Shown here: positions 1-64,000 of the stretch, piece by piece | Numbering within the stretch: position 1 is the first letter of the stretch | Layout: every line of letters starts with the position of its first letter | From: an uncultured Bacteroidota bacterium | GTDB taxonomy: Bacteria > Bacteroidota > Bacteroidia > Bacteroidales > M50B96 | Direction: 5' to 3' | Length of the DNA stretch: 64,000 nucleotides | NCBI GenBank assembly: GCA_937954085.1 | Contig: CALGAK010000025.1 | Span: 9,317-73,316, forward strand | Translations under genes and position numbers: made by a program | Notes under the pieces: model-generated | The model's input: only the letters and a program-made list of their open reading frames with translations | What the model was told of the DNA's origin: nothing | The model's database searches: none

Positions 1-184
1 TGGTTTCAACACCTACATCGGAGGTGATTAAAATTTCTTCTAATTCATCGAGAACCTCATCGTCGACCTTAGTCTTCCCAGCAATGACGCGCGAAATTTT
101 CTTGAAGACACTTTCGCGTGTTTTTGCAAGTCCTTGATTTAAACTTTCTTTTTTCTCGCGGGAGAATAAGCCAAAAAAAGCCAT
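1..184 (-). CDS. ftsY: Signal recognition particle receptor FtsY, N-terminal fragment (gene runs off the window start)
   Basis: Hand-translated minus-strand ORF with ATG at 182-184: MAFFGLFSREKKESLNQGLAKTRESVFKKISRVIAGKTKVDDEVLDELEEILITSDVGVET. This is the typical FtsY N-terminus. It sits in the Bacteroidota-typical rpmB-rpmG-DUF4295-ftsY order. Confidence 0.75.
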   Translation of the reverse strand, partial: MAFFGLFSREKKESLNQGLAKTRESVFKKISRVIAGKTKVDDEVLDELEEILITSDVGVET

Positions 185-268
185 GATTAAATGATTAACT
201 GATTATAAACAAAAAAAGCTTTCTACGTAGAATGGTAGAAAGCTCCATAAAAGAGGAAGAATATTTCC

Positions 269-427
269 CTATTTTTTATTATCGATAAAATCTTTAACGT
301 GAGTGGAATTCACTATTTCTTCTTTGAAAAAATAGGCTCCTGATTTAGGAGATTTTTCCATTTTAATCACTTTCACGTATTGATTACCTGCTCCGGTTTT
401 AAGCGTTGCTACTACTTTCTTTGCCAT
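269..427 (-). CDS. DUF4295-family small basic protein
   Basis: 52-aa ORF below the track cutoff, read by hand: MAKKVVATLKTGAGNQYVKVIKMEKSPKSGAYFFKEEIVNSTHVKDFIDNKK. A small protein of this kind conventionally follows rpmG in Bacteroidota. Confidence 0.7.
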   Translation of the reverse strand: MAKKVVATLKTGAGNQYVKVIKMEKSPKSGAYFFKEEIVNSTHVKDFIDNKK

Positions 428-434
428 GACTCAA

Positions 435-623
435 TTATTTAATTTCTTTATGTACAGTAACTTTGCGCAAGATAGGATTATATTTTTTCAATTCAAGACG
501 CTCAGTTGTATTCTTACGGTTTTTGGTACTAATGTATCGTGACGTACCGGGCATTCCGCTTTCCTTATGTTCGGTACACTCTAAGATTACTTGTACTCGA
601 TTCCCTTTAGCTTTCTTTGCCAT
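435..623 (-). CDS. rpmG: 50S ribosomal protein L33
   Basis: The 62-aa translation [62 protein letters not shown] is a canonical L33. Confidence 0.95.
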
Positions 624-635
624 CGCTTTATTCTA

Positions 636-878
636 TTAATAGTTCGTAATGAATCCTTTCATTTTGGCTTCTTCAAGCGCACTCTTTAATCCCTTCTTGT
701 CGATAATCCGAATACCGGCTGCCGATACTTTTAAGTCAACCCATCTGTTCTCTTCCGTTAAGAAGAAGCGCTTCTTAAATAAATTGGGATAAAATTTACG
801 TTTTGTCTTTCTGTTGGAATGTGAAACATGATTTCCAACCATCACTTTCTTACCTGTTATTTCGCAAACTTTTGACAT
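636..878 (-). CDS. rpmB: 50S ribosomal protein L28
   Basis: The 80-aa translation MSKVCEITGKKVMVGNHVSHSNRKTKRKFYPNL... is a canonical L28. It lies directly upstream of rpmG. Confidence 0.95.
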   Translation of the reverse strand: MSKVCEITGKKVMVGNHVSHSNRKTKRKFYPNLFKKRFFLTEENRWVDLKVSAAGIRIIDKKGLKSALEEAKMKGFITNY

Positions 879-1049
879 CGTTTGATTCTTTAAGCTATTC
901 TGTTAGACAATTCTTTAGCGCTATATCGGCAACTAAATTTAAGGGTGCAAATAACGATATAATTCTTTTAATTCACAAGATACCCCATAAAAAAACCGGA
1001 AAGATTTATTAACAAGGACCTGTAAATAACTTGATTAGTACCTGGGAGC

Positions 1050-1964
1050 CTAATCGTTTAAACTCTTAAAACCATTTCCTAATACCTGATGTGTATCAAT
1101 TACCGTAACAAAAGCCTGTGAATCAATCGATTTAATATAGGCCTTCAGAATCTCCATTTCCCTCCTGTTTACAATCGTATAAATCAATTGCTTTTCCTCT
1201 AGGGAATACAATCCTTTCCCATCTAATACCGTTCCTCCTCGTTTTAAGTCGTTGATAATCTTTTTTCGAATCAACTCCGATTTCTCTGAAACAATAATTA
1301 ATGCCTTGTCATAGGTAATACCATTTATAGTGATATCGATCACCTTCCCGGTTATGAAGATGACAATCCAACTGTATAAAGGAATCTTCCAATCCTGAAA
1401 TACAACTAATCCAACTAAGACAATAATGGAATCAATGACAATCATTAACTGACCCAAAGGCAAACCGGTCCGCTTCGAAACTATCATGGCAATAATATCG
1501 GATCCTCCCGAGGTTGCCTTCGATTTGAAGATTAATCCCAGTCCAAAACCAATGAGTACGCCCCCAAAAATACTAGCCAATAGCACCTGATCGGCCAATT
1601 TCAACGGATCGTCCTGCCCTATCAAATAGGTTAAGCTATCCATAAAAGTGGCCGTCAGAAAAAAGCCTAGAACCGTCTTAATCCCGAAACGAGGCCCCAG
1701 AATTTTAATCCCAATGATGGTTAAAGGAATGTCCATGCTCAAGCCTAATAAACCAATGGGAATTCCATCGGGCCAAAACGAAAACAAACCCTGAGTTGAA
1801 TAATGAATAACGATGCCAATTCCATAAACACCGCCGGGAACGATTTGGTAGGGGTTGATAAAAAGGACAAAGCCTGAAGCTAAAATGAATGCTCCAACAA
1901 CAATGAGACTATAAACCCTAAACCACTCCTTGGTCAAAAAGGCTTCCTTAGTTACAAATGACAT
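1050..1964 (-). CDS. YitT-family membrane protein (DUF2179 C-terminal domain)
   Basis: 304 aa. Multiple hydrophobic helices are followed by a soluble C-terminal domain (…GGTVLDGKGLYS…IYTIVNRREMEILKAYIKSID…AFVTVIDTHQVLGNGF), the typical YitT/DUF2179 architecture. Confidence 0.8.
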   Translation of the reverse strand: MSFVTKEAFLTKEWFRVYSLIVVGAFILASGFVLFINPYQIVPGGVYGIGIVIHYSTQGLFSFWPDGIPIGLLGLSMDIPLTIIGIKILGPRFGIKTVLGFFLTATFMDSLTYLIGQDDPLKLADQVLLASIFGGVLIGFGLGLIFKSKATSGGSDIIAMIVSKRTGLPLGQLMIVIDSIIVLVGLVVFQDWKIPLYSWIVIFITGKVIDITINGITYDKALIIVSEKSELIRKKIINDLKRGGTVLDGKGLYSLEEKQLIYTIVNRREMEILKAYIKSIDSQAFVTVIDTHQVLGNGFKSLND

Positions 1965-2075
1965 CTTGTTAAATTATTAGATTTTTGGCAAAGATATGTG
2001 AAATAGTTACGATTTGAATAGCTCTATGTTATAAAGCTATTTTTGTTTGCAATTACCGGGTACTTTAAAAATTGG

Positions 2076-2783
2076 CTATAAAATATGTGTAATTGCCTCA
2101 AGATTAGAAACCTCATAGCTTGGTTTGAAATGTACTTTACGACCATTATGGTTGAGAAATATCTGGTCCAAACCGACTTCCGCAGCTCCACGAATATCAG
2201 CTTCGATGTCGTCGCCAATCATGATACTCTCCTCTGCCTGTGCCCCAGAGTGAGCCAGTGCATAGTTAAAGATGGCAGGATTTGGCTTTTGTACGCCTAA
2301 TTTTTCCGAAGTGAAGACATGGGTAAAGTAACTATCAAGCTGGCAATTAGCAATTTTAGCGTGCTGTACCTCTTCAAACCCATTCGTAATGATATACAAG
2401 CGGTACTTTTGCTTTAAATAGCTTAATAATTCATGGGCATAAGGATATAAATGGGTTTTCGTTTTGCTTCGTTCTACATAGAAGTCTCCCATTTGTTTTG
2501 CCAAAAATTCGTTCTCGATGCCTACTTGTTGCAAAGTAGAGTAAAAGCGATACCACCACAATTTATCCTTCGAAATCAGTTTGTCTCTATACCGTTGCCA
2601 TAATCGTTCATTATTCCGTTCGTATAAATCGAAGAAATTGGTGAAATTGACAAAGCGTTGTTCAGATAAAAAATGAGCGAACAAATCCTGCATCACTTCG
2701 AAGGAATTGCTTGGGAAATCCCATAAAGTACGGTCTAAGTCGATAAATACATGACGATACTTGGTCTTTTTGTTTGTAGACAT
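2076..2783 (-). CDS. HAD-superfamily hydrolase (YjjG-like nucleotidase type)
   Basis: HAD motif I is FIDLDRTLWDF near the N-terminus and motif IV is GDDIEADIRGA near the C-terminus. Its start lies 1 nt from the pyrD stop, so the two are likely co-transcribed. Confidence 0.75.
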   Translation of the reverse strand: MSTNKKTKYRHVFIDLDRTLWDFPSNSFEVMQDLFAHFLSEQRFVNFTNFFDLYERNNERLWQRYRDKLISKDKLWWYRFYSTLQQVGIENEFLAKQMGDFYVERSKTKTHLYPYAHELLSYLKQKYRLYIITNGFEEVQHAKIANCQLDSYFTHVFTSEKLGVQKPNPAIFNYALAHSGAQAEESIMIGDDIEADIRGAAEVGLDQIFLNHNGRKVHFKPSYEVSNLEAITHIL

Positions 2784-2784
2784 G

Positions 2785-3816
2785 CTATGCTTTGAGAAGT
2801 GCTTGATTGATTGCTTTGATTAGGTTGGGGCCTTCGTAAACAAAACCGGTATATAACTGAACTAAACTGGCTCCTGCGTTCAATTTTTCAATGGCATCCT
2901 GTGGTGTAAATATTCCTCCTACGGCGATAATAGGAATCGAATCGCCCGATTGCTTGCGTAAATATCGAATTACCTCTGTCGAGCGTTTGCTTAAAGCTTT
3001 TCCACTTAATCCTCCTGCCCCAAATGCTTCAATCTCTTGAGCTGAGTAGGATAAACCATCGCGACTAATAGTTGTATTGGTGGCGACGATTCCATCGATA
3101 GCTGTTTCGTGTACAATCTCAACAATGTCATTCAGCTGGTCATTGCTTAAATCAGGGGCAATTTTCAAGAGTATCGGTTTAGTTTTAGGATAGGTGGCAT
3201 TTGCTTCTTTGAGGGCAGAAAGTAGCTTTTTTAGTGGTTCTTTGTCCTGCAAAGCCCGGAGATCGGGTGTATTCGGTGAACTCACATTGACTACAAAATA
3301 ATCGACATAAGCGTGCAACTTATGAAATGAAGTTAGGTAATCGTTAACTGCTTCGGAATTAGGGGTAATTTTATTTTTACCAATATTGCCCCCAATGATT
3401 ACGTTTGTTCTTTTGCGCTTAAGTCGCTCTACCGATGCATCTACCCCAGCATTGTTAAATCCCATCCGATTTATTAATGCCGAATCGCGTCGGAGCCTGA
3501 AAACACGAGGCTTGGGATTACCAGGTTGTGGTTTCGGAGTTATTGTTCCAATCTCCACAAAACCAAAGCCCATATTACCCAATACATCAAAAGCCTCAGA
3601 GTCCTTGTCCATACCAGCAGCTAAACCGACAGGATTAGGAAATCGAATTCCAAAGACTTCCCTTTCCAAGCGTGAGTCGCGTATCTGAAACAAACTACGT
3701 ATCAAAGGTTGAGCTAATGGAATCCATTTAGATAAACGGAGAAAAGCAAAAACAAGGTGGTGAATCGTTTCAGGTTGAAACAAAAACAAGATTGGCCGAA
3801 TAACTGCTCGATACAT
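2785..3816 (-). CDS. pyrD: Dihydroorotate dehydrogenase (quinone), class 2
   Basis: Full-length similarity pattern to PyrD (…GLAAGMDKD…, …[10 protein letters not shown]…, …NVSSPNTP…, …GGLSG…). I place the start at the internal [11 protein letters not shown] (3816), which resembles the usual PyrD N-terminus. The track ORF extends to 3882 and would overlap the upstream gene. Confidence 0.9.
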
Positions 3817-3862
3817 CGTCTGGTAATTTTTCGGCAAAGATATAAAGCCAATTGGAAGTGAG

Positions 3863-4321
3863 CTATGGATAAAGCTCAACAAAAGTGTGGTCGGAATAAA
3901 AAACGACTACTTTGTTAATGCGCTTTTCATCGTGAAAGGACGAAGGCGTAGGCGTTTGTGAGGGTGGCGCAATTTTTTCCTCTGCACTAAACTTACTGGT
4001 TCGTTCGACATTTCGGGTTTTAGAGCGATCCTCTGTAGGCTCATCGGCATGCATGACTGACTGGTCACTACCCTTAATTAGATTGTCAAAAAGATTGCCA
4101 GAAGGCTTTCCGCTTAACATGGTACCTTTGCCTAAAATAAGCCAATCGAGCTGAACCTCAGGGAATTTCTGGGTTAGTTTCACAATGGTATCGGTACTTA
4201 AGTAATTCCTATTTCCATTCAAAATATGCGACAAGCCCGATGGACTAACGCCGATAATTTTAGCGAATTCGGCGGCAGTAAGTTGATAGTACTGCAAAAT
4301 TTCCTGAATGCGATTTTTCAT
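3863..4321 (-). CDS. XRE-family helix-turn-helix DNA-binding protein
   Basis: N-terminal HTH: [42 protein letters not shown]. The C-terminal half is low-complexity. The start was chosen at MKNRIQ; the track ORF begins 7 codons earlier, at 4342. Confidence 0.7.
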
Positions 4322-5138
4322 GACCGTAGAATTGAGTAACATTTATCAATCACAAATGTAATGCTTTTTCAATACAAATGTAATTCACTCAATATTACTT
4401 TTGTAACCTAACATAAAGATGAGTTGATTTACATTTGTAATCCCTAGGGTTATACTTCTTTCATAAAATACAAAACCTGAGCTATAACCAATGGTCATCC
4501 GTTTATGGTTCAAATTCGCCTTAGGTAATCGATCGTATCCATTCCTCCTGCGAATATCGATTATATTGCTAAAACAAATAGCCATTCGCATATCTTTAAA
4601 ACTCATTATCAATGTATTATAGTTCAATTGTTTCTAGAGTTTGAAAGGTCCATTCCGAGCAAAAGAGCATCCATAATGACACATATTATAAAATTGATTA
4701 TCAATAAATTATATAAATTAGGCCGAAATGCAAAATGGATGAAATTGTGCCTATCGGAGGAATTACTTATTAATCAAAACGCTAGTATTCTGTGACTTAT
4801 GATTTATGAGATTTCTCCGTTGACTGAAACTTGAGATAAATCGTCTAATTAACTGATTAACAGCCTTAAATTGACATCTATAATTTTATTGAATCGTAAA
4901 GTTAGCTATTTGGAGACTATTTTAACAATCAACTACCTGAGATATAAGTATTATAAACATTGGTTATTAATTAGTTAGCTGTTAGTTTTTAGTGAAAATA
5001 TATGAGTAATTCCTGCCACCGAACCTACTAGCTATTAGTCATGAATATTTACTATAGTAAATCCTTCTTACTCCATTTATTTAACTTTGAATTTGATTAA
5101 GTGTCCAATAGTTTACATATGTAACCATTAGCGAACAT

Positions 5139-5168
5139 AAAAAACCCCCTACTCCATGAGTAGAGGGT
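5139..5168 (-). terminator. Rho-independent terminator downstream of iorB
   Basis: The minus strand reads CCCTCTACT-CATGG-AGTAGGGGG followed by TTTTTT, about 75 nt after the iorB stop. Confidence 0.6.
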
Positions 5169-5242
5169 TACATTTGTATTGTCAAAGATTTTCTAAGAAC
5201 TCTTCCCTAAAAGAAGTTTTAGCACATGGAAAAATCAATCCA

Positions 5243-5818
5243 TTAAGAATGGGCTAACTCTCTTCCTTTATAAAACGCAGTAATATTTTGATCAATTACT
5301 TTACTACCCTTCTTCTCGAAAAGCTTTATGATAGCATTTTCCAAAACGGCTAATTCAAAGCCCAGGTGTTCCGATGCAGCACCCAGTATAATTACATTGG
5401 TACTGCGACGTGCATTCAGATCTTTAGCTATTGTATCGGCATCTACGAGGATATGATTAGGAATCTTTCTCACTTCGCTAATAATCCCCTCAATGTCCGG
5501 ATAATTTTCGATGTTGTTGTAGGGATTGGTGTTCGTAATAATCCATCCCTCCATCGATAAGCGAGGTAGATGCCTCAGTGCTTCGAGTGGTTCAATGGAA
5601 ATTATCATATCGGCTTTACCTTCCGGGATCAAATCGGAAGCAATCGGTTTATCGGAATAACGCAAATTAGAAAGTACATCGCCTCCTCGCTGGCTCATTC
5701 CATGCACTTCGGATTGCTTTAAATTCAGACCGGATTCCAACGCCGCAGTCCCAATAATAGCTGCCATGGAAACAATTCCTTGTCCTCCTACTCCCGAAAT
5801 AATAATATCTTTTTTCAT
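5243..5818 (-). CDS. iorB: Indolepyruvate:ferredoxin oxidoreductase, beta subunit
   Basis: MKKDIIISGVGGQGIVSMAAIIG…HGMSQRGG is the characteristic IorB / 2-oxoacid:ferredoxin oxidoreductase gamma-type N-terminus. It lies downstream of iorA. The track ORF starts 14 codons earlier, at 5860. Confidence 0.85.
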   Translation of the reverse strand: MKKDIIISGVGGQGIVSMAAIIGTAALESGLNLKQSEVHGMSQRGGDVLSNLRYSDKPIASDLIPEGKADMIISIEPLEALRHLPRLSMEGWIITNTNPYNNIENYPDIEGIISEVRKIPNHILVDADTIAKDLNARRSTNVIILGAASEHLGFELAVLENAIIKLFEKKGSKVIDQNITAFYKGRELAHS

Positions 5819-6011
5819 CTGTATATAATTTGATTTTTCAAGGTCAAATGGAATACTCATGCTAGAGTCATCGCGGTTAATGAGACTAATTTATCACATG
5901 AGTATTTCGTTCTTGTACTATTGTACCATTACTTTAGGTACCTCAATTAAAATTTACAGGGAGATGTATTCAACCAATTACTATACTAATAATACTCCCC
6001 TTTCATGTGTT

Positions 6012-7631
6012 TTACTGCGTTTTATCTTTAAATTTTTGGCGCATTCTCTGATCCAGCACAACAATACACTCACGTCGAGGGATGATTACCGATACTCCTG
6101 GGTAGTTTAGTTCTTCTTCGATGACTTGAATATTCTCTTCGTGGAATTTTTTGAGAGGTCGGATTACGCGTATATGCTCCTCAGCAACGCCAACTCCTCT
6201 AACAATATCTTCCAAACGATTTCCGACAGCTGCCGAATTTTGACCACCAGTCATAGCAGTTGTATCGTTGTCTAGTATAAACACGGTAACATTCGATCCA
6301 TCGTTTACAGCATCGATGAGTCCGGTAATACCCGAATGAGTAAAAGTTGAATCTCCAATCACAGCAATTGCTGGAACTAGTCCAGCGTCGGCGGCTCCTT
6401 TAGCCATGGTGATGCTGGCGCCCATATCCACACAGGTATTGATAGCACTGTAAGGAGGGAGAGCACCCAAAGTGTAACACCCGATATCGGCAAAAACACG
6501 ACCTTTCGAATAGTGCTTAGCAATAACCTCATTAATAGCTTTATAAGAATCGATATGCGGGCAACCGGCACAGAGAGCTGGTGGTCTTGGCACTACAATA
6601 TCAGGAACCGGACGTTTCTCTGGTTCAGGAAAACCGAGTGCTTTGCCAACTTTCACCGGATTGAGTTCACCGTCGAATGCTAGCGTACCATCCATTCTTC
6701 CTTTAATTTTTTTACCAATATTTAAAGAGCCTCGAAGTGCTTCTTCGATTAGCGGGTAGCCCTCTTCGAATACGATTAGTTCATCGCATTCGTCGTAGAT
6801 TTCCTGGAGCATTTCGTTTGGAACCGGATATTGACCAATTTTTAGTACCGGGTATGGAATTTCCTGATTAGGATAATTTTCCTGCAGGTAATTATACGCG
6901 ATTCCGGTGGCAATGATACCCAACGACTTATCATTCCCTTTCAGGTAGCTGTTATAGCCAGATTCCAACGCTGCCTTTTTAAAATGTTCCTGATTGTGAA
7001 TCAAGGTTTTATAATTTTCCCTGGCAATCGATGGCAGTAAAACGAATTGTGTTAATCTTTCGGGCAGTCTGAGCTCGTTTTGTTCTCGAGTAATCAACCG
7101 TGGTGCAACTCCGGCTCGTGAATGCGCCAGTCGGGTTGTTATCCTTAACAGCACAGGAGTTTTTAGTACCTCCGATAGGTCGAATGCATAATGAACCATA
7201 TCGTAAGCTTCTTGCTGATGATGTGGTTCGAGGACAGGAATCATTGCAAATTTGCCAAAGAATCGTGAATCTTGCTCGTTTTGAGATGAATGCATCGACG
7301 GGTCATCGGCTACTACCACCACTAAGCCTCCATTTGCTCCGGTTATCGCAGAATTAACAAATGCATCGGCGGCCACATTTAAACCGACATGTTTCATGCA
7401 AACCATGCTTCGTTTGCCGGCATACGACATTCCCAAAGCGCCTTCCATGGCGGTTTTTTCGTTGGTAGCCCATGAAGAACGAATATTCTTCTCTTTTGCT
7501 TCTTCCGATTTTTGAATGTATTCGGTGATTTCGGTAGAGGGAGTTCCCGGATAAGCATATACGCCCGAGATACCTGCGTCGATGGCTGCCTGGGCAATGG
7601 CTTCATCGCCCATTAAAAGGTGTTTTTCCAT
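6012..7631 (-). CDS. iorA: Indolepyruvate:ferredoxin oxidoreductase, alpha subunit
   Basis: ~540 aa with MGDEAIAQAAIDAG…YPGTPSTEI, a TPP-binding GDSTFTHSG motif and a CxGCPH cysteine motif. The start was chosen at MEKHLLMGDEA; the track start is 7667. Confidence 0.9.
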   Translation of the reverse strand: MEKHLLMGDEAIAQAAIDAGISGVYAYPGTPSTEITEYIQKSEEAKEKNIRSSWATNEKTAMEGALGMSYAGKRSMVCMKHVGLNVAADAFVNSAITGANGGLVVVVADDPSMHSSQNEQDSRFFGKFAMIPVLEPHHQQEAYDMVHYAFDLSEVLKTPVLLRITTRLAHSRAGVAPRLITREQNELRLPERLTQFVLLPSIARENYKTLIHNQEHFKKAALESGYNSYLKGNDKSLGIIATGIAYNYLQENYPNQEIPYPVLKIGQYPVPNEMLQEIYDECDELIVFEEGYPLIEEALRGSLNIGKKIKGRMDGTLAFDGELNPVKVGKALGFPEPEKRPVPDIVVPRPPALCAGCPHIDSYKAINEVIAKHYSKGRVFADIGCYTLGALPPYSAINTCVDMGASITMAKGAADAGLVPAIAVIGDSTFTHSGITGLIDAVNDGSNVTVFILDNDTTAMTGGQNSAAVGNRLEDIVRGVGVAEEHIRVIRPLKKFHEENIQVIEEELNYPGVSVIIPRRECIVVLDQRMRQKFKDKTQ

Positions 7632-7891
7632 CTTATTTTGTTTATTAATTATCAATGTTTCATGCAAAAATAGGTATAAATAACAGCAAGGAAAATGTAT
7701 TATACGACATGAAAAAGTCAGTCGAAATACTCATAAAATCAGGGGTTAGGAGTATAGGAAGGTGGTCTTATTCACTATTATGCAACCCGCTACTCAACTA
7801 TTGGATTGGATGCTCAGCAAGGTCTCAATTAAAAGGGGGAAAAGCTTCTAAAACGAACGAGGGAATTTAAAGAGAAAGAGGGACGTAAGGA

Positions 7892-7918
7892 TAAAAAAAA
7901 AGGAGGTAACACCCTCCC
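7892..7918 (-). terminator. Rho-independent terminator after the DUF2795 gene
   Basis: The minus strand reads GGAGG-GTGTTA-CCTCC followed by a run of about 10 T, immediately after the stop at 7920-7922. Confidence 0.55.
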
Positions 7919-7919
7919 A

Positions 7920-8141
7920 TTAATATTCATCTTCGTTGAAGAAAAAATCGTCTTTGCTTGGATAATCCGGCCAAATATCTTCAATACTTTCGTAAATATC
8001 GCCTTCATCTTCAATCTCTTGAAGATTCTCGATGACTTCCAAAGGAGCACCGGAACGGATAGCGAAATCGATTAATTCTTCTTTGGTAGCCGGCCAGGGG
8101 GCATCTTCCAGTTTTGAGGCTAATTCGAGTGTCCAGTACAT
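7920..8141 (-). CDS. DUF2795 domain protein
   Basis: The 73-aa acidic protein MYWTLELASKLEDAPWPATKEELIDFAIRSGAPLEVIENLQEIE… matches my recollection of the DUF2795 family pattern. Confidence 0.8.
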   Translation of the reverse strand: MYWTLELASKLEDAPWPATKEELIDFAIRSGAPLEVIENLQEIEDEGDIYESIEDIWPDYPSKDDFFFNEDEY

Positions 8142-8299
8142 AATCGAAAATTTATGATAGTCTATGATTCATTCTTAAAATCGCGCAAATATAAAAATTA
8201 TTTTGTCGCGCCGACACGGTGTTAATAAGCTTATCGAAAATGTTAATCATTTTCTGCGCTGCTTTAAGAGATGCGACTTAAAAGCTTAAGTATCATTAA

Positions 8300-8845
8300 T
8301 TAAGATGATTTCCATGGTAATTCAGGCACATCCAGTTCACGATGAAGATGGCGCGAAAAAACGAAGAAGAAGTCGGACAATCGATTTAGATACTTTAGAA
8401 CCAGATCGTTTATCGGAACCTCATCCATTAATCGGATTAATTCTCTCTCAACCCGCCGGCATACAGTTCTGACCACATGAGTGAGGGAAATGGTAGGATG
8501 TCCACCTGGTAAAACAAAATTCCGCAATGGAATCAAGTCGGCATCCATTTGATCGATTTCTTTTTCTAAGGAGACGATATCTTCTTCGTGAATATGCGGA
8601 AGCTGTTTTAAAAACGATTCATCTTCACATGCAAGAATGGAAGAAATTACCATTAAACGATCTTCCATTTCGAGCAATAAAGCCTTGTAGTGAGAATTTT
8701 CGAGCGTATCGCGCAAGTAGGCAATAAATGCTATGAGTTCATCAACCGAACCATAGGCTTCTATTCGTTTGTGACTTTTCTTGACACGCTGACCACCAAC
8801 CAAGCTGGTGCTTCCTTTATCGCCGGTTTTAGTATAAATTTTCAT
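8300..8845 (-). CDS. ATP:cob(I)alamin adenosyltransferase, PduO type
   Basis: MKIYTKTGDKGSTSLVGGQRVKKSHKRIEAYGSVDEL… is the hallmark PduO-type ATR N-terminus. Its 181-aa length is typical. Confidence 0.85.
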   Translation of the reverse strand: MKIYTKTGDKGSTSLVGGQRVKKSHKRIEAYGSVDELIAFIAYLRDTLENSHYKALLLEMEDRLMVISSILACEDESFLKQLPHIHEEDIVSLEKEIDQMDADLIPLRNFVLPGGHPTISLTHVVRTVCRRVERELIRLMDEVPINDLVLKYLNRLSDFFFVFSRHLHRELDVPELPWKSS

Positions 8846-9123
8846 GGATTGATAATCTTGTTTTTACGTTTTAGTATTCTTGATTTGAGGGTTCCTTTTT
8901 TTATCCAAAGAGAGTCTCCTTTTAACACGCATGTTTGATGGTCGCTAATTTTCTTATAATGAACCAAACAGACATATTTCATTTACAACTCATGCTTTGT
9001 ACATCGGGAAAACTCCCCGATTTGGGACTTAAGTAATAATAATGGTTTTAATAGTCGTGCCCCTTTTAAAGCAATTAACCGGAAAGAAGTTTAGCAAAAC
9101 CTAAAAAAAAAATGAAAAAAATA

Positions 9124-9843
9124 TCAACCTTCCTTTGCAATGATCGGTGTGTTAACGATTGGCTCTACATTTCGTTCGTCCGATGAAACCATTCCGTCCA
9201 TCAAGCGAATAATTCGATGGGCATGTCGGGCGATGTCTTCTTCGTGAGTAACCAAAATAATTGTATTTCCTTTTGCGTGAATTTCCTGAAAAAGATTCAT
9301 GATATCGACCGATGTTTTCGAATCAAGATTTCCCGTTGGCTCGTCGGCCAGAATGATACTCGGGTTATTTACTAAAGCCCTTGCAACGGCAACCCGCTGA
9401 CGTTGTCCTCCGGACAATTCATTGGGCTTATGATGCTTTCGGCTACCTAGACCGACACTATCGAGCACCTCTTCCGATTTTTTCACTCGCTCTTTTTTAG
9501 GATAACCAGCATAAATAAGCGGTAATTCGACGTTCTCCAGCGCATTGTAGCGAGGCAAGAGATTGAACGTTTGAAAGACAAACCCAATTTCTTTGTTTCG
9601 AATTTCAGCGAGTCTATCGTCTAGTTGAATGCTCACATCCTTGTTGTTCAATACGTAGCTGCCAGATGTGGGAGTATCCAGACAGCCAATTACATTCATT
9701 AGGGTTGATTTTCCCGAACCGCTTGGCCCCATGATAGCTACATAGTCGCCACGAGCAATGCTCAGGCTCACGCCCCGCAGAGCTTCGATTGTTTCGCTGC
9801 CAACATGATAGTGCTTTACAATATCCTTCAGCTCAATTACCAT
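9124..9843 (-). CDS. ABC transporter ATP-binding protein (MacB/LolD-like)
   Basis: Walker A is GPSGSGKST, the signature is LSGGQRQR and Walker B is [11 protein letters not shown]. The start was chosen at [12 protein letters not shown]. The track start at 9870 would overlap the tilS end. Confidence 0.85.
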
Positions 9844-9860
9844 TGTTTGTTGTTCTTCGA

Positions 9861-11186
9861 TCATAAGCATGTAAATTTCACAAATTCCTTGGTACTATCA
9901 TCTATTCTAAAACGATTATCAATCCGATAACCGATTACCCAAACGATATCTTCTCCTGATAATAACAACCAAATCTTCTTTTTCTTGTATTTGGGGACTT
10001 TTTGGTCGATAAAAAAATCGGAAATTAACTTTGAATGATTCATCCCGAAGGGAAAAAAGCGATCTCCCTCTCTCCAGTGGCGTATTTTGAGTGGAAACTT
10101 CAATTTGGCTGCATCCACATAAGCTACTGGTGCTTTAAAAGACAAATTTTCAAGAGAATGAAAGGGCAATCTTTCTTTTTTAATCCTGATCGGCCGGGGT
10201 ATCATGAACTTATCTTCTGACCAAAGATACTCATTTTGAAAATCCTTATTCTTGATTATCTCGAAGCGAAGGAATTCCTTTTCAAGGTAAAACCAACCAC
10301 TACCCGATTCAAATTCTTGTCCATAACTGCCTGCTAAAAAGTGATCCAGCAGTTGGGTTGTGGCCGATACCGATAATTGCCGCCGAAGTAAATATTCGGT
10401 AAGAAGGTGTTCAGCGTACTTCTCCTTCATCAAATCCTGTCGGAAAATGGTTTCCCCATCTTCATCTGCCCTAATAAGTTGCGAAAGATGAGATTCAATA
10501 AAATCTTCGTGTATTGCTGCTGCTTTCGATAAATGGTTTAAGGATCGATGCATGGATTCACTCGCATTTGGACGTAGCTCTCTCATTTTAGGAAGCAGTT
10601 GATGTCGTATCCGATTTCTAAGGTATGAATCACTTGCATTACTTCGATCCTCCCTATAAAAAACAGAATGATTTGCTGCATATTCTTCCAAAGAGTTGCG
10701 AGTAAATGCAAGGAGCGGTCGGAGTAGATATTGATTCTTAAGCATGATTCCCTTTAGGCCTCGTATCCCCGACCCTCTCAGAAAGTTAATGAAAAAAGTT
10801 TCCATTGAATCGTCGGCATGGTGTCCCAAGAGAATAGCTTCAGCCATTAATTCTGACCGTAGTTTCTCAAACCAGGTATAACGGAGGATTCGCGCTGCTT
10901 CTTGAATACTTAGCTGGTTTTCGGCTGCGTAAGTTTCCGTTTGAAAGGATTTAACAAAACAAGGAATTCCTCGTTGTTGACAGTATTGGATCACAAATTC
11001 CTGATCGGCATCGGACTCGAAGCCTCTCAACTTAAAATTACAATGCGCAACAAAGATGGTGTAATTTGTTTGCTCCAATAGATGTAACAGTACCATCGAA
11101 TCTAATCCTCCACTTACAGCCACTAGAACCCGACTTTCGTTTGTGGTCAGGTTCATTCGCAATACATTTTGAAGATGAGGCATCAT
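9861..11186 (-). CDS. tilS: tRNA(Ile)-lysidine synthetase
   Basis: PP-loop motif [12 protein letters not shown], followed by HHADD… and a TilS-like C-terminal domain. 441 aa. Confidence 0.85.
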
Positions 11187-11201
11187 TTGACGAATACTTT
11201 T

Positions 11202-11238
11202 AAAAAAAATCCTAAGCTAATGATAAGCTTAGGATTTT
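11202..11238 (-). terminator. Rho-independent terminator after sucC
   Basis: The minus strand reads AAATCCTAAGCT-TATCAT-TAGCTTAGGATTT followed by TTTTT, about 50 nt after the sucC stop. Confidence 0.6.
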
Positions 11239-11286
11239 TGGATGTTATGAGGCAGCTAGCCTACCTTTTGAGAAAACGATCGAAAA

Positions 11287-12474
11287 TTACACGACTTGTT
11301 TTACCAAATCGGCAGCTTCTTTCAAGGTGATTGCTGAATAAACTTTAAGTCCGGAAGCATCAATCAGTTCTTTCCCTTCCTGAGCATTTGTTCCTTGTAA
11401 GCGGACGATTACCGGTACTTCGATGTTTCCAATTTTGTTGTAAGCATCGACTACCCCTTGTGCCACTCGGTCGCAACGAACAATTCCGCCAAAGATGTTA
11501 ATCAGAATAGCTTTAACGGCTGGATCTTTGAGAATAATACGGAATCCTGCTTCAACGGTTTCAGCATTGGCTGTACCTCCCACATCGAGGAAGTTAGCAG
11601 GGTCGCCACCACTCAGCTTGATAATATCCATGGTGGCCATTGCGAGACCGGCACCGTTTACCATACAACCAACATTTCCATCTAGTTTGACGAAATTGAG
11701 GTTATATTTTCCAGCTTCTACTTCGGTTGGATCTTCTTCGGTGATATCGCGCATTTCAGCATATTCCGGATGGCGATAAAGCGCGTTATCGTCCAGGTTG
11801 ACTTTACAATCGGCGGCCAGAATGAGATCGTCGGATGTTTTAAAAACTGGATTGATTTCAAACATACTAGCATCCGTTTCTACGTATGCTTTGTAGAGCG
11901 AAGCAACAAATTTTGTCATTTGTTTGAAAGCTTTGCCACTCAAACCTAAGTTGAAAGCTACTCGGCGAGCTTGAAAAGGCATGAGCCCAACTTTCGGATC
12001 TACTTCTTCTTTAAAAATCAAGTGAGGAGTTTCGGCAGCGACCGTTTCGATATCCATTCCCCCTTCGGTCGAATACATAATGATATTTCTTCCGGTTGCA
12101 CGGTTGAGCAGTACGCTCATATAAAATTCTTGAATCTCACTTTCGCCCGGATAATAAATGCTTTGTTCAACAAGTACCTTGTGAACCGTTTTACCTTCCG
12201 GCCCAGTTTGATGCGTAACGAGGTTCATGCCTAAAATTTGTTCAGCATAAGGAGTTACTTCTTCAATGGATTTGGCAATTTTCACTCCTCCTCCTTTACC
12301 GCGACCGCCAGCATGGATTTGAGCTTTTACGGCAAAACTATCGCAACCTGCAACTGATTTAACCTGTTTTGCAGCTTCGTAAGCTTTGGATGGGTGATCG
12401 ATTACAACTCCTTCGGGAACGGCTACGCCGAACTGGCGCAAAATGTACTTACCCTGATATTCGTGTAGATTCAT
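11287..12474 (-). CDS. sucC: Succinate--CoA ligase (ADP-forming), beta subunit
   Basis: [17 protein letters not shown]…, an ATP-grasp domain and the GGIVRCD motif. 395 aa. No sucD is adjacent in this window. Confidence 0.95.
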
Positions 12475-12637
12475 AATGGTGTTTGTTTATGGATAATTGG
12501 CTTGTTTAATCGACTAAGTAAAAGGCTTGGGAGTGAGCACGGGAGCTTCGTCCTTAAGCGTGACGAAGATAAATTTTTCCATGGTTTGAGCAAAGCAATT
12601 TTCCTACTTTTGTCGGCCTGTAAACAGGAGGAAACCT

Positions 12638-13168
12638 ATGCGCAAAAGGAAAAACAGTGAATTAGGCCGATTAAGCATCGAGGCGTTTAAAGAGACTCCC
12701 AAAATACCCGTTATCGTTGTATTAGATAACATTCGAAGTTTGCATAATGTAGGTTCGGTTTTTCGAACATCCGATGCCTTACTAATTGAATCGATCTATT
12801 TGTGTGGTTTTACTGCTCAACCGCCTCATCCTGAGATTCACAAAACTGCGCTCGGAGCCACCGAATCGGTTCAGTGGGAATATTTTGATTCAGGATTAGC
12901 TGCACTTGAAGCATTGAAAAAAGAATCCTATACGCTTATCGCAATTGAACAGGTAGAAGGGAGCATTCCTTTGAACCGCTTTTTGCCGAAAGCAAATGAA
13001 AAGTATGCCCTCTTTTTTGGAAATGAGGTAAGGGGCGTTCAGCAAGAAATAGTCGACGCCTGCCATCATGCTATCGAAATACCCCAATACGGAACCAAGC
13101 ATAGTTTTAACATCAGCGTAAGTGTTGGGATTGTGTTATGGGATTTCTTTTCCAAAATACGTTTATAA
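12638..13168 (+). CDS. SpoU/TrmH-family RNA 2'-O-methyltransferase
   Basis: Motifs LDNIRSLHNVGSVFRTSDA, …FGNEVRGV… and …IPQYGTKHSFNISVSVGIVLW are typical of SpoU-type methylases. Confidence 0.8.
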   Translation: MRKRKNSELGRLSIEAFKETPKIPVIVVLDNIRSLHNVGSVFRTSDALLIESIYLCGFTAQPPHPEIHKTALGATESVQWEYFDSGLAALEALKKESYTLIAIEQVEGSIPLNRFLPKANEKYALFFGNEVRGVQQEIVDACHHAIEIPQYGTKHSFNISVSVGIVLWDFFSKIRL

Positions 13169-13200
13169 AAAAAAGCTGCCTCGATGAGACAGCTTTTTTT
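13166..13200. terminator. Bidirectional rho-independent terminator between convergent genes
   Basis: AAAAAAAAGCTGCCTC-GAT-GAGACAGCTTTTTTTT. The A-run and T-run flank an imperfect hairpin between the trmH-like (+) and lipoprotein (-) stops. Confidence 0.65.
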
Positions 13201-13222
13201 ATGTATTGAAGATTCCGAAACC

Positions 13223-14968
13223 TTATTTAACCAATCCCGCAAATTCGGGGGTTTCGAAAAACTTATAGAATTCCAAATCGGTCTTAGCTTTACCAGCTAG
13301 GCTCGACTCCTTACTAATAGCCGTTTTCAAATTCGAAATTAATAGCTCGTTGTTCGAAGTACGAGCACCAATAACTGCTTTTAGGTAGTAATCCATAGCT
13401 GATTTGCTTGGAATGGCATCGATGATAGCTAACGCGTCGTTGGTAGAACCATTCATTAAGGCAGCCAGAGCAGCATTAAAATCTTTTACATTACCAATAT
13501 TTTTAACCGCATCGGCATAGGCTCCTTCTTTAATTTGAATCATACCTAAGTTGTAGGCAACTTTGGAATCGGCGCCTAAGGCACCCATGAAATAGTTACG
13601 AGCTGCTTCCACATTGCCACTAAGCAATTCACATGCACCTAGGTTGTTCATGACATAGCTATTATTTTCAAGCGATTTGGCTTTTTCAAATGCAGCCTTA
13701 GCAGCCGAGAGGTCATTTTTCATGAAGTAAATATAACCTTCGTTGTTAGGTCCTCTCCAATCGGAAGGATAAGTAGAAGAGAATGCCTGATAAAGCTTAA
13801 GCTTTTCGTCTTGGTTTTCGACCAATTCAGCTGCATGAAGTAATTCAGCAGGATTTAAAGAATCGGGGCTGTTGGCAGCGATGGCAGCAATTTCTTCGTC
13901 GGATTTTCCAATGCGAGTTGCATTTACAAAATACTTGGAACGACGGAGTTGAGGCAATACATTTTCGGCTAATTCGACATAAGCAGCAGAGATGTTTTTA
14001 ATTTCTTTCTCGCGTACTTCGACATCTTTGTACATACTCAACACTCGAAGGATTACTTCTTTATCTTGGATATTCGAAGCTCTTACTAATTGTTCAAAAC
14101 CTTCCCAGTCTTCCGCAGTGGTACTGGCTTTTACATCGGCGTCAGCAAGTTTCTTTCTTTTAAGTTCTCGCTTAATGTAATTTTCGGCAGTGGAACCACG
14201 ACGATCAGAAAGTTTTGTATTCAGGTCTAAAGCACCATCGGGAGAGGCATAAGAAGAGATAGCAACGTTTTCTAATTTCAAACGTTCATCGGATTTAATT
14301 TCATCGAGGAATTCTCTCATTTTAACCAAGTCTTCTTTCTTCAATTCAGAGTTCCGGAGCTGAGCTTGTTGAATTAAATAGAGGATATCGGCATTTACCG
14401 TTTCTGGAACTTCACGTTGAAAAACGCTTGCATTAGGATCGTAAACGGAGGGATTTTGATTGATTTTAAGGGTGGTTCCTTTTAGAACTTGAGGAGTAAA
14501 CTGAACCAGGTTTGGGGTAGCAATTACACCATCGGCTAATTTTACTTCGGGAAGAGAAACCGATTTGGAGCCTTTAGCAGCAGTAATTTTAAGTTTCAGT
14601 TCTGATTTACGCATCGATTCTTCGAACGCAAATTTTTCTGTGTAAGCAAAGTCGCCCCCATTATCGTAACTGATAACCTTATTGTTGGCTTGAACTTTTT
14701 CTCCTTGCAGTTTAATTGGCTTCAATTCTTTGATAACCTTTTCACCATCAACGATCACGGGAGTAAGAGTCAGTTCAGCTGACTTAACGAAAAACTTTGG
14801 CGGGAATTCGCCATTGATTTTCACCTCAACTTCTCCACCATGGAGTTCAAGGATTTCTGGTTGAACCGAATACTTTACCAGTTCGGCATTTTTGACCATC
14901 TTATTGATACCACTACAACCTGCTAGCAAGATAGCAGCGAACAGTACCGGAAAAATTTTCATTTTCAT
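13223..14968 (-). CDS. Lipoprotein with C-terminal TPR-like repeats (function unknown)
   Basis: Signal peptide plus lipobox MKMKIFPVLFAAILLAGC. The C-terminal half contains repeated A/Y/N-rich helical TPR-like units (…AAKAAFEKAKSLENNSYVMNNLGACELLSGNVEAARNYF…). The start was chosen at MKMKIF; the track start is 15007. Confidence 0.6.
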   Translation of the reverse strand: MKMKIFPVLFAAILLAGCSGINKMVKNAELVKYSVQPEILELHGGEVEVKINGEFPPKFFVKSAELTLTPVIVDGEKVIKELKPIKLQGEKVQANNKVISYDNGGDFAYTEKFAFEESMRKSELKLKITAAKGSKSVSLPEVKLADGVIATPNLVQFTPQVLKGTTLKINQNPSVYDPNASVFQREVPETVNADILYLIQQAQLRNSELKKEDLVKMREFLDEIKSDERLKLENVAISSYASPDGALDLNTKLSDRRGSTAENYIKRELKRKKLADADVKASTTAEDWEGFEQLVRASNIQDKEVILRVLSMYKDVEVREKEIKNISAAYVELAENVLPQLRRSKYFVNATRIGKSDEEIAAIAANSPDSLNPAELLHAAELVENQDEKLKLYQAFSSTYPSDWRGPNNEGYIYFMKNDLSAAKAAFEKAKSLENNSYVMNNLGACELLSGNVEAARNYFMGALGADSKVAYNLGMIQIKEGAYADAVKNIGNVKDFNAALAALMNGSTNDALAIIDAIPSKSAMDYYLKAVIGARTSNNELLISNLKTAISKESSLAGKAKTDLEFYKFFETPEFAGLVK

Positions 14969-15192
14969 ACTTGTTTTATCTTTTATGAATAAACTATTAA
15001 AATTCAAGCATTTAGAGTCAAAAACTTTTCATTAAAATCACTCAAAAACGATGTTTGAAAAGCAGTTTACTCCCGTTCATTGAACAGGTCGCAAATGTAA
15101 AGAATGTTTTCAAGAAATAAAAGGTGAAAGAAGCCATGGACTGACTGACTAATAGGGCTTTTCTTATGTTTATTAGCAGTAAACAAAGCCGG

Positions 15193-15831
15193 CTAGAGAA
15201 ACAGGCGTGAAATTCCTTCGGGGTAATCCTGGAGCATTATTTTTTCCTTAAGTAATTCGTAATCGGCAGAGTTTTTAACATAATCAAGCTCTCCTAAATC
15301 AATGATCAGGATCTTAAGATGAGTTTGTTGTTTAAAAAAGTCGAAATAGGCTTGTTGAATACTTTGAAGATAAGCCGATGGGATTTGTTGCTCGTATGCT
15401 CGACCACGTTTCTGGATATTGAGCTGTAATCGGTCTACTGGAACATGAAGGTAAACATATAAATCCGGCCGGGGAACCTGCTGACTAATGATATGAAATA
15501 GCTGCGCATAGAGCTTTAGTTCATCGGGTGGTAAAGTAGTGGAGGCAAAGATGTACGACTTCATGAAGTAGTAGTCGGCAATCATCAATTGTTGGAATAG
15601 ATCGGGGTTACTTAATTCCTGTTTGAGCTGATGATATCGATCGGCAAGAAAACTAAGTTCCAAGGGGAAAGCATAACGATCTTTATCGAGATAGAACTTA
15701 GGAAGAAAATCATTGTCCTCGAACCTTTCCAATATGCTGCGCGCATTAAACTCTGCGCACAACATATTGACAAGGCTGGTCTTCCCCACTCCGATATTTC
15801 CCTCAATGACAATAAATCTTCGGTTAATCAT
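15193..15831 (-). CDS. Deoxynucleoside kinase
   Basis: P-loop IVIEGNIGVGKTSL plus ERF…FLP…F and DR motifs of the dNK/dCK family. 212 aa. Confidence 0.85.
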   Translation of the reverse strand: MINRRFIVIEGNIGVGKTSLVNMLCAEFNARSILERFEDNDFLPKFYLDKDRYAFPLELSFLADRYHQLKQELSNPDLFQQLMIADYYFMKSYIFASTTLPPDELKLYAQLFHIISQQVPRPDLYVYLHVPVDRLQLNIQKRGRAYEQQIPSAYLQSIQQAYFDFFKQQTHLKILIIDLGELDYVKNSADYELLKEKIMLQDYPEGISRLFL

Positions 15832-15852
15832 AAATCGGATTGGGATTCGGTA

Positions 15853-17973
15853 TTAAAACTGTGGTTCGATGCCCATATTATGGAAAATAAAGGCAAAAAT
15901 GTCCGAATATTCTTCAATCGATTTACTGGTTGGAGTACCTGCTCCGTGCCCTGCTTCTGTTTCAATTCGAATCATTACGGGGTTTTCTCCTGTATACTTC
16001 GATTGAAGCTCGGCAATGTATTTAAACGAATGAGCAGGTACTACCCGATCGTCGTGATCGGCAGTCATAACCAGAATGGCAGGATAATCCACCTCCGGTT
16101 TTACATTATGGACCGGAGAATAGCCTAGTAAATAATGAAACATTTCTTCACTTTCTTCGGAGGTTCCATAGTCGGTTGCCCAATAACGACCGATTGTAAA
16201 CTTATGATATTTAAGCATATCCATAACACCTACAGCCGGTATAGCAACGCGGAATAAGTCGGGACGCTGGTTCGTAACTGCACCAACAAGTAGACCTCCA
16301 TTAGAGCCACCGTTGATTGCGAGTAAACTTGAGTTGGTGTATTGATTTTCGATGAGGTATTCAGCAGCGGCAATAAAATCGTCGAAAACATTTTGCTTTT
16401 GAAGCTTGGTTCCGGCTTTGTGCCATTCCTCTCCATATTCGCCGCCGCCACGCAAGTTCGCTACGGCATACACTCCCCCTTGCTCTAACCAAACTAAAGG
16501 TCGCATACTGAAATTAGGAGTAAGCGAAATATTAAACCCGCCATAACCATAGAGTAAGGTCGGATTTTGACCATTTAATTCGATTCCCTTCTTGTGAACG
16601 ATAAACATCGGAACCTTTGTTCCATCTTTACTCGTGTAGAAAACCTGTTTAGTTTCGTAAGCTTCGGTATCAAACTGAATGGCAGATTCGCGGAATAAGC
16701 TCGATTGATTCGTTTCAGCATCATAATAATAGATAGAAGAAGGTGTTGTGAACGACGTAATGGTGTAGTATGTAAAAGTATCTCCCAACTTTCCGCTTAA
16801 TCCTCCAACACTTCCGATTAAGGGAAGGTCGATATCTTGCAGAAACTTACCCTGCATATCGTGCATCTTCACAACATCGTGTGCGTCGATCATGTAATAA
16901 GCAATGAGCTTATTGTTTAGAACGCCCACCGATTTCAAAACATTCGTTTCCTCGGGAATTACATTCATCCAATTTTCTTCCTGGTAAGCCTGCGTATTTA
17001 TTTTGATCAGTCGATACATAGGAGCATTCTGATTGGTTAAAACCAGCAAATGTCCATCGAAATGCTCCACCACGCTGTAATCGTAATCGAAGGATTCCAC
17101 TACCTTATGAACCGGACCATTTTTTTTGGTTAAATCTTTAAAATAGAGTGCATTTCCGGAAGTTGACTCAGTAACTGAAATAATTAAAATTTGATCGTCG
17201 TCGGTCACCCCAGCCGAAAATCCCCATTCAGGATGACTAGTATCTTCATATATCAATTCATCATCGGCCTGACTGGTGCCAACACGATGATAGTAGATTT
17301 TCGAATGGGTATTTACCCCTTTTAGCTCATCCCCTGCTTCTGGTTTAGGGTAGCGTGTATAAAAGAAACCATCTCCGTACCAACTAATTCCGGTGAATTT
17401 GGCCCATTCAATATGATCCTCCAACAGTTTTCCGGATTCAACTTCCATCACGTAAATCTCTCTCCAATCGGATCCTCCGCGACTAATGCCATAGGCTACA
17501 TACTTGCCGTTGTCGGATACTGTAAAATTGGTCAGTGAAACAGTACCATCTTCCGAAAGGGTATTCGGGTCCAGAAAGATGGTTCCTTCTAGGTCGTTAT
17601 GGTTAGCAAGGCGATAAATGACGGATTGATTTTGCAATCCATCATTCTTTGACATAAACCATAATCCACCTCTTTTAAAAGGTGCAGAATATTTTGGGTA
17701 ATCCCATAATTCGGTAAATCGCTGTTTAATGGCATCTCTGAATGAGATTCCGGATAGGTAGGCATTCGTAACTTGATTTTGGTTTTTAACCCAGGCTTTG
17801 GTCTCTTCTGAATTGTCGTCTTCCAACCAATGATAAGGGTCGGCTACGGGAGTTCCAAAATAGTCATCAATTTGATCCGCTTTTCGCGTTTCCGGATAGG
17901 TAAATTGCTGCATAGGCTTCTGATTACATGAAATAAAGAGCACAAGAATTAGAGGAATAATGAGATGTTTCAT
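15853..17973 (-). CDS. Prolyl oligopeptidase (S9A family), secreted or periplasmic
   Basis: 706 aa. N-terminal signal/lipobox-like LILVLFISC, then YPETRKAD…DDYFG…DPYHWLED (classic POP N-terminus). Catalytic GGSNGGLL serine motif and C-terminal DDRV…GHG. Confidence 0.9.
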   Translation of the reverse strand: MKHLIIPLILVLFISCNQKPMQQFTYPETRKADQIDDYFGTPVADPYHWLEDDNSEETKAWVKNQNQVTNAYLSGISFRDAIKQRFTELWDYPKYSAPFKRGGLWFMSKNDGLQNQSVIYRLANHNDLEGTIFLDPNTLSEDGTVSLTNFTVSDNGKYVAYGISRGGSDWREIYVMEVESGKLLEDHIEWAKFTGISWYGDGFFYTRYPKPEAGDELKGVNTHSKIYYHRVGTSQADDELIYEDTSHPEWGFSAGVTDDDQILIISVTESTSGNALYFKDLTKKNGPVHKVVESFDYDYSVVEHFDGHLLVLTNQNAPMYRLIKINTQAYQEENWMNVIPEETNVLKSVGVLNNKLIAYYMIDAHDVVKMHDMQGKFLQDIDLPLIGSVGGLSGKLGDTFTYYTITSFTTPSSIYYYDAETNQSSLFRESAIQFDTEAYETKQVFYTSKDGTKVPMFIVHKKGIELNGQNPTLLYGYGGFNISLTPNFSMRPLVWLEQGGVYAVANLRGGGEYGEEWHKAGTKLQKQNVFDDFIAAAEYLIENQYTNSSLLAINGGSNGGLLVGAVTNQRPDLFRVAIPAVGVMDMLKYHKFTIGRYWATDYGTSEESEEMFHYLLGYSPVHNVKPEVDYPAILVMTADHDDRVVPAHSFKYIAELQSKYTGENPVMIRIETEAGHGAGTPTSKSIEEYSDIFAFIFHNMGIEPQF

Positions 17974-18348
17974 GATGTGATGTTTTGATTATTAATTTAT
18001 TAGCTATAATGAATCTTTAATTGACCCCATCTTTAACGAATAGGATGGGAAAACGGATACAAAAGTAAGGCAATATTTACATTTCTGTTTCTTCAGGTCT
18101 TGAAAATGGTGAAGGCATCGGCAACCTCGTGGCGACACTCTCCCCATAAGCAGCTCTAAAATATGAGTAGGTAAAAATTTCCACCAGGAACAATGTGCTG
18201 TTTTTAGTGTTTTTAAGCAATACGGTAGGATTCTTTTTCTATTTTTACCTAGGTCTTATCCCTAAAAAAATTGACGTTCTTAAGCCATAAATAAATATCG
18301 ATATGTTAAACCAGGTTTATTTTTATAAACCGCTAAGCCTATCTTACC

Positions 18349-19956
18349 TTGTTTAAAATCGAATCAAAAATCAACCCCCAATCGGACCATTTTCAGCAAC
18401 AATGGCAAGCTTATCAATCCATCCTTTCGGAATTTAAATCACGTTTAGAAAAGGTTAAGCACGAACGCTCTCCTGGTTCCATTGAAAAACACCGGGAACG
18501 TGGCAAATTATTAGCACGGGAGCGAATCAATTTGCTCCTCGACCGAGATACACCTTTCTTGGAGTTTTCCGCCATGGCTGCCAATGGTTCCTATCGCGAT
18601 GAGTTTCCATCGTCTGGTATCATAACCGGTATTGGGATTGTTGAGGGTCGCGAAACGATTATCATTGCCAACGATGCAACCGTGAAAGGTGGCACCTACG
18701 TCAAAGAAACCATTAAAAAGCACGTAAGAGCGCAGGAAATTGCCCTGCAAAATCATTTGCCCTGCGTCTATATGGTGGATTCCGGAGGAGTCTTTTTGCC
18801 CGAACAAGCGAATGTTTTCCCCGACCGCTTCGACTTCGGACGCTTCTTTTACAATCAGGCTCGTTTAAGTGCTGCCGGAATTCCTCAAATTGCGGTCGTT
18901 ATGGGTTCATGCACTGCTGGAGGAGCTTATGTTCCTGCGATGAGCGACGAAACCATCATCGTACGAAATCAAGGAACTATTTTCATAGGAGGGCCACCCC
19001 TCGTGAAAGCGGCTACCGGCGTTGAGGTTAGTGCTGAAGAATTGGGAGGAGCTATGGTCCACACTTCCATTAGCGGGGTTGCCGATCATTTGGCCGAATC
19101 GGACGAGCACGCGATTCAGATTTGCCGCAATATTTTCCAAAGTTTCGAAAAGAATCAAAAACAGCTACTTGATGTCAAACCCATAGAAGATCCAATCTAC
19201 GATCCAACCGAATTGTATGGTTTGGCTCCCATTGATCTTAAAAAACCCGTCGATGTTCGTGAAATAATTGCTCGAATCGTCGATGGAAGTAAATTTCACG
19301 AGTTTAAAGCCAATTATGGCCCTACCCTCGTTACCGGTTTTGCTCACATCATGGGTTTTCCAATTGGCATTATTGGCAATAATGGAGTCCTCTTCTCAGA
19401 AACTTCATTAAAAGGTGCTCACTTCATCGAGTTATGTTCATTTCGGAAAATTCCGATTTTATTCTTACAAAACATTACGGGATTCATTGTGGGCAAAGAA
19501 TACGAGCATGGAGGAATAGCGCGCGATGGGGCGAAATTGGTGCATGCTGTTGCTAATGCCAATGTCCCAAAAATCACTGTAGTTATTGGAGGTTCATTTG
19601 GAGCCGGTAACTATGCTATGGCTGGGCGAGCCTTTGAGCCAAACTTCCTGTTTATGTGGCCTAATGCAAAAATTTCGGTGATGGGTGGCGAACAAGCAGC
19701 CAATGTCCTCATACAAGTCAAGGAAGATCAGTTGCGGGCTAAAGGGCAATCATTGCCGGAAGAGGAACGAACAAAAATGATGGACACCATCCTAGAAAAA
19801 TACGAAACCGAAGGCTCAGCCTATTATAGCACCTCGCGGATTTGGGACGATGGAATCATTGATCCGGCCGATACCCGTAAAATTCTTGCGCTCAGTATAG
19901 CTGCAAGTCTGAATAAACCTTTTAGCGAACCAGGATTTGGAGTATTCCGAATGTAA
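18349..19956 (+). CDS. Acyl-CoA carboxylase carboxyltransferase (beta) subunit, methylcrotonyl/geranyl-CoA carboxylase type
   Basis: 535 aa. Full-length carboxyltransferase pattern (…GKLLARERI…[10 protein letters not shown]…, …[11 protein letters not shown]…, …[18 protein letters not shown]…). An apparent TTG start is used, as no upstream ATG lies in frame. Confidence 0.9.
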
Positions 19957-19967
19957 ATCAAGAACTT

Positions 19968-20762
19968 ATGCAATCATTTCAGACCATTTTTATTGAAAAA
20001 AAACAGTCCATCAGTACGATTTGGCTTAATCGGCCTACCATCCATAATGCCTTCAACGAGGTTATGATTCAAGAGATTATGGATGCATTCAATTATTTAT
20101 CGGAGGACGATGACACTAAGATTGTCATTTTACGAGGTAAAGGAAAATCCTTCTGCGCCGGAGCAGATTTGAATTGGATGCGCGATGTTGCCAATTATAG
20201 TTATGAACAAAATTATGCAGAGAGCCTGAACCTCTCGAAGTGTTTTTACTCCATATATACTTGCAAAAAACCTACGATAGCTATTGTTCATGGAGCTGCC
20301 ATTGGTGGCGCTAATGGCTTGTTGGCTGCCTGTGATTTTGCCTATGCCCAGGTAGATACCACCTTTTCGCTGAGTGAGGTAAAAATCGGTATTATTCCCG
20401 CCTGCATTTCACCTTATGTTACTAAGCGAGTTGGGGAATATTCCGCTAAAGAACTCATGCTTACAGGCAAACGTTTCAATGGACAAGAAGCTCAAGAGGT
20501 AAAACTTATTAATCGGTTTTTCGAATCCGATCCTGAAGCAGAATGCGTTCAACCGGTTATTGATCAGCTTCTTACAAGTGGGCCAAAAGCTATTTCGCAT
20601 TGTAAAAATTTGCTATTCCACCTTTGCAACGATTGGAGTTTGGAAACAGCACTCGATCAAACCGCTAAAATCATTGCCGATATCCGATCGAGCGACGAAG
20701 GTCAGGAGGGAATGGCAGCCTTCCTCGAAAAAAGAAAACCATCTTGGGTCAAACAACTGTAA
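19968..20762 (+). CDS. Enoyl-CoA hydratase/isomerase family protein (methylglutaconyl-CoA hydratase-like)
   Basis: Crotonase fold motifs: …LNRPTIHNAFN…, FCAGADLNWM, …GAAIGGANGLLAACD…, …EGMAAFLEKRKP. Confidence 0.85.
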   Translation: MQSFQTIFIEKKQSISTIWLNRPTIHNAFNEVMIQEIMDAFNYLSEDDDTKIVILRGKGKSFCAGADLNWMRDVANYSYEQNYAESLNLSKCFYSIYTCKKPTIAIVHGAAIGGANGLLAACDFAYAQVDTTFSLSEVKIGIIPACISPYVTKRVGEYSAKELMLTGKRFNGQEAQEVKLINRFFESDPEAECVQPVIDQLLTSGPKAISHCKNLLFHLCNDWSLETALDQTAKIIADIRSSDEGQEGMAAFLEKRKPSWVKQL

Positions 20763-20780
20763 ACTTTTCAACCATAACAC

Positions 20781-22766
20781 ATGCACTTATTCGATAAGAT
20801 TCTGATAGCAAACCGCGGCGAAATAGCTGTAAGAGTAATTAAAACTGCACAAAAATTAGGAATAGCAACCGCTGCCATTTTCTCTCCGGCCGACCGGAAT
20901 AGCCTAGCTGTAAAGCTTGCCGACGAAGCCTGGCCATTAGGCTCGAATACCCTAAGCGAATCCTACCTTAACATCGACAAAATTATTCAAATTGCCCTCT
21001 TGAGTGGTTCTCAAGCCATCCATCCTGGTTATGGCTTCCTCTCCGAAAACCCTCGCTTTGCTCAAGCATGTGCCGATAATAACTTGGTTTTTATTGGACC
21101 TCGAGCTGCCTCGATGGAGTTGATGGGGAATAAAATTGCTTCTCGAGAATTTGTTGAGAAATTGGGAATTCCAATGACCAAAGGAATGACCGGTATGCCG
21201 GAAGAGATTTTTCAGCAAGCAAAAGATGCCAGTTTCCCATTACTTATTAAAGCGGCAGCAGGAGGAGGAGGAAAAGGGATGAAGATTGTTGAAAAAGCAT
21301 CCGATTTATTGGATTCTTTAGAGACTGCTTCACGCGAAGCCCTTAGTTATTTTGGCGATGGCAGTGTATTCGCCGAAAAATACATCGAAAAACCTCGTCA
21401 CATTGAGATTCAGCTTATTGGTGATCAGCACGGAAATGTTATTCATCTCTTTGAGCGAGAATGCTCCATTCAGCGTAGGTATCAAAAAATCATCGAAGAA
21501 GCTCCCGCATCACATTTGCCGGATAATTTGCGACAGGAAATTGCTCAAGCAGCGGTAAAAATTGCTCAAGCAACCAATTATCAGAGCGCTGGAACAATTG
21601 AGTTCCTGGTGGAAAATGAAACGAATTTTTATTTCCTTGAAATGAACACCCGCATACAAGTAGAGCATCCTGTAAGCGAATTAATAACAGGAATCGACAT
21701 CGTTGAGGAACAAATTCGTATAGCTGCCGGCTACCCATTACGATTTCAGCAAAGCGACATTCAGGCAAATGGTCATGCTATTGAATGCCGGATTTATGCC
21801 GAAGATGCATCCAATCAATTCATGCCTGCACCGGGAAACATTGCCTATTATTCTGAACCCGACGGAAATAAGCTCAGAATAGACACCAGTCTCTTTGGCC
21901 CGGCGACTATAGAAAGTTTTTACGACCCGATGATTAGCAAGTTTATCGTTCATAAAGAAAATCGGGAAGAAGCAATCGAAAAGAGCATCCAATACTTGCA
22001 GGAATACATTATTCAAGGAATCAAACACAACATCCCCTATTTGTTGAGTATTTTATCCGATCCAGCTTATCGATCGAACGCTATTTGGACTAAATTCTGC
22101 GAAACGAATTTGGCAAAGAACCTGGAGCAAATAGAAACCGATCGAAATACAATACCCAAAGAGCATGTCGTATTAGCGTTTAGTGCTTACACTCTTTTGT
22201 CCAATCAACTGGCAAAGAAGGATTCAATTTGGCAAAAGATTGGCTACTGGCGTGAATCAATGAACCTGGAAATTGCCATTGATAGCGATTGGTTTCAGGT
22301 AAAAATAAACCAGATAAAGCATCAGCACATTCATCTTACCATCAACGATCAACCCATTCATATTGAGGTATTACAAATTCAACCTCATTTTATCCAACTA
22401 CTAATCAACAATATAGCTATCAAAGCGAGTATAACCGAACTAGAAAATGCCACTTTCGATGTGATGCTTAAAGGTCATAATTTTCTAGCGCAACGATCTG
22501 ATTACTTAGCTGTGGACAAAAAATACGTTTCAAAAGGAAATCAAAATCAGGGTTTTGCTGAAGTGAAATCCCCGATGCCCGGGAAAATCGTCAAAATTAA
22601 GGTATCCGAAAACGATTCTATTAGTCAAGGAGATATTTTATTGATCGTCGAATCGATGAAAATGGAGAACAACATTCTTGCTCCGGGCGATGGGACCATT
22701 ACCGGGGTTTATTGTAGCGAAGGCGACCTAATCGACAGCTCCAAGACGCTTATTCGCATAGAATAA
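20781..22766 (+). CDS. Acyl-CoA carboxylase biotin-carboxylase/BCCP (alpha) subunit
   Basis: KILIANRGEIAVRVI…, an ATP-grasp GGGGKGM motif, and a C-terminal biotinyl domain with the ESMKME (biotin-Lys) motif. 661 aa. Confidence 0.9.
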   Translation: MHLFDKILIANRGEIAVRVIKTAQKLGIATAAIFSPADRNSLAVKLADEAWPLGSNTLSESYLNIDKIIQIALLSGSQAIHPGYGFLSENPRFAQACADNNLVFIGPRAASMELMGNKIASREFVEKLGIPMTKGMTGMPEEIFQQAKDASFPLLIKAAAGGGGKGMKIVEKASDLLDSLETASREALSYFGDGSVFAEKYIEKPRHIEIQLIGDQHGNVIHLFERECSIQRRYQKIIEEAPASHLPDNLRQEIAQAAVKIAQATNYQSAGTIEFLVENETNFYFLEMNTRIQVEHPVSELITGIDIVEEQIRIAAGYPLRFQQSDIQANGHAIECRIYAEDASNQFMPAPGNIAYYSEPDGNKLRIDTSLFGPATIESFYDPMISKFIVHKENREEAIEKSIQYLQEYIIQGIKHNIPYLLSILSDPAYRSNAIWTKFCETNLAKNLEQIETDRNTIPKEHVVLAFSAYTLLSNQLAKKDSIWQKIGYWRESMNLEIAIDSDWFQVKINQIKHQHIHLTINDQPIHIEVLQIQPHFIQLLINNIAIKASITELENATFDVMLKGHNFLAQRSDYLAVDKKYVSKGNQNQGFAEVKSPMPGKIVKIKVSENDSISQGDILLIVESMKMENNILAPGDGTITGVYCSEGDLIDSSKTLIRIE

Positions 22767-22820
22767 AACACTGCAAATCAAGACCTAAACCACACTGACT
22801 TAACAAAACAAACATAAGCT

Positions 22821-24623
22821 ATGAAAACACACATTCGAATTGGAAATTCCAGTGGATTTTGGGGAGATGATTTATCTGCCTTCCGACGTCAGCTGGAAAC
22901 CGGCAACCTGGATTATCTGACTATGGATTTTTTAGCCGAGATAACCATGAGCATTTTGAAGAAGCAACAAATCCGAAACCCCGAGCTTGGTTACGTAACC
23001 GATTTTGTCGATCAAGTTTTGGAGAATGCTACCCTCATTAAGGAGAAGAAAGTTAGAATCCTTTCGAATGCTGGAGGGATGAATCCGGAAGGTTGTGCCC
23101 GGAAGATTCAAAAAGGACTCGAGGAGCAAGGGATTTCCTTAAAAATTTCCATTATCGAAATGGACAGTGTATTTCACTTATTGGACGATTTCCAATCCAA
23201 AGGCATCAGCCTTACAAACATGGAAACAGGCGAATCGTTCGAAACGATTAAAGGTGATGTTCAGGCAGCTAATGCGTATTTAGGCATCCCTCCTATTCTA
23301 AAGGCACTTCAGGAAGGAGCAGACATTATTATTGCTGGTCGTGTAACCGACACCTCCATTACAATGGCTCCAATGGTTCATGAATTTGGATGGAAATTAG
23401 ACGATTGGGATAAACTCGCGGCAGGTTTGGTTGCTGGACACATTATTGAATGCGGTGCCCAATCGACCGGCGGAAATTTTACCGATTGGCACCTGATTGA
23501 GAAGTGGGATAATTTCGGCTATCCCATCGTGGAAGTCTATCCCGATGGAAGTTTCATTGTAGAAAAGGCAGCGGGAACCGGAGGACTGATTAGTTTAAAT
23601 TCGGTGAAGGAGCAATTAGTTTATGAAATGGGGAACCCAGCCGCCTATATCAGTCCCGATGTGGTAGCTGATTTCAGAAGTATTCAGCTCGAGGAAGTTG
23701 GAAAAGACAAAGTAAAAGTTTTTGGTGTAAAAGGAATGCCGTCTACCCGATTCCTCAAGGTTTCCATGGCTTACAAGGATGGTTTTAGTGCCTTTGGTTC
23801 CTTAATCGTTAGCGGCGGAAATGCTTTGAGCAAGGCTAAAAAGTTTGGAGAAATCCTATGGGAACGATTGGATACTGCCTTTGAAAAAACAAACACCGAG
23901 TATGTCGGGTACAATGCCTGTCATCTTAACCTTGCCCCAGCTCAAGAACCCAACGAAGTGCTCCTTCGCTTAAATGTATACGATAAAGACCGTGAGAAAC
24001 TCATTCATTTTTCGAAAAATATTGCTCCCCTAATCCTGAGTGGACCTCCGGGAGTAGCTGTAACCGGCGGTCGCCCAAGAGTTATTGCTGTTATGTCGTA
24101 TTGGCCAACCCTCATTCCAAAAGAAGAAGTGGTTAGCCTGGTTACCTCTTACGACGAACAAAGTGAAGTAACAGCAAAACATTATGTGAAATCGCTAACA
24201 GGATACGAATCGGACGCAATCGATTTAGGTGAAAAAGCTCAAACGGCCATTGAACCATCTAAAAATGAAACGCTTCACACCGGGAATTACCGTGTTAAAT
24301 ATGCCGATATTTGTCTTGCACGTTCGGGCGACAAAGGTGATACGGCAAACATTGGTGTCATTGCACGTTCGGAAAAAATCTATCAGTTTTTAAAAGAAAA
24401 TCTGACAGCTTCTGAAGTAAAGTACTTATTTAAAGATGTATGCGATGGGAAAGTTGAACGATACGCTCTCGACAACATCGGTGGCTTGAACTTTTTACTG
24501 GAAGCTTCGTTAGATGGGGGTGGTACAAAATCCTTAATGATTGATGCACAAGGAAAAACCTTTGCTCAAGCATTACTCAATCAGGAAGTATGTATTCCAG
24601 AAGAATTATATAAAACTTTATAA
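22821..24623 (+). CDS. AtuA-family (DUF1446) acyclic-terpene-utilisation-like protein, long form
   Basis: 600 aa. IRIGNSSGFWGDD…DYLTMDFLAEITMSIL matches the DUF1446/AtuA N-terminus. The C-terminal ~100 aa (…CLARSGDKGDTANIGV…) resembles the small partner domain that is a separate protein in some genomes. Confidence 0.8.
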   Translation: MKTHIRIGNSSGFWGDDLSAFRRQLETGNLDYLTMDFLAEITMSILKKQQIRNPELGYVTDFVDQVLENATLIKEKKVRILSNAGGMNPEGCARKIQKGLEEQGISLKISIIEMDSVFHLLDDFQSKGISLTNMETGESFETIKGDVQAANAYLGIPPILKALQEGADIIIAGRVTDTSITMAPMVHEFGWKLDDWDKLAAGLVAGHIIECGAQSTGGNFTDWHLIEKWDNFGYPIVEVYPDGSFIVEKAAGTGGLISLNSVKEQLVYEMGNPAAYISPDVVADFRSIQLEEVGKDKVKVFGVKGMPSTRFLKVSMAYKDGFSAFGSLIVSGGNALSKAKKFGEILWERLDTAFEKTNTEYVGYNACHLNLAPAQEPNEVLLRLNVYDKDREKLIHFSKNIAPLILSGPPGVAVTGGRPRVIAVMSYWPTLIPKEEVVSLVTSYDEQSEVTAKHYVKSLTGYESDAIDLGEKAQTAIEPSKNETLHTGNYRVKYADICLARSGDKGDTANIGVIARSEKIYQFLKENLTASEVKYLFKDVCDGKVERYALDNIGGLNFLLEASLDGGGTKSLMIDAQGKTFAQALLNQEVCIPEELYKTL

Positions 24624-24635
24624 GGAATAAGATAA

Positions 24636-25787
24636 ATGGATATTTATTGTAACCAGGAACATGAATTAATCCGCAAAACGGTTAGAGATTTTGCTGAGAA
24701 AGTGATTAAACCGGTAGCCCAAGAACTCGACGAAAAAGAGGAATTTTCGGTTGAAATTACCCGACAAATGGGCGAAATTGGTTTGTTTGGGATGGTGGTT
24801 GAGCCCGAATTTGGCGGACAAGGCTTCGACACCCTTTCCTACATCATTGCCGTAGAAGAAATTGCACGCATCGATGGATCGCACGCTGCTACCATTGCAG
24901 CTCATAATTCCCTCGGAATAGGCCCTCTTGAAAAATATGGCAATCAGCAACAAAAAGAAAAATATTTGCCAATGCTTTGTACCGGCGAGAAATTATGGGG
25001 GTTCGGTTTAACTGAACCTAATGCCGGTTCCGATTCCCGCGGAAGCCAAACCAGAGCCAGCCTCGATGAAAGCAGTCGGCAATGGATCATTAATGGTTCC
25101 AAAATATTCATTACCAATGCCGCTTCTCCCATTACAGTGGGATCTACCGTACAAGTAGTTAGTGATGAGAAGGATGGGAAAAAAGAATTCTCTGCCATTA
25201 TTGTGGAACAAAATACACCTGGGTTTTCTGCACGCGAAATGCACCGAAAAATGATGTGGAGAGCCTCCAATACCGGTGAACTCTTTTTCGACGACTGCCG
25301 AGTGCCAGAAGAAAACTTACTAGGAAAGAAGGGTGAAGGCTCTAAAATTATGCTTAGTACGCTCGATAGTGGTAGATTATCCATTGCAGCTATGGGCTTA
25401 GGTCTGGCACAAGGCGCTTATGAAATGGCTTTGGAATATGCTCAGGAACGGAAGCAGTTCGGACAAAGCATCTCTAAGTTTCAGGTAATATCCTTTAAAT
25501 TGGCCGATATGGCCCTAAAAATAGAACTTGCTCGCAATCTGCTGTATAAAGCTTGTTGGCTGAAGGATAACAACCAACCTTTTGCTAAAGAAGCTGCCAT
25601 GTCGAAGCTCTATTGCTCCGAAATTGCCAAAGAAGTAGCCGACGAAGCAGTGCAAATTCATGGCGGTTATGGACTGATGAAAGACTACCCCATCGAGCGG
25701 TTTTATCGGGATCAACGATTATTGCAAATCGGCGAAGGAACCTCCGAAATACAAAGACTCGTCATTTCGCGACATTTAGGAATCTAA
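24636..25787 (+). CDS. Acyl-CoA dehydrogenase (isovaleryl/short-branched-chain type)
   Basis: 383 aa. ACAD motifs …GLTEPNAGSD…, …QFGQSISKFQ…, …QIHGGYG… and …RDQRLLQIGEGTSEIQR. Confidence 0.9.
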   Translation: MDIYCNQEHELIRKTVRDFAEKVIKPVAQELDEKEEFSVEITRQMGEIGLFGMVVEPEFGGQGFDTLSYIIAVEEIARIDGSHAATIAAHNSLGIGPLEKYGNQQQKEKYLPMLCTGEKLWGFGLTEPNAGSDSRGSQTRASLDESSRQWIINGSKIFITNAASPITVGSTVQVVSDEKDGKKEFSAIIVEQNTPGFSAREMHRKMMWRASNTGELFFDDCRVPEENLLGKKGEGSKIMLSTLDSGRLSIAAMGLGLAQGAYEMALEYAQERKQFGQSISKFQVISFKLADMALKIELARNLLYKACWLKDNNQPFAKEAAMSKLYCSEIAKEVADEAVQIHGGYGLMKDYPIERFYRDQRLLQIGEGTSEIQRLVISRHLGI

Positions 25788-25802
25788 CCATCCTATCGTT
25801 TA

Positions 25803-26741
25803 TTAGGACAACTTAAAATTAATTCCCAAACCGATTGATTGGTAGGGAAAATCCTGAATACCATATTGATATTTAATGGAATAATCAATCGTTTTTAGTT
25901 TATACCCTATTCGAAATCGGAAAACTACGGGTTCATCTCCTGAATAGGAATAGGGCTTCGAACTGGTTTCAACTATTACCCTATTCTTTCTCCCCAGGTA
26001 ACCCCAATAACTGTCTATCGAAACGGTAGCATTCCAATTGTTGTATTCTCCTGAAAGTCCTGCTCCAAAGACCACGGCATCGTTCTGATAGTAATTATCC
26101 AAATTTGTTTGCCAGGCATAAAACCCACCTTGAAAAAACCAACGAAGATTCCCTTGAGGAATCAATTCTTTCCAACTTTTGCCCGCATTCAGCGTAAAAT
26201 AATAGCCCGGAGCATCGATATAGCGTCCATCCTCACTACCACGACCCGATGCAGTTCGAAAGAAAACAGACAAGCTTGCATCAGGCAACACCGAATGGTC
26301 TCGAAAGAGCTGAATATGCGTTCCAAAGCTTAAATCGCCCGGAACCACACCTCGTGGAGAAGCCGATCGAAGCTTCCTCTCATCGCGAATAGCAGTTGAT
26401 AATCGATAATATTCCAAAGGAACCATATTCACTTCGACTGCAATCCGTGAGTCCCAATAACTGGCATAATACCTCAAAAACAAATTGGTCGTGAAATCAC
26501 CTGGAGCTGCGTGTTGATAGGTCTCCAAAGTGAAGCTGGAAGAACTAAGCACGATCGCTTGATTGCTCTCAGGAACAGGAAGTGCATTCGGCCCCTGAAA
26601 ACCAGGCGATAAAATCATATACCGATACCAGTGAGTCGTTCCGTCCCAATCGACCAAATTGTTCCATGAGAAATCGTCTTGAGCCTTCAAGGCTGAGGGG
26701 AATAAAAGTAAACTAAGCAACAAGAAGTTTCGCCAATGCAT
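25803..26741 (-). CDS. Hypothetical secreted protein, probable outer-membrane beta-barrel
   Basis: Signal peptide MHWRNFLLLSLLLFPSALKAQ. It is rich in alternating aromatic/polar beta-strand-like segments and Y/W/G. I recognise no family. Confidence 0.5.
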   Translation of the reverse strand: MHWRNFLLLSLLLFPSALKAQDDFSWNNLVDWDGTTHWYRYMILSPGFQGPNALPVPESNQAIVLSSSSFTLETYQHAAPGDFTTNLFLRYYASYWDSRIAVEVNMVPLEYYRLSTAIRDERKLRSASPRGVVPGDLSFGTHIQLFRDHSVLPDASLSVFFRTASGRGSEDGRYIDAPGYYFTLNAGKSWKELIPQGNLRWFFQGGFYAWQTNLDNYYQNDAVVFGAGLSGEYNNWNATVSIDSYWGYLGRKNRVIVETSSKPYSYSGDEPVVFRFRIGYKLKTIDYSIKYQYGIQDFPYQSIGLGINFKLS

Positions 26742-26877
26742 TATTACGAGCTTATTCTTAACGCTTCAAAGATAGATTTTAGACGACACACCTGTTAATA
26801 TTTTTTTGATAAGTGGCCCAAGGGAATGACTACGTAGTCACCAAACAATCTTATTTTCGTCAACCAAATTTTTAATT

Positions 26878-27537
26878 ATGCCAAAAAAGACCTTTCTGAA
26901 CTTACCGAAGCCTAAACAGCAACAATTTTTGAAAGTCGCTTTTGAAGAATTTGCTTTACACGAATACCATCAAGCATCTATAACGAGAATAGTCAATAAG
27001 CTCGGCATTGCAAAGGGCTCGATTTATCAATATTTCGAAAATAAACGCGACTTATATTTTTACCTACTCGAAGTAGCCGGCCGCATGAGGGCAAAAGCTG
27101 GAGAAGCAAATGGAAATCAAACCCCTAATGATTTTTTTCAGTTTTTAGCTGAAAACTTCATTAAAAAAATACATTTCGATTTGGAACATCCCAGTATTTC
27201 AGGGTTCCTATTCAATGTAATGCAAGAAAAAAACAGCGACGAACTCGGAAATATTCAGCTAAAAACGAAGATGCAAACCATGGAGTTTGTCCGTCAACTC
27301 ATGGAGCGTTTCAAATCCTCTGCACGCATCCGAAAAGATGCTGATGAGGAAATGATCTCCTATTACATTGTTCAAATGCAATGGGGGTTCTACGATTATT
27401 TGGAACTTAAATATTCCTTTAATTTTCGTGAGAAAATAAAAGAAAACTCACCCATTTTTGACATTTCGGACGATGAAATAGAACAGGTTGTGATGCGATT
27501 TATCCAATTATTACGCGAAGGAATTAAACGAAACTAG
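26878..27537 (+). CDS. TetR/AcrR-family transcriptional regulator
   Basis: N-terminal HTH …AFEEFALHEYHQASITRIVNKLGIAKGSIYQYFENKRDLYFYL is the typical TetR_N pattern. Confidence 0.85.
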   Translation: MPKKTFLNLPKPKQQQFLKVAFEEFALHEYHQASITRIVNKLGIAKGSIYQYFENKRDLYFYLLEVAGRMRAKAGEANGNQTPNDFFQFLAENFIKKIHFDLEHPSISGFLFNVMQEKNSDELGNIQLKTKMQTMEFVRQLMERFKSSARIRKDADEEMISYYIVQMQWGFYDYLELKYSFNFREKIKENSPIFDISDDEIEQVVMRFIQLLREGIKRN

Positions 27538-27542
27538 TCAAA

Positions 27543-30194
27543 CTATTGCTTGTGAGCGTATCTTCGGTACAAAACCCAAACTCCTAGTAATAAGATGAGT
27601 AAACTACCAATCATTCCAAATAATTGCCCTTGTTTTACTTCCTGAGAATCAAATTCAAAAACTAACTGATGGTTGCCAGCAGGCAGCTCAACGGCCCTAA
27701 GCAGATAATTAACCGGAATGATCGCTAATTCTTCGTCGCCAATACGAGCCTTCCAGCCACTTGGGAAGTAGACTTCGGAAAAGACAACCAATTGCTTTTG
27801 AGGAACCTGTATAGCATACTCTAAACGATTTGGCAAATAATCGGTCAATTCGTAAGACGCCTTCGATGCCCCCGTGTAAGTACCCTGCAGTTGATCACGA
27901 TATTCCTCTCGAACAATAGCTATTGAACGATTAACATCCTGAAGGGCAAGCAATTCTTCATCGGCAGTAGCCACCCACTTTACATCCGATGGAAACCAAG
28001 CATTACCCCATGCTCCGGGGTTTTGTAAGGCAGGTTGATTCGGGTTCAAAATGAGATACTTCATATTCAACATATTCAAAACTGGAATCCGACTGCTTAT
28101 TTCTCTGCTTATTTGTCCATTGCCCGGATTTTCAGAGTAAACGGTCGATAAATACTGATATTCACGGCCAATATAAAAATCGATTAGCTCCTGATACTTT
28201 TTCAATTTAGCACCATGATACCCGCCAATAAATTTGTGATAATAGGAAGTTTGACTGTTATTAAACGGATTCTGTAAACTGAATACCCGATAATTAGTTT
28301 CAAAATTCAATAAAGAAAATGCTAGTTTTTCTTGTTCATTGTTGTATTCAGCTGATTTCAAATTTCCGACTTTCGGTAGTTTCGATGTTTCTTCTCGAAT
28401 CAAGCTCCGAAGGCTGGCATTTTCTTCCATCTCAGCATTTAGAATCGATGCATCTGCTCGAGAGGCTCGGAAAGGGTTGTGATAGTCGTATTTTGTTGTC
28501 CAATACAGGTAATCTTTCCCTTGCTTTTCGTTATTCATATAGCGTTTATCGACCATCCATAAATCGCTCAGCAAAACAACTCCAAGTAAAACGTACAGAA
28601 CCGAGGCTTTAATTTTATTCATCACGAAAAGAAGGAGAATTCCGGCCACCGCTAAAGCAAATAAAAAGGAACGTGCCACATCTTCCTTCATAATGGCCAC
28701 TCTGACCTTGGTTACTTCTTCTTCAAATTGAGCTAACTGATTCAAGGCTCCACTATTTCCGGCATAGCTGCTGTATTGCTCCCGCATAAAATCCTGCTCC
28801 ATCCGATTGGAAAAGCTGAAAAAAGTTTCGGGGATAACATAGAAAGAAGCAAATAAGAGTAAAACAGAACCACTCACTATCAGAAATTTTTTAAGGGGAG
28901 GTCGTTCCTTTACAAACGATTGTACCACCAAGATGCCTAGCAGGGGGAAACTAATCTGAGCTAGAATAAGCATCATCTTAGTATCTCGAAATTTATTATA
29001 TAGAGGCACATAGTCGATAAAGAAATCAACTAGGGCACTATATTTCCAGGAGAGGAGTACTGCCAATGCACTCACTCCGAACAGAACCCACTTAATACGG
29101 TCTTTCAAAAAAACCAAGCCTAGTACAAAAAGTAAAAAGACACTTGCACCGAAGTACATGGCACCGCCAGAGAATCGTTGCTCGCCCCAATAAGTATTCC
29201 GCTGAGCGACCATTTCGCGATAATTCGGGTTTACCTGCGACAATAAATCGGGACGAGATTGAATATAATTTGCTGTTCCTCCTTTGATATTGGGGATCAC
29301 AATCGACCAGGATTCACCTGCACCTAGGCTATATTCTTTGATATAATCCCGATCGAGTGCCGTTTTATGGCTACTTTCTTTCGGACTTAAATCCGCGTTG
29401 ATGGTTAGTTCAGAAGCACCACGCGTAGTAAATTTTCCATACTCATAGGTAGCATAAACCTGCGAGAGAGATGGAGACAAACCCAATAAGCCTGCAACTA
29501 CGATGATGAGCGATCGTTTTAAACCAGCTCCCCACCCGTTATTTTTTTGAAATTGAAATACTTCGTATAAAAAAACACCGAGGAGCAAGTACAAGGCATA
29601 ATAGGTCATTTGCAGGTGATTAGCCGACAAATGCAAGGCAGTAAAGAACGCAACAAAGAAGGCTCCTACGAGTAGGTTTTTTCGAAATGCGTAAATGACC
29701 GAGCCCAAAAGCGGTGGAATGAGAGCGATGGCAATAATTTTGGAATTGTGTCCCGCCACAAAATAGAGCACATTAATACTGGAGAACCCGAATGCAATGG
29801 CACCAACAATTGCTAACCACGCATTTACACCCATCCAGACCAAGAGTAAATAAAAACCGGTCATTCCAATTATCATGTACCCCCAGGGCCGTGGGAAGAT
29901 CTCTAGAAAGGTTGTTTTAAGCCAATTAATTGGATTTACATGAGCGGGGGTCTTCATACGTATTTGATAGCCCGGCATACCCGAAAACATGGCATTTGTC
30001 CAATAGCTCTCTTCGTCGTACTTTTCTTCGTAATCGGCTAATTCTTTTTGCATTCCTAAATAGGTTTCAAAATCAGATTGTTTCACCCGATAAGACTGAA
30101 GTTGAGGCGCATAATAGATTGCCGAAAGCAACATGAAGAGTAGAATGGCCAACAGGTGTGGTAATAAAGTGCGAATATTCAATCTCATTGCCAA
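27543..30194 (-). CDS. YfhO-family polytopic membrane protein (GT-C-like)
   Basis: 883 aa with many TM helices. The N-terminus …LLPHLLAILLFMLLSAIYYAPQL…VKQSDFETYLGMQKELADY…YWTNAMFSGMPGYQI resembles Bacteroidota YfhO-family proteins. Confidence 0.65.
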   Translation of the reverse strand: MAMRLNIRTLLPHLLAILLFMLLSAIYYAPQLQSYRVKQSDFETYLGMQKELADYEEKYDEESYWTNAMFSGMPGYQIRMKTPAHVNPINWLKTTFLEIFPRPWGYMIIGMTGFYLLLVWMGVNAWLAIVGAIAFGFSSINVLYFVAGHNSKIIAIALIPPLLGSVIYAFRKNLLVGAFFVAFFTALHLSANHLQMTYYALYLLLGVFLYEVFQFQKNNGWGAGLKRSLIIVVAGLLGLSPSLSQVYATYEYGKFTTRGASELTINADLSPKESSHKTALDRDYIKEYSLGAGESWSIVIPNIKGGTANYIQSRPDLLSQVNPNYREMVAQRNTYWGEQRFSGGAMYFGASVFLLFVLGLVFLKDRIKWVLFGVSALAVLLSWKYSALVDFFIDYVPLYNKFRDTKMMLILAQISFPLLGILVVQSFVKERPPLKKFLIVSGSVLLLFASFYVIPETFFSFSNRMEQDFMREQYSSYAGNSGALNQLAQFEEEVTKVRVAIMKEDVARSFLFALAVAGILLLFVMNKIKASVLYVLLGVVLLSDLWMVDKRYMNNEKQGKDYLYWTTKYDYHNPFRASRADASILNAEMEENASLRSLIREETSKLPKVGNLKSAEYNNEQEKLAFSLLNFETNYRVFSLQNPFNNSQTSYYHKFIGGYHGAKLKKYQELIDFYIGREYQYLSTVYSENPGNGQISREISSRIPVLNMLNMKYLILNPNQPALQNPGAWGNAWFPSDVKWVATADEELLALQDVNRSIAIVREEYRDQLQGTYTGASKASYELTDYLPNRLEYAIQVPQKQLVVFSEVYFPSGWKARIGDEELAIIPVNYLLRAVELPAGNHQLVFEFDSQEVKQGQLFGMIGSLLILLLGVWVLYRRYAHKQ

Positions 30195-30280
30195 GTAGAA
30201 ATTAGGTTAATGTAAAAAGCTGGTGGGCGAATTTAGAATTTATTGACAGAAGCCTGAAGAAAGAAAGTCGGAATTTGGGC

Positions 30281-30314
30281 AAAAAAAAAGCTATCAAATT
30301 TCTTTGATAGCTTT
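30281..30314 (-). terminator. Rho-independent terminator after the cold-shock gene
   Basis: The minus strand reads AAAGCTATCAAA-GAAA-TTTGATAGCTTT followed by about 9 T. Confidence 0.65.
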
Positions 30315-30339
30315 AGGACCTAAAAATATAGGAAGACGT

Positions 30340-30531
30340 TTATGCTAGTTTTACTTCAACAGCATTTAATCCTTTTTTTCCTTCTTTTAAATCAAATGTG
30401 ACCTCGTCGTCTTGATCAATCTGATCAATTAAGCCGCTAATGTGAGTAAAATACTCATTTCCGGTCTCATCCTCTCTAATAAAACCATATCCTTTGGTTT
30501 TGTTAAAGAATTTCACTTTTCCTTTTTTCAT
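30340..30531 (-). CDS. Cold-shock protein (CspA family)
   Basis: MKKGKVKFFNKTKGYGFIREDETGNEYFTHISGL… contains the RNP1 (KGYGFI) and RNP2-like motifs. 63 aa. Confidence 0.95.
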   Translation of the reverse strand: MKKGKVKFFNKTKGYGFIREDETGNEYFTHISGLIDQIDQDDEVTFDLKEGKKGLNAVEVKLA

Positions 30532-30697
30532 TGTAATTAAATTAATGGGTAATATAATTTGGGGAGAACTCCCCGGTAACTGATGTATAGTATGGGTTAA
30601 TATTTCAAATCGTTAAAATTAATTGGACAAAGGTAAACGAATTTATTAGCTCTCCAACTTTTTTGATAAAATAGCGTAAAAACTTAATAATGAAGTC

Positions 30698-31129
30698 CTA
30701 GTGCATGAAAGTGAAGTACCCGTATGGGAGACGACTAGCGATGAGAATGAAGGCACTGATATAGAACCAGAAAATCTTTCGATTCGGATAATTCGACGAA
30801 CGCAATTTGAAGTAGGCTATACTTACCAGGACGATACTCAAAATCATTACAAAAGGATGCTCAACGGCATAAAGCCTGAGCACCTCATTCTTCATAAACC
30901 CTTCGCTATAGTTTACTTTAGGACTCAGGAAATAACTAGTTAACCCAATTAGCAACTGAACATGTGATAAAATGAATGTCCATTTATAAAACTTAAGACT
31001 TACCATTGATGACTCAGATTTTTTCCATTGTGGAATAGCCAGGATTACGGCGGTTAACATTGCAAGAAGAAGCATGAGAGCTAGAATCCCATGAGCAGGT
31101 ACCAAGATGGTAGCGTAGAAATTTTCCAT
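30698..31129 (-). CDS. Hypothetical 4-TM membrane protein
   Basis: 143 aa with four hydrophobic helices. I recognise no family. It shares a divergent promoter region with the usp gene. Confidence 0.5.
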   Translation of the reverse strand: MENFYATILVPAHGILALMLLLAMLTAVILAIPQWKKSESSMVSLKFYKWTFILSHVQLLIGLTSYFLSPKVNYSEGFMKNEVLRLYAVEHPFVMILSIVLVSIAYFKLRSSNYPNRKIFWFYISAFILIASRLPYGYFTFMH

Positions 31130-31184
31130 AATATTTTATTTAAAGGCAAGTAACATAGCTAACTCGGAAATGTTCGTGATTTCT

Positions 31185-31198
31185 TTGACTTGAGTCGA
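31185..31198. promoter_or_regulatory. FNR/CRP-type palindrome (one mismatch): TTGAC-TTGA-GTCGA
   Basis: A near-perfect inverted repeat in the divergent region between 30698-31129 (-) and the usp gene (+), about 45 nt upstream of the usp ATG. It has the same half-site as the box at 33218. Confidence 0.35.
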
Positions 31199-31241
31199 TT
31201 TAAGTGGTAAATTTAGGTGTTTGACCTAAAATTTGACAATC

Positions 31242-32348
31242 ATGAACGAGCCACTGAAAACCTTAGCAACATTTATTTTTTCCCTACGCGCTTATATGAC
31301 CAAAGCCAGACTCGAGTCTGAAGGAATTGAAGTATTCCTTATGAATGAAAATTTCCGGTATGGTGCTCATGTTAACATCGAAGAGGGAATTCAACTCAAA
31401 GTTAAAGAATCCGATTATCCTCGTGCCTTCAAAATCCTACAAGAGATTAGTCCGAATTTCCTACAGGGCAAGGAAGAACGCAGGCCGAAAGTAGAGAAAA
31501 TCCTGGTGCCGGTAGATTTTTCGCCAGTTAGTTTTAAATCGTGCTTATTTGCTATCGACTTGGCAAAACGATTCAATGCCTCCATTACCATGTTCCATGT
31601 TTACTACCTCCCATCGATCGATGCCGTTCTGGTAAATGAATCGGCACTCTATAATTTATCCATTTCCGAGCAAATGAATAATATTCAGAAGAATGCCGAA
31701 AGAAAGATGAACGATCTCATCGAGGCCATTAATCTTCAAGGAGATAAAGGTGTGAAGGTAAACTTTCAGTTTGCCAAAGGCTTTCCCGACGATGAGATTT
31801 TATCCTTTGTAGATAAAAACCGACCTGATTTGATCATCATGGGTAATTCAGCCCGACTAGGCAAAAGCAAAAAGTTATATGGCAGCATCACTTCGGAAGT
31901 AACTGAAAATGTAAAGATTCCAGTTATAGTCATTCCGGATGGGCACGAAGGAACCAGTCCTGAGAAAATTCATCGTGTTGCCTATGTGAGTAATTTCGAC
32001 AAAAGTGATATTCGACCGGTTCATAAACTGTTATACCTCTTAAGTCCTTTTAAAGTTCACCTAGAGTTGATCCATCTGAGTGAACGAGGCAGTGGGTTAA
32101 GCACAGAAGAGGAATACAATCGCTTAATAAAAGTAATAGAACAGGAGTTTAAAGGAGCGAACTTCCACCTTACCATTATTTCAGGAAGGGACACATTACT
32201 GCAGCTACAAGAATTTATTTATGAGCATGGCGTTGACTTATTGAGTATACAGGCGCAGAAAAGAAGCTTTTTTAGCCGACTTTTCCGAACCACCCTAAGC
32301 GACAAGTTGCTTTTCAATTCTAAAATTCCATTCCTAATTTATCATTAA
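31242..32348 (+). CDS. Universal stress protein with tandem Usp domains and an N-terminal DUF2007-like domain
   Basis: The N-terminal ~70 aa (…AYMTKARLESEGIEVFLMNEN…) resembles the DUF2007 putative signalling fold. Two UspA-like units follow (KILVPVDFSP… and …RVAYVSNFDKSD…). The start is the first ATG; the track uses TTG at 31233. Confidence 0.8.
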   Translation: MNEPLKTLATFIFSLRAYMTKARLESEGIEVFLMNENFRYGAHVNIEEGIQLKVKESDYPRAFKILQEISPNFLQGKEERRPKVEKILVPVDFSPVSFKSCLFAIDLAKRFNASITMFHVYYLPSIDAVLVNESALYNLSISEQMNNIQKNAERKMNDLIEAINLQGDKGVKVNFQFAKGFPDDEILSFVDKNRPDLIIMGNSARLGKSKKLYGSITSEVTENVKIPVIVIPDGHEGTSPEKIHRVAYVSNFDKSDIRPVHKLLYLLSPFKVHLELIHLSERGSGLSTEEEYNRLIKVIEQEFKGANFHLTIISGRDTLLQLQEFIYEHGVDLLSIQAQKRSFFSRLFRTTLSDKLLFNSKIPFLIYH

Positions 32349-33040
32349 CCAATTCGGCTTATTTCATTGAGAGCTGCAACATTGAGGACATCAATTGAAT
32401 CGCCGTTTACACGAATAATTTTATCGTCCTTGAACTGTTTTAAGATTCGAATGGCACTTTCCTTTGATAGAGCAGTCATATCGGCGAGCTCTTGGCGAGT
32501 AAGGGTCATTTTAAATGGGTTCTCCTGATAGATATCGTTCAAAAGATACAGTAGAGCATCGGCCACCCTTCCTGGCATTTGCTTTTGAGTGAGGCTGATA
32601 AACTTTTGGAAGTTATTCAGTGTATCGAGGTTAGAATTTTTATGTGCATCTACTGCGAAATCAGGATTTTCATTCATGACCTTTTTAAACACCCCCATTT
32701 CAATAAAGCATGCTTTAGAATCTTCGACTGCTCTCACTGTAAAATGATGTTTGAAGTCGGTGTATAATCCTGGCCCTCCCACAAACTCACCCGGTTTTAT
32801 GAGTTTTAAAATGATGTTACGATTATTAAACCCTTCGATATAAACCTTTGCAAGGCCGGAGGTAAACGACATGAGGTGCGTCATGGCTGTGCCCTGTTTA
32901 AAAATGATTTCACCGGCATAGTATCGAGCATCGTAGCGATGCTCATTGAACAGCTTTAACTCTTCTTTTGAAAGATTTGTAAAAACGGTCGATTTCTTAA
33001 TACAATCTAGGCAGTTACATGTAGTATTTACCATAAACAA
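32345..33040 (-). CDS. Crp/Fnr-family transcriptional regulator with FNR-like cysteine pattern
   Basis: A cNMP-binding-like beta-roll plus a C-terminal HTH (…LTRQELADMTALSKESAIRILKQF…). The N-terminal C8-x-C10-xx-C13 plus C111 resembles the 3+1 Cys ligand layout of FNR [4Fe-4S] sensors. Confidence 0.85.
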   Translation of the reverse strand: MFMVNTTCNCLDCIKKSTVFTNLSKEELKLFNEHRYDARYYAGEIIFKQGTAMTHLMSFTSGLAKVYIEGFNNRNIILKLIKPGEFVGGPGLYTDFKHHFTVRAVEDSKACFIEMGVFKKVMNENPDFAVDAHKNSNLDTLNNFQKFISLTQKQMPGRVADALLYLLNDIYQENPFKMTLTRQELADMTALSKESAIRILKQFKDDKIIRVNGDSIDVLNVAALNEISRIG

Positions 33041-33217
33041 TTATTTAATGTGCAAGATTACATGAATCTTGTATATCTAAAAAGCATCGAAACTCCCCTA
33101 AATATCTATATCTATGGACATTTCCATATCGAGCTCTTTACCCTCCAAGACGATGACAAAATACAATAATTTATTGATAAAAATAATTAAGGAGTTTGTT
33201 CTCTGACATTCGTTCGA

Positions 33218-33231
33218 TTGACTTAGGTCAA
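33218..33231. promoter_or_regulatory. Perfect FNR/CRP-type palindrome TTGAC-TTAG-GTCAA
   Basis: Extended perfect inverted repeat GATTGAC-TTAG-GTCAATC (33216-33233). It lies in the divergent region between the Crp/Fnr gene (-) and the first cytochrome gene (+). A TAnnTTTG -7-like box (TATTTTTG) sits at 33307-33314. Confidence 0.45.
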
Positions 33232-33349
33232 TCCTAAGCTGACATTTCTCATACGCCGCGTGAGTTATCTCATTAAGGTCAAACCCCCTATTCTTAGGCT
33301 ATTTGGTATTTTTGAGTCGCAACTTTAATCAATATTAAACTTTACGCTT

Positions 33350-33718
33350 ATGACAAGAAGAAAATCAACTTTACTTTGGACTTTGGCCTTGCTCTTGTTC
33401 GCAATCAGCTCTTGCGAGTACACCAACATTGAGCCCATCGAAGTAGTTTTACCCGATGAAAAAGTCTCCTTCAGCGAGGAAATTGCTCCCGTTTTAGCAT
33501 CCAAATGTGCCTCCTGCCACCAATCGGTTGCTCCTATTTTAAGTGCCGGTAACGAATACAACAATCTAATCAATGGTGGATACATTAACCTTGATGCACC
33601 CGCTGAAAGTATTCTTTACACGAAAACCTCTGGAGGTCATCCGGCAGGTAGCGGTTTAACAGCTACAGAACAAGCTATCATTCTTAAGTGGATTGAAGAA
33701 GGTGCTGAAAACAACTAA
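33350..33718 (+). CDS. Monohaem c-type cytochrome-domain lipoprotein (PSCyt1-like)
   Basis: Lipoprotein signal LLLFAISSC. It has a single CASCH haem-c motif in the context F-x-EEIAPVLASKCASCH, which resembles the 'IxPIL…CxxCH' Planctomycete-type cytochrome c domain. Confidence 0.65.
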   Translation: MTRRKSTLLWTLALLLFAISSCEYTNIEPIEVVLPDEKVSFSEEIAPVLASKCASCHQSVAPILSAGNEYNNLINGGYINLDAPAESILYTKTSGGHPAGSGLTATEQAIILKWIEEGAENN

Positions 33719-33751
33719 TCAAAATTGGTAAACACATTTAAGTAACAAACA

Positions 33752-34630
33752 ATGGGTACAATGAAGAAACTATTAACCTTACTAGTTATGGGGATATTGC
33801 TCGGAAGCAGTATGCTCACCTTTGCACAAGAGGAAAATGAAGAAAAAGATATGCGTCCGGTTCGTTTCGATTGGGCAACAACCATCCTTATCGATCACCA
33901 AACCGTGAAGAATCTTCCGCAAGGAACTTGGCAATACATGATTTACCACCGATTTGGTAAAATGGACAAAGGAATTTCCGATTTTTGGGGAATTTATGCT
34001 CCCTCCAACATTTCAATGGGAATCCACTATGGTATTACCAATAAGTTATCGGTAGGAATTAGTTCCGAGAAGAACAACAAACTTCAAAGCCTTAACTGGA
34101 AATACAATATCATTAACCAAACAAGGGGTGGAACCATTCCCGTGAGTGTTGCCTACGTCGGTAATATGAGCGTCGATACACGTCCTGATGAAGTTTTCGG
34201 TCAAAATTATGAACTAACCAACCGATTTTCCTACAACCACTCGCTTATCGTAGCCAGAAAATTCAATGATCGTTTAAGTTTACAAGCCGCTGTGGATTAC
34301 ACCCACTTTAATAGTGTGGAAGAACTCACTCGTCACGATGTTATTGCATGGCACTTAGGTGGTAGGTATCGTTTCATTGGAGAGAATTCAATTGTATTTG
34401 AGTACACAAGCCCGATGGACGTAAACCTAAACGGTTATTCAAACATTGATGAGTTCAATCCTCTTGCTGAACCAGGATTATCTTTCGGATGGGAATGGGG
34501 AACAAGTACTCACGCCTTCCAGTTCTTTGCCTCAACCTATGAGCACATTGTTGCACAAAAAAATATTGCCTTCAATAAAAATGAAATAGGCGACTTCTTA
34601 CTAGGATTCAATATCACTGTAAGATTCTAA
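33752..34630 (+). CDS. DUF5777-family beta-barrel protein (probable outer membrane)
   Basis: Signal peptide …SSMLTFAQ. It has the YHRFG…G…DFWG… and …HYGITNKLSVGISSE… pattern I associate with DUF5777, alternating beta-strand periodicity, and ends in …NITVRF (terminal aromatic). Confidence 0.7.
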   Translation: MGTMKKLLTLLVMGILLGSSMLTFAQEENEEKDMRPVRFDWATTILIDHQTVKNLPQGTWQYMIYHRFGKMDKGISDFWGIYAPSNISMGIHYGITNKLSVGISSEKNNKLQSLNWKYNIINQTRGGTIPVSVAYVGNMSVDTRPDEVFGQNYELTNRFSYNHSLIVARKFNDRLSLQAAVDYTHFNSVEELTRHDVIAWHLGGRYRFIGENSIVFEYTSPMDVNLNGYSNIDEFNPLAEPGLSFGWEWGTSTHAFQFFASTYEHIVAQKNIAFNKNEIGDFLLGFNITVRF

Positions 34631-34655
34631 ACCACCCGAAGGGGTGTTCATTTCA

Positions 34656-34690
34656 CCAATGGCAGTTTCTCAAAGCTGCCATTGGTTTTT
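34656..34690 (+). terminator. Terminator-like hairpin after the DUF5777 gene
   Basis: CCAATGGCAG-N10-CTGCCATTGG followed by TTTTT. A second small hairpin, CACCC-GAAG-GGGTG, lies just upstream. Confidence 0.5.
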
Positions 34691-34772
34691 AAACTAAGCT
34701 CAACAACTATTTATCATACCGAACTGAATTCCCGGACAAGAATTCAGAAACTAATTAACGAACCAAAAGCGA

Positions 34773-35747
34773 ATGAAAACACTAATTAATTTAAGCTTAT
34801 TAAGTTTGGTCGTTGCCCTTTTATGTTCAGCCAATATCCCGACTAACGATGAAATGGCAGTAGGCCAACCAAGCGAAGAGGTAATTGAAGCCAACAATTT
34901 GTGCTTCTCTTGCCACGGACAAAAACTCTTTACATACTATAATCCTGAACTCGACCGAGAGATAAAGGATAATATGTGTGACGAAAAAATTGTCAACGAA
35001 GAAAAATTCTACCTGAGTAATCACCGAACCTTCCAGTGTATTGGTTGCCATTCGGCCGATTATGAAAGCTTCCCCCACCCTGGCGAATTGCGGTTTGAAC
35101 AACAATATGCCTGCAACGACTGTCACGGTTACGACGATGATTGGGCTCATTTCAAATTCGATGAAATTGAAGAAGAGTTCATGAAATCCGTTCATTCCAC
35201 CAATCACGACGAAGCATTTACTTGCTGGATGTGTCACGACCCACACGAATATCATATCACCTATCGTAACGAAGAGAATCTGTTGAACACGATTGCCTAC
35301 GACAATGGTATTTGCCTCACCTGCCATGCCGATGTGAATCGTTACCAACTTTTAACCGATAAAGAAAAACCTAACGTAGATCAACAACACAGCTGGTTGC
35401 CCAACCAACAATTGCATTTTACTAAGGTTCGTTGCATCGAATGCCATGCAGAGCTTAACGACAATGTTCTAGTAGCTCATAATATTAGACCGAAAGAAGA
35501 AGCCGTAAAAAAATGTGTAGAATGTCATTCGAGCGATAGTCGATTAATGGCTTCTTTATACAGCCACACGGTTAAAACAGAACGTTGGTCGGGCGGATTT
35601 GTCAATGGAGAAATGGTTACGCAAGGTTTTGTTATTGGAGCTAACCGAAACAAATACCTGAACCAGGGCAGCTTGTATATCTTTCTGGGTACCTTAGCCA
35701 TTATCCTCATTCATTCAATTTTACGTGCAATTTATATTAAGAAATAA
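34773..35747 (+). CDS. Heptahaem c-type cytochrome with C-terminal membrane anchor
   Basis: Signal peptide plus seven CxxCH motifs (CFSCH, CIGCH, CNDCH, CWMCH, CLTCH, CIECH, CVECH). A C-terminal hydrophobic helix (LYIFLGTLAIILIHSILRAIY) is present. 324 aa. Confidence 0.85.
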   Translation: MKTLINLSLLSLVVALLCSANIPTNDEMAVGQPSEEVIEANNLCFSCHGQKLFTYYNPELDREIKDNMCDEKIVNEEKFYLSNHRTFQCIGCHSADYESFPHPGELRFEQQYACNDCHGYDDDWAHFKFDEIEEEFMKSVHSTNHDEAFTCWMCHDPHEYHITYRNEENLLNTIAYDNGICLTCHADVNRYQLLTDKEKPNVDQQHSWLPNQQLHFTKVRCIECHAELNDNVLVAHNIRPKEEAVKKCVECHSSDSRLMASLYSHTVKTERWSGGFVNGEMVTQGFVIGANRNKYLNQGSLYIFLGTLAIILIHSILRAIYIKK

Positions 35748-35748
35748 G

Positions 35749-36360
35749 ATGGGAACAAGAATTTATTTATATCCGGGTTGGTTAAGATTTTGGCATGCAA
35801 TTAATGCCCTGATGTGTTTGGTGCTGATAGTATCCGGACTTAGCATGCAGTACACCGATTTTGAACGCTACATTTTGGATTTCCAGTTAGCTGTTCAGCT
35901 ACACAATATTGCTGGTGTAATTCTATCCTTTAATTACTTCATTTTCCTCTTCGGGAACTTGTTTACACCCAATGGTCGCCAATACTTTTTATTTCGTCGC
36001 GGTGTTCTGAAAAACCTGTTTACACAGCTACACTATTATACCTTGGGAATCTTCAGAAAAGAAGCTACACCCTTCCCTATCACAACGGAAAATAAGTTCA
36101 ATCCTATTCAACGTACAGCCTACGTGTTGGTTGGATATGTTGCTACCATCATTGTTATCGTTACCGGATGGGCTTATCTATTTCCTGAAATCGTTCCAAA
36201 TACTATTGGGAATGTTAGTGGGCTTTTAATAAACGACCTAATTCATATCTCGATGGGGTATTTCATTTCGATCTTTCTGATCATTCATATTTACTTCATT
36301 ACGATTGGAAATACTAAGATGAAAAATTTCAAGAGCATGGTTACCGGTTGGCACGAGTAA
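35749..36360 (+). CDS. Membrane b-type cytochrome (PhsC / Ni-Fe-hydrogenase cytochrome b-like)
   Basis: Four TM helices carry conserved-looking His residues (RFWHAIN, QLHNIAG, LIHISMG, IIHIYF), consistent with two b haems. The ATG lies 2 nt after the heptahaem stop; the track ORF starts at 35725 in the overlap. Confidence 0.65.
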   Translation: MGTRIYLYPGWLRFWHAINALMCLVLIVSGLSMQYTDFERYILDFQLAVQLHNIAGVILSFNYFIFLFGNLFTPNGRQYFLFRRGVLKNLFTQLHYYTLGIFRKEATPFPITTENKFNPIQRTAYVLVGYVATIIVIVTGWAYLFPEIVPNTIGNVSGLLINDLIHISMGYFISIFLIIHIYFITIGNTKMKNFKSMVTGWHE

Positions 36361-36418
36361 GTGCCGATGCGTCCCTTTTGACTTTTTTCCATTACTCACT
36401 CAAACAAACAAACAAACT

Positions 36419-37387
36419 ATGACAGCGAAAAATGAAAGCCGCCGGAGCTTCCTGAAAGCCGGACTTTCGCTGAGTGCTGGCGCTGCTTTAGGCGCAGCTG
36501 CCCTCAGTGGAAGAGCCGATAGCATGGATGCTCCGTCTGAAAAAATTAAGTTGGTAACGGCCGATGGAAGAGTGATTGAGGTGGAGAAGTACGATTTATC
36601 GATCGACGACCGTAACCCGGCGAGCATTGAAAAGTCTCATTACGGACTACCCGGAAGGAAGTTTGTGATGGTCATTGACTTAGCAAAATGCAAAAATGCC
36701 AGGAAGTGTGTCGAAAAATGTCAAGAGGGACATTACTTACCAGAGGACCATGAGTGGTTGAATATTTATTTGCTGAAAGATAGTCCTGAAAGTGCACCCT
36801 ACTGGTTTCCGCGGCCCTGCTTTCAGTGCGATAATCCATTGTGCGTTAGTGTTTGCCCGGTAGGTGCAACCTTTAAACGAACCGATGGCATCGTTTTAGT
36901 CGATACCGACCGATGCATTGGATGCAAGTTTTGTATGACAGGATGTCCATATTCAGCGCGTGTTTTCCATTGGCATGAACCTGAAGTGGAGGTTCCCGAG
37001 GGTACCGTTTACAGTCCTGAAACGGCCTATCCTGCTGAAGAAGGAACAGTTGGGAAATGTGTTTTTTGTGCCGATTTACTGCGTAAGAACGAACTACCTC
37101 GCTGCGTTGTAGCTTGTCCGGAAGGGGTCATCTATTTTGGCGATTTGAATGAAGACACAGTGACTAATGGTGTGGAAACCATGGTTTTTAGCGAATTGAT
37201 AAAAAACCGATCCGGTTATCGATACCATGAAGATTTAGGAACACGCCCAAGTGTTTATTATCTACCTCCGGTAGACAGACTCTACGAGGTAGAGGAAGGT
37301 TTCTCCCTTCATGCTGAGAATCCTGAGATCCTAGAGCGATACAAGAACACTGAAACCTACAAAAAATACTTTGGCGATGGACATTAA
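36419..37387 (+). CDS. Tat-exported 4x[4Fe-4S] ferredoxin subunit (NrfC/PsrB/DsrO-like)
   Basis: Twin-arginine signal SRRSFLKAG. Cys clusters CKNARKCVEKC, CFQCDNPLCVSVCP, CIGCKFCMTGCP and CVFCADL…CVVACP. 322 aa. Confidence 0.85.
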   Translation: MTAKNESRRSFLKAGLSLSAGAALGAAALSGRADSMDAPSEKIKLVTADGRVIEVEKYDLSIDDRNPASIEKSHYGLPGRKFVMVIDLAKCKNARKCVEKCQEGHYLPEDHEWLNIYLLKDSPESAPYWFPRPCFQCDNPLCVSVCPVGATFKRTDGIVLVDTDRCIGCKFCMTGCPYSARVFHWHEPEVEVPEGTVYSPETAYPAEEGTVGKCVFCADLLRKNELPRCVVACPEGVIYFGDLNEDTVTNGVETMVFSELIKNRSGYRYHEDLGTRPSVYYLPPVDRLYEVEEGFSLHAENPEILERYKNTETYKKYFGDGH

Positions 37388-38708
37388 TAACACCCTTACC
37401 ATTGATGGAGCAATCAAGGAATTCGCTCCTCAAATAGAGAAAACCTCCCCACTAGGTTGGTCGTGGATTACTTTCCTGTCGGTTCTGGTCTTATTCGGGT
37501 TCTATGGATTATACACTCAAATAGCCGAAGGGCACATCGTTACCGGTATGCGCGACAATGTTGTATGGGGAATCTATATTGTTAACTTCATCTTCTTCAT
37601 GGGAGTTAGCTACGCTGGAGCACTCATTTCCGGAACCTTGCATCTCTTTCGATCCGAATGGAGAAAGCCCGTTATCCGGATGGCTGAGTGGATTACGATT
37701 ATTTCTCTTTTAATAGGCCCATTGTATATTCTTTTGTGTATCGGACGACTCGACAAATTGCATAATATAGCCTTGTTTGGTAGGATTCAATCGCCCATTA
37801 CATGGGACGTTATTGCAATCTCGACGGATATTGTAGGATGTATCATCTTCCTCTACATGGCTCTTTTACGCGATTTTGCTCACTTAAGAGATTATCCGGA
37901 ATTGAAAGTTCCCAAATGGAAAAAGAAACTCTATTATTATTTCGCTCTCAAGTACCATGATACCCCGGAACAACGGAAAAAATTAAACCGGACGGTCGAT
38001 ATCATGGCTGCGATGGTCATTGCGATTGCCATTATTGTGTACTCGGTACTTGCATGGATTTTCAGTGTTACCCTCCAACCAGGTTGGCACAGCACTATTT
38101 TTGGGCCCTATTTCGTAATTGCTGCTGTCTATTCTGGCACAGCTGTACTCATTGTGAGCATGTATTTATTCCGCAAGGTATACAAGTTAGAACATGTCAT
38201 AACCGAGCTTCATTTCAAGAACATGGGAATCATTCTCCTGGTGTTAGGAGCATTTTTTGGTTACTTCACCTTCTCTGAGTATCTCACGAAATGGTATGGA
38301 TCGCAAAAGAACGATGAATTACTAATCAGTATCTTATTCGACAAATATTATTGGGAATTTGTGATCTCAAATTATATTGGTGTTCTTTTACCTCTAATCA
38401 TTATAGGAATACCAAAGTTTAGGACCATTAAGTCTATTACATTTACCTCGTTGGTAGTGATATTAGCCTTGTGGCTAAATCGTTATCTTATTGTGGTTCC
38501 TACGCTTGAATCCCCTTATTTACCTATTCAAGACAGTCGCAGTGCATGGGTTGATTATGGCGGGACATGGGTCGAATGGTCGCTTACCCTGGGCGGGATA
38601 GCCGGTTTTTTGCTCTTATTTACTTTAGCGTCCAAGCTAGTTCCGATTGTGCAGCTTTCGGCTTTGGTCAAAAAAGATAAGTCGGAAGAGAATCGAAAAT
38701 CGGAGTAA
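37377..38708 (+). CDS. NrfD/PsrC-family polytopic quinone-interacting membrane subunit
   Basis: ~440 aa with about 10 TM helices. The N-terminal region …GHIVTGMRDNVVWGIYIVNFIFFMGVSYAGALISG is typical of NrfD-like proteins. The ATG overlaps the FeS gene stop by 11 nt, which suggests translational coupling. Confidence 0.8.
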   Translation: MDINNTLTIDGAIKEFAPQIEKTSPLGWSWITFLSVLVLFGFYGLYTQIAEGHIVTGMRDNVVWGIYIVNFIFFMGVSYAGALISGTLHLFRSEWRKPVIRMAEWITIISLLIGPLYILLCIGRLDKLHNIALFGRIQSPITWDVIAISTDIVGCIIFLYMALLRDFAHLRDYPELKVPKWKKKLYYYFALKYHDTPEQRKKLNRTVDIMAAMVIAIAIIVYSVLAWIFSVTLQPGWHSTIFGPYFVIAAVYSGTAVLIVSMYLFRKVYKLEHVITELHFKNMGIILLVLGAFFGYFTFSEYLTKWYGSQKNDELLISILFDKYYWEFVISNYIGVLLPLIIIGIPKFRTIKSITFTSLVVILALWLNRYLIVVPTLESPYLPIQDSRSAWVDYGGTWVEWSLTLGGIAGFLLLFTLASKLVPIVQLSALVKKDKSEENRKSE

Positions 38709-38740
38709 TTAGTTTTTTAATCAACTTAAGCCCAGGAACT

Positions 38741-39619
38741 ATGAAAACGAAAATATTTTTTATCATCGCCAGTTTACTCCTTCCATTTGGAATGAAGCTG
38801 GCTGCAAGCGAACCCTACTCGTTAAGCTTTTACCTTGAATATCGGAAGTTAGCCGAAGGTGAGCGAAAAATATCGGCAACGGCTAAGTATAAACCCGACC
38901 GATTCTGGGAGGTAATACAAGGGATGAAGGTAGAGTTCTATTACTTAAACGAAGAAGGAGATGAAGTCCTTTTGGCCGATGGTATAACCGACGAAAAAGG
39001 AACAGCCAGCATCCTTATTGATCCTGAATATCCTTTATATCGAAATGAGGAAGGGTTAATCGAATTTGTTGCAAGAACCGAAGAAACCGAAAAATATGAG
39101 CTTGCGGAGGAATGGCTCTCTATTCGAGATATATATCTAGAAATGAAGCTAATTGAAGATGGCGACGAACGAACCATTGAATTACATGCAGAAGTTTTAG
39201 ATGAAAACGGAGAGCTTGTCCCCTTATCCGACGAGGATATCTATTTTTCAGTCCCACGGATGTTTAGTAAACTTCCACTTGGAGAAGAAACGCTAGAAGA
39301 TGGCTTCTGTTCCATAACATTTCCAGCGAATATCGTTGGGAATGCTGAACGAGAAGTAACTATATTAGCGGAGATTTTTGAGCATTATGAATTTGGAACC
39401 GTTCAAGCGAGTAAGGTTTCCACTTGGGGAAAACTCGGTAGTCCTCACTTAATTGAACATCCTTCCCGGGAGCTTTGGACACCCGTTGCACCATTATGGA
39501 TGATTATCACCCTGATTGTGCTTTTGGTTGGAGTTTGGGGACATTATATTTACGCAATTGTGCAACTGGTTCTGATTCGGAAAGCAGGCACAAGATTTGA
39601 AAGAGAACAACAGGTTTAA
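38741..39619 (+). CDS. Hypothetical acidic periplasmic protein with C-terminal TM anchor
   Basis: Signal peptide, then a Glu/Asp-rich beta-rich body with Ig-like repeats (…KGTASILIDPEY…). It ends in a TM helix (LWMIITLIVLLVGVWGHYIYAIVQLVLI). I recognise no family. It is embedded in the cytochrome operon. Confidence 0.5.
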   Translation: MKTKIFFIIASLLLPFGMKLAASEPYSLSFYLEYRKLAEGERKISATAKYKPDRFWEVIQGMKVEFYYLNEEGDEVLLADGITDEKGTASILIDPEYPLYRNEEGLIEFVARTEETEKYELAEEWLSIRDIYLEMKLIEDGDERTIELHAEVLDENGELVPLSDEDIYFSVPRMFSKLPLGEETLEDGFCSITFPANIVGNAEREVTILAEIFEHYEFGTVQASKVSTWGKLGSPHLIEHPSRELWTPVAPLWMIITLIVLLVGVWGHYIYAIVQLVLIRKAGTRFEREQQV

Positions 39620-39657
39620 AACCGACTATTAATTATTAACACTTAAAACGAAAAACT

Positions 39658-40056
39658 ATGAAAACTAGAATTCTTAGCATTTTTGCGCTAGTAATGGTTA
39701 GCATGCTCGTTGTAGGCTTTATGCCCAGCGCCCAAGACGGATGGGACATTCCGGAAAAGTATCAGAAAATGAAAAACACCCTAGAACCAAACGATGAGAA
39801 CATCGCAATTGGTAAGAAACTGTATAACAAGCATTGTCGTTCTTGCCATGGAACCAAAGGCTTAGCCGATGGACCGAAAGCTGCCAACATGAGAACTCCT
39901 ATGAGAAGCCTTGCTGGTGCCGAATACAAAGCTCAGTCGGATGGCGTGAAGTATTACAAATCGTTTGTTGGGAAAGATGAAATGCCCAACTTCGAAAAGA
40001 AAATCACCGAGGAAGAAGATCGTTGGGCTATTATTAATTACATGGAAACTTTATAG
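39658..40056 (+). CDS. Class I monohaem cytochrome c
   Basis: Signal peptide, a single CRSCHG motif in the context GKKLYNKHCRSCHG, and a distal Met candidate (…KDEMPNF…). 132 aa. Confidence 0.8.
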   Translation: MKTRILSIFALVMVSMLVVGFMPSAQDGWDIPEKYQKMKNTLEPNDENIAIGKKLYNKHCRSCHGTKGLADGPKAANMRTPMRSLAGAEYKAQSDGVKYYKSFVGKDEMPNFEKKITEEEDRWAIINYMETL

Positions 40057-40086
40057 TGTTTTCATAACTAACTAGCTGTTAGATAA

Positions 40087-40119
40087 AGAGGATGTCGAAT
40101 GACATCCTCTTTTTTTTTT
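40087..40119 (+). terminator. Rho-independent terminator closing the cytochrome/NrfCD operon
   Basis: Perfect 10-bp stem AGAGGATGTC-GAAT-GACATCCTCT followed by 9 T. Confidence 0.75.
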
Positions 40120-40190
40120 CAATCCATGATGATATTTGCTAAGCCTTGAGAAAGACTAAATTAACTAGCTGATTGAATTCGCTATCCTCA

Positions 40191-40204
40191 TTGATAAATA
40201 TCAT
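40191..40204. promoter_or_regulatory. FNR-consensus-like palindrome TTGAT-AAAT-ATCAT
   Basis: One mismatch to TTGAT-N4-ATCAA. It lies about 100 nt upstream of the hexahaem lipoprotein ATG. A TAnnTTTG -7-like box (TATTTTTG) sits at 40259-40266. Confidence 0.45.
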
Positions 40205-40303
40205 TTAAAACAGCATGCATCTCACCTTCCGGGAACTCAGAAACAGCAAGCATTCCTCTATTTTTGAACCGGACATTATAATCATTAACTTAATTTTATT
40301 GAG

Positions 40304-41314
40304 ATGAAAAAAATTCTGACTTTATTGACCAGCAGCTTGTTTTTAGCAGGCATGGTTTTTACCAGTTGCGAAGGACCTCAGGGGCCCGAAGGACCGCAAG
40401 GACCAGCAGGTGAAATTGGAGCTTTAACTTGTGTGGAATGCCACGACTTCAGCACCGATTTATTTGCAAAAGTTTTACAGTACGAAAATTCCACCCACGT
40501 AACCGGTGGAAACTACAATCGTAACTACGGCGAATGTGCAATTTGCCATACACACGAAGGTTATATTGATAACTTAGAAACCGGTGCTGGTACTTCCGAT
40601 GCTGCTTTAGTTAATACTACTCACATTAACTGCCGCACTTGCCACATGATCCATGAGAACTACGATGCAACCGACTGGGATTTACGCGAAACTGAAGCAA
40701 CCACCTTCTTTACAGGTGTTGCAGCTCCCGACATGGGAACCGGTAATCAGTGTGCTTCTTGCCACAAATCTCGTGCTTACGACGTTCCTGAAATTGGCGG
40801 ACCCGATGTTGAGATTACCAGCAGCCGTTATGGCCCACACTATGGTGTTCAAACCGATATGATGGCTAGCCATGGCTTATATGAATTCCCTGGCAGTTTA
40901 AGCTATCCGAGTAACAATCCTCACGGAAACCTTGCTAACGGTTGTGTTAGTTGTCATATGGCTCCCGGATATGTTGACCAATCAGGCGGACACACCTTCA
41001 CAATGAGAAATGAATCAGAAGCGTTGAATATGACCAGCTGTACCGATTGCCACGGTAGCCTTACTTCTGAAGATGTAGATGCTTTCCAAGCTGAAATTCA
41101 TGTTTTATATGATTCATTATTCAACACCCTAGTTGCTAAAGGCTTAATGAATGAAACAACTGGTTTAGTTGTTACTGGAACAGTATCGGGTAGCGAAGCT
41201 GCTGCTATCGCTAACTATCGTACCATTTATGGCGACCATAGTTTTGGTCTTCACAACCCAGGTTACATTAAAGCTATCCTAAACAATACCTTAGAAGCTG
41301 CTCAAGATTTCTAA
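40304..41314 (+). CDS. Hexahaem c-type cytochrome lipoprotein with collagen-like Gly-X-Y linker
   Basis: Lipobox MVFTSC, then GPQGPEGPQGPAGEIG (five G-X-Y triplets). Six CxxCH motifs follow (CVECH, CAICH, CRTCH, CASCH, CVSCH, CTDCH). 336 aa, monocistronic, between two terminators. Confidence 0.85.
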   Translation: MKKILTLLTSSLFLAGMVFTSCEGPQGPEGPQGPAGEIGALTCVECHDFSTDLFAKVLQYENSTHVTGGNYNRNYGECAICHTHEGYIDNLETGAGTSDAALVNTTHINCRTCHMIHENYDATDWDLRETEATTFFTGVAAPDMGTGNQCASCHKSRAYDVPEIGGPDVEITSSRYGPHYGVQTDMMASHGLYEFPGSLSYPSNNPHGNLANGCVSCHMAPGYVDQSGGHTFTMRNESEALNMTSCTDCHGSLTSEDVDAFQAEIHVLYDSLFNTLVAKGLMNETTGLVVTGTVSGSEAAAIANYRTIYGDHSFGLHNPGYIKAILNNTLEAAQDF

Positions 41315-41336
41315 TCGAAAATCTCTAAACGATTCA

Positions 41337-41371
41337 ATCCCGAATGCCTTCGCATTCGGGATTTTTTTTTT
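41337..41371 (+). terminator. Rho-independent terminator after the hexahaem cytochrome gene
   Basis: Perfect 11-bp stem ATCCCGAATGC-CTTC-GCATTCGGGAT followed by about 10 T. Confidence 0.75.
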
Positions 41372-41452
41372 CAAAAAAAAATTAAACAACCTTTCAAGTT
41401 ATAATTCCTATCCTACATTTGCATCGTTGTTGCATTTAAAAACGCATTGCAA

Positions 41453-41887
41453 ATGAAACCTATTGACATCTTAAACGAAACCCATCTCAAACGAACCAGC
41501 TGTAGAGAGGGAATTTTAAAAGTAATGCTTGAATCGAATGAGGCACTTTCCGAGAACGAGATACGGGAGCGCTTGGAAGGTAACTACGATCGAACGACCT
41601 TCTATCGATCATTCAAAACCTTGGAAGAGAACCACATCGTGCACAAAATTATAATCGATGCCAGTCTTACCAAGTATGCTCTTGAAGAACAGTATCTGGA
41701 AATAGGTCCGTTACATTCAGAGAAAGAAACAACATCGATGCATGCTCATTTTCATTGTCAGCAATGCAATACGGTAAAATGCATTCCATTAAAAGACTGT
41801 CCTACCCCTGTGCTGCCAGAAGGCTACCTCATCGATCATTTTGAATTAATCGTAAAGGGAACGTGCCAACTATGCAATTTGAATTAA
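41453..41887 (+). CDS. Fur-family metalloregulator (Fur/Zur type not resolvable)
   Basis: Winged-helix N-terminus (…RTSCREGILKVMLES…LSENEIRERL…DRTTFYRSFKTLEE…) and C-terminal HAHFHCQQC…CQLC metal sites. The first ATG was chosen; the track uses TTG at 41447. The stop lies 1 nt before the next gene. Confidence 0.8.
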   Translation: MKPIDILNETHLKRTSCREGILKVMLESNEALSENEIRERLEGNYDRTTFYRSFKTLEENHIVHKIIIDASLTKYALEEQYLEIGPLHSEKETTSMHAHFHCQQCNTVKCIPLKDCPTPVLPEGYLIDHFELIVKGTCQLCNLN

Positions 41888-41888
41888 G

Positions 41889-44285
41889 ATGTCGATCGTA
41901 GTTCGAAGCTATCTTTTCTTCAACCTGCTGATTATTTCGAATTATCTAGTGGCGCAAAGCCGGATTCACGGGCGGGTTTATGATCAGGAAGGTAAGGCCC
42001 TGACAGGAGCTATCGTACAGGTGAAAGAAAAACCAGAGGTCGTGATGACTGATTCCTTGGGACGGTTTTCAACTTCGGGACTTCCTCCAGGATTCTACAC
42101 CCTTCAGGTAAGCTTTATGGGATGCACAAATCAAAGCCTTCGTGTGTCCTTGCAAGAAAACAGCGAATATCTCGAGGTACATCTTCAACCGTCTCCTTAT
42201 CAACTAAATGAAATTACCATTCAAGAGAAGAACCTCTCCGAAAATACTTCTCCTCCATTTGGCCCATCCGTGGAAGTATCGGCCAATTTCCTTCAACGAT
42301 ACGATCAAGGCAGTTTAATGCAATCCCTTTCGCGACTGGGAGGTGTTCAAAGTCAAAGCATTGGCTCCGGTACCTCCAAGCCAATGATTCGTGGATTAGG
42401 CAGTAATCGCTTGGTAGTGACTGAAAATGGAGTAAAACATGAAAGTCAGCAGTGGGGAATGGATCATGGGCTCGAAATGGATCAATATTCAGCCGATAAA
42501 GTAAAGGTTATACAAGGACCTTCTTCCTTGAAATATGGTTCAGATGCACTAGCAGGAATCATTGAAGTTCAGTCATTTTCGCCTGTTTTGAATCAAGGAT
42601 TTAGAGGTAAATTGAATGCACACACCCATTCCAATTCCGGGCGCTTAGGTTCTCATTTAACTCTTAGCTGGAGCGACAGCACCTATCATGTTGAAATGAA
42701 AGCCGGAGGAACTCGTTATGGCGATTACACTGTACCGGGCGATAGCGTTGATATCTATTCCTTTCGTATCCCTCTAGACGAGGGGCGATTGAGGAATACC
42801 GCAGGGCGTGATCATAGTCTAAGCTTTGCATTTTTTCGTCAGGGAGAGCAAGCCGATCAGCGTTTGCAATTGAGTTATTATTTTCAACAAGCTGGATTTT
42901 TTGCCAATGCGCATGGGATTGAACCCAGGAGCGTTGACTATTCCCTCCACGACCGCAGCAATTGGGACATTCTCCTTCCTCAATTTTGGGTAAAGCATTA
43001 TAAATTCCATTACATGAACGACAGAAAAATTGGTTCATGGAGTCTGAAACAATCCTTCGCCTATCAGTTTAACCACCGCGAGGAGTTAAGCGAATATACA
43101 CAACATGGGTTCATGCCTGCGAGCCTGCCCGATTCCTTATCCTATTGGAGCGAACTGGATCGGTCCTTTAAAAAGCACAGCTATCATTATCAGCTCATTA
43201 CTCATTATCAGCAAGGAAATCGCTGGCAGTTTGAGCAAGGACTTGCGTTTGAAGGACAACGGAATCGGATTGGAGGTCGTAGTTTTTTACTTCCCAATTT
43301 CAATCAGCTAGGTGGAGGCATTTTTTCGACTGCTAGGTATCAATTGTCTTCTTATCATAGCATAAGTGGTGGGTTTCGGATCGATGCAATGCAACTTAAA
43401 AGCGAGCAGCATGCCGATTGGTTTGCCACTCCCCTTCTACATGATGTGGAATCCGAGCCCGTTTATCTGATGCGCTCCAGTGAATTGGAAAAAACCTTTA
43501 TGAACTACGCATGGAGTATTTCTTATGAATGGGAAACCGTGGATCGAGCCATTGCGATACATTTAGGAAGAAGTTTTCGCAATCCAATTGCCAAAGAATT
43601 GGCTGCTAATGGCGTCAATTATCACTATTTTAGTTATGAGATTGGCAATCCTGATTTAGATCAGGAGGTTGCTTATCAGGGTGATGTAAATCTTCGATGG
43701 AGTAACACATTCATTGAACTACAGATTAATCCATTTCTCGGATACTTCGAAAATTACCTTTTTCTGGATCCTACCTCCGAATATGATCAATTGTATGGAC
43801 AAGGAAATCAGGTATTCAGGTATTCAGAAGCTGCTGTTTTACGAACCGGAGGTGAAGTAACGCTCCTGACCAGGTTCAGCTCGAATTGGATGCTTGGAAA
43901 CACCACTGAGTATTTGTACACGGAACAATTGAGCGGCACTAAGCTTGGGTATCCCCTTCCCTTTTCTCCGCCGCTTAGCAGTTTGTGGAGCCTAAGTTAT
44001 GAAATGGATTATCAACAAGAAAGGGCTATTCGTTTTGAATTGGACTATCAGCTAGTAGCAGCACAAACTCGCATTGTAGCACCCGAGTTCATTACTCCTT
44101 CCTACCAATTATTTGGCTTTAGAGCACAGGCTGATTTTAGTCTTTTCGGGCAAGAATTTACATCCAGCTTTCAAATCCAAAATTTGCTCAATACCCGCTA
44201 TTGGAATCATACTTCCCTGTATCGACTCATGAATTTGCCTGAGATGGGACGAAATATTCAGATTAGTCTTCACTATATTTTCTAG
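41889..44285 (+). CDS. TonB-dependent receptor with N-terminal CarboxypepD_reg domain
   Basis: N-terminal …GRVYDQEGKALTGAIVQV…TDSLGRFS…LPPGFYTLQVSFMG, plug motifs (…PMIRGLGSNRLVV…NGVKHE…) and a C-terminal barrel ending …ISLHYIF. 798 aa. Confidence 0.85.
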   Translation: MSIVVRSYLFFNLLIISNYLVAQSRIHGRVYDQEGKALTGAIVQVKEKPEVVMTDSLGRFSTSGLPPGFYTLQVSFMGCTNQSLRVSLQENSEYLEVHLQPSPYQLNEITIQEKNLSENTSPPFGPSVEVSANFLQRYDQGSLMQSLSRLGGVQSQSIGSGTSKPMIRGLGSNRLVVTENGVKHESQQWGMDHGLEMDQYSADKVKVIQGPSSLKYGSDALAGIIEVQSFSPVLNQGFRGKLNAHTHSNSGRLGSHLTLSWSDSTYHVEMKAGGTRYGDYTVPGDSVDIYSFRIPLDEGRLRNTAGRDHSLSFAFFRQGEQADQRLQLSYYFQQAGFFANAHGIEPRSVDYSLHDRSNWDILLPQFWVKHYKFHYMNDRKIGSWSLKQSFAYQFNHREELSEYTQHGFMPASLPDSLSYWSELDRSFKKHSYHYQLITHYQQGNRWQFEQGLAFEGQRNRIGGRSFLLPNFNQLGGGIFSTARYQLSSYHSISGGFRIDAMQLKSEQHADWFATPLLHDVESEPVYLMRSSELEKTFMNYAWSISYEWETVDRAIAIHLGRSFRNPIAKELAANGVNYHYFSYEIGNPDLDQEVAYQGDVNLRWSNTFIELQINPFLGYFENYLFLDPTSEYDQLYGQGNQVFRYSEAAVLRTGGEVTLLTRFSSNWMLGNTTEYLYTEQLSGTKLGYPLPFSPPLSSLWSLSYEMDYQQERAIRFELDYQLVAAQTRIVAPEFITPSYQLFGFRAQADFSLFGQEFTSSFQIQNLLNTRYWNHTSLYRLMNLPEMGRNIQISLHYIF

Positions 44286-44316
44286 AACAAACAGCTAGTT
44301 ATACAAATCAAATCAG

Positions 44317-46560
44317 ATGAAAACCTCAACCTTTCTATTCGTGCTTCTCCTAGTGGACCTTATGACTTTTAGTCAAAGTAAGATAATTGGGAGAGTTAGC
44401 GACCAACATAATAATCCTTTGGTAGGTGCAACCGTTTATCTACCCGAACTGAATAAAGGGACTATCACCGATTGTGAAGGCGAATATTCCCTCAAGAATA
44501 TCCCTAAAGGGAGAATAACTATTCAGTTTTCCTTCTTAGGTTATCTCACGGAAGTAAGATCCATACTGGCCTCAGATACGTTAGCCCGCATAGACATTCG
44601 ATTAAGCGAAGCGGTAATTCAATCGCAAGAAGTGGTGGTTACGGGCGGATACGTGAGTTCTCAGCATGAGAATGCCGTGAAAATTGATGTGTTAAGAAGT
44701 AAAGATTTTTCATGGTTGGGGACTCCTAATTTTACTGAAACACTCACGCAAATTCCAGGAGTTGACATGATTTCCAAGGGGCAAGGTGTTGCCAAACCCG
44801 TTATTAGAGGTCTTTCCATGAATGACATTTTGGTAATGAATCATGGTGTGCGCATCGAGAACTACCAATATGGTGAAAATCATCCTATTGGGATTGATGG
44901 GAATGATGTAGAACGGGTTGAGATCATTAAAGGACCGGCGTCGCTTTTATATGGTTCCGATGCAATTGGTGGGGTAATCAATTTCATTAAAGAAAAACCA
45001 GCCCCTACCCATCAGTTAGTGGGTGATTATGGCATTCAGCTGCATTCGAATACGCTGGGACTAAATCAATCGGTGGGACTCAAAGGAAGGCTAGATAAAC
45101 TTTACGGAGGAATCCGCTTAGGACATAAGACCCATTCGGATTATATTCAGGGAAATGGAGACTTTGTTCCTAATACACGATTTAATGAACGAAGTTTAAA
45201 CGCCCATACCGGTTATTCTGCCAGTAACGGAAGTTTTCGTTTATACTACGATTATTTCGAACAAGATTTAGGGATGAGTGTACCAGCGGCTATCTCGTTG
45301 ATTTCAGAGGCGGACAGAACGAATCAAATCTGGTATCAAGATTTAGCCTACCAATTGCTTTCGTCGCAAAACAGCCTCTACATTCGTAAATTCAAATGGG
45401 AATTGAATGCTTCCTACCAGAGCGCCCAAAGGAAACTCCAAACCCTCGAAAAGGCTCCCTTTGTTGAAATGAACTTGAATACTTTTAGTTACGAATCGAA
45501 AGTGTATTTCCCATCGGATAAAGGGCAGGAATATATCTTGGGCATACAGGGGATGTTGCAAACAAATAGCAATAAGAACGACAGAGAGAGTCAATTTTTA
45601 CCCGATGCAAACAGGAATAATTTAGGGTTTCTAGGGTTAATCAAGTACTCACTGTTTAATCAACTCAAACTTCAGGGAGGATTCCGCTACGACTACTTTC
45701 AAACAGAAACATATGCCTTAGGTGCTCCTGAAAGCTTTAATTATCAGGCACCCGTTAATCGTTTGTTTGGAAGTTTTAGTGGATCAATTGGAGCCACTTA
45801 TTCGCCTCAAGATGAGTGGATGCTTCGGCTCAACTTGGCGAAAGGTTTTCGTGTCCCAACCCTATCAGAGTTAACTTCTCATGGCTTACATGGTAATCGT
45901 TACGAGATAGGCAATGACCAACTTGTACCACAGAATTCACTCGAAACAGATGTCAGCGTGCATTATCATGGTCACTATTTATCGTTCGATTTGGCAGCTT
46001 TTCACAATCGAATCGACCAGTACATTTTTATTTCTCCTTCCAACGACACAACCCTGACCGGAGTGCCTATTTTCCATTTTTCACAAACCAATGCCCTGCT
46101 CTATGGAGGAGAAGCTGGTGTTCACTTTCATCCTGAGCAAATTCCCTGGTTACATGTTGAAAGCACTTTTTCGAGTGTTATCGGGAAACAAGAGAATGGT
46201 CATTTTTTACCCTTTATACCAGCTAATAAACTTCGATACGAGATTCGGGCAGAGCATAAACGAATTGGATTTTGGGATAAGCCAAACATTAAAATTTCCG
46301 TGTTAACTGCCTTTGCTCAAAACCATCCTTCACCATTTGAAACCGCAACACCTTCTTATACCCTCATCAACCTTAGTAGCTATTTCGAAATGGTTGTTGC
46401 CAAGCAACGAATACAGGTAGGAATTGCTGTCAATAATATTTTGGATATTCAGTACATAGATCATTTATCCACCTTAAAACCACTGAACTTTTTCAATCAG
46501 GGACGAAATGTAAGTCTTTCCATCAAAGTACCCTTTGGAATTAATTTGGAATCGCATTGA
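44317..46560 (+). CDS. TonB-dependent receptor with N-terminal CarboxypepD_reg domain (second copy)
   Basis: …GRVSDQHNNPLVGATVYL…TDCEGEYSLKNIPKG…, plug motifs (…PVIRGLSMNDILVM…, …IIKGPASLLYGSDAIGGVINF…) and a beta-barrel. 747 aa. Confidence 0.9.
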   Translation: MKTSTFLFVLLLVDLMTFSQSKIIGRVSDQHNNPLVGATVYLPELNKGTITDCEGEYSLKNIPKGRITIQFSFLGYLTEVRSILASDTLARIDIRLSEAVIQSQEVVVTGGYVSSQHENAVKIDVLRSKDFSWLGTPNFTETLTQIPGVDMISKGQGVAKPVIRGLSMNDILVMNHGVRIENYQYGENHPIGIDGNDVERVEIIKGPASLLYGSDAIGGVINFIKEKPAPTHQLVGDYGIQLHSNTLGLNQSVGLKGRLDKLYGGIRLGHKTHSDYIQGNGDFVPNTRFNERSLNAHTGYSASNGSFRLYYDYFEQDLGMSVPAAISLISEADRTNQIWYQDLAYQLLSSQNSLYIRKFKWELNASYQSAQRKLQTLEKAPFVEMNLNTFSYESKVYFPSDKGQEYILGIQGMLQTNSNKNDRESQFLPDANRNNLGFLGLIKYSLFNQLKLQGGFRYDYFQTETYALGAPESFNYQAPVNRLFGSFSGSIGATYSPQDEWMLRLNLAKGFRVPTLSELTSHGLHGNRYEIGNDQLVPQNSLETDVSVHYHGHYLSFDLAAFHNRIDQYIFISPSNDTTLTGVPIFHFSQTNALLYGGEAGVHFHPEQIPWLHVESTFSSVIGKQENGHFLPFIPANKLRYEIRAEHKRIGFWDKPNIKISVLTAFAQNHPSPFETATPSYTLINLSSYFEMVVAKQRIQVGIAVNNILDIQYIDHLSTLKPLNFFNQGRNVSLSIKVPFGINLESH

Positions 46561-46615
46561 TAAAACTTTAGTACATCTATAAACAAATCAGTATTAATCT
46601 AAAACCTTAACAACG

Positions 46616-47062
46616 ATGAATTTAAGTATTCGATTTTTCTTGAGTGCCGCACTTTTAATCAGCTTGTTCACTTCATGTAATGAAGATGATGCCACTCGAC
46701 AACCGGTTATCACCCTAAGCGAATTAGGAATGGAGAATTCGAAGCAGGCCTATATCGGCGACGAGTTGCATATTGAAGCTAGTATTTTAGCCGAAAATGG
46801 GATTGAGCAAATTGAGTTAAGCATTCATCCCGAAGGACTTACCATCCATAAGCAATTGCAAAATAGCTTCGATTCGGGTTGGGAGTTGGATACAGTTTTT
46901 ACCGATTACACGGGGCTAAAGAATACCGAGTTTCACGAACACTTTGATATTCCTTTCACTGCCGTGCCCGGTCTTTATCATTTTCATTTGATTGTTACCG
47001 ACACCGAGGGGTATCAGGCTCACAGCGAAGAGGAACTTTTACTGCTAGCACCCCAAGACTAA
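46616..47062 (+). CDS. DUF4625-like lipoprotein
   Basis: Lipobox LFTSC followed by acidic NEDDA. Ig-like body with …IGDELHIEASI…IEQIELSIHPE…FHEHFDIP…GLYHFHLIVTD. It accompanies the TonB-dependent receptors. Confidence 0.65.
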   Translation: MNLSIRFFLSAALLISLFTSCNEDDATRQPVITLSELGMENSKQAYIGDELHIEASILAENGIEQIELSIHPEGLTIHKQLQNSFDSGWELDTVFTDYTGLKNTEFHEHFDIPFTAVPGLYHFHLIVTDTEGYQAHSEEELLLLAPQD

Positions 47063-47075
47063 TTCAGATAAACTA

Positions 47076-47573
47076 ATGACAACAAAGCAACTAGTATCTC
47101 TATTACTGTTATCCGGAATCTTTTTCGGTGGATGCGATACCGATTCCATCGATCAGGAGCGACCGGTTATTGATTTCACGCTTGAGGGAAGTTTTCCTCA
47201 AGCGTGCGATACAATCTATTTCAACGAAGGATTTGAACTAAGGGCTTATTTTTCCGACAATGAGGGCTTAGCCAGTTTCAGCCTCGATGTCCATCATAAT
47301 TTTGACCATCATAGTCATAGCACTGAACCGGTAAGTTGTGAATTAGATTCGACTAAAGAGGCTACGAATCCATTTGTATATATCCAAGATTATCTTTTGG
47401 ATTCAGCAGAGATTCAAGTTTCAGAGCAAATTCTCTTCAGCTCGGACAGTTCTCAGCGACATGATTCGGGCGACTACCATTTTTTCCTCCGCTTAACCGA
47501 CATCAATGGTTGGACCACTTACCGTGGCGTTCCGGTGAAGCTTCTTTATCGTGATTCGGTTTTAAACAAGTAG
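47076..47573 (+). CDS. DUF4625-like lipoprotein with His-rich motif
   Basis: Lipobox FFGGC followed by acidic DTDSIDQE. …LASFSLDVHHNFDHHSHS… is the His-cluster motif I associate with DUF4625, followed by …GDYHFFLRLTD. Confidence 0.7.
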   Translation: MTTKQLVSLLLLSGIFFGGCDTDSIDQERPVIDFTLEGSFPQACDTIYFNEGFELRAYFSDNEGLASFSLDVHHNFDHHSHSTEPVSCELDSTKEATNPFVYIQDYLLDSAEIQVSEQILFSSDSSQRHDSGDYHFFLRLTDINGWTTYRGVPVKLLYRDSVLNK

Positions 47574-47653
47574 TTAAAGTAGAACACATATCCGAAAGAG
47601 TACGGCATAATCGTGGATGAATGGAGATTTCGGGGTTGGGTGAAATAAAAAAA

Positions 47654-47750
47654 GGGTAAGCTACTTATATCGCACCGCTACAACCGCTTGCCCTTGCTTC
47701 CTTCCGGATCTGGGGGGGTTCAGCAGGAGCTGGTCGTATAAGACTTACCC
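47654..47750 (-). ncRNA. ffs: Small (4.5S-type) signal recognition particle RNA
   Basis: The minus strand reads GGGUAAGUCUUAUACGACCAGCUCCUGCUGAACCCCCCCAGAUCCGGAAGGAAGCAAGGGCAAGCGGUUGUAGCGGUGCGAUAUAAGUAGCUUACCC followed by U7. It contains the near-invariant domain IV sequence UCCGGAAGGAAGCA with the GGAA tetraloop. The 5' GGGUAAG pairs with the 3' CUUACCC. Confidence 0.85.
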
Positions 47751-47832
47751 AGCTGCAAAAGTACAAAAAGAATTGAATCGAAGCCAAAATTAGGCATTTT
47801 TATTCCCTGCATTAAATCTATATTTGCACTTT

Positions 47833-48396
47833 ATGCCTATAACTATGCACACACGATCAGGTTTCTTTTTGAAAGCTACCATGACCTGGGGAGCCTATCT
47901 GGGCTTTGCTATGGTTGCTTTTCATTTTCTAACTTACTTATTCAAAACGAGTCCCGACTCCACTATCCATTTACTCTCCTATGTCATCACGATTGGTTTC
48001 ATCGTATACGGACAGAAGTATTGGCGTGCTCAATTGGGAGGCTTTATTTCATATGGTGAAGCCCTTAAAGTAGGGATTGTAATCAGTCTTTTTGCCGGAA
48101 TTATTTACGGTTTTTATCAATACATTCTCACCGGGCTAATTGATCCGGAGTTGATTGAAAGACAACTTCGAAACACCGAAGAAGTTTATTTACAGTTAGG
48201 TTACAGCGAAGAAGAGGTCGAAACCATGATGGCTCTCTCGGCTAGGATGAATACCCCGATTGGCATAAGTTTTTCGGTAGCCTTTGGCTATACCATTGGC
48301 GGTTTAATTTTTTCTTTGATTACATCGATATTTACCCGGCGGATCGACGATAGCTTCGACGCCCAAACCAAAACTATTTCAGACGATTATGCATAA
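47833..48396 (+). CDS. DUF4199-like membrane protein
   Basis: Four hydrophobic helices, small size, and a position immediately upstream of a GT2 gene, as commonly seen in Bacteroidota. The start is uncertain (TTG 47824, ATG 47833 or ATG 47845). Confidence 0.6.
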   Translation: MPITMHTRSGFFLKATMTWGAYLGFAMVAFHFLTYLFKTSPDSTIHLLSYVITIGFIVYGQKYWRAQLGGFISYGEALKVGIVISLFAGIIYGFYQYILTGLIDPELIERQLRNTEEVYLQLGYSEEEVETMMALSARMNTPIGISFSVAFGYTIGGLIFSLITSIFTRRIDDSFDAQTKTISDDYA

Positions 48397-49654
48397 GAAT
48401 CCCGATATTTCGATTATCATTCCTTTTTTTAATGAGGTTGAGTCGCTTCCCGAATTATACGATTGGCTCAAACGCGTTTTAAAAGAGAACCAACTTCGTT
48501 ACGAATTACTTTTCATCGACGATGGCAGTAGCGACCAGTCGTGGAAAGTGATTGAAAACCTCGTGGCTCGAGAGCCGTTCGTAAGAGGAATCAAATTCCG
48601 ACGAAATCATGGTAAGTCCGCTGCGTTGCACGTTGGATTCCAAGAAGCACGAGGCAATGTGGTAATAACCATGGATGCTGATCTACAAGACAGTCCCGAT
48701 GAAATTCCAGCTTTGTATCGAATGATTGTTGGTGAGAACTACGATTTAGTCTCCGGTTGGAAAAAGAAACGCTACGATCCATTAGGGAAAACACTTCCCA
48801 GTAAATTTTTCAACTATACCGCACGCGTCGTTTCAGGCATAAAGCTTCACGATTTTAATTGTGGACTTAAAGCTTACAAGAATGATGTTGTGAAAAGCAT
48901 TGAGATTTATGGCGAGATGCATCGTTACATTCCTATCATTGCTCAATCGGCTGGATTTCGAAAAATTGCAGAAAAGGTAGTGGAGCATCATCCCCGAAAA
49001 TATGGCGAATCCAAATTTGGTATCGAACGGATGATTAAAGGTTTTTTGGATTTATTGAGTTTGAAGTTTATTACAAAATTCAGCAAACGTCCGATGCACC
49101 TTTTTGGTTCTCTGGGAACATTGATGTTTGTAACGGGAGGATTTCTTACCGTTTATGTGATTGCCGACAAGCTGTACAAGCAATACCAGGATTTACCTTT
49201 GCGTTCGGTAACAGATCAACCGTTGTTCTTCTTGGCCTTATTATTTGTAGTGCTTGGCGTACAACTTTTCCTGGCTGGATTTTTAGGAGAATTGATTAGT
49301 CGAAATTCCGGAACCAGGAATGAATATTCTGTACAAGGCAAAATTGAGAGTTCTTCGCGTTTAACACCCAACGACACCCGTTTTCAAAGCAATCGGAGTG
49401 CGAATAACCGCAACGAGAGACCACGCAAGGAGTATTCGCCCAATCCAAAACCCACCCAAGAAAAACCTGATAACCAAAAGATTAACCCAAGTAACACCTC
49501 CACTACTCCACCCTCTCCAACGAAAGAGGAGACTCTCAAGAGTCCGAATCCAAAAACGGAGGGCGATGCAGAAAAAAGTCCACGAAAGAATCCACGACGA
49601 TATCCTAAAAAACGTCCACGGCCAGAAAATCCCGGTGGTGAAACGAATAGTTAA
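48389..49654 (+). CDS. Family-2 glycosyltransferase (polyprenyl-phosphate sugar synthase / ArnC-like) with a long disordered C-terminal tail
   Basis: ISIIIPFFNE…, the DDGSSD and DADLQD (DxD) motifs, and two C-terminal TM helices. A ~100-aa Pro/Lys/Asn/Ser/Thr-rich tail follows (49346-49651). Confidence 0.85.
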   Translation: MHKNPDISIIIPFFNEVESLPELYDWLKRVLKENQLRYELLFIDDGSSDQSWKVIENLVAREPFVRGIKFRRNHGKSAALHVGFQEARGNVVITMDADLQDSPDEIPALYRMIVGENYDLVSGWKKKRYDPLGKTLPSKFFNYTARVVSGIKLHDFNCGLKAYKNDVVKSIEIYGEMHRYIPIIAQSAGFRKIAEKVVEHHPRKYGESKFGIERMIKGFLDLLSLKFITKFSKRPMHLFGSLGTLMFVTGGFLTVYVIADKLYKQYQDLPLRSVTDQPLFFLALLFVVLGVQLFLAGFLGELISRNSGTRNEYSVQGKIESSSRLTPNDTRFQSNRSANNRNERPRKEYSPNPKPTQEKPDNQKINPSNTSTTPPSPTKEETLKSPNPKTEGDAEKSPRKNPRRYPKKRPRPENPGGETNS

Positions 49655-49666
49655 TCTCTTTAGTTA

Positions 49667-50272
49667 ATGGTGAATTTTCTGAGTAATCTCGACCGTTTGC
49701 TGTTTCTGGCGATAAATGGTTGGAATCACCCCATATTTGATACCTTCTTTTATTTTGTTTCCGAGACCACGAGTTGGATTCCTCTGTATTTGTTGCTACT
49801 GTATTTTTTTCAGCGGCGCTATGGTTGGCGCGGCTTTGGATTTGGGCTGCTCTTCATCGTTTTATTAATAAGCCTGGCCGATTCAGGTTCCGTTCATTTA
49901 TTTAAAAACGTATTTGAGCGCTTACGACCCTGCCATCAGCCCGATTTGGAAGGGATGGTTCATTTGGTTCGTGGTCACTGTGGAGGGAAATATGGATTTA
50001 TCTCATCGCATGCGGCCAATACGATGGCCATCGCGCTATTTTTCGGTCTAGCTCTTCGCAAAACCTGGATTTGGATTGCCTTATTCACTTACGCTTTTTT
50101 AACCGGATATTCTAGAATCTATCTAGGGGTTCATTATCCATTCGATGTCTTAGGTGGTTTCATGTATGGAGGCATTGCAGGAGCGTGGGTTTATTTGCTC
50201 TTCCATTGGCTTATTCGAAAAATACCTTTCATTAAGCCTCCTCTTTCATTCGAATCAAATTCAAGTACATGA
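49667..50272 (+). CDS. PAP2-family phosphatase (undecaprenyl-diphosphate / lipid phosphatase-like)
   Basis: PAP2 motifs …KNVFERLRP…, …SSHAANT… and …SRIYLGVHYPFDVLGG. Six TM segments. Confidence 0.85.
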   Translation: MVNFLSNLDRLLFLAINGWNHPIFDTFFYFVSETTSWIPLYLLLLYFFQRRYGWRGFGFGLLFIVLLISLADSGSVHLFKNVFERLRPCHQPDLEGMVHLVRGHCGGKYGFISSHAANTMAIALFFGLALRKTWIWIALFTYAFLTGYSRIYLGVHYPFDVLGGFMYGGIAGAWVYLLFHWLIRKIPFIKPPLSFESNSST

Positions 50273-51705
50273 AGAAAGATCTGAATTCATACGATTATGC
50301 TTTCCTCGTATCGATGTTGGGATTCATTTTATTTAAAGCGAGTCATTTAAACATTCCTTTTTTCTGGGATGAATCCTGGGTATATGGACCAGCTATTCAG
50401 ATTATGGCCGACGATGGACCGGGTTTATTACCATCGGCAATGCATGAATGGATATCGCGCGGCCATCCTTTATTATTTCATTTTTTAGGCGGAAGCTGGA
50501 TCACTATTTTTGGCAAATCGCTTATTTCCATTCACTTATTTCCCTTAACTTTTAGCATAGCCTTTTTAACCGGTATTTACTTGTATGGAAGGAATCGATA
50601 TGCTCCTAGTATTGGGTTTACAGCCTTTCTGTTCATACTGATTCAGCCGGCCTTTTTAGCCCAATCGGCCATGGTACTTCCCGAAGTTATGCTTGCCTTA
50701 TGGGTTTTTGCTAGTGTTGCGTCATACCTGTCGCAGAAAAAAAGCGCTTATGTAGTATTCGCTACGTTCGCGTTGTACACCAAGGAGAGTGCTTTGGTTT
50801 TTGTTCTCGGAATCATCCTTTGGGAATTTCTGCAAATCCTGATGATTAGCACTAGAAGAAGTAACTTCTTTTCAGAAATTGGCCGTTCACTTTATCTTCT
50901 GCTTCCGTTGGTGCTGATAGCTTTATTTTTTGTGGTGCAGTATTTCCAGAAAGGCTGGTTCTTTTATCCTGAACATACGGGAATGATCGATCTTTCGAGT
51001 TATCAGGTTAAACATAAACTTGGGATTTATTTCGAATACCTCTTTTTTAAGAATGGGAACCTGGTCATCAGCCTATTGCTAGTTATTAGCCTTGGATACA
51101 TAGCTGTTAGGAAGAGAAGCTTTTATCAAAAGCATGGTAAGGAATTGCTCTTTTTGTTCTATTTGATTGTGGCCTTTTCCATTTTCAGCGCGATCAATTT
51201 CTTTACGTCAAGGTATTTGATGAGTGTTTTTCCATTCTTCACCCTCATGGTTGCCCTTAGTTTGCACGGGATAAAGCCACAACGATGGATGCAGTATAGC
51301 TCGTACGCAATCATAGTTGCTATTTCCTTAAGCTTCAGCCTTTTGCCTTCAAAATCGCACCAAGGCGATACGAACATGGGCTATTTGGATGGCATCAAGG
51401 TTCATCAGGCTGCTATTGATTATTTGGTTGAAAACGACTTTCAAGACCGAAAAATTTACACTCATTTTTTGATGATCAATCAGCTTAAAAACTATCGATG
51501 TCGTTACTTAGAGAAAGATGAAGTATTTCCGGAAGTTCATAATAATTTATCGGAATCGATTGATTTGATTGTTTATAGCAGTTTTGAGCGCGAATTTGAC
51601 ATTCAACAAATTCAGGAGGAGCATCCTTTCGAGCGAATCTTTCGATACGAGCATGGAAAGGCCTTTACTGAGATTTACGAACGAGTTGAATCAAGCTCGA
51701 AATAA
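50269..51705 (+). CDS. GT-C-fold glycosyltransferase (family 39 / ArnT-PMT-like)
   Basis: 478 aa and polytopic. The first-loop acidic motif is FFWDESWVY. Overall ArnT-like topology with a soluble C-terminal domain. It overlaps the PAP2 stop by 4 nt. Confidence 0.65.
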   Translation: MKKDLNSYDYAFLVSMLGFILFKASHLNIPFFWDESWVYGPAIQIMADDGPGLLPSAMHEWISRGHPLLFHFLGGSWITIFGKSLISIHLFPLTFSIAFLTGIYLYGRNRYAPSIGFTAFLFILIQPAFLAQSAMVLPEVMLALWVFASVASYLSQKKSAYVVFATFALYTKESALVFVLGIILWEFLQILMISTRRSNFFSEIGRSLYLLLPLVLIALFFVVQYFQKGWFFYPEHTGMIDLSSYQVKHKLGIYFEYLFFKNGNLVISLLLVISLGYIAVRKRSFYQKHGKELLFLFYLIVAFSIFSAINFFTSRYLMSVFPFFTLMVALSLHGIKPQRWMQYSSYAIIVAISLSFSLLPSKSHQGDTNMGYLDGIKVHQAAIDYLVENDFQDRKIYTHFLMINQLKNYRCRYLEKDEVFPEVHNNLSESIDLIVYSSFEREFDIQQIQEEHPFERIFRYEHGKAFTEIYERVESSSK

Positions 51706-51820
51706 TCAGAACTAGGTATTGCAGGAAAAAACCCTAAAGTATAGATTTGTGAGCAATTTAGACTACGTCTAAATAAACACATAAAGCACAAAACTTAGCA
51801 TATATTTTAGGAGTACTAGC

Positions 51821-54316
51821 ATGAATTTAGGCGGATTGGAGGTTGGAGATAAGGCAGTTATTGTAAAGGTAAGGGGACATGGTGCTTTCCGAAAGCGCAT
51901 TACCGAGATGGGTTTTGTAAAGGGGAAAGAGGTGGAGGTAATCAAGAAAGCACCTTTACAGGATCCCGTTGAATACAAGCTTTTGGACTATCACGTTTCC
52001 TTACGTCGTGCGGAAGCTTCGATGATAGAGGTGGTTACTCTGGAGGAAGCCAAGTCGTTAAATTTAGCTCGTCATTATCAAGGAACGATTAATGGACACT
52101 ATCTAAAACTGTCGGCACACGAGAAGCGAAAGACCATTTCGATTGCTTTGGTTGGGAATCCAAATTGCGGAAAAACTACTTTATTCAACGTCGCATCGGG
52201 AGGGAATGAGCACGTAGGCAATTACAGTGGTGTGACGGTTGACATGAAGCGCTCCACTTTCAAGTATAAATCCTACCAGTTCCACATTACCGATTTACCA
52301 GGCACTTATTCATTGAGCACCTACACCCCTGAGGAGCGCTATGTTCGGAATTTCTTATTGAATGAGTTACCCGACATTGTAGTCAATGTGGTTGACAGCA
52401 GTAATTTAGAGAGAAATTTATACCTCACTTCTCAGCTCATCGACATGGATATTCAGATGGTTTGTGCCTTGAATATGTACGATGAGCTTGAGACTACAGG
52501 AGGAGTGCTCGACTACGCGGGCTTGGGTGGGATGTTAGGAATTCCCTTTGTACCCACTGTTGGAAACAAAGGAAAAGGAATTGACGACCTGTTCGATGCG
52601 ATTATCAAGGTATATGAATCGCAGGAACCAAGAACGCGTCATATCCATATTAATTATGGAGAAACCATTGAATCCGGAATTAAGGAATTACAAGAAGTTA
52701 TACGCAAGGAGCCGGAGTTATACACCCGATACAGTCCTCGTTATTTAAGTTTAAAATTGTTGGAGAACGACTTAGAGGTAGTCGATCTATTCCAACCCAA
52801 TGATCCAATTTTAAATAAAGCTCGAACTTATCAGCAAAAAATCGAATCGGAATACAAGGATGATCCAGAGACGATTATCACCGATGCGAGGTATGGCTTT
52901 GTTGCTGGAGCGTTGAGTGAGACCTTTAATAAAGGCATCAAGCGCAGGCGCAAAACCACCGAGATCATCGATAAATATGTGACTCAGAAATACTTGGGTT
53001 ATCCCATTTTTCTGGCCATTATGTTTATCATGTTTTATTCCACCTTTACCTTGGGCGACTATCCCATTGGATGGATTGAACAAGCTGTTTCGTGGATAAG
53101 TATTCAGGCTGAGCGATGGATTGCTCCGGGTATTTTCAAAGACTTGCTCATCGACGGCATCATAGCGGGCGTGGGAGGTGTTATTGTCTTTCTGCCGAAT
53201 ATTCTCATTCTCTTTCTGTTCATTTCGTTCATGGAAGGCACCGGTTACATGGCCCGTGCAGCATTTATCATGGATAAGTTGATGCATCGAATCGGACTAC
53301 ATGGCAAGTCCTTTATTCCTTTGGTGATGGGATTTGGATGCAATGTACCCGCCATTATGGCTACCCGTACCATCGAAAACAGGAACGACCGCTTACTTAC
53401 CATGCTCATTAATCCCTTTATGTCGTGCAGCGCGCGCTTGCCCGTTTATATTTTGATTATTGGAGCCTTTTTCCCCAGCAATCCCGGCAGTATGCTTTTT
53501 CTGATGTATTTATCGGGGATACTGATTGCCATGGGGATTGCCCGATTGTTTAAAAAATCGTTTTTCAAGCGAGAGGAAGCTCCCTTCGTCATGGAGCTCC
53601 CACCCTATCGGATGCCCACGTTCAAAGCCACCATTCGCCAGATGTGGGATAAAACAGCTCAGTATTTAAAAAAGATGGGAGGAATTATCCTGGTAGCCTC
53701 AATCATTATTTGGGCGCTAGGTTATTTCCCCCAAGAAGTTGATTACACTCGCGATTACGATATTGAAATTAGCCTCTTGGAAGAAGAACTCGACATAGCA
53801 GTATCGGCGGGGCAAGAAGGAGAAACCACGGAAGATTTGTCGTCGGCAATTTTCCACCTAGAAGGATTAAAGAAAGCTGAACATCAGGAGCGAAGCTATA
53901 TTGGCCAAATCGGGCATTTCATTGAGCCGGTAATGCGTCCTTTAGGCTTTGATTGGAAGATGAGTGTTAGCTTATTAGCAGGTATCGCCGCTAAAGAAAT
54001 AGTAATCAGCACCATGGCTGTATTGTATTTGAACGAGGACCTCGACATAGACGAAGCCACCTTACCTTTGCAGCAAAAACTTCGTTCGGAACGCTATGTA
54101 TCCGGTGAGCATGCCGGGGAATTAGTTTATAATCCGGTGGTGGCCCTTGGATTTCTCTTTTTCATCCTGATCTATTTCCCCTGTGTTGCCGTAATTGCAG
54201 CCATTCGCAAAGAGTCGGGCAGTGCAAAATGGGCGCTCTTCACCATTTTCTACACCACTGCCCTCGCCTATTTATTTGCCTTGGTGATTTATCAGGTTGG
54301 CTCCAACTTTTTTTAG
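51821..54316 (+). CDS. feoB: Ferrous iron transporter, FeoA-FeoB fusion
   Basis: The N-terminal FeoA SH3-like domain (…GDKAVIVKV…GAFRKRITEMGFVKGKEVEV…) is fused to the FeoB G-domain (ALVGNPNCGKTTLFN, DLPGTYS) and the polytopic permease domain. 831 aa. Confidence 0.95.
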   Translation: MNLGGLEVGDKAVIVKVRGHGAFRKRITEMGFVKGKEVEVIKKAPLQDPVEYKLLDYHVSLRRAEASMIEVVTLEEAKSLNLARHYQGTINGHYLKLSAHEKRKTISIALVGNPNCGKTTLFNVASGGNEHVGNYSGVTVDMKRSTFKYKSYQFHITDLPGTYSLSTYTPEERYVRNFLLNELPDIVVNVVDSSNLERNLYLTSQLIDMDIQMVCALNMYDELETTGGVLDYAGLGGMLGIPFVPTVGNKGKGIDDLFDAIIKVYESQEPRTRHIHINYGETIESGIKELQEVIRKEPELYTRYSPRYLSLKLLENDLEVVDLFQPNDPILNKARTYQQKIESEYKDDPETIITDARYGFVAGALSETFNKGIKRRRKTTEIIDKYVTQKYLGYPIFLAIMFIMFYSTFTLGDYPIGWIEQAVSWISIQAERWIAPGIFKDLLIDGIIAGVGGVIVFLPNILILFLFISFMEGTGYMARAAFIMDKLMHRIGLHGKSFIPLVMGFGCNVPAIMATRTIENRNDRLLTMLINPFMSCSARLPVYILIIGAFFPSNPGSMLFLMYLSGILIAMGIARLFKKSFFKREEAPFVMELPPYRMPTFKATIRQMWDKTAQYLKKMGGIILVASIIIWALGYFPQEVDYTRDYDIEISLLEEELDIAVSAGQEGETTEDLSSAIFHLEGLKKAEHQERSYIGQIGHFIEPVMRPLGFDWKMSVSLLAGIAAKEIVISTMAVLYLNEDLDIDEATLPLQQKLRSERYVSGEHAGELVYNPVVALGFLFFILIYFPCVAVIAAIRKESGSAKWALFTIFYTTALAYLFALVIYQVGSNFF

Positions 54317-54406
54317 GAAGATTTTACAAAGGCCCAGTCTTTTAACTTCAGCCTCAATAAGAATCCTACCATTGAGGAATTAATCGAAGGTTTAAGCTAT
54401 TAATTT

Positions 54407-54438
54407 AAAAAGCCCGTCTGAAGGTAGACGGGCTTTTT
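54407..54438. terminator. Bidirectional rho-independent terminator between feoB and the BNR-repeat gene
   Basis: AAAAAGCCCGTCT-GAAGG-TAGACGGGCTTTTT, with A and T runs on both sides, between convergent genes. Confidence 0.7.
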
Positions 54439-54527
54439 AAAATATCAATATGAGATAAAGCTAAATACTGACTAGGTAGATAATCCGGCCATACCGTGCC
54501 ACTAAATCTGGTGAAAGGGTGCCACTT

Positions 54528-57500
54528 TTAATTTGCGGGATAGGTAAAGGATTGGCTCGAATTCATTAGAATCTGATATCCTTCGCCCGGATTCATTAAT
54601 CCGATGGTATTAACCTGGAAGGTTGGCCAATAGGATTGTCCGGCAGAGTTTTTAACAATAGCAATCTGGCTTACAATCGGGTCAAGTGCTTGCTGAATAC
54701 TGAATGACGATTGCCGCAAATAACCCAGCAGGCTCCAACCAGAAGGAATTGTAAGGATGGTTTCCTCCGGAACAAGGGGTGTCCCATCGATCGTAAGAGT
54801 TTGGGCAGAGTTCAGTTTAATTTGATAAGCCTGACCAACGACCCAATTGCCAATCGTATTGACTCCCCATTGTGGCCAATACATGTCGCCCAAGTAATTT
54901 TTAATCAAGGCAAGGTTGCTTCCCAGGGGTTGACAAGCAAGGGCGATGGAAGGTTCGGAAGGGATTAGGTAGGTTGAAAAATAATACCAAGTGGAAGGAA
55001 TATTGATCGCCTGTTGCTGGACTGTGGGTAGAATAGTGATGCCATAATCTTCCACTTCACCATAATTTTCGGCGCCGCAGGGGGCACCCTGAATGGAGCT
55101 ACTGCCATCGTCCCAAAGTCTAACTCTCATGCGTGTATTTCCGAGGTCGGCATCTGCAGGAATGGTAATAGTTCCCGTAAAAGGTCCTACTCCTTGAGCC
55201 GATTCAAATGCCAATTCATTCGCGCCCGAGAAAACGCCATCGCGATACCAATCGATCCAAATTCTTACCTTATCGGAAGAATAAGCATTACCGATTGTTA
55301 CGGAGAAATTATAAGTGGAACCCGGATAGACTTCAGCGATGTGGTTAGCCGTGAAATTGGCATAGAATCCCGGTTCTTCGCCTGTTGGACCATTATTGAT
55401 GGTATGAAAACTGAAAAAGTTGATGTATTCCCAGCTTCCGGAAGTACCACCCGATGCATCGCAGTAGTTCCATTGGATTTCGCGATTTCCAGCGGGGGCA
55501 ATGGAATCGGGGGTATATAGACTATCCACCAGCAAAGAAAGAAGTTCTGCATCGAGGAAGTTACCAACGGTAGCATTAGGATTCAGATCGTAGGTTAGCC
55601 AAAAGAAATTAGGTCCGTCGTTTAAAACCTGAGAGGCATTAATTTGGAAGCTCCCTTGTGGATTCGATACCGAAGTACCCACTTGCACTGCGTTAGCCAT
55701 TGAATTGATTGATCCGGAATATAAAAGTTTCGCCGCTTGAATATCTTGTGAAGGAGCTGAAGACCCGTTTGTTGAAAAACTAAATAGACCGGCAGTTAAT
55801 GGGTTCAGATTTCCTTGCATATCCACCTGAATTTGAAGGATTTCCTGACCCAGCGAACCTGGATTAACTGGTTCAACTTGCATTTGCGAGTTTTGCAAAG
55901 AAGCAAATTCCATATCCTGTTCGTAAAAATACACGTTGGTTTCCCAGAGTCCACGCCCGTAGGTGGCCGCTCTTAATTTACTGAGCGAAGGTGCGGCCGC
56001 ATAATAGATTTCAAGCTCTCCGATTTTTACATTAGGCAAACCAGTATTGAAGAACACCCAATTTTGTCCCCCTTTTTTAAAGTAAACGCCTACTTCGGTT
56101 CCTGCATACAAATGAACTTCGGTCGTAACTTGTTTATTTTGGATAACCGACCAGACAGGAATCATTGGTAAACCAGTCGATATGTTCGTCCAACTGCTAC
56201 CTCCGTTCACCGATTCATAAACTCCGGCAACGGAATAACCAGACAGCCCCACCCAAAGTGTATTCGGGTCGTCGGCTTTCACTGCAATGGAGCGAATATA
56301 TCCGCTCGAAGCTGGCAAAGTTCCGGTAATGTTGGTCCAACTGCCTCCATCGTTGGTCGTTTTCCAAATATTCGTGTCGTCGGCAACATAAATAGTTGTA
56401 GGGCTCGAGGGAGCAATAGCCATTGACCTGAGTTTGTTGGAGGTATTCATGGTTGAAATTTTTATCCAGCTATCTCCACGATTCGTCGTTTTCCACACAT
56501 CGGCATAGCCAGCATAAAGAATTTGCGGATTGGTAGGATGAATGATATACGGAGTTACCCAAGCACCCGGATAACCATTTGGTTCGATATCGGTAGCTGA
56601 AACCCAGTGATTAGTTGTTCGGGAGATTTGACCATTAACGTAAGTTCCGTATTGAATATTAACATTTGAATAATCGATGATGCATTCCATTCCATCTCCC
56701 CCTTTTACATCGGACCAAGAGTTGCTTTCGCACAATTTGGTTCCATTGTCTTGCAAACCGGTAATGGTTTCATCTGCTACCGACTGCGCTATACCTAACT
56801 TATACATTTGGCTAATTTGCATTCCGTTAGTTTTGTCGGTCCAGGATGTTCCGTTATTGGTACTCAAATAGATACCGCCGTCGTTACATTCGAACAAATC
56901 GCCATTGGAACGATAAGCCAGGAAGTGTTTATCGGCATGCACGGCCGGCACTCCATCGCCCCACCAATGGTTGACAATGCTCCAGGTGGATCCGCCATTA
57001 GTTGAGCGCCAAGTATTTACTCCACCAATGAGGACTGTATTTGCGTTGGTTGGAGAGGCGGCAATTGCCAGGTCGTACCAACCTTGCCCGGAGCTACCTC
57101 CTCCGTTGGAATCCCAACCTAGTAGGTTGTTTCCACTTTGCGATCCATCGAATACCAGGGTAAACGATTGGCCCGCATTGGTCGATTTATAAATGCCATG
57201 CAATCCACTTGAACCATTTTCCGAAATGGCATATACAACTGTATTTTGTGCAGGAGAGACTGCCAGTTCAGTACGGTAGGCATCGGATGCTCCATGGACT
57301 TGCGACCAGGAAGCTCCTCCGTTTGAGGAACGATATATTTGCCCGCTGGTATTTGAACCAAGCAGAACATTCCAGTTTCCCGGTTGATATTCCAGATCGA
57401 CAAATTGTGTGGTAGTTAGGAGTGTTGACCAGGTTGTTCCGCCATTGGTTGTTTTAAAAACCCCATCGGACGTTGCAGCAAGTAATTCGTTTACATTATT

Positions 57501-58280
57501 CGGATTGATGAGCAAGCGATAAACCATGTTAAAACTTGCGAGGGTATAGCTTAGGCCAGTTGTATTCCAAGTTTGCCCTCCATCGGTTGATTTTAATACC
57601 CCTACACTTCGATTATCCCAAGCATTTTTATCGCCAGTGGCAATGTAGATAGTTTGAGAAGTAGCGAAATTGGATGGAATAACGATATCGCTTACTGCCA
57701 GAACAGCATTTTGGTCGGTCAGACAGGTCCAGGTAGCTCCATTGTTTGTGGTTTGCCACAAGCCACCGGCAGCAGCACCAACCCAATAAATATTGTTATT
57801 ACTTGGATGAAAGGCGACACAATTGAGACGACCAATTCCTGCATATCCTCCGCTAGAATTGTCGGGACCTTTAACAGTCCAATCGCCCGTGTAACCGATA
57901 GCATTTTTAGTTTGAGTACGTTGAAAAGCCTCATGAATTTCATAGGCCGATTGTTCAGGGAAGGCTCCTGTTTGTGGATCGACCATTGCTTCCATGTAAT
58001 ACTCCCAACGTTTGAATTGGCGCCATCCTGGTGCTTTGCGGCGAGTTCCATTTTCGTAGTAATAACCGTCCTTCACGTCGTATGGCTCCCAATAGTCATA
58101 GAAAGCATCTCTGTAGTCGTAGAAGGTTAATTCGCTTTTCGTTTTATTTTCGGGAAGGTTTCTAAGCCATTGCTGAGCTGTTGATTCAGAATAGCTTATA
58201 GAGGTTAGGATGAGAAGGAAAGTGAATGATCGAATAAGACCTATCAGCTTGTTTTTTAAGAAGTAAGAATGGACTATCAT
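54528..58280 (-). CDS. Large secreted BNR/Asp-box (sortilin/Vps10-like beta-propeller) protein with GEVED domain and tandem C-terminal repeats
   Basis: 1250 aa with a signal peptide. At least 9 Asp-box motifs (STDGGQTW, TNGGTTWS, SSNGGASWS, STNGGSTWS, STNNGTSWT, TTNRGDSW, TTNDGGSWT, SVNGGSSWT…). It has the GEVEDYGITI motif and two ~75-84-aa C-terminal repeats. No recognisable T9SS type-A tail is present. Confidence 0.75.
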   Translation of the reverse strand: MIVHSYFLKNKLIGLIRSFTFLLILTSISYSESTAQQWLRNLPENKTKSELTFYDYRDAFYDYWEPYDVKDGYYYENGTRRKAPGWRQFKRWEYYMEAMVDPQTGAFPEQSAYEIHEAFQRTQTKNAIGYTGDWTVKGPDNSSGGYAGIGRLNCVAFHPSNNNIYWVGAAAGGLWQTTNNGATWTCLTDQNAVLAVSDIVIPSNFATSQTIYIATGDKNAWDNRSVGVLKSTDGGQTWNTTGLSYTLASFNMVYRLLINPNNVNELLAATSDGVFKTTNGGTTWSTLLTTTQFVDLEYQPGNWNVLLGSNTSGQIYRSSNGGASWSQVHGASDAYRTELAVSPAQNTVVYAISENGSSGLHGIYKSTNAGQSFTLVFDGSQSGNNLLGWDSNGGGSSGQGWYDLAIAASPTNANTVLIGGVNTWRSTNGGSTWSIVNHWWGDGVPAVHADKHFLAYRSNGDLFECNDGGIYLSTNNGTSWTDKTNGMQISQMYKLGIAQSVADETITGLQDNGTKLCESNSWSDVKGGDGMECIIDYSNVNIQYGTYVNGQISRTTNHWVSATDIEPNGYPGAWVTPYIIHPTNPQILYAGYADVWKTTNRGDSWIKISTMNTSNKLRSMAIAPSSPTTIYVADDTNIWKTTNDGGSWTNITGTLPASSGYIRSIAVKADDPNTLWVGLSGYSVAGVYESVNGGSSWTNISTGLPMIPVWSVIQNKQVTTEVHLYAGTEVGVYFKKGGQNWVFFNTGLPNVKIGELEIYYAAAPSLSKLRAATYGRGLWETNVYFYEQDMEFASLQNSQMQVEPVNPGSLGQEILQIQVDMQGNLNPLTAGLFSFSTNGSSAPSQDIQAAKLLYSGSINSMANAVQVGTSVSNPQGSFQINASQVLNDGPNFFWLTYDLNPNATVGNFLDAELLSLLVDSLYTPDSIAPAGNREIQWNYCDASGGTSGSWEYINFFSFHTINNGPTGEEPGFYANFTANHIAEVYPGSTYNFSVTIGNAYSSDKVRIWIDWYRDGVFSGANELAFESAQGVGPFTGTITIPADADLGNTRMRVRLWDDGSSSIQGAPCGAENYGEVEDYGITILPTVQQQAINIPSTWYYFSTYLIPSEPSIALACQPLGSNLALIKNYLGDMYWPQWGVNTIGNWVVGQAYQIKLNSAQTLTIDGTPLVPEETILTIPSGWSLLGYLRQSSFSIQQALDPIVSQIAIVKNSAGQSYWPTFQVNTIGLMNPGEGYQILMNSSQSFTYPAN

Positions 58281-58779
58281 GAATATTTCGATTAATGAGC
58301 TAGTACTAGCTATGTTCTATACAAAAGTGCCATAAAAAAGCTTAGAATGCAATGAAGCATTTTTTTATTTCACCGATGAACTTTTCTTATTTAGATTGAT
58401 TCTTTCTAAGAAAAAGAATGTATTTTTGAGACAAATTCAACACCATGGTATTAGAGTCTATCCTTTGGCAGGAGTTTCTGACCTTCAGTTTGGTCGTAAG
58501 TTCGTTTTCCTATTTCCTATATCACGCGGTAAAACTGTTTCTCCCATCGAGATTTGTAAAGAAACACGGGGGGTGTTCGAGTGGATGCAAAAGCTGCTCA
58601 CTTCATTAGTTGTTTCTTTCATCATTCCATTAGATCATTATGGAATTTGCAAAAGCGCCCATGATGGTTGATTTACCTGCTGCAAAAAATGTTTTTCGCC
58701 CCGAATTAGGTGCAACTAAATGAGAGGAGTTGAATCAAATCTTTTAGTTTTGGCGCTTCATTAAAAATTTCAATCCAAT

Positions 58780-60720
58780 ATGTTTAAATCTCTTTTACAA
58801 CTTTCCTTAGTGGTTCTTCTTCTAGTTACTGGAAATTCGCTTCAGGCTCAAATCAGTTATGGTGGTTTACCTTACAGTTTTGAGCACACTTTAGAAAATA
58901 CACCAGAGGAAATTCACTTAACCCCCATCGATGCACAAAAGTACCTTAACGAAGATTTGGAGCGGGATCGGCGCGGAGAGTTTTATCGTACAGGCATTGC
59001 TATTCCAGTTGAAATCAACAGTCAAATACAAGGAACCTGGGAATCGTTGCCCAATGGCGATCGCTTATGGCGTTTGACTCTTGGAAGTCGTGGAGCAGTC
59101 GCATTGGGTGTTTATTTCACCAATTTGTGGATTCCGGAAGGAGGAGAACTTTATTTATACAATGCGGATAGAACCAAGATTTTAGGAGCATATACCTACT
59201 TGAACAATGCAGCTTCCGGAATTTTCTCCACTGAACCGATACCTGGCGATTTGATTAGCATTGAGTATTATGAACCCAGTTATGCGCAAGGCGAAACCCA
59301 ACTTGAAATCGGTAATCTTGCCTACATGTACCGCGGGTTCGACTCAAATGGCTTAAGTCTGAAGAATTACAACACTTCGGGCACTTGTCAGGTAGATGTT
59401 GCTTGTTCTGAGGCGAATGCATGGAGAGATCAGGAGCGTTCGGTGGCAAAAATTGTTGTAAAGGACGGCACCATGTATGGATTTTGCACCGGTTCGTTAG
59501 TGAATAACACCGAAGAAAACTGCATGCCTTATTTCCTTACAGCCGATCATTGTGGAGAAACTTCCAGTTTTGAAGATTTTCAAGCTTGGGTTTTCATTTT
59601 CAATTATCAGCGCAGTGAGTGCAATAATACCTCCGAAGGGGAACCAGGATATACCAGTGTCGTTGGTGCACAGCGACTGGCACACGGAATTAACAATGTA
59701 GGAAGCCGCTCGGATTTTCTCTTGGTTCAATTGTCGACCTATCTTCCTGGCGATGTAGAAGCCTATTTCAATGCATGGAGAAATACCAATTTAGCGAGTA
59801 GTGCAGGCGTATGCATACATCATCCTTCGGGCGACATTAAAAAGATTTCAACTTACACGAGTACCATTTCCAATTATTACAACACACATTGGAATGTTGG
59901 TTGGGCTACAACCATAAATGGCTGGGGCGTAACAGAAGGAGGCTCTTCGGGATCACCACTTTTCAACTCGGCAAAAGAAGTTATTGGAACCTTAACAGGA
60001 GGCTTATCGGCTTGTGAGAATGGAGGAGCTGGAGCTGGAACCGGCCCTTATCAAAAAGATATTTACGGAAAATTCAGCTATCATTGGGCTTCTAATGGAA
60101 CAGCCCCGACAGCTCGATTAAAAGATTGGCTAGACCCGAGCAATAGTGGTGCAACCAGTGTTGCAGGTCGCGATAACGATTGCGAATTATATCCCGTAGT
60201 TGCCGATTTCTTCATCGAGGATACTATTATTCCCCTCAACACGACCATTAAATTTTTCAATACCAGTTTATACCATCCCGATTTAGGTTGCTCTTATTTC
60301 TGGGAATTCGAAGGCACTGCTCAAACGGCTACCTCGGTGATTAATAGTCCTACCCGAACTTTCATTGATAATGGAGTTTATCCTGTTAAACTTACGGCCA
60401 CTTCCAACGGAATCAGTTCTCAAAAAATTATCCACTTATATGTTGGCAACTTGGGTGTAGACCAGGAGCAAGATGCTGGTTTTGTTGTGTATCCGAACCC
60501 TGCGCGCGAAGAAGTTTTTGTTAATCTTTCGGCTGCTTTAGCCAATTCAAGTCGCATCGAACTGAGCGATCTTACAGGTCGTACGATCCTCAGTCAGGAT
60601 GTTTCGAGTACTAATACAACTCAACGACTCAATGTGTCCGATTTACCAACCGGAATTTATCAAGTTATCATTTATCATGAAACAGGACGTTTCTCAAAAA
60701 AACTAAGCTTGGTTAAATAA
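58780..60720 (+). CDS. Secreted S1-family serine endopeptidase (lysyl-endopeptidase-like) with PKD-like domain and T9SS C-terminal sorting domain
   Basis: Signal peptide. Catalytic triad contexts LTADHCG (His), SDFLLVQL (Asp) and TEGGSSGSPLF (Ser). The C-terminal …VVYPNPAREEVFVNL…LPTGIYQVIIY… is a typical type-A T9SS CTD. Confidence 0.8.
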   Translation: MFKSLLQLSLVVLLLVTGNSLQAQISYGGLPYSFEHTLENTPEEIHLTPIDAQKYLNEDLERDRRGEFYRTGIAIPVEINSQIQGTWESLPNGDRLWRLTLGSRGAVALGVYFTNLWIPEGGELYLYNADRTKILGAYTYLNNAASGIFSTEPIPGDLISIEYYEPSYAQGETQLEIGNLAYMYRGFDSNGLSLKNYNTSGTCQVDVACSEANAWRDQERSVAKIVVKDGTMYGFCTGSLVNNTEENCMPYFLTADHCGETSSFEDFQAWVFIFNYQRSECNNTSEGEPGYTSVVGAQRLAHGINNVGSRSDFLLVQLSTYLPGDVEAYFNAWRNTNLASSAGVCIHHPSGDIKKISTYTSTISNYYNTHWNVGWATTINGWGVTEGGSSGSPLFNSAKEVIGTLTGGLSACENGGAGAGTGPYQKDIYGKFSYHWASNGTAPTARLKDWLDPSNSGATSVAGRDNDCELYPVVADFFIEDTIIPLNTTIKFFNTSLYHPDLGCSYFWEFEGTAQTATSVINSPTRTFIDNGVYPVKLTATSNGISSQKIIHLYVGNLGVDQEQDAGFVVYPNPAREEVFVNLSAALANSSRIELSDLTGRTILSQDVSSTNTTQRLNVSDLPTGIYQVIIYHETGRFSKKLSLVK

Positions 60721-60785
60721 AGGATTTCCATCACGATCCAGGAAAATTGCTCCGTGAATTCGATATCTTTAGGCAAATTTTTTTT

Positions 60786-63161
60786 ATGCGACAGATATTG
60801 ATGCTTTTAGGAGCAATTTTCTTTTCCGGAATATCTACTTTATATGCTCAAATTCAAGAAGATGGGATTCCTGCCTCGATAGCAGGCGCTGTTTCTTCGA
60901 AGGTTCCATTCATTAAGCTAAACCCTGATTATCAGGCTTTGGAAGAACAATCCAATAAGAAACTCGTCTTTGCCTATCCTGCCGATTGGAACCAGGTTTT
61001 CGACCTTCATTGTACCCACGACACCTTCGGCTCCTTGGTCGTTGAACGCTTGGGTTTTTACAGTCCCGAAGCAAAGAGTCTTTATTTTGAAGTAGAAGAT
61101 TTTACCCTTGCTGCCGGAGCTTCCTTTTACATTTACACCCCCGATTATACAACGATTCGAGGGAAATACACCTCACGAATTAATCCAAGTAATGGAAGAA
61201 TGGCTTTTTCCCCACTTCCGGGAGATTCGCTCATAGTAGAACGAGTAAACGTTCTCGGCAGTGAACCGTCTGCCCCTTTTACAATCAGTCGATTTTATCA
61301 CGATTTTTTCGGAATAATCGGATCCGAGCAATCGACCCTCAAAAGCTCAGGCTCTTGCGAGGTAGATATTGCTTGTTTCGAAGGCGAAGAATGGCAACGA
61401 GAAAAGAGAGGAGTCTGTCGGATCCTTTCAGGTGGCTCCCTATGCACCGGAAGTTTGGTAAATAACACGCTAGAAGATGCTCGTCCTTTCCTGCTAACGG
61501 CAAATCATTGTATCAATAACCAGGTTCAAGCCGACAACAGTGTCTTTTTATTTAATTATGAACATGCTGATTGTTATGGGATTACCGAAAGCAATGAGCA
61601 GAGCATTAGCGGAGGTCAATTGCGTGCTACTACTTACCATTTAGACTTCGCCTTACTTGAACTAGCCTTTGCTCCTCCCCCATCTTACAACCCTTATTAT
61701 CTGGGGCTTAATCTCAATTCCGACACAGCAAAACATACCACCGTTATCCATCATCCGATGGGCGATGTGAAAAAAATATCGAAAGATTTTGAAACGCCAG
61801 TCGTTGCGAATTATGGTGGAGGTTATGACAATTTCTCGCATTGGAAAGTCTTGCAATGGGATTTAGGGACTACCGAGGGAGGCTCGTCGGGTTCACCCCT
61901 CATGAATCAGAATCATTTAATCATCGGGACTTTGACTGGTGGCGAGGCGACCTGCAATCATTTCTTCAACGATTTTTTTAGCATGATTCACCTTGCCTGG
62001 GATGCTTACCCGATGCCTTCGCAACAATTGAAGTATTGGTTGGACCCGCTGGGAGAAAATCCTAGTTCGATTAGAGGTTACGACCCTTATGCATTTCAAT
62101 CTGCTCCCGAAGCTAGAGCAGGACTTATTCATCCACAGACACTTACAGGTCGCCCCATCGACCTTATCGACCTCAGTCTTGGCAATATTGACACTTGGAG
62201 CTGGAATTTAGCTGGTTCCGAGTTTGGAAGCTCATCGCTTCCTAATCCTGCTTCAGTAACATACTCTTCCCCGGGTAATTACACTGTTCAACTGGAAGTC
62301 ACTAACAATTATGGATCGAATGCTTACACGCTGCCTGATCCGATCATGGTACGTGATGCCTGTATCGATATCCATCACATTGCCATCGATGAAACTTTAT
62401 CCTTGGCTACCAATCAAGAGGGAGATTATTATTTAGGGAACAATTCTTTTGACGTACAAAAGATAGCAGAGCGATTCAGACTCCCTACCAACGATTATTG
62501 GGTTCATGGTATTTATATCCACCCCGGAATGGTTAATCCCTCCTTTTCAGGCGAAACCTTCAATCTTGTCATTTGGGAAGGTGCCTCTTTCCCCGGTTTG
62601 GTTATTTATTCCGAGAGCTATACGGTAGAAGATTTAATTCCGAATGCATGGAATTTTTTACCTTTTACCAGCCCTATTTATGTAGATGGTAATTTTTACG
62701 CTGGTATTGAACCAGCAAATCCGGATAATAATTCCCTTATTCTTTCACAAACTTCCTTACGTGGAATCAACGGAAAGAACACCATCTATTTGAACTATGC
62801 GTCTAATCCGGGTAGTCCGATTTGGCAAAAGTCGAATTACCTCGATTCAACCTTAACCGGCTCATTGGGAATAAAAGTGCGATTATGCGAAGCCATCAAT
62901 TCCGTTCAAGAAACAGTTAGCCAAACAGGAATTAGGGTGTGGCCTAATCCGGCAAGGGATATCATCAAGATCGAATCCACTCAATCGATTACACAAATAG
63001 ATGTTTATAATCAATTGGGAGCCTTGTTGGAAAGGAGAAAATCGATCAATATGGAGTCAGCACATCCATTATCGATTGGCGGTTTAAGCCCGGGTGTGTA
63101 TTATATCGAGATTCAACTGTTGGATGGGAGTCGTGAACGAGAGCGATTTATTAAGTGGTAA
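60786..63161 (+). CDS. Paralogous secreted S1-family serine endopeptidase with extra domains and T9SS C-terminal sorting domain
   Basis: LTANHC (His), LDFALLEL (Asp) and TEGGSSGSPLM (Ser). It has a PKD-like segment (…YSSPGNYTVQLEVTN…) and the C-terminal …RVWPNPARDIIKIE…LSPGVYYIEIQ T9SS CTD. The first ATG was chosen; the track TTG is at 60747. Confidence 0.8.
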   Translation: MRQILMLLGAIFFSGISTLYAQIQEDGIPASIAGAVSSKVPFIKLNPDYQALEEQSNKKLVFAYPADWNQVFDLHCTHDTFGSLVVERLGFYSPEAKSLYFEVEDFTLAAGASFYIYTPDYTTIRGKYTSRINPSNGRMAFSPLPGDSLIVERVNVLGSEPSAPFTISRFYHDFFGIIGSEQSTLKSSGSCEVDIACFEGEEWQREKRGVCRILSGGSLCTGSLVNNTLEDARPFLLTANHCINNQVQADNSVFLFNYEHADCYGITESNEQSISGGQLRATTYHLDFALLELAFAPPPSYNPYYLGLNLNSDTAKHTTVIHHPMGDVKKISKDFETPVVANYGGGYDNFSHWKVLQWDLGTTEGGSSGSPLMNQNHLIIGTLTGGEATCNHFFNDFFSMIHLAWDAYPMPSQQLKYWLDPLGENPSSIRGYDPYAFQSAPEARAGLIHPQTLTGRPIDLIDLSLGNIDTWSWNLAGSEFGSSSLPNPASVTYSSPGNYTVQLEVTNNYGSNAYTLPDPIMVRDACIDIHHIAIDETLSLATNQEGDYYLGNNSFDVQKIAERFRLPTNDYWVHGIYIHPGMVNPSFSGETFNLVIWEGASFPGLVIYSESYTVEDLIPNAWNFLPFTSPIYVDGNFYAGIEPANPDNNSLILSQTSLRGINGKNTIYLNYASNPGSPIWQKSNYLDSTLTGSLGIKVRLCEAINSVQETVSQTGIRVWPNPARDIIKIESTQSITQIDVYNQLGALLERRKSINMESAHPLSIGGLSPGVYYIEIQLLDGSRERERFIKW

Positions 63162-63262
63162 TTCCTGTTTAAGAATAGGGCGCGACATTCCACTAAGATT
63201 TTAAATTTGTGCTTCCTTAATCGAATTTAATTCATCAAAACATATAATTACTAAACAAAACC

Positions 63263-64000
63263 ATGAAAAACTTACTTCATTTAATGATTGTGATAGGACT
63301 TTTGAGTTCTTGTCAATCAGAACCAAAAACCAGCGAGACGAATATGAATCCATTCTTTTCCGATTACGAGACACCTTTCGAGGTTCCGAATTTCGATGCA
63401 ATTGAATTAGAGCACTTTATGCCTGCCTTTCAGCAAGGTATGGTTGAGCAAAAAGCAGCCATTGAAGCATTGGTCTCCAACTCCGATCCGGCTACTTTCG
63501 AAAATACGATTGAAGCTTTAGAGTACAGCGATGCATTGTTAACCAAGGTCGGTAATGTTTTTTACAACCTGCGTTCTTCGAACACGAACGACAGCTTGCA
63601 AGCCATTGCAAAAGAGGTAATGCCTATGTTATCGAAACACAGCGACGACATTGCACTAAACCCGGAGCTTTTTAAACGAGTTAAATCGGTTTACGAAAAT
63701 CGAGAGCAGTTCAATTTAAACGAAGAGCAGAAACAACTATTGGAAAAACGCTACAAATCCTTTGTTCGAGGCGGAGCGAATTTACCAGAGGAATCTAAAG
63801 CCCGTTTCCGGGAGATTAATGCCGCGTTATCGACCCTTACACTGCAGTTTGGCGAAAATCAATTGAAAGATGGCACCAGTTGGGAAATGGTTTTGGAATC
63901 GACCGATTTGACCGGATTACCTGAATCGGTTATAGCCGGAGCATCGGAAGCGGCGGAAGCAAAAGGTTACAGCGGCAAATATTTATTCACCTTAGATAAG
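63263..64000 (+). CDS. M3-family peptidyl-dipeptidase (Dcp-like), N-terminal fragment running off the window end
   Basis: Hand-translated open frame from ATG 63263 to the window end: MKNLLHLMIVIGLLSSCQSE…NPFFSDYETPFEVPNFDAIELEHFMPAFQQGM…PATFENTIEALEYS…. This is the typical Dcp/oligopeptidase A N-terminus with a lipoprotein signal. Confidence 0.8.
   Translation, partial: MKNLLHLMIVIGLLSSCQSEPKTSETNMNPFFSDYETPFEVPNFDAIELEHFMPAFQQGMVEQKAAIEALVSNSDPATFENTIEALEYSDALLTKVGNVFYNLRSSNTNDSLQAIAKEVMPMLSKHSDDIALNPELFKRVKSVYENREQFNLNEEQKQLLEKRYKSFVRGGANLPEESKARFREINAALSTLTLQFGENQLKDGTSWEMVLESTDLTGLPESVIAGASEAAEAKGYSGKYLFTLDK

What the first reader, a model, noticed from the sequence alone, without database searches (positions are those of the whole stretch)
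32345..41371. FNR-linked redox island with 15 haem-c motifs, a cytochrome b, an NrfC/NrfD pair and an outer-membrane barrel, but no catalytic subunit
Seen in the sequence: nine consecutive plus-strand genes (33350-41314) lie next to a divergent Crp/Fnr gene. They encode a monohaem lipoprotein (1 CxxCH), a DUF5777 beta-barrel, a heptahaem cytochrome with a C-terminal anchor (7 CxxCH) and a 4-His membrane cytochrome b. They also encode a Tat-signal 4-cluster ferredoxin, an NrfD-like 10-TM protein, an unknown anchored acidic protein, a class I cytochrome c (1 CxxCH) and a hexahaem lipoprotein (6 CxxCH). Established knowledge: NrfC/NrfD modules (Psr, Ttr, Nrf, Dsr, Qrc, ACIII) normally come with a catalytic partner such as a molybdopterin subunit, NrfA or DsrMK. 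I see none here. Inference: the components are predicted to span the inner membrane (cytochrome b, NrfD), the periplasm (FeS protein, cytochromes c) and the outer membrane or lipoprotein layer (DUF5777, two lipoprotein cytochromes). That layout fits an anaerobically induced trans-envelope electron conduit of an architecture I do not recognise from Mtr/Pcc, ACIII or Qrc systems. It could act in extracellular or periplasmic metal or other acceptor reduction, or in donor oxidation. The iron-themed neighbours (a Fur operon and feoAB) are compatible with this but prove nothing.
Basis: partly seen in the sequence, partly recalled or inferred. Interest (0 to 1): 0.8.

Follow-up and report, generated by a model that had tools for sequence, protein, structure and literature searches.

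The report
FNR-controlled Bacteroidota cytochrome electron-export cluster

Summary
Nine plus-strand genes (33350-41314) lie next to a divergent Crp/Fnr gene. They hold all 15 CxxCH motifs found in the six frames of the 64-kb window. No catalytic subunit is present here or beside 80 related loci.

The cluster is co-conserved: 50 of 79 related loci hold all nine genes, and at least 584 species-level genomes carry the NrfD-like gene.

It breaks into modules:
- **g3-g4** match the architecture of Geobacter CbcA/CbcB, a characterised low-potential quinol oxidase for extracellular electron transfer.
- **g5-g6-g7** are a Tat-exported FeS protein, an ActC-like (alternative complex III type) membrane subunit, and a new subunit with two Ig-like domains.
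- **g8** is a His/Met cytochrome c.
- **g9-g1-g2** are an MtrC-domain hexahaem lipoprotein, a monohaem lipoprotein and a 12-stranded DUF5777 barrel.

FNR boxes sit upstream of the cluster in 43 of 59 loci, against 0.06 expected. Relatives add ImcH-like cytochromes and one cytochrome with a type IX secretion tail.

The best reading is an anaerobically induced, menaquinol-fed electron-export chain. The barrel is too small for an Mtr-type conduit, so how or whether electrons cross the outer membrane is open. I class it as a new variant of a known kind. Interest is about 0.6.

The parts
32345..33040 (-). Crp/Fnr-family regulator, divergent from the cluster. N-terminal Cys cluster (C8/C10/C13) plus C111.
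   Evidence: Pfam cNMP_binding and HTH_Crp_2. NCBIfam FnrL and Fnr-like below cut-off. C10, C13 and C111 invariant in 57 homologues; a third N-terminal Cys is present in all rows inspected, at varying positions. An fnr homologue was found in 59 of 79 related loci.
33218..33231 (.). FNR-type box TTGACTTAGGTCAA. It is the core of a perfect 7+7 inverted repeat, GATTGAC-N4-GTCAATC, and starts 132 nt upstream of the g1 ATG.
   Evidence: A TTGAY-N4-RTCAA box (at most 1 mismatch) lies within 300 nt upstream of the first cluster gene in 43 of 59 related loci, against 0.063 expected per 300 nt.
33350..33718 (+). g1: monohaem c lipoprotein (CASCH). Conserved C-E-Y-(D/E)-x-I-x-P after the lipid Cys, then a Pro-rich linker.
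   Evidence: motif. (lipobox Cys 98%, CxxCH 100%); the distal ligand column is Met in most homologues and His97 here. Weak NCBIfam hit to the LIC11213 lipoprotein family. Always immediately upstream of g2.
33752..34630 (+). g2: DUF5777 outer-membrane beta-barrel with 12 strands.
   Evidence: Pfam PF19089, 2e-68. AlphaFold2 model pLDDT 89.8 with 12 long strands. Foldseek best matches are 12-14-stranded barrels: FapF, NanC/KdgM, Tsx, OmpG.
34773..35747 (+). g3: heptahaem cytochrome c with a C-terminal membrane helix carrying an invariant His314 (CbcA-like).
   Evidence: Seven CxxCH in 68 of 68 homologues. Eight conserved distal His (seven invariant, H145 93%) and an invariant H314 in the transmembrane helix. 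The architecture matches the description of Geobacter CbcA.
35725..36360 (+). g4: four-helix dihaem cytochrome b (CbcB/PhsC/HydC type). Overlaps g3 by 23 nt.
   Evidence: Pfam Ni_hydr_CYTB 1e-23. NCBIfam thiosulfate-reductase cytochrome b, 141 bits. His24, 60, 174, 188 and 210 conserved at 97% or more.
36419..37387 (+). g5: Tat-exported four-cluster-type FeS protein (NrfC/DsrO/ActB2-like) with 15 invariant Cys.
   Evidence: PsrB 6.6e-26; ActB C-terminal domain 5.6e-17. Motif I is Cx5Cx3C and lacks the second Cys. RRxFLK invariant.
37371..38708 (+). g6: 10-helix NrfD-family membrane subunit of the ActC type. The database protein starts two codons later, at 37377.
   Evidence: Profile against PDB: ACIII ActC 1.6e-65 over the full length, ActF weak, PsrC not hit. 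Fourteen of 23 ActC signature residues are kept, including the gate Arg. His139 becomes Cys123 and Asp253 becomes Ile230, both invariant. About 70% identity across Bacteroidota.
38741..39619 (+). g7: new acidic subunit. N-terminal hydrophobic helix, two Ig-like beta-sandwich domains, and a C-terminal membrane helix with an almost fully invariant GVWGHY motif.
   Evidence: No Pfam or PDB sequence hit. Annotated 'hypothetical' wherever a source names it. AlphaFold2 pLDDT 90. Foldseek finds only generic Ig and macroglobulin domains. The family has 1113 clusters at 50% identity. One protein, P0433, fuses a g6-like NrfD to g7. Always follows g6.
39658..40056 (+). g8: class I monohaem cytochrome c with His/Met ligation; periplasmic carrier.
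   Evidence: Pfam Cytochrom_C and CBB3. CxxCH and the Met-Pro ligand motif are invariant in 73 homologues.
40085..40112 (+). Intrinsic terminator-like hairpin (12 bp stem plus T-run) after g8.
40191..40204 (.). Second FNR-type box, TTGATAAATATCAT (1 mismatch), starting 113 nt upstream of the g9 ATG.
   Evidence: It is one of only four sites in the window with at most 1 mismatch.
40304..41314 (+). g9: hexahaem lipoprotein with an MtrC/MtrF-type pentahaem domain. A collagen-like G-P-x spacer follows the lipid Cys.
   Evidence: Six CxxCH. Six conserved candidate distal His, so all hemes could be bis-His. Pfam Mtrc-MtrF_II-IV_dom 34.7 bits, above the 30-bit cut-off. Conserved C-T-K-E-G-P-Q-G-P N-terminus in homologues. 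In most relatives it is the first gene of the operon, directly before g1-g2.
41336..41363 (+). Intrinsic terminator-like hairpin ending the cluster.

Best explanation
This is a conserved Bacteroidota respiratory gene cluster, activated at low oxygen by an FNR-type regulator. It most likely moves electrons from the menaquinol pool out to the cell envelope or surface.

Proposed path:
1. Two inner-membrane quinol:cytochrome c oxidoreductases take electrons from menaquinol. One is a CbcA/CbcB-like heptahaem c plus dihaem b pair (g3-g4). The other is a stripped-down relative of alternative complex III: a Tat-exported FeS protein (g5), an ActC-like subunit (g6) and a new Ig-domain subunit (g7).
2. 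The small His/Met cytochrome c (g8) carries electrons across the periplasm.
3. An outer-membrane module receives them: an MtrC-domain hexahaem lipoprotein (g9), a monohaem lipoprotein (g1) and a 12-stranded DUF5777 barrel (g2).
4. The final acceptor is probably extracellular or poorly permeant: Fe(III), Mn(IV/III), or humic or other redox-active matter.

Shown: gene content, cofactor motifs, folds, co-conservation, modular structure and conserved FNR boxes.

Inferred: direction of electron flow, quinol as donor, subunit contacts, surface exposure of g9 and g1, and the acceptor.
For: Cofactors and families.

Co-conservation: the nine genes recur together in 50 of 79 loci, and at least 584 species genomes carry the NrfD-like gene. 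The usual order in relatives is fnr, g9, g1, g2, g8, g3, g4, g5, g6, g7.

Modularity:
- g9-g1-g2 is tandemly duplicated in L080 and L082.
- g5-g6-g7 is duplicated in L076 and L079.
- L084, L085, L034 and L037 lack g3-g4 but keep the rest in the window's order.

Links to extracellular electron transfer:
- g3-g4 match the published CbcA/CbcB architecture. The authors state that homologous cbcBA clusters occur in Bacteroidetes (Prolixibacter, Marinilabiliales, Labilibaculum) as a possible marker.
- Seventeen related loci carry ImcH-type cytochromes within 5 kb: three transmembrane helices, CX3CH and six CX2CH.
- L063 has a neighbouring 8-haem MtrC-domain cytochrome with a type IX secretion sorting tail.

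Other support:
- g6 is ActC-like and keeps most proposed proton-path residues, including the gate Arg.
- P0433 fuses the NrfD-like protein to g7.
- All six g9 hemes have a conserved candidate distal His, which fits electron transfer rather than catalysis.
- FNR boxes lie upstream in 43 of 59 loci, against 0.063 expected.
- No catalytic enzyme gene lies nearby.
- Judging by the sample names in the record titles, the source habitats are anoxic, Fe/Mn/humic-rich waters (my inference).
- Identity falls from inner-membrane parts (71%, 60%) to outer parts (32-35%).
Against: - No experiment exists for any of these proteins.
- The barrel has only 12 strands. It cannot sheath a cytochrome as MtrB or OmbB do, and one haem (g1) cannot bridge an outer membrane. 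The export step is therefore unexplained.
- g8 and most g1 homologues are His/Met cytochromes. Such cytochromes are usually high-potential and are also typical of aerobic chains and of Fe(II) oxidation.
- The seven-gene variant occurs on 6-8 Mb contigs, a genome size more typical of aerobic soil Bacteroidota than of strict anaerobes (my inference).
- Homology of g3-g4 to Geobacter GSU0594/0593 rests on architecture and a statement in a paper, not on a direct alignment made here.
- Surface exposure of g9 and g1 is inferred only from N-terminal motifs.
Confidence: 0.55

Rival explanations
1. A purely periplasmic chain. All the cytochromes face the periplasm, with g9 and g1 tethered to the inner leaflet of the outer membrane. 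The DUF5777 barrel is simply a channel that admits a small soluble acceptor, such as chelated Fe(III), Mn(III)-ligand complexes, small quinones or a redox shuttle. The acceptor is reduced at the g1 or g9 hemes, possibly at the mouth of the barrel in the manner of a split Cyc2.
For: - A 12-stranded barrel of the FapF/NanC/Tsx/OmpG class is the size of a small-solute or peptide channel.
- g1 is always directly upstream of g2.
- A second g1-like plus DUF5777 set occurs elsewhere in L049.
- No large porin and no periplasmic decahaem cytochrome is present.
Against: - The related locus L063 encodes a cluster-adjacent multihaem cytochrome with a type IX secretion tail, which implies surface export.
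- g9 carries the domain typical of surface cytochromes of the MtrC family.
- g9 also has a conserved C-T-K-E motif plus a collagen-like spacer, which would suit a surface lipoprotein. That reading comes from my own knowledge of Bacteroidota lipoprotein export signals.
Confidence: 0.2
2. Electron uptake or donor oxidation. The outer module oxidises Fe(II) or another extracellular donor. Electrons then flow inward through g8 to a terminal oxidase or reductase encoded elsewhere. The membrane complexes run in reverse or act as a branch.
For: - A monohaem cytochrome plus a small barrel recalls the Cyc2 iron oxidase (my recollection, not tested here).
- g8 and most g1 homologues are His/Met cytochromes.
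- FNR-type regulators also switch on micro-oxic respiration.
- CbcL-type quinol oxidases occur in both iron reducers and iron oxidisers.
Against: - ImcH-type cytochromes, found beside the cluster in 17 loci, have been reported only from Fe(III) reducers.
- CbcBA is a quinol oxidase for low-potential acceptors.
- The hosts look like organotrophic Bacteroidales or Prolixibacteraceae, which would have no evident need for reverse electron flow (my inference).
- No oxidase, carbon-fixation or nitrate-reductase genes are linked.
Confidence: 0.1
3. A general quinol:cytochrome c oxidoreductase. This would be an alternative-complex-III substitute feeding soluble cytochrome c for micro-oxic or denitrifying respiration. 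The outer-membrane genes would have an accessory or unrelated role.
For: - g6 is most similar to ActC of ACIII.
- g8 is a class I cytochrome c of the type that feeds oxidases.
- The seven-gene variant is present on 6-8 Mb contigs.
Against: - The FeS, NrfD and g7 genes are always linked with the DUF5777 barrel and the lipoprotein cytochromes, including in the seven-gene variant.
- No oxidase, nir or nos genes are adjacent.
- The ActC quinol-site residues His139 and Asp253 are replaced in every member. This is therefore a distinct subfamily, not an ACIII orthologue.
Confidence: 0.1
4. A remnant or satellite of a sulfur-compound or other molybdoenzyme reductase (Psr, Phs or Ttr type) whose catalytic subunit is encoded elsewhere or has been lost.
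For: The cytochrome b resembles the PhsC thiosulfate-reductase subunit (141 bits). The FeS protein resembles PsrB, TtrB and NrfC.
Against: - No molybdopterin gene lies in or near any of 80 loci.
- g6 matches ActC and not PsrC.
- Motif I of the FeS protein lacks a Cys in all members. By my recollection of four-cluster proteins, that motif ligates the cluster facing the catalytic subunit in molybdoenzymes.
- Very high conservation (about 70% for g6) and intact cofactor motifs argue against decay.
Confidence: 0.03

Closest known systems
Geobacter sulfurreducens CbcBA (Cbc5; GSU0593-0594), a low-potential menaquinol oxidase for extracellular electron transfer
   Same: A heptahaem c-type cytochrome anchored by a C-terminal helix that carries a His, followed by a four-helix dihaem b subunit annotated as 'thiosulfate reductase-like'. 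The gene order is the same, A then B. The authors note homologous clusters in Bacteroidetes.
   Different: Here the pair is embedded in a nine-gene cluster and sits under an FNR-type regulator rather than sigma-54/BccR. It is dispensable for the core, because the seven-gene variant lacks it. No direct alignment to the Geobacter proteins was possible.
Alternative complex III (ActABCDEF), solved for Rhodothermus marinus and Flavobacterium johnsoniae
   Same: g6 aligns over its full length with ActC (191 bits as a single sequence, 225 bits as a profile). It has 10 helices and keeps most proton-path residues and the gate Arg. g5 resembles the FeS half of ActB. A monohaem cytochrome c is encoded alongside.
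   Different: - No molybdopterin-like ActB1 domain.
- No second NrfD subunit (ActF).
- No pentahaem ActA.
- No sequence match of g7 to any solved chain, ActD included.
- The quinol-site residues His139 and Asp253 are replaced by an invariant Cys and Ile.
- A new Ig-domain subunit is present instead.
Cytochrome-linked FeS/NrfD complexes without a catalytic subunit: Desulfovibrio Nhc and Qrc; Geobacter Cbc4 (CbcSTU)
   Same: A periplasmic four-cluster FeS protein plus an integral membrane subunit, working with c-type cytochromes only. These complexes are thought to link the quinone pool with periplasmic cytochromes.
   Different: The partner cytochromes differ: nine-haem NhcA, tetrahaem NapC-type CbcS, hexahaem QrcA. 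None of them has the g7 subunit or an outer-membrane module in the same operon. NCBIfam DsrO and DsrP were the best named hits but fell below their cut-offs. No QrcD model appeared among the g6 hits at E <= 0.01.
Porin-cytochrome conduits (Shewanella MtrCAB, Geobacter Pcc/Ext)
   Same: The gene triplet runs lipoprotein multihaem cytochrome, second cytochrome, outer-membrane barrel (g9-g1-g2, compared with mtrC-mtrA-mtrB). g9 carries the MtrC/MtrF domain II/IV.
   Different: The barrel has 12 strands, against about 26 for MtrB by my recollection. The 'inner' cytochrome is a single-haem lipoprotein of about 100 residues rather than a decahaem wire. The Mtr mechanism cannot apply as such.
Cyc2 fused monohaem cytochrome-porin of iron oxidisers
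   Same: One c-type haem is associated with a small outer-membrane barrel.
   Different: Here they are two separate genes. g1 is a lipoprotein. The barrel has 12 strands rather than the roughly 16 predicted for Cyc2 (my recollection). No sequence comparison could be made with the tools at hand.

Membership tests
Geobacter-type CbcBA quinol oxidase | Seven-haem c-type cytochrome anchored by a C-terminal transmembrane helix that provides a His | tested here: met
   Seven CxxCH in 68 of 68 homologues. Invariant His314 inside the C-terminal helix. Feature as described.
Geobacter-type CbcBA quinol oxidase | Adjacent four-helix dihaem b-type subunit of the HydC/PhsC ('thiosulfate reductase-like') type | tested here: met
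   PF01292 at 1e-23. NCBIfam PhsC 141 bits, below the equivalog cut-off. Conserved His24, 60, 174 and 188.
Geobacter-type CbcBA quinol oxidase | Significant direct sequence similarity to GSU0594/GSU0593 | not testable with these tools
The only support is the statement by Joshi et al. that homologues exist in Prolixibacter, Marinilabiliales and Labilibaculum.
Geobacter-type CbcBA quinol oxidase | Sigma-54/BccR-dependent regulation | tested here: not met
   Here there is a divergent Crp/Fnr gene and conserved FNR boxes.
Alternative complex III | ActC-type 10-helix NrfD subunit carrying the ActC signature residues (more than 95% conserved in ActC) | tested here: inconclusive
   The best PDB matches are ActC chains. 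Only 14 of 23 signature residues are identical. The quinol-site residues His139 and Asp253 are replaced by an invariant Cys123 and Ile230.
Alternative complex III | ActB with an N-terminal molybdopterin-like domain fused to the FeS domain | tested here: not met
   g5 is 322 aa and consists of the FeS domain only. It aligns only to residues 796-993 of ActB.
Alternative complex III | Second NrfD-like subunit (ActF) and pentahaem ActA | tested here: not met
   There is one NrfD gene per module and no five-haem cytochrome with an N-terminal anchor.
Complex iron-sulfur molybdoenzymes and Nrf (Psr/Phs/Ttr/Dms/NrfABCD) | A catalytic subunit (Mo-bisPGD protein or NrfA) encoded with the FeS and NrfD subunits | tested here: not met
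   None is found in the window or within 6 kb of the cluster in the related loci. The recurrent large neighbours and ten others were scanned with Pfam and none is a molybdoenzyme. PsrC is not matched by the g6 profile.
Mtr/Pcc porin-cytochrome conduit | A large outer-membrane barrel (about 20 strands or more) enclosing a periplasmic multihaem cytochrome | tested here: not met
   The g2 model has 12 strands (pLDDT 89.8) and its best structural matches are 12-14-stranded barrels. The adjacent cytochrome g1 has one haem.
Mtr/Pcc porin-cytochrome conduit | Outer-surface multihaem lipoprotein of the MtrC/OmcA family | tested here: inconclusive
   g9 is a lipoprotein and hits Mtrc-MtrF_II-IV_dom above the gathering score (34.7 against 30). 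It has only six hemes and one such domain, and its localisation is untested.
FNR (oxygen-sensing Crp/Fnr regulators) | N-terminal Cys cluster plus a central Cys for a [4Fe-4S] centre, and TTGAT-N4-ATCAA target sites | tested here: met
   C10, C13 and C111 are invariant, and a third N-terminal Cys is present in every row inspected (C8 in the window, two residues after C13 in most others). Boxes lie upstream of the cluster in 43 of 59 loci against 0.063 expected, and at two sites in the window. Cluster binding and oxygen sensing themselves are untested.
ImcH inner-membrane cytochrome (in related loci only) | About 500 aa, three N-terminal transmembrane helices, an atypical CX3CH next to them, and six CX2CH | tested here: met
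   Twenty-two ORFs in 17 distinct related loci show all four features (features as defined). The window itself has no such gene.

The most novel reading that the evidence does not exclude
The cluster encodes two previously undescribed machines.

(1) A minimal alternative-complex-III derivative. The ActC-like subunit works with a stand-alone FeS protein and a new Ig-domain membrane subunit (g7) in place of ActB1, ActA and ActF.

(2) A new kind of outer-membrane electron gate. A 12-stranded DUF5777 barrel, a monohaem lipoprotein and an MtrC-domain hexahaem lipoprotein pass electrons to the cell exterior without a cytochrome-in-porin wire. If so, many Bacteroidota in anoxic waters and sediments would have a phylum-specific route for metal or humic respiration.
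Probability: 0.35. Interest if true: 0.8.

Novelty: new variant of a known kind. Interest (0 to 1): 0.62.

Why it matters
Bacteroidota are abundant degraders of organic matter in anoxic lakes, sediments, soils and digesters, and they are usually treated as fermenters.

A conserved, FNR-controlled cytochrome chain occurs in hundreds of their species. It has recognisable relatives of the Geobacter quinol oxidases (CbcBA here, plus ImcH in related loci). If it works as proposed, many of these organisms can respire Fe, Mn, humic matter or electrodes. That would change carbon and metal budgets for these habitats.

The cluster also offers two defined new parts for study:
- g7, a family of about 1100 clusters at 50% identity with no annotation;
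- the DUF5777 barrel paired with a monohaem lipoprotein.

According to the literature, cultured genera (Prolixibacter, Labilibaculum) carry the CbcBA-like pair, and MAGs assigned to Prolixibacter and Draconibacterium carry the cluster. The hypothesis may therefore be directly testable by genetics.

Tried and rejected
- **Literature.** Full-text searches gave nothing on this cluster. Terms tried: DUF5777; Bacteroidota with porin-cytochrome; type IX secretion with multihaem; Labilibaculum, multiheme and cbcA; Bacteroidales, EET and hypolimnion. Papers on lake and reactor extracellular electron transfer do not describe it. The Lentimicrobium 'giant PCC cluster' is a different system.
- **Sequence search of solved structures.** g3, g4, g7 and g9 gave no usable relatives.
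- **Fold search for g7.** It returned only generic Ig and macroglobulin domains with low TM-scores, so no specific function could be drawn from it.
- **Sigma-70 promoter scan.** Uninformative: fewer hits than in shuffles. From my own knowledge, Bacteroidota promoters also differ from the sigma-70 consensus.
- **FNR consensus in the window alone.** At 2 mismatches or fewer it is not enriched (76 hits against 68 expected). Only the position-specific, cross-locus test is significant.
- **A large gene recurrently downstream (about 1240 aa).** I considered it as a hidden catalytic partner. It is a histidine kinase followed by GidA, so this is plain synteny. Other large neighbours are TonB receptors, the ResB/CcsA cytochrome-maturation protein, peptidases, UvrA and the like.
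- **Horizontally acquired 'island'.** G+C of the cluster is 0.39-0.43, like the rest of the window. I saw no mobility genes among the neighbours I scanned.

Full report
**Observation.** The region holds ten ORFs exactly as described. A Crp/Fnr gene lies on the minus strand (32345-33040), followed by nine plus-strand genes (33350-41314). Counting CxxCH in all six frames of the 64-kb window gives 15 motifs. All 15 lie in four of these genes: g1 has 1, g3 has 7, g8 has 1 and g9 has 6. The concentration of haem motifs is therefore far beyond chance.

Profile searches confirm each assignment:
- g2 is DUF5777 (2e-68).
- g4 is a prokaryotic cytochrome b561/HydC-type protein. It is closest to the PhsC model but below its cut-off.
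- g5 is a four-cluster-type ferredoxin with a Tat motif.
- g6 is an NrfD-family protein.
- g7 matches nothing.
- g8 is a class I cytochrome c.
- g9 contains the MtrC/MtrF domain II/IV, above Pfam's gathering score.

The gaps between genes are short or negative, with two exceptions. There are 142 nt before g3. There are 247 nt before g9, which contain a strong terminator-like hairpin (40085-40112) and an FNR-like box. A second hairpin (41336-41363) closes the cluster.

**Conservation.** The g6 protein has more than 3300 database relatives, and the best 120 are all about 70% identical. A scan of one genome per species found at least 584 genomes with a relative. The 80 closest are almost all metagenome-assembled Bacteroidales or Bacteroidota. 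They include Prolixibacteraceae, Draconibacterium, Lentimicrobiaceae, Tangfeifania and Prolixibacter. Their isolate names point to stratified lakes, the Black Sea at 150 and 750 m, fen and groundwater. The window itself is 99% identical to a contig of 'Bacteroidales bacterium M50B96'.

Mapping the window's proteins onto these loci shows that all nine genes travel together. Fifty of 79 loci have all nine, and most of the rest are truncated contigs. The commonest order is fnr, g9, g1, g2, g8, g3, g4, g5, g6, g7. The window differs only in placing g8 and g9 at the end.

The cluster is modular:
- g9-g1-g2 is tandemly duplicated in L080 and L082.
- g5-g6-g7 is duplicated in L076 and L079.
- L034 and L037 lack g3-g4.
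- Two very large contigs (6.2 and 8.1 Mb) carry a seven-gene version in the window's own order, fnr | g1 g2 g5 g6 g7 g8 g9, without g3-g4.

The window is thus the core system plus an inserted g3-g4 pair. Median identity to the window falls from the inner-membrane parts (g6 71%, g5 60%, g3 50%, g4 49%) to the outer parts (g7 35%, g1 34%, g2 33%, g9 32%).

**No catalytic partner.** Within 6 kb of the clusters, the unassigned haem proteins are further cytochromes. The recurrent large neighbours are a histidine kinase and GidA. Others are TonB-dependent receptors, the ResB/CcsA cytochrome-maturation fusion, peptidases and so on. No molybdopterin enzyme, NrfA-type enzyme or DsrK-type enzyme occurs among them.

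The premise needs softening, however. FeS/NrfD modules that work only with cytochromes are already known: Nhc, Qrc, ACIII and Geobacter Cbc4.

**The g3-g4 pair.** Across 68 homologues, g3 keeps all seven CxxCH. It also keeps eight conserved distal His (seven invariant, one at 93%) and an invariant His314 inside its C-terminal membrane helix. g4 keeps His24, His60, His174 and His188 in its helices.

This is the architecture published for Geobacter CbcA/CbcB. CbcA is a seven-haem cytochrome anchored by a C-terminal helix that appears to donate a His to a b haem. CbcB is a four-helix dihaem b subunit usually annotated as 'thiosulfate reductase-like'. The same paper states that homologous cbcBA clusters occur in Bacteroidetes (Prolixibacter, Marinilabiliales, Labilibaculum) and proposes them as a marker of extracellular electron transfer. 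I could not align g3 and g4 to the Geobacter proteins directly, so membership rests on architecture plus that statement.

**The g5-g6-g7 module.** A profile of g6 relatives matches only alternative-complex-III chains in the PDB. ActC matches over the full length (1.6e-65), ActF matches weakly, and PsrC does not match at all.

I mapped the ActC residues listed by Calisto and Pereira through the HMMER alignment. Fourteen of 23 are identical in g6, including Asp169, Ser164 and the proposed gate Arg395. His139 and Asp253 of the quinol pocket are replaced by Cys123 and Ile230 in all 80 sequences. g6 is therefore a distinct ActC-like subfamily, not an ACIII orthologue.

g5 is only the FeS half of an ActB-like protein. 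It has 15 invariant Cys, and its first motif lacks the second Cys found in PsrB and ActB. This suggests one three-Cys cluster, but that is an inference.

g7 is annotated 'hypothetical' wherever a source names it. A confident model (pLDDT 90) shows two Ig-like beta-sandwiches between an N-terminal hydrophobic helix and a long C-terminal helix bearing an almost fully invariant GVWGHY motif. Fold search finds only generic Ig domains. It has no cofactor motif, so it is a scaffold rather than an enzyme. The family comprises 1113 clusters at 50% identity. One member, P0433, is a single 740-residue protein joining a g6-like NrfD (59% identical) to g7. That fusion is topologically sensible and argues that the two proteins form one complex. 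It is a single case and could be an assembly artefact.

**The outer module.** g2 models confidently as a 12-stranded barrel. It resembles FapF, NanC/KdgM, Tsx and OmpG. That is far too narrow to enclose a cytochrome as MtrB does.

g1 is a lipoprotein of about 100 residues with one haem. Its distal-ligand column is Met in most homologues and His in the window. After the lipid Cys it has a conserved C-E-Y-(D/E)-x-I-x-P segment and a Pro-rich linker.

g9 is a lipoprotein whose six hemes each have a conserved candidate distal His, so no open catalytic site is apparent. Its homologues begin with C-T-K-E-G followed by collagen-like G-P-x repeats. From my own knowledge, acidic residues just after the lipid Cys act as a surface-export signal in Bacteroidota. 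Whether that applies here is untested.

**Support from relatives.**
- Seventeen distinct loci carry one or two ORFs of about 500 residues within 5 kb of the cluster. Each has three N-terminal helices, an FCGxLCH (CX3CH) motif and six CX2CH. These are the diagnostic features of ImcH, the Geobacter quinol oxidase for high-potential extracellular acceptors, so far reported only from Fe(III) reducers.
- L063 has an eight-haem MtrC-domain cytochrome with a type IX secretion sorting tail beside the cluster. That implies export to the cell surface.
- The window's organism has type IX secretion cargo elsewhere.

**Regulation.** The regulator keeps C10, C13 and C111, plus a third N-terminal Cys in every row inspected. 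This fits an FNR-like iron-sulfur sensor.

The divergent intergenic region contains GATTGAC-TTAG-GTCAATC (33211-33238, core 33218-33231). A one-mismatch TTGAT-N4-ATCAA site lies before g9. On its own the window count is not significant.

The cross-locus test is. In 43 of 59 related loci, a box with at most one mismatch lies within 300 nt upstream of the first cluster gene. The background rate is 0.063 per 300 nt. Low-oxygen induction is therefore well supported by sequence, though not by expression data.

**Mechanism.** The best-supported reading is an anaerobically induced chain running from menaquinol to the envelope.
1. Electrons leave the quinol pool through the CbcAB-like pair and/or the FeS/ActC-like/g7 complex.
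2. They pass through cytochrome c g8.
3. They reach the lipoprotein cytochromes g9 and g1, which are associated with the DUF5777 barrel.
4. They end on an extracellular or poorly permeant acceptor.

Having several alternative quinol oxidases in one locus parallels Geobacter, where ImcH, CbcL and CbcBA serve different acceptor potentials.

The weak point is the last step, because a 12-stranded barrel and a single haem cannot form a wire across the outer membrane. Three possibilities remain:
- g9 and g1 are surface lipoproteins reached in some new way.
- The barrel admits a soluble acceptor to periplasm-facing hemes.
- The barrel helps export or anchor the lipoproteins.

The His/Met hemes of g8 and g1 would also fit inward electron flow from Fe(II). 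I rank that lower because of the ImcH and CbcBA links and the apparently organotrophic hosts.

**Comparison and novelty.** The cluster is not ACIII, not a molybdoenzyme operon and not an Mtr/Pcc conduit (see the membership tests). Its parts come from known families. The combination, the g7 subunit and the DUF5777-plus-monohaem-lipoprotein module are not described in any paper I could find. Only the CbcBA-like pair has been noted in Bacteroidetes, in one sentence.

I class it as a new variant of a known kind, namely multi-module cytochrome chains for electron export. The chance that the outer module is a truly new mechanism is moderate.

**Verdict.** Interest is 0.62.

Noticed in passing
L049:12216-13721 (-); also L003:12510-14057, L010, L013-L015, L017, L025, L033, L040, L041, L044, L051, L060, L063, L081: ImcH-like inner-membrane cytochromes lie beside the cluster in 17 related loci, sometimes in two copies. 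They are about 500 aa, with three N-terminal helices, a CX3CH motif 'FCGxLCH' and six CX2CH. The window has none.
   Followed up: partly
L063:3856-5370 (+): An eight-haem cytochrome with an MtrC/MtrF domain and a type IX secretion C-terminal sorting tail lies 600 nt from the cluster. I found no paper linking type IX secretion to multihaem cytochromes.
   Followed up: partly
P0433 (740 aa; no locus fetched): A single ORF fuses a g6-like NrfD protein (59% identical) to a g7-like protein. It is either a true gene fusion or an assembly or frameshift artefact. Only one such cluster appeared among the best 150.
   Followed up: partly
L049:15352-18813 (-): A second, separate DUF5777 barrel gene lies in an operon with a YceI-like protein, a small unknown protein, a g1-like monohaem protein and a 335-aa protein. 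The 335-aa protein is made of about three g1-like (LIC11213-type) cytochrome domains. Pairing of the barrel with g1-type cytochromes is therefore not restricted to this cluster.
   Followed up: no
L084 and L085 (8.1-Mb and 6.2-Mb contigs of sample ERZ25072999): A seven-gene version of the cluster without the CbcAB-like pair sits in very large genomes. In L084 it lies next to the ResB/CcsA cytochrome-maturation gene. The organisms were not identified.
   Followed up: partly
window 41447-47573: A Fur-family regulator is followed on the same strand by two TonB-dependent receptors and two DUF4625 proteins. This is probably a metal-uptake operon directly downstream of the cluster. TonB receptors also neighbour the cluster in L008 and L035.
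   Followed up: partly
window 51821-54316: A single 831-aa ORF fuses FeoA to FeoB (ferrous iron transporter).
   Followed up: no
window 54528-63161: A 1250-aa Sortilin/BNR/GEVED-domain protein and two trypsin-like proteases with type IX secretion sorting tails. These show that the organism uses type IX secretion.
   Followed up: no
window 18349-25787: A leucine or acyclic-terpene catabolism cluster: carboxyltransferase, enoyl-CoA hydratase, biotin carboxylase, AtuA and acyl-CoA dehydrogenase.
   Followed up: no
L065 (SACF01000001.1): A contig labelled 'Alphaproteobacteria bacterium' carries the full Bacteroidales-type cluster, with an NrfD-like protein 74% identical to the window's. It is probably a mis-binned or mislabelled genome.
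   Followed up: no
window 37371-37377: The longest ORF for g6 starts at TTG 37371. The identical database protein (P0001, 443 aa) starts two codons later at the ATG, so the true start is probably 37377.
   Followed up: no
window 31233-32348: A universal-stress-protein gene with a DUF2007 domain converges on the fnr gene and overlaps its 3' end by 4 nt. It also flanks fnr in the near-identical contig L004.
   Followed up: no

What the first reader, a model, noticed from the sequence alone, without database searches (positions are those of the whole stretch)
34773..40119. Core six-gene operon combines two different quinone-interacting membrane subunits (cytochrome b and NrfD-like) with a heptahaem cytochrome
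Seen: the genes are tightly packed. The cytochrome b ATG lies 2 nt after the heptahaem stop, and the NrfD-like ATG overlaps the FeS stop by 11 nt. The other gaps are 30-60 nt. The block is bracketed by a terminator-like hairpin (34656-34690) and a strong terminator (40087-40119). Established: a PhsC-type cytochrome b and an NrfD-type subunit are normally alternative membrane anchors for periplasmic oxidoreductases. Having both in one operon, plus a membrane-anchored heptahaem cytochrome and a monohaem cytochrome c (ActE-like in size), is unusual. Inference: this may be a quinol:cytochrome c (ACIII/Qrc-like) module, or two coupled quinone sites.
Basis: partly seen in the sequence, partly recalled or inferred. 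Interest (0 to 1): 0.75.

Follow-up and report, generated by a model that had tools for sequence, protein, structure and literature searches.

The report
CbcBA-type cytochrome operon with extra NrfD module
This is a real, conserved respiratory operon of sediment Bacteroidales in which a known inner-membrane quinol-to-cytochrome pair (CbcA/CbcB, studied in Geobacter metal respiration) carries an optional second quinone-handling module that has not been described; this matters mainly to people who work on how bacteria send electrons outside the cell.

Summary
The sequence observation holds. Six tightly packed + strand genes (34773-40056) lie between two strong hairpins: a seven-haem cytochrome c with a C-terminal membrane helix, a PF01292 dihaem cytochrome b, a Tat-exported FeS protein, an NrfD protein, a 292-aa unknown protein (here called P292) and a monohaem cytochrome c.

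The six genes are not the evolutionary unit.
- In 80 related Bacteroidota genomes the constant core is: hexahaem lipoprotein, monohaem lipoprotein, DUF5777 beta-barrel, usually a monohaem c, then CbcA-CbcB.
- FeS-NrfD-P292 is an all-or-none triplet. It sits directly after cbcB in 21 of 59 informative loci and is absent from the other 38.
- In the reverse search, all 34 informative P292 loci also carried CbcA and CbcB.

Closest relatives:
- The b/heptahaem pair is the Bacteroidota counterpart of Geobacter CbcBA, which is a known system.
- The NrfD protein is closest to ActC of alternative complex III (E 2e-55). The locus nevertheless fails ACIII, Qrc, Dsr and Nrf membership.
- P292 is a new subunit: two Ig-like domains plus an almost invariant His-bearing membrane helix.

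Best reading: an extracellular-electron-transfer cluster in which two quinol dehydrogenase modules with different energetic coupling feed one cytochrome chain. I class it as a new variant of known kinds, of moderate interest.

The parts
32345..33040 (-). Crp/Fnr-family regulator (context; a conserved neighbour of the cluster)
   Evidence: The identical gene in L001 has Pfam cNMP_binding + HTH_Crp_2. A Crp homologue lies beside the cluster in most related loci.
33350..33718 (+). 122-aa monohaem (CASCH) lipoprotein; part of the conserved core
   Evidence: Lipobox-like ISSC and one CxxCH motif. Present upstream of cbcA in 59 of 66 loci.
33752..34630 (+). DUF5777 membrane beta-barrel protein with a signal peptide; part of the conserved core, presumably in the outer membrane
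   Evidence: PF19089, E 2e-68. Present in 65 of 66 loci.
34655..34686 (+). Terminator-like hairpin followed by UUUUU, between the barrel gene and cbcA
   Evidence: -21.3 kcal/mol, z = -5.4; 0 of 200 shuffles fold as well.
34773..35747 (+). CbcA-like heptahaem cytochrome c: signal peptide, 7 CxxCH, and a C-terminal membrane helix carrying a conserved His (IHxxLR)
   Evidence: Seven CxxCH in 113 of 116 homologues, with a conserved His in the tail helix. A profile of the family has as its best PDB hit 28pb_A 'Cytochrome c', E 1.9e-6.
35749..36360 (+). CbcB-like dihaem cytochrome b: 4 membrane helices and four invariant His (H16, H52, H166, H180)
   Evidence: PF01292, E 9e-24. NCBIfam PhsC scores 139.5 bits, below the 204-bit cut-off. 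Invariant His residues. Hydropathy.
36419..37387 (+). Tat-exported four-cluster ferredoxin-like FeS protein; its first Cys motif is CxxAxxCxxxC, so one [3Fe-4S] cluster is predicted
   Evidence: The second Cys is replaced by Ala in 70 of 71 homologues, and the Tat RRxF[LIVM] motif is present in 70 of 71.
37377..38708 (+). NrfD-family membrane subunit with 10 predicted helices; closest solved relative is ActC of ACIII
   Evidence: PF03916, E 7e-32. 6f0k_C E 2.4e-55 and 6btm_C E 8e-47, both full length. Residue mapping onto ActC. Hydropathy.
38741..39619 (+). P292: new subunit with a signal peptide, two Ig-like beta-sandwich domains and one long membrane helix carrying the near-invariant motif WTPxAPLWM...GVWGHY
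   Evidence: No Pfam, NCBIfam or PDB sequence hit. Homologues are all annotated 'hypothetical'. Conservation. AlphaFold2 model with pLDDT 91.2. Foldseek finds only generic Ig or macroglobulin folds.
39658..40056 (+). Class I monohaem cytochrome c (CRSCH), c552-like
   Evidence: PF00034 and PF13442. PDB c552 E 1.9e-13, ActE only E 1.7e-3. Usually found upstream of cbcA in relatives.
40085..40122 (+). Intrinsic terminator: 12-bp stem followed by a run of 10 T
   Evidence: -18.2 kcal/mol, z = -5.6.
40304..41314 (+). Hexahaem lipoprotein cytochrome with similarity to MtrC/MtrF domains II/IV; part of the conserved core, usually placed at the head of the cluster in relatives
   Evidence: Six CxxCH and lipobox FTSC. 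PF22113, E 1.6e-8. Present in all but one of the 52 loci that have both flanks.

Best explanation
The block is the inner-membrane end of a conserved Bacteroidota (and KSB1) cluster for extracellular electron transfer.

Core module, as in Geobacter CbcBA:
- CbcB is a dihaem cytochrome b that exchanges electrons with the menaquinone pool.
- CbcA is a seven-haem cytochrome c held on CbcB by its C-terminal helix. It passes electrons into the periplasm.
- From there the route runs through a small cytochrome c to an outer-membrane DUF5777 barrel with its monohaem lipoprotein, and then to a surface hexahaem lipoprotein.

Optional second module. In about one third of related genomes, this one included, a second quinone module is co-inherited, and probably co-transcribed, directly after cbcB. 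It consists of:
- a periplasmic FeS protein with a predicted [3Fe-4S] cluster;
- an ActC-like NrfD subunit that keeps most of the proposed proton-channel residues of ActC;
- P292, a single-helix Ig-like protein.

Inferred mechanism. The two modules are parallel menaquinol:cytochrome c oxidoreductases with different energetic coupling.
- CbcB, like PhsC and FdnI, carries electrons across the membrane between a cytoplasmic-side quinone site and periplasmic haems. That costs or yields membrane potential.
- NrfD has a periplasmic-side quinone site, so the reaction is electroneutral or proton-translocating.
- Having both lets the cell match energy conservation to the potential of the external acceptor, as Geobacter does with separate loci (ImcH, CbcL, CbcBA).

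Shown here: gene content, conservation, co-inheritance and family relationships. Inferred: direction of electron flow, sidedness of the quinone sites, and whether the two modules touch.
For: Anatomy and transcription unit.

CbcBA relationship.
- The literature description of CbcA (seven haems, C-terminal anchor) and CbcB (thiosulfate-reductase-like dihaem b), and the statement that homologues exist in Prolixibacter, Marinilabiliales and Labilibaculum.
- The genome scan returns Labilibaculum, Marinifilum, Draconibacterium and Prolixibacteraceae loci with the same pair at 47-53% identity.
- A profile of the heptahaem family hits PDB 28pb_A, E 1.9e-6, aligning haem motifs 2-6 and a shared WLPxxxLH motif. 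A 2026 review cites a solved CbcA structure.

Core versus accessory parts.
- CbcA in 66 of 66 loci, DUF5777 in 65 of 66, small lipoprotein in 59 of 66.
- The triplet in 21 of 59 loci, absent from 38, never partial.
- From the P292 side, 34 of 34 loci carry CbcAB.
- Pairwise distances of the five proteins correlate at r = 0.86-0.94 in 59 loci.

NrfD module.
- ActC E 2.4e-55.
- Kept relative to ActC: W82, I86, F89, D169; 8 of 13 mapped cytoplasmic half-channel residues; 4 of 6 periplasmic ones.
- Conserved CxxAxxCxxxC motif and Tat signal in the FeS protein.

Precedents for NrfCD-type quinol dehydrogenases feeding extracellular electron transfer: Shewanella SirCD and Geobacter CbcSTU.

Iron-related neighbours in the window: a Fur-like regulator, TonB-dependent receptors and FeoAB.
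Against: - No experiment exists on any Bacteroidota member, so function and direction are inferred.
- The class I monohaem cytochromes and the barrel-plus-monohaem pair would fit an electron-uptake (Fe(II)-oxidising) chain equally well.
- ActC's proposed quinol ligands His139 and Asp253 are replaced by an invariant Cys and Ile. The quinone chemistry of this NrfD may therefore differ, or the site may be elsewhere.
- Geobacter regulation (sigma-54/BccR) is not shared; a Crp/Fnr regulator is present instead.
- A direct alignment with GSU0593/0594 was not possible. That 28pb is the CbcA structure is inferred from a near-identical code printed in the review ('2BPB').
- The tight, obligate linkage of the triplet to cbcB fits one physical complex as well as it fits two parallel modules.
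Confidence: 0.55

Rival explanations
1. One composite supercomplex. CbcA, CbcB, FeS, NrfD and P292 assemble into a single membrane machine with two quinone sites on opposite faces of the membrane, analogous to DsrMKJOP or Hmc. The conserved His-bearing helix of P292 sits between NrfD and CbcB. Electrons from quinol oxidised at NrfD pass through the FeS clusters to the CbcA haems. Some leave for the periplasmic chain and some return through the b haems to reduce quinone on the cytoplasmic side. That would be a quinone loop, or a Q-cycle-like device.
For: - The triplet is all-or-none, lies directly after cbcB in 33 of 34 loci, and was never found without CbcAB.
- There is no terminator-like structure between cbcB and the FeS gene.
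- The five proteins co-vary as tightly across the two modules as within them.
- The membrane helix of P292 is far more conserved than its periplasmic domains and carries an invariant His.
- Quinone cycling between a dihaem b module and an NrfD module has been proposed for DsrMKJOP (PMC8076601).
Against: - CbcAB works without the triplet in 64% of related loci and in other phyla. In Geobacter, cbcA and cbcB alone restore the mutant phenotype.
- In triplet-less loci the slot after cbcB is filled by unrelated genes, including 18-19-haem and 6-haem cytochromes. That suggests a plug-in position rather than an obligate subunit set.
- Correlated distances are expected for any genes inherited together in the same genomes.
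- No structural prediction of the assembly could be run.
Confidence: 0.22
2. Same hardware run in the opposite direction: an electron-uptake (Fe(II) or other extracellular donor) pathway. Electrons enter through the barrel and its monohaem lipoprotein and pass to the periplasmic cytochrome c. They are then pushed onto menaquinone through CbcAB and/or the ActC-like module, either generating or consuming membrane potential.
For: - A small monohaem cytochrome next to a beta-barrel recalls Cyc2-type iron oxidases (my recollection, not tested here).
- The monohaem cytochromes are of the class I, c552-like type, which are usually of high potential.
- FeoAB, a Fur-like regulator and TonB-dependent receptors are neighbours in the window.
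- Geobacter CbcA exchanges electrons reversibly with its partners.
Against: - The only characterised homologue, CbcBA, acts in Fe(III) reduction.
- Per Joshi et al., cultured genera with the cluster are described as metal reducers.
- The iron-uptake neighbours are not conserved: the window's Fur-like protein found no counterpart in the other loci.
- No oxidase or carbon-fixation genes are seen in the window.
Confidence: 0.15
3. The FeS-NrfD-P292 triplet is the membrane anchor of a conventional periplasmic reductase (Psr/Nrf/Ttr-like) whose catalytic subunit is encoded elsewhere. On this view it is unrelated in function to CbcAB.
For: The FeS protein's best solved match is PsrB (2vpw_B, E 6.6e-26). 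NCBIfam lists TtrB, NrfC and DmsB among its hits.
Against: - No molybdopterin or NrfA gene lies in the window cluster or in any of the roughly 55 triplet-bearing loci.
- All of those NCBIfam hits are far below their cut-offs.
- The NrfD protein is of the 10-helix ActC type. PsrC does not appear among its PDB hits at E <= 1.
- The triplet is always linked to CbcAB.
Confidence: 0.05

Closest known systems
Geobacter sulfurreducens CbcBA (core of the Cbc5 cluster, GSU0593-0594)
   Same: - A seven-haem cytochrome c with a C-terminal membrane helix carrying a conserved His, encoded immediately upstream of a thiosulfate-reductase-like (PF01292) four-helix dihaem cytochrome b.
- The genes are translationally coupled.
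- Homologues in Marinilabiliales-type Bacteroidota are already noted in the literature.
   Different: - No sigma-54/BccR regulation; a Crp/Fnr regulator is the neighbour instead.
- The genes downstream are FeS-NrfD-P292, not the multihaem CbcC/CbcD and the membrane protein CbcE.
- The pair is embedded in a cluster with a DUF5777 barrel and lipoprotein cytochromes.
- All four b-haem His ligands are in CbcB here. Joshi et al. report three conserved His for Geobacter CbcB.
Alternative complex III (ActABCDEF)
   Same: - The NrfD subunit aligns over its full length with ActC (E 2.4e-55), has 10 predicted helices and keeps many proton-channel residues.
- It pairs with a Tat-exported FeS protein predicted to hold one [3Fe-4S] and three [4Fe-4S] clusters.
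- c-type cytochromes are encoded in the same operon.
   Different: - No molybdopterin-like B1 domain, no ActF, no two-helix ActD and no pentahaem ActA.
- ActC residues His139, Asp253 and Ser245 are replaced.
- The [3Fe-4S] signature lies in a different Cys motif from that of R. marinus ActB, which keeps CxxCxxCxxxC at that position.
- A dihaem cytochrome b is present, which ACIII lacks.
DsrMKJOP (from my own knowledge, not checked here, HmcABCDEF has the same feature)
   Same: - One gene cluster combines a dihaem cytochrome b, an NrfD-type subunit, a periplasmic FeS protein and a multihaem cytochrome c, giving two candidate quinone sites.
- DsrO is the best NCBIfam hit for the FeS protein (173 bits), and DsrP is the only NCBIfam hit for the NrfD protein.
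   Different: - From my own knowledge, the cytochrome b of Dsr is of the NarI/HdrE type, not PF01292.
- There is no cytoplasmic DsrK/HmcF-type subunit here.
- Both NCBIfam scores are below their cut-offs (173 versus 200 bits; 80 versus 350 bits).
- The context is outer-membrane cytochromes rather than sulfite reduction.
NrfCD-type quinol dehydrogenases of extracellular electron transfer (Shewanella SirCD, Geobacter Cbc4/CbcSTU)
   Same: An FeS protein plus an NrfD subunit, with no catalytic subunit, passing electrons between the quinone pool and periplasmic multihaem cytochromes.
   Different: Those systems stand alone or carry their own small cytochrome. They are not fused into an operon with a cytochrome b module, and they have no P292-like subunit. 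Sequence relationship to them was not tested here.

Membership tests
CbcBA (Geobacter Cbc5 core) | Seven-haem c-type cytochrome anchored by a C-terminal transmembrane helix | tested here: met
   Seven CxxCH and a hydrophobic helix at residues 299-317. Seven motifs in 113 of 116 homologues, with a conserved His in the helix.
CbcBA (Geobacter Cbc5 core) | Adjacent thiosulfate-reductase-like four-helix dihaem cytochrome b | tested here: met
   PF01292 E 9e-24. PhsC model 139.5 bits, the best NCBIfam hit but below its cut-off. Four invariant His. Four hydrophobic regions. One base between the two genes.
CbcBA (Geobacter CbcA/CbcB proteins) | Sequence homology to Geobacter CbcA/CbcB themselves | tested here: inconclusive
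   The Geobacter sequences could not be obtained. A profile of the heptahaem family hits PDB 28pb_A 'Cytochrome c' (278 aa), E 1.9e-6. This is probably the CbcA structure that a review cites as '2BPB'. Joshi et al. name Labilibaculum and Prolixibacter homologues, and those genera appear in the scan.
CbcBA (Geobacter Cbc5 core) | Sigma-54-dependent operon with a divergent BccR regulator | tested here: not met
   The flanking regulator is Crp/Fnr-type. No sigma-54 activator domain was found in the flanking genes scanned.
Cbc5 cluster (cbcEDCBA) | Downstream multihaem CbcC and CbcD and membrane protein CbcE | tested here: not met
   The downstream genes are an FeS protein, NrfD and P292 with its Ig-like domains.
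Alternative complex III | ActC-type ten-helix NrfD subunit | tested here: met
   6f0k_C E 2.4e-55 and 6btm_C E 8e-47, both full length. Ten hydrophobic regions.
Alternative complex III | ActB with a molybdopterin-like B1 domain fused to the FeS B2 domain | tested here: not met
   The FeS protein is 322 aa and matches only residues 796-993 of the 1039-aa ActB.
Alternative complex III | Second NrfD-like subunit ActF, two-helix ActD and pentahaem ActA | tested here: not met
   The cluster has a single NrfD gene. P292 has one membrane helix, Ig-like domains and no PDB sequence hit. The multihaem protein has seven haems and a C-terminal anchor.
Alternative complex III | Conserved ActC quinol-site residues His139, Asp169 and Asp253 | tested here: not met
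   Only Asp169 is kept. His139 is replaced by Cys and Asp253 by Ile, both invariant across 59 family members.
Alternative complex III | Monohaem ActE subunit | tested here: inconclusive
   ActE matches are weak (E 1.7e-3 and 1.8e-3), while c552 matches at E 1.9e-13. The gene usually sits upstream of cbcA, independent of the NrfD module.
QrcABCD | QrcC and QrcD orthology plus a molybdopterin-like QrcB | tested here: not met
   The QrcC model scores 122 bits against a cut-off of 400. No molybdopterin-like gene is present.
DsrMKJOP | DsrO and DsrP orthology, a NarI-type DsrM and a cytoplasmic DsrK | tested here: not met
   DsrO scores 173 bits against a cut-off of 200. DsrP scores 80 against 350 and covers residues 22-163 only. 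The cytochrome b is PF01292. No DsrK-like gene is present.
NrfABCD / PhsABC / PsrABC | A catalytic subunit (NrfA or a molybdopterin enzyme) encoded with the FeS and membrane subunits | tested here: not met
   No such gene in the window cluster or in related loci. NrfC scores 113 bits against 378, and PhsC 139.5 against 204.

The most novel reading that the evidence does not exclude
CbcA, CbcB, the [3Fe-4S]-type FeS protein, the ActC-like NrfD and P292 form one supercomplex with quinone sites on both faces of the membrane. It would act as a functional analogue of a Q-cycle or quinone loop, built from modules unrelated to the bc1 complex, and would let a fermentative Bacteroidales conserve energy from extracellular electron transfer. 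The invariant His-bearing helix of P292 would be the physical and perhaps redox link between the two membrane subunits.
Probability: 0.15. Interest if true: 0.8.

Novelty: new variant of a known kind. Interest (0 to 1): 0.5.

Why it matters
- CbcBA is one of the few proposed marker systems for extracellular electron transfer outside the classical metal reducers.
- This work shows that in Bacteroidota the pair sits in a fixed cluster with a barrel protein and lipoprotein cytochromes. It also shows that one third of these clusters carry an undescribed FeS/ActC-like NrfD/Ig-helix module.
- That gives a concrete genetic system for two questions. First, how do non-Geobacter bacteria tune energy conservation to acceptor potential? 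Second, can NrfD-type and dihaem-b-type quinone modules cooperate?
- It adds a complex type that is missing from the 2021 catalogue of NrfD-containing enzymes, and a new conserved subunit family (P292).
- Natural carriers and non-carriers are both available for comparison. Draconibacterium orientale and Prolixibacteraceae MAGs carry the triplet. A Labilibaculum filiforme strain and Marinifilum MAGs lack it.

Tried and rejected
1. My first idea was that the whole operon equals Geobacter Cbc5, with CbcC/D as FeS/NrfD. That came from memory and is wrong: CbcC and CbcD are cytochromes and CbcE is a membrane protein.
2. I could not obtain the Geobacter CbcB sequence.
- The third homologue search, using a profile of distant PF01292 relatives, returned Deferribacteres, Thermodesulfobacterium and Syntrophobacteraceae hits but no named Geobacter protein.
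- A cluster look-up gave only Magnetococcales and Thermodesulfobacteriota names.
The accepted scan returned only Bacteroidota among its best 80 of 419 hits, so spread outside the phylum rests on a few look-ups.
4. A single-sequence AlphaFold2 model of the heptahaem protein was useless (pLDDT 35.6), so no fold search was run on it.
5. Foldseek of the good P292 model found only generic Ig or macroglobulin folds (TM-scores <= 0.3). It found no ActD or other respiratory subunit.
6. A perfect 7+7 palindrome upstream of cbcA has no other close copy in the window, and looser matches are at chance level.
7. Literature searches for DUF5777 and for CbcBA in Bacteroidota found no description of this cluster.
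8. The idea that the monohaem cytochrome is ActE was rejected on its position and its similarity scores.

Full report
**1. Observation**

| Gene product | Coordinates |
|---|---|
| Heptahaem cytochrome c | 34773-35747 |
| Cytochrome b | 35749-36360 |
| FeS protein | 36419-37387 |
| NrfD | 37377-38708 |
| 292-aa protein (P292) | 38741-39619 |
| Monohaem cytochrome c | 39658-40056 |

- The junctions are as described. One base lies between the heptahaem stop and the cytochrome b ATG. The FeS and NrfD genes overlap by 11 nt. The other gaps are 58, 32 and 38 nt.
- The first protein has seven CxxCH motifs, an N-terminal signal peptide and a C-terminal hydrophobic helix. The last has one CxxCH.
- Pfam assigns PF01292 to the cytochrome b, PF03916 to NrfD, and 4Fe-4S dicluster domains plus a Tat signal to the FeS protein. 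The 292-aa protein gets nothing significant.
- The bracketing hairpins fold far better than shuffled controls. The one at 34655-34686 gives -21.3 kcal/mol, z = -5.4, followed by U5. The one at 40085-40112 gives -18.2 kcal/mol, z = -5.6, followed by U10.
- The three internal gaps tested are unstructured.
- A single transcript is therefore plausible but not shown.

**2. What the genes are**

*Cytochrome b*
- It is PhsC-like, but below the NCBIfam cut-off (139.5 against 204 bits).
- It has four hydrophobic regions and four His residues that are invariant across 36 diverse relatives (H16, H52, H166, H180).
- From my own knowledge, this is the FdnI/PhsC-type arrangement for two b haems.

*Heptahaem protein*
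- It has only weak similarity to NrfB.
- A profile of 13 diverse family members has as its best PDB match 28pb_A 'Cytochrome c' (278 aa), E 1.9e-6. The alignment covers haem motifs 2-6 and a shared WLPxxxLH motif.
- A 2026 review cites a solved structure of Geobacter CbcA under the code '2BPB'. I think this is the same entry, but I could not verify it.

*Literature on Geobacter CbcBA*
- CbcA is a seven-haem cytochrome with a C-terminal anchor. CbcB is a thiosulfate-reductase-like dihaem b.
- The pair is needed for Fe(III) reduction below about -0.21 V.
- Homologues are reported in Prolixibacter, Marinilabiliales and Labilibaculum.

*FeS protein*
- It has three standard four-Cys motifs. Its first motif reads CxxAxxCxxxC, where PsrB and R. 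marinus ActB have CxxCxxCxxxC.
- The Cys-to-Ala change and the Tat motif are each present in 70 of 71 homologues.
- I infer one [3Fe-4S] and three [4Fe-4S] clusters.

*NrfD protein*
- It aligns over its full length with ActC of alternative complex III: 6f0k_C E 2.4e-55 and 6btm_C E 8e-47. ActF matches only weakly, and PsrC does not appear at E <= 1.
- It has ten hydrophobic regions.
- I mapped the residues that Sousa et al. (PMC5928083) propose for ActC:

| ActC feature | State in this family |
|---|---|
| Pocket residues W82, I86, F89, D169 | Kept |
| His139, Asp253, Ser245 | Invariant Cys, Ile, Ile |
| Cytoplasmic half-channel | 8 of 13 mapped residues kept |
| Periplasmic half-channel | 4 of 6 kept or conservatively replaced |

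*P292*
- It has no match in Pfam, NCBIfam or PDB sequences. Its homologues are all annotated 'hypothetical'.
- A confident AlphaFold2 model (pLDDT 91.2) shows a signal peptide, two Ig-like beta-sandwiches and one long membrane helix. Foldseek finds only generic Ig or macroglobulin folds.
- Conservation is concentrated in the helix. The motif ELWTPxAPLWMxxTL...GVWGHY, including the His, is invariant or nearly so in 85 sequences.

*Monohaem cytochrome*
- It is c552-like (E 1.9e-13). Similarity to ActE is marginal (E 1.7e-3).

**3. Conservation and the real unit**

*From the CbcB side*
- A scan of one genome per species with a CbcB alignment found 419 relatives. The best 80 are all Bacteroidota, mostly MAGs. 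They include Labilibaculum filiforme, Marinifilum, Draconibacterium, Prolixibacteraceae and Lentimicrobiaceae.
- I located the window's proteins in these loci with tblastn. The upstream counts are out of 66 loci with enough upstream sequence:

| Feature | Loci |
|---|---|
| CbcA next to CbcB | 66 of 66 |
| DUF5777 barrel upstream | 65 of 66 |
| 122-aa monohaem lipoprotein upstream | 59 of 66 |
| Monohaem cytochrome c between barrel and cbcA | 47 of 66 |
| MtrC-like multihaem lipoprotein in the locus (loci with both flanks) | 51 of 52 |

- A Crp/Fnr regulator is usually adjacent.
- FeS, NrfD and P292 lie directly after cbcB in 21 of 59 loci that have at least 4 kb of downstream sequence. All three are absent from the other 38. 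No locus had a partial set.

*From the P292 side*
- A metagenome scan with the P292 helix motifs gave 34 loci with enough upstream sequence.
- All 34 carry CbcA, CbcB, FeS and NrfD. In 33 the order is that of the window. One (L138) is rearranged.
- Carriers include a KSB1 MAG (L086). A Saprospiraceae-labelled contig (L087) carries P292 but is too short upstream to show the rest of the cluster.

*Co-inheritance*
- On a CbcA+CbcB tree the triplet is clade-structured, with about nine gain or loss events among 58 taxa.
- Pairwise distances of all five proteins correlate at r = 0.86-0.94. This fits long co-inheritance with repeated loss rather than recent insertions.
- FeS and NrfD evolve more slowly (mean p-distance 0.29) than CbcA and CbcB (0.43-0.45). 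P292 evolves fastest (0.58).

*Alternatives in the same slot, and other phyla*
- In triplet-less loci the slot after cbcB holds other genes: a cytochrome of about 930 aa with 18-19 haems (7 loci), a hexahaem of about 500 aa (4 loci), or an unknown protein of about 240 aa (11 loci).
- In three loci reached through distant CbcB relatives, a multihaem c plus PF01292 b pair stands alone without NrfCD. Two are named Deferribacteres and Thermodesulfobacterium; the third is an unnamed metagenome contig.

*Conclusion*
- It consists of a known, independently viable pair (CbcAB), a dependent accessory triplet, and a cytochrome c that belongs to the wider core.

**4. Mechanism**

Shown:
- An envelope-spanning set of parts. 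The inner membrane has CbcB, NrfD and the helices of CbcA and P292. The periplasm has the CbcA haems, the FeS protein and the cytochrome c. The outer membrane and surface presumably have the DUF5777 barrel, the monohaem lipoprotein and the hexahaem lipoprotein.
- In this window the cluster has iron-related neighbours: a Fur-like regulator, two TonB-dependent receptors and FeoAB. These neighbours are not conserved in the other loci.

Inferred from established knowledge of FdnI/PhsC-type cytochromes b and of PsrC/ActC (my own knowledge):
- CbcB links a cytoplasmic-side quinone site to periplasmic haems, so its reaction moves charge across the membrane.
- NrfD has a periplasmic-side quinone site next to the membrane-proximal FeS cluster and may translocate protons.

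Best reading (confidence 0.55):
- The two are parallel menaquinol:cytochrome c modules with different coupling that feed one cytochrome chain.
- They would act as low and high gears, comparable to the separate ImcH, CbcL and CbcBA routes of Geobacter.
- Shewanella SirCD and Geobacter CbcSTU are precedents for NrfCD-type feeders.

Rivals:
- One supercomplex with quinone cycling, as proposed for DsrMKJOP (0.22).
- The same hardware running inward as an electron-uptake path (0.15).
- An anchor for an unlinked reductase (0.05).

**5. Comparison and membership**
- The locus meets the structural features of CbcBA. It does not share CbcBA's regulation or downstream genes.
- It shares one subunit type with ACIII. 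It fails ACIII on the B1 domain, ActF, ActD, ActA and two of the three quinol-site residues.
- All Qrc, Dsr, Nrf, Ttr and Phs models score below their curated cut-offs.
- The 2021 catalogue of NrfD-containing complexes (PMC8076601) lists no complex with a PF01292 cytochrome b and a heptahaem CbcA-type subunit.
- My literature searches found no description of this cluster or of DUF5777.

**6. Verdict**
- Observation: confirmed.
- Interpretation: partly supported.
- Novelty: the CbcAB part is a new member of a known kind. The composite with FeS, ActC-like NrfD and P292 is a new variant built from known modules plus one new subunit family.
- Interest: moderate (0.5). It is a good, testable system for specialists in anaerobic respiration, but not a categorically new mechanism on present evidence.

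Limits:
- No NrfD-side survey was done.
- No direct Geobacter alignment was possible.
- No assembly prediction could be run.
- The 36% figure applies only to the 80 best-matching species genomes.

Noticed in passing
window 33350-34630: A 122-aa monohaem lipoprotein (CASCH) is followed 33 nt later by a DUF5777 beta-barrel protein. The pair is conserved in nearly all related loci. Together they look like a split version of a fused cytochrome-porin such as Cyc2. That resemblance is from memory and was not tested. DUF5777 has no literature in the held library.
   Followed up: partly
window 34725-34746: A perfect palindrome, TGAATTC-N8-GAATTCA, lies between the upstream hairpin and the cbcA start. 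It could be a binding site for the neighbouring Crp/Fnr regulator. No other close copy exists in the window, and looser matches are at chance level.
   Followed up: partly
window 41447-46560 and 51821-54316: A Fur-like regulator, two TonB-dependent receptors and a fused FeoA-FeoB ferrous iron transporter lie just downstream of the cytochrome cluster. The window's Fur-like protein found no counterpart in the related loci. One related locus (L021) also has a TonB-type receptor after cbcB.
   Followed up: partly
L016, L020, L026, L027, L032, L034, L065 (about 50-2900 nt after cbcB): In seven triplet-less relatives the slot after cbcB holds a cytochrome of about 930 aa with 18-19 CxxCH motifs. This recalls the dodecahaem CbcC that follows cbcB in Geobacter. 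In 11 other loci a conserved unknown protein of about 240 aa occupies the slot.
   Followed up: partly
L086 6910-8970; L087 2435-5563; L089 13279-16389; L171 2276-4440: System II cytochrome c maturation genes (ResB and CcsA, in two cases fused into one protein of about 1040 aa) lie next to the cluster in several relatives. They are not next to it in the window.
   Followed up: no
one search hit list (P0124, P0131, P0135 and many others, 500-900 aa): Many representatives of the CbcB family are long proteins with the cytochrome b domain at the C-terminus. This is consistent with the cbcA-cbcB gene fusions that Joshi et al. report in Chloroflexi.
   Followed up: no
window 18349-25787: An upstream + strand block encodes a carboxyltransferase, an enoyl-CoA hydratase, a biotin carboxylase with a biotinyl domain, AtuA and an acyl-CoA dehydrogenase. 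It looks like an acyclic-terpene or leucine-type degradation cluster and is unrelated to the finding.
   Followed up: no
window 27543-30194 (-) and 13223-15007 (-): Two large ORFs (883 and 594 aa) have no Pfam match at E <= 1e-5. The 883-aa protein looks like a multi-pass membrane protein.
   Followed up: no

Follow-up and report, generated by a model that had tools for sequence, protein, structure and literature searches.

A predicted hexahaem lipoprotein with a collagen-like stalk and an OcwA-related haem domain in an uncultured Bacteroidota bacterium

The window, that is, the whole 64,000-nucleotide stretch of DNA analysed here, encodes a 336-amino-acid protein (HEX) in which a lipoprotein signal peptide, a collagen-like G-X-Y run and six c-type haem motifs directly follow one another. 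We give slightly better than even chances to the reading that HEX, under FNR control, is a terminal reductase or electron hub carried on a spacer of variable length and probably tethered to the outer membrane. A collagen-like stalk that joins a lipid anchor straight to a redox domain appears to be undescribed. HEX resembles a known cell-surface metal reductase, OcwA, and probably acts last in a chain of respiratory electron carriers. The following features of the window bear on this reading.

32345-33040, minus strand: FNR-type Crp-family regulator (Pfam cNMP_binding and HTH_Crp_2), divergent from the redox cluster
33350-33718, plus strand: p122, a 122-aa monohaem lipoprotein (lipobox ISSC, one CASCH)
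33752-34630, plus strand: DUF5777 outer-membrane beta-barrel (PF19089, E 2e-68)
34773-35747, plus strand: heptahaem cytochrome c, seven CxxCH motifs and a C-terminal transmembrane helix
35725-36360, plus strand: PhsC-like cytochrome b (Pfam Ni_hydr_CYTB)
36419-39619, plus strand: NrfC/DsrO-like 4Fe-4S protein, NrfD/DsrP-like membrane subunit and a 292-aa anchored Ig-like protein (Pfam, NCBIfam)
39658-40056, plus strand: 132-aa class-I monohaem cytochrome c (Pfam Cytochrom_C)
40085-40112, plus strand: intrinsic terminator closing the upstream operon (12-bp stem, then T-run)
40191-40204, plus strand: FNR/CRP-type box TTGATAAATATCAT, matching the consensus at 9 of 10 positions, about 107 nt upstream of the HEX ATG
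40259-40266, plus strand: TATTTTTG, which we take to be a match to the Bacteroidota -7 element TAnnTTTG
40304-41314, plus strand: HEX, hexahaem lipoprotein gene
40304-40369, plus strand: HEX signal peptide and lipobox, ending at Cys22
40373-40426, plus strand: six uninterrupted G-X-Y triplets, GPQ GPE GPQ GPA GEI GAL (AF2 pLDDT below 50 in the monomer model)
40430-40444, plus strand: haem 1, CVECH, 3 residues past the last stalk glycine; aligned with OcwA haem 4
40535-40564, plus strand: haem 2, CAICH-THEGY, placed by bridge alignments at OcwA haem 5 (CLKCH-SAEAY), where NrfA has its active-site haem; candidate for His-only ligation
40631-40645, plus strand: haem 3, CRTCH; aligned with NrfA haem 2 and OcwA haem 6
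40751-40774, plus strand: haem 4, CASCH-KSR, with the invariant R157 at the NrfA catalytic Tyr position
40838-40843, plus strand: H179-Y180 (family consensus PHHGPQ), aligned with the OcwA His-His motif over haem 5; H179 invariant
40943-41053, plus strand: haems 5 (CVSCHM) and 6 (CTDCH); aligned with NrfA haems 4 and 5 and OcwA haems 8 and 9
41066-41308, plus strand: C-terminal bundle of three helices that carries the invariant D311-x-S313-x-G-x-H317-N318; likewise in OcwA and NrfA
41336-41363, plus strand: intrinsic terminator behind HEX (12-bp stem, then T-run)

The N terminus of HEX reads MKK, a hydrophobic stretch and the lipobox F-T-S-C, as in bacterial lipoproteins that are substrates of signal peptidase II. 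The lipobox cysteine claimed in the initial annotation is Cys22 (codon tgc, 40367-40369), with E23 next; it is invariant in 56 aligned sequences, and a lipobox cysteine was found in 120 of 120 homologue N termini. The six CxxCH motifs reported there start at residues 43, 78, 110, 150, 214 and 246 and are likewise all invariant in the family alignment, which places HEX among multihaem c-type cytochromes. The Pfam models Cytochrome_C7 and Cytochrom_c3_2 score over their cut-offs. Outside the motifs, six histidines are conserved, namely, H65, H117, H179, H230, H317 and one that lies 5 to 10 residues before haem 5. Both of the proposed flanking terminators could be located. The window agrees with the claim that the gene is monocistronic, but elsewhere it comes first in an operon at about 17 loci and last at about 17.

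HEX belongs to a family of 806 clusters at 50% identity (E 1e-30 or better) that ranges over one Bacteroidota order, Saprospiraceae, Ignavibacteria, Kapabacteria, Chlorobiota and Gemmatimonadota. Giant relatives join a HEX-like module to Ig-like, surface-type repeats, and the linker of one homologue, CSKDENEDES, resembles the acidic surface-export signal of Bacteroidota. Together, the Ig-like repeats and this linker hint at a surface role.

The stalk is the most unusual part of the protein. The run had been read as five uninterrupted G-X-Y triplets; it is real and uninterrupted, and its count is six, one more. Stalk residues G24, P25, G27 and G36 are invariant in the family alignment, as is the starting motif E-G-P-x-G, and the run begins 1 to 3 residues past the acylated cysteine and is never interrupted. 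The shared architecture is Cys-(E/TKE/VKE)-(GXY)n, where n runs from 2-3 to 19, and leads directly into the haem 1 motif, which begins 1 to 4 residues beyond the last triplet. Family stalks are 11 to 59 residues long, Pro-rich and acidic, with proline at 44% of X positions and mainly Ala, Asp, Gln or Glu at Y; KGD/KGE-type triplets occur in the long versions. Three triplets form the commonest length class (23 of 120 homologues). The number of triplets is clade specific and shifts by 1 to 3 between relatives at 75 to 88% identity. The Pfam collagen model PF01391 is not reached by the six triplets of the window, and many homologues with at least 10 triplets match it.

All 120 of the nearest homologues carry the stalk; so do 127 of the 146 sequences that represent 50%-identity clusters and about 90% of single-module homologues. 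Sister families of 370 to 450 aa are also stalked, and the glycine period and E-G-P-x-G are held across at least four phyla at 35 to 45% domain identity. The earlier proposal had been that homologues without G-X-Y would reduce the run to an incidental linker. Most single-module homologues keep it, but a minority depart: a few lipoprotein homologues have acidic non-collagen linkers of similar length in its place, and the giant multi-module relatives have no stalk. Therefore, the collagen sequence is preferred and not indispensable. It is also not the organism's generic lipoprotein tether, a possibility that we rejected because, among 5,063 open reading frames of the organism's own 3.0-Mb genome, HEX is the sole one with a Pro-rich GXY run of at least five triplets; the three further GXY matches are Gly-rich low-complexity stretches. 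The initial reading of the run as a spacer fits a conserved, length-variable run set exactly between the lipidated cysteine and haem 1. Its author could not recall this combination among characterised cytochromes, and full-text literature searches (collagen-like multihaem lipoproteins, DUF5777, Prolixibacter extracellular electron transfer) returned no description of it or of the family.

The HEX AF2 model (pLDDT 88) is all alpha or loop except for short bridges, with bundle helices at residues 255-278, 296-311 and 319-335 and a conserved DHSFGLHNP; the stalk is disordered in the monomer. The initial annotation had named NrfB, MtrA, OmcS and OmcZ as the comparison set, but OcwA proved closer than any of these. 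The best Foldseek matches were OcwA (6i5b, E 5e-6) and the Carboxydothermus S-layer undecahaem cytochrome (6qvm), with NrfA next. When the family profile was compared with the PDB, the OcwA match (E 7.8e-13) spanned haems 5 and 6 and the helix bundle, and NrfA was matched at 1.8e-5. HEX and OcwA superpose with a TM-score of about 0.5 at 17% identity. An NrfA-type haem core, a three-helix bundle and the (S/G)xG(F/V)HN motif place HEX in the OcwA/NrfA/ONR/HAO superfamily.

A fragment profile of the haem 4 to haem 5 region gave no OcwA match in the PDB, and the register was instead taken through a giant relative, P0131. HEX residues 38 to 332 align with a module of P0131 (E 3e-28), and that module aligns with OcwA residues 252 to 395, a stretch that takes in the HH motif and, at haem 5, CxxCH-S/T-x-E-A/G-Y. 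The OcwA numbering offset of 29 was verified on both OcwA HH motifs given in PMC6703420. Global hhalign of the HEX family against 25 NrfA sequences was strong (97.6% probability, E 1.4e-11), but it set NrfA haem 1 against HEX haem 1 instead of haem 2, and H179 against another, noncatalytic NrfA His. Because this register differs from that of the bridge, the N-terminal third was not relied on from the NrfA alignment. As judged from these alignments, the HEX haem domain is a pruned OcwA/NrfA-superfamily fold in which haems 1 to 6 correspond to OcwA haems 4 to 9.

In OcwA, haem 5 is described as His-only, with a His-His motif above it (PMC6703420). The position of HEX haem 2 at the active-site haem, together with H179(-H/Y180) and R157, suggests that haem 2 is probably an open or weakly ligated site at which an acceptor could be reduced. 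This coordination rests on a transitive sequence alignment; the six conserved non-motif histidines would also allow six bis-His haems, and their count is compatible with both models.

Kinship with NrfA does not make HEX an NrfA. PF02335 scored 18.3 bits against a cut-off of 24.1, and NF008339 scored 9.6 against 595. HEX has no CxxCK. S63 stands at the position of the NrfA catalytic Arg (two residues ahead of the haem-ligand His), R157 at that of the catalytic Tyr and S156 at that of the Glu in the Ca-binding E-Y motif, and the NrfA catalytic His aligns with no conserved HEX His. Moreover, a canonical NrfH-NrfA pair is encoded elsewhere in the same genome, and HEX is therefore not the cell's nitrite reductase. 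The suggestion that the haem domain might be novel is thus weakened by its placement in the OcwA/NrfA superfamily, and what stands of it is that HEX fails the tests of NrfA membership. A further candidate, the MtrC/OmcA type, was also rejected. Pfam PF22113 (MtrC/MtrF domains II/IV) scored 34.7 bits against a cut-off of 30, but over HEX residues 59 to 158 only; MtrC was absent among the Foldseek matches, and HEX, with six haems in 336 aa, lacks the ten haems and the alternating two pentahaem and two beta-barrel domains that define that type.

We examined the neighbourhood of HEX at 80 related loci in GTDB species genomes. The DUF5777 barrel accompanies HEX at 46 of these and p122 at 39. The barrel has 12 predicted strands (AF2 pLDDT 88), with FapF, NanC, KdgM and OmpG as the best folds. 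In the order to which the organism belongs, HEX occurs in 47 of 201 genomes, 44 of which also encode DUF5777 (Fisher p 2e-17). The heptahaem cytochrome and cytochrome b pair (34773-36360) lies near HEX at 41 of the 80 loci; the NCBIfam thiosulfate-reductase cytochrome b model gave the latter 141 bits, below the cut-off. The NrfCD and Ig-like module, found near HEX at 14 to 16 loci, chiefly in Saprospiraceae, is a second and optional quinol module. The class-I cytochrome c, at 39 loci, is likely a soluble carrier. At Gemmatimonadales and Ignavibacteria loci, the HEX gene stands without the cluster. Two other observations on the neighbourhood were set aside. The downstream Fur and TonB-receptor genes, which might have linked HEX to iron uptake, are incidental, with TonB-receptor homologues near HEX at 2 of the 80 loci, plus L002 and L009. 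The absence of HEX from the same-genus genome G031 is only apparent, since the assembly breaks within the adjacent gene.

An FNR-consensus-like box about 100 nt upstream had been noted; it is present, at about 107 nt. Within the window, boxes with at most one mismatch are no more frequent than chance (4 observed versus 5.9 expected), and the box alone is thus not above chance. Upstream of homologues, however, the TTGAT-N4-ATCAA box was found without mismatch in 14 of 76 cases (0.1% in shuffled upstream regions) and with no more than one mismatch in 22 of 76 (2.5% when shuffled), and its position is conserved. The Crp-family regulator has an N-terminal C8-x-C10-xx-C13 cluster and a central Cys. 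Its score with the NCBIfam FnrL/Fnr models is below the cut-off, and a homologous regulator adjoins 31 of the 80 loci. With a one-mismatch box and an FNR-type regulator both present, HEX is a predicted member of an FNR regulon and is probably switched on without oxygen.

These observations suggest the following mechanism. HEX would be exported by Sec, cleaved by signal peptidase II and, given the invariant lipobox, lipidated at Cys22, with six c-type haems attached. Transcription would be governed by the FNR-type oxygen sensor whose gene heads the cluster, a pairing to which the conservation of the box points, so that HEX would be made under anoxia or low oxygen. The protein would be anchored in a membrane, most likely the outer one, as are most Bacteroidota lipoproteins. 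The G-X-Y run would act as an extended, semirigid spacer that determines how far haem 1 stands from the lipid anchor; long versions may form a triple helix. The haem domain would be a shortened OcwA-type module made up of the five-haem core of NrfA and one further haem at its N terminus, with haem 2 at the active-site haem of NrfA and OcwA, H179(-H/Y180) probably over it and the acceptor presumably reduced there. Conserved synteny is consistent with electrons passing from menaquinol to the CbcBA-like pair, the NrfCD/DsrOP-like pair or both, then to the small monohaem cytochromes and on to HEX. HEX would then work like Thermincola OcwA, as a terminal reductase or an electron-distribution hub, with the DUF5777 barrel and the p122 lipoprotein as its outer-membrane partners. 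A 12-strand barrel cannot hold haem, so that, if the acceptor is extracellular, this scheme leaves the crossing of the outer membrane by electrons without an explanation.

Two other accounts of the stalk have to be weighed. Three lipidated chains could zip from the membrane into a true collagen triple helix, making the stalk an oligomerisation device for a trimeric 18-haem assembly. The bacterial-collagen composition of the stalks (proline at X, charged or polar Y, KGD/KGE in long versions), the unbroken repeat that always starts with E-G-P-x-G close to the acylated cysteine and the PF01391 matches of homologues with at least 10 triplets all favour this account. N-terminal lipid tails, as in the 'peptide-amphiphiles' of Fields and Tirrell, reportedly stabilise short collagen-model peptides strongly, and HAO and the octahaem nitrite reductases of the same superfamily are trimers or hexamers. 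However, the commonest class has three triplets and the window six, and stable triple helices free of hydroxyproline are known at lengths far above these. Unrelated acidic linkers also stand in for GXY in some homologues, and OcwA and NrfA are dimers or monomers as far as PMC6703420 describes them. We consider a triple helix unlikely. Less likely still, in our judgement, is a low-complexity lipoprotein tether whose function does not depend on its sequence, kept by descent and replication slippage. The range from 2-3 to 19 triplets, the substitution by other linkers and the AF2 disorder would all suit such a tether, but at least four phyla share the invariant glycine period and E-G-P-x-G at 35 to 45% domain identity, the sister families are stalked as well, lengths are stable within clades and no other lipoprotein of the genome uses GXY.

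The function of the haem domain can also be read otherwise. HEX might be a periplasmic, pruned NrfA-like reductase of a soluble small molecule (hydroxylamine, NO, nitrite, sulfite or another oxyanion), with DUF5777 as the substrate channel and the stalk keeping the enzyme nearby. We hold this to be as unlikely as the triple helix. The homology to the NrfA core, a likely conserved pocket (R157, H179-H/Y), the coupling to NrfCD-type and NrfH-like quinol modules and the resemblance of DUF5777 to channels for small solutes or polypeptides (NanC, KdgM, OmpG and FapF) are consistent with it, and OcwA reportedly reduces nitrite and hydroxylamine in vitro. Against it stand the absence of CxxCK, the replacement of the catalytic Arg and Tyr and the subthreshold PF02335 score, as well as the NrfHA pair already in the genome. 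The closest solved relatives are cell-surface metal reductases, and the CbcBA-like linkage points to low-potential extracellular acceptors, as in Geobacter (bioRxiv 10.1101/2021.04.15.440034). The chain could also run in reverse, with HEX, alongside p122 and DUF5777 as a split Cyc2-like outer-membrane pair, drawing electrons from an external donor such as Fe(II) and passing them to the quinone pool or an oxidase. This is the least probable of the readings. A monohaem cytochrome beside a small outer-membrane barrel recalls the fused Cyc2 iron oxidases, the family has members in Chlorobiota, Ignavibacteria, Kapabacteria and microaerophilic Saprospiraceae, and NrfD/DsrP and Qrc-like modules can serve as quinone reductases. 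But FNR-type activation and CbcBA-like and NrfH-like partners are typical of quinol oxidation in anaerobic respiration, Cyc2 is predicted to have about 16 strands and the DUF5777 barrel 12, and the HEX neighbourhood holds no linked oxidase or reverse-electron-flow genes. A bolder version of the outer-membrane reductase is that a natural 'collagen peptide-amphiphile' nucleates a trimeric, 18-haem OcwA-like outer-membrane reductase or that the stalk threads the FapF-like 12-strand DUF5777 barrel, as RcsF does through OmpA/C/F; we rate it no higher than the low-complexity tether. If true, barrel threading would give FCB-group bacteria a new type of outer-membrane electron conduit, unlike MtrCAB, PCA and Cyc2.

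Taken together, the OcwA kinship, the CbcBA- and NrfCD-like wiring, the predicted FNR control and the size of the family make HEX, as a probable outer-membrane terminal reductase or hub, a testable candidate for a missing terminal respiratory component. The family is large, wholly unannotated and unstudied, and is present in about a quarter of the sampled genomes of one Bacteroidota order. The respiratory pathway concerned is common in Bacteroidota of sediments, digesters and wastewater, and it bears on how far extracellular or otherwise unusual anaerobic respiration reaches past Geobacter, Shewanella and a few Gram-positive bacteria. The natural series of spacers of 11 to 59 residues also offers a way to probe how the spacing of a haem chain from its membrane is set, and the in vivo trimerisation of short lipidated collagen repeats.

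Like the bacterial collagen-like proteins Scl1/2, BclA and Bucl (PF01391), HEX has uninterrupted G-X-Y with proline at X, polar or charged Y and no hydroxyproline. In such proteins, the repeat number varies among strains and lineages and the stalk keeps a globular domain off the envelope. HEX family stalks have at most 19 triplets, whereas those of the collagen-like proteins have tens to hundreds, and HEX has no separate trimerisation domain, its stalk joining the acylated cysteine to a redox domain. Shewanella MtrC and OmcA are lipid-anchored outer-membrane multihaem terminal reductases, the role proposed for HEX, and their lipobox cysteine precedes a Gly/Asp-rich linker with some period-3 glycine. 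They differ in having ten haems, four domains, an MtrAB 26-strand porin-cytochrome partner, no Pro-rich GXY and another fold family. The resemblance to Geobacter CbcBA concerns the partners of HEX and is one of architecture: the heptahaem protein with its transmembrane tail and the PhsC-like cytochrome b are laid out as CbcA and CbcB. The periplasmic and outer-membrane cytochromes downstream in the Geobacter chain differ from those of the HEX cluster. Homologous clusters in Bacteroidetes were noted in the CbcBA paper (bioRxiv 10.1101/2021.04.15.440034).

With the pentahaem NrfA (PF02335), HEX shares homologous haems 3 to 6 and C-terminal helices, coupling to NrfC/NrfD-like and NrfH-like quinol dehydrogenases and predicted FNR-type control, but it carries an extra haem, is a stalked lipoprotein and does without CxxCK. 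The S-layer undecahaem cytochrome of Carboxydothermus ferrireducens (6qvm), the second Foldseek match, is itself related to OcwA. OcwA, the outer cell-wall nonahaem cytochrome of Thermincola potens (6i5b), is both the best structural and the best profile match. It differs in its Gram-positive host and, as far as PMC6703420 says, has no lipid anchor or collagen-like stalk. HEX has six haems to its nine, lacking OcwA haems 1 to 3, the first active site and the beta-sheet domain, and thus falls outside the OcwA family proper (nine haems, two His-only haems with His-His and a beta-sheet domain) while keeping one HH equivalent, which lies between the third-last and second-last haems and is His-His in OcwA and His-Tyr in HEX. 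The two proteins have in common CxxCH-S/T-x-E-A/G-Y at the active-site haem, a Q-Y...S/G-x-H motif, a short three-helix bundle and D-x-S-x-G-x-HN, and both, HEX in its proposed role, would be multihaem proteins that sit at the cell envelope as terminal components.

The hexahaem lipoprotein gene, HEX, has its own FNR-type box and its own terminators in the window.

Features of HEX and its putative regulator in the window
40304-41314, + strand: HEX ORF, 336 aa
40373-40426, + strand: six uninterrupted G-X-Y triplets, read from the HEX sequence
HEX residues 43, 78, 110, 150, 214 and 246: starts of six CxxCH motifs
40085-40112 and 41336-41363: two terminator hairpins flanking HEX, each with a 12-bp stem and a T-run
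40191-40204: FNR-type box TTGATAAATATCAT, upstream of HEX
40259-40266: candidate TAnnTTTG-type promoter-like element TATTTTTG, 38 nt before the ATG
32345-33040, - strand: Crp/Fnr-family regulator gene, divergent, heading the cluster

The N terminus reads MKKILTLLTSSLFLAGMVFTS-C22-E-GPQ-GPE-GPQ-GPA-GEI-GAL-TC43VECH. The run after the lipobox Cys is uninterrupted, as the initial annotation described, but holds six triplets rather than five; the six CxxCH motifs and the flanking terminators were all located as it listed them. TATTTTTG is a putative copy of TAnnTTTG, the Bacteroidota -7 promoter element. HEX alone among the ORFs on the 160 contigs (3.0 Mb) of the window's genome carries a Pro-rich GXY run (the stalk) of at least five triplets.

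A word-indexed search gave 260 HEX homologues, every one unnamed or "hypothetical." In all of the best 120 of these, a signal peptide and lipobox Cys are followed by E, TKE or VKE, then by 2-3 to 19 G-X-Y triplets and, 1 to 4 residues past the run, by the first CxxCH. The Cys-to-haem linker spans 11 to 59 residues across homologues. Triplet number is typical per clade (about 3 in one Bacteroidales clade, 8-9 in Saprospiraceae, 13-16 in Ignavibacteria-like sequences) and differs by 1-3 among relatives with 75-88% domain identity; HEX of the window has 6 versus 9 in an 80%-identical relative. When 1.84 billion representatives were searched exhaustively with an HMM, 806 clusters matched at E <=1e-30 and 2308 at E <=1e-10, and 127 of the top 146 cluster representatives have an N-terminal GXY run. 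The stalk is thus a conserved family trait of variable length, and the homologues without it, which the initial annotation had suggested would mark it as incidental, are a minority with acidic linkers or no stalk. Some of these exceptions are single-module lipoproteins whose linkers are acidic and not collagen-like, CSKDENEDES (P0189) and CGGSDSDADE (P0156) among them; others are giant proteins of 1000-1950 aa without a lipobox. The acidic linkers resemble the Bacteroidota lipoprotein surface-export signal, which hints that at least some family members may be surface-exposed. Because GXY is common in single-module lipoproteins, absent from giants and swapped in some homologues, the stalk goes with the lipid-anchored single-module architecture, in which it is, judged from these sequences, strongly preferred yet replaceable.

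Sister families in the same order also carry a lipobox and GXY. One, of 430-450 aa, has five CxxCH and one C-x4-CH; in its members at L092-L094 and L096-L098 (genomes G003, G133, G021, G065, G198 and G073; 415-452 aa) an unusual C-N-x-x-G-C-H replaces the sixth haem site, and a big insert ahead of the C-terminal helices bears a conserved NLW...NYDGY motif. At another locus (L095, G172:C142), tandem paralogues of 394 and 371 aa share identical signal peptides, a lipobox and GXY, and their stalks are unequal in length, both among the longer ones; this suggests a recent duplication followed by stalk-length divergence. The giant relatives in the representative library (P0131, P0207, P0216, P0218, P0263 and P0227) repeat an octahaem form of the HEX module at least twice, with Ig-like domains between the copies, have up to 24 CxxCH motifs and lack both lipobox and GXY. 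P0207 additionally has repeated surface-type beta domains. These giants are probably cell-surface multihaem arrays.

We sampled synteny at 80 loci from species-representative genomes, where HEX is the first operon gene in about 17 and the last in about 17. It occurs with a DUF5777 barrel gene in 46, a heptahaem cytochrome (C-terminal TM helix) plus PhsC-like cytochrome b in 41, a 122-aa monohaem lipoprotein of the p122 type in 39, a class-I cytochrome c in 39 and an FNR-type regulator in 31. At 14-16 loci, NrfC/DsrO-like and NrfD/DsrP-like proteins and an anchored Ig-like protein stand instead of the heptahaem pair; the window holds both quinol modules. The loci come from MAGs of Bacteroidales, Lentimicrobiaceae, Saprospiraceae, Chitinophagales, Ignavibacteria, Kapabacteria, Chlorobiota and Gemmatimonadales, and in Gemmatimonadales and Ignavibacteria HEX lies apart from the cluster. 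Across 201 genomes from the order, HEX or a sister protein occurs in 47 and DUF5777 in 84; 44 carry both (odds ratio 42, p 2e-17). An apparent absence of HEX from a same-genus genome was rejected because a contig breaks inside the neighbouring gene there.

The window's DUF5777 gene (33752-34630) encodes a predicted 12-strand outer-membrane barrel (pLDDT 88) whose best structural matches are FapF, NanC, KdgM and OmpG, the FapF polypeptide transporter and NanC/KdgM porins being closest. HEX-linked copies form a lower-scoring subgroup, and a second, more canonical copy lies on contig C68 of the window's genome. The p122 gene (33350-33718; ISSC lipobox, CASCH) always directly precedes DUF5777, and its product weakly matches the Leptospira LIC11213 lipoprotein family. 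In a Saprospiraceae genome (L001, 9214-12318), a fused ResB/CcsA cytochrome c biogenesis gene directly follows the HEX homologue. At 41447-47573 of the window, a Fur-family gene leads an operon in which two TonB-dependent receptors and two DUF4625 lipoproteins come next after a gap of 1 nt; this operon is not conserved beside HEX in other genomes and is therefore probably unrelated.

The Crp/Fnr-family regulator has the FNR arrangement, C8-x-C10-xx-C13 plus a central Cys. Taken alone, the HEX box does not exceed chance in the window, where 4 sites match with <=1 mismatch and 5.9 are expected. The 250-nt upstream regions of 76 homologues in GTDB genomes, however, hold perfect TTGAT-N4-ATCAA in 14 cases (0.1% in shuffled upstream regions) and a version with <=1 mismatch in 22 (2.5% in shuffled regions), so that phylogenetic footprinting, not its score, supports the box first noticed. 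A Saprospiraceae genome (42% protein identity) has it just past the preceding terminator, at -107, as in the window. FNR/CRP-like palindromes TTGACTTAGGTCAA (33216-33233) and TTGATAAAAATAAT (33174-33187) sit between the divergent regulator and p122 genes, in their promoter region.

HEX genes thus combine conserved FNR-type boxes with conserved neighbours: quinol-oxidising modules, small cytochromes and an outer-membrane barrel. Under low oxygen, an FNR-type regulator would switch on this chain, and electrons leaving menaquinol would reach HEX by way of CbcBA-like or NrfCD-like modules and monohaem cytochromes. HEX may then reduce a terminal acceptor at haem 2 or close by, as does OcwA, the nonahaem cytochrome of Thermincola potens, or hand electrons to outer-membrane partners. 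It is unlikely that HEX is instead a periplasmic small-molecule reductase with DUF5777 as its substrate channel, and reverse electron flow from Fe(II) seems very improbable. Geobacter CbcBA has the same architecture as the heptahaem/cytochrome b pair, a likeness drawn from architecture and the PhsC-like b subunit only; the CbcBA preprint mentions homologues in Bacteroidetes (bioRxiv 10.1101/2021.04.15.440034).

In the proposed chain, an extended, acidic and Pro-rich spacer would tether HEX to a membrane, probably the outer one, and fix how far haem 1 lies from the lipid anchor. A 56-sequence alignment shows no variation at C22, G24, P25, G27 or G36; Pro occupies X in 44% of triplets, and Y is most often Ala, Asp, Gln or Glu. 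Bacterial collagens share this composition, which, with the direct joining of stalk to acyl-Cys, would fit a true collagen triple helix that trimerises HEX; versions with only 3-6 triplets and the replaceable linkers of homologues argue against it, and we regard trimerisation as doubtful. That the stalk is a functionless low-complexity tether appears rather improbable. Full-text literature searches found no description of a lipid anchor, collagen-like stalk and multihaem domain together, the combination that the initial annotation had singled out; the haem domain itself falls in a known superfamily. Being widespread, unannotated and open to direct testing, the HEX family is of moderate to high interest.

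Sequence libraries gave generic multihaem matches only. The AlphaFold2 model of HEX, built from the 56-sequence alignment, was confident (pLDDT 88.4, pTM 0.82), with the stalk below pLDDT 50. Foldseek against the PDB ranked OcwA (6i5b, E 5e-6, TMq 0.51) top, then the S-layer undecahaem of Carboxydothermus ferrireducens (6qvm), then NrfA and octahaem nitrite reductases. The family profile matched OcwA at E 7.8e-13, covering the last two haems and the three-helix bundle, and NrfA at E 1.8e-5; hhalign against 25 NrfA sequences of the same order (97.6% probability, E 1.4e-11) paired HEX haems 3-6 with NrfA haems 2-5. HEX as an NrfA was rejected: it has no CxxCK, its family-model scores are under the cut-off, and Ser63 stands for the catalytic Arg and, three residues past the haem-4 His, the invariant Arg157 for the catalytic Tyr. 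A canonical NrfH-NrfA pair lies on another contig (C54) of the window's genome, and contigs C119, C126 and C137 add three multihaem ORFs, which have 8, 10 and 5 CxxCH motifs. For a Bacteroidales genome of 3 Mb, this is an anaerobe rich in cytochromes.

The register with OcwA was settled by a bridge alignment: HEX residues 38-332 align to one P0131 module (30% identity, E 3e-28), which aligns to OcwA residues 252-395, and HEX haems 1-6 thereby correspond, at the level of alignment, to OcwA haems 4-9. OcwA haem 5, CLKCH-SAEAY, aligns with HEX CAICH-THEGY, and OcwA H351-H352 (chain numbering) with HEX GP-H179-Y180, family consensus PHHGPQ. The OcwA paper (PMC6703420) numbers the two distal His-His motifs of the protein 281/282 and 380/381. 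Chain positions 252/253 and 351/352 both agree with an offset of 29 from that numbering, so H179 matches the motif over the His-only haem 5, which is the NrfA-like active site of OcwA. HEX haem 2 may therefore be open as in OcwA haem 5; the six conserved non-motif His of the family would allow six bis-His haems as well. HEX itself is a conserved protein that joins a lipobox, six haem motifs, an OcwA/NrfA-type fold and a GXY stalk of variable length, and its haem domain is a new, pruned branch of the known OcwA/NrfA superfamily.
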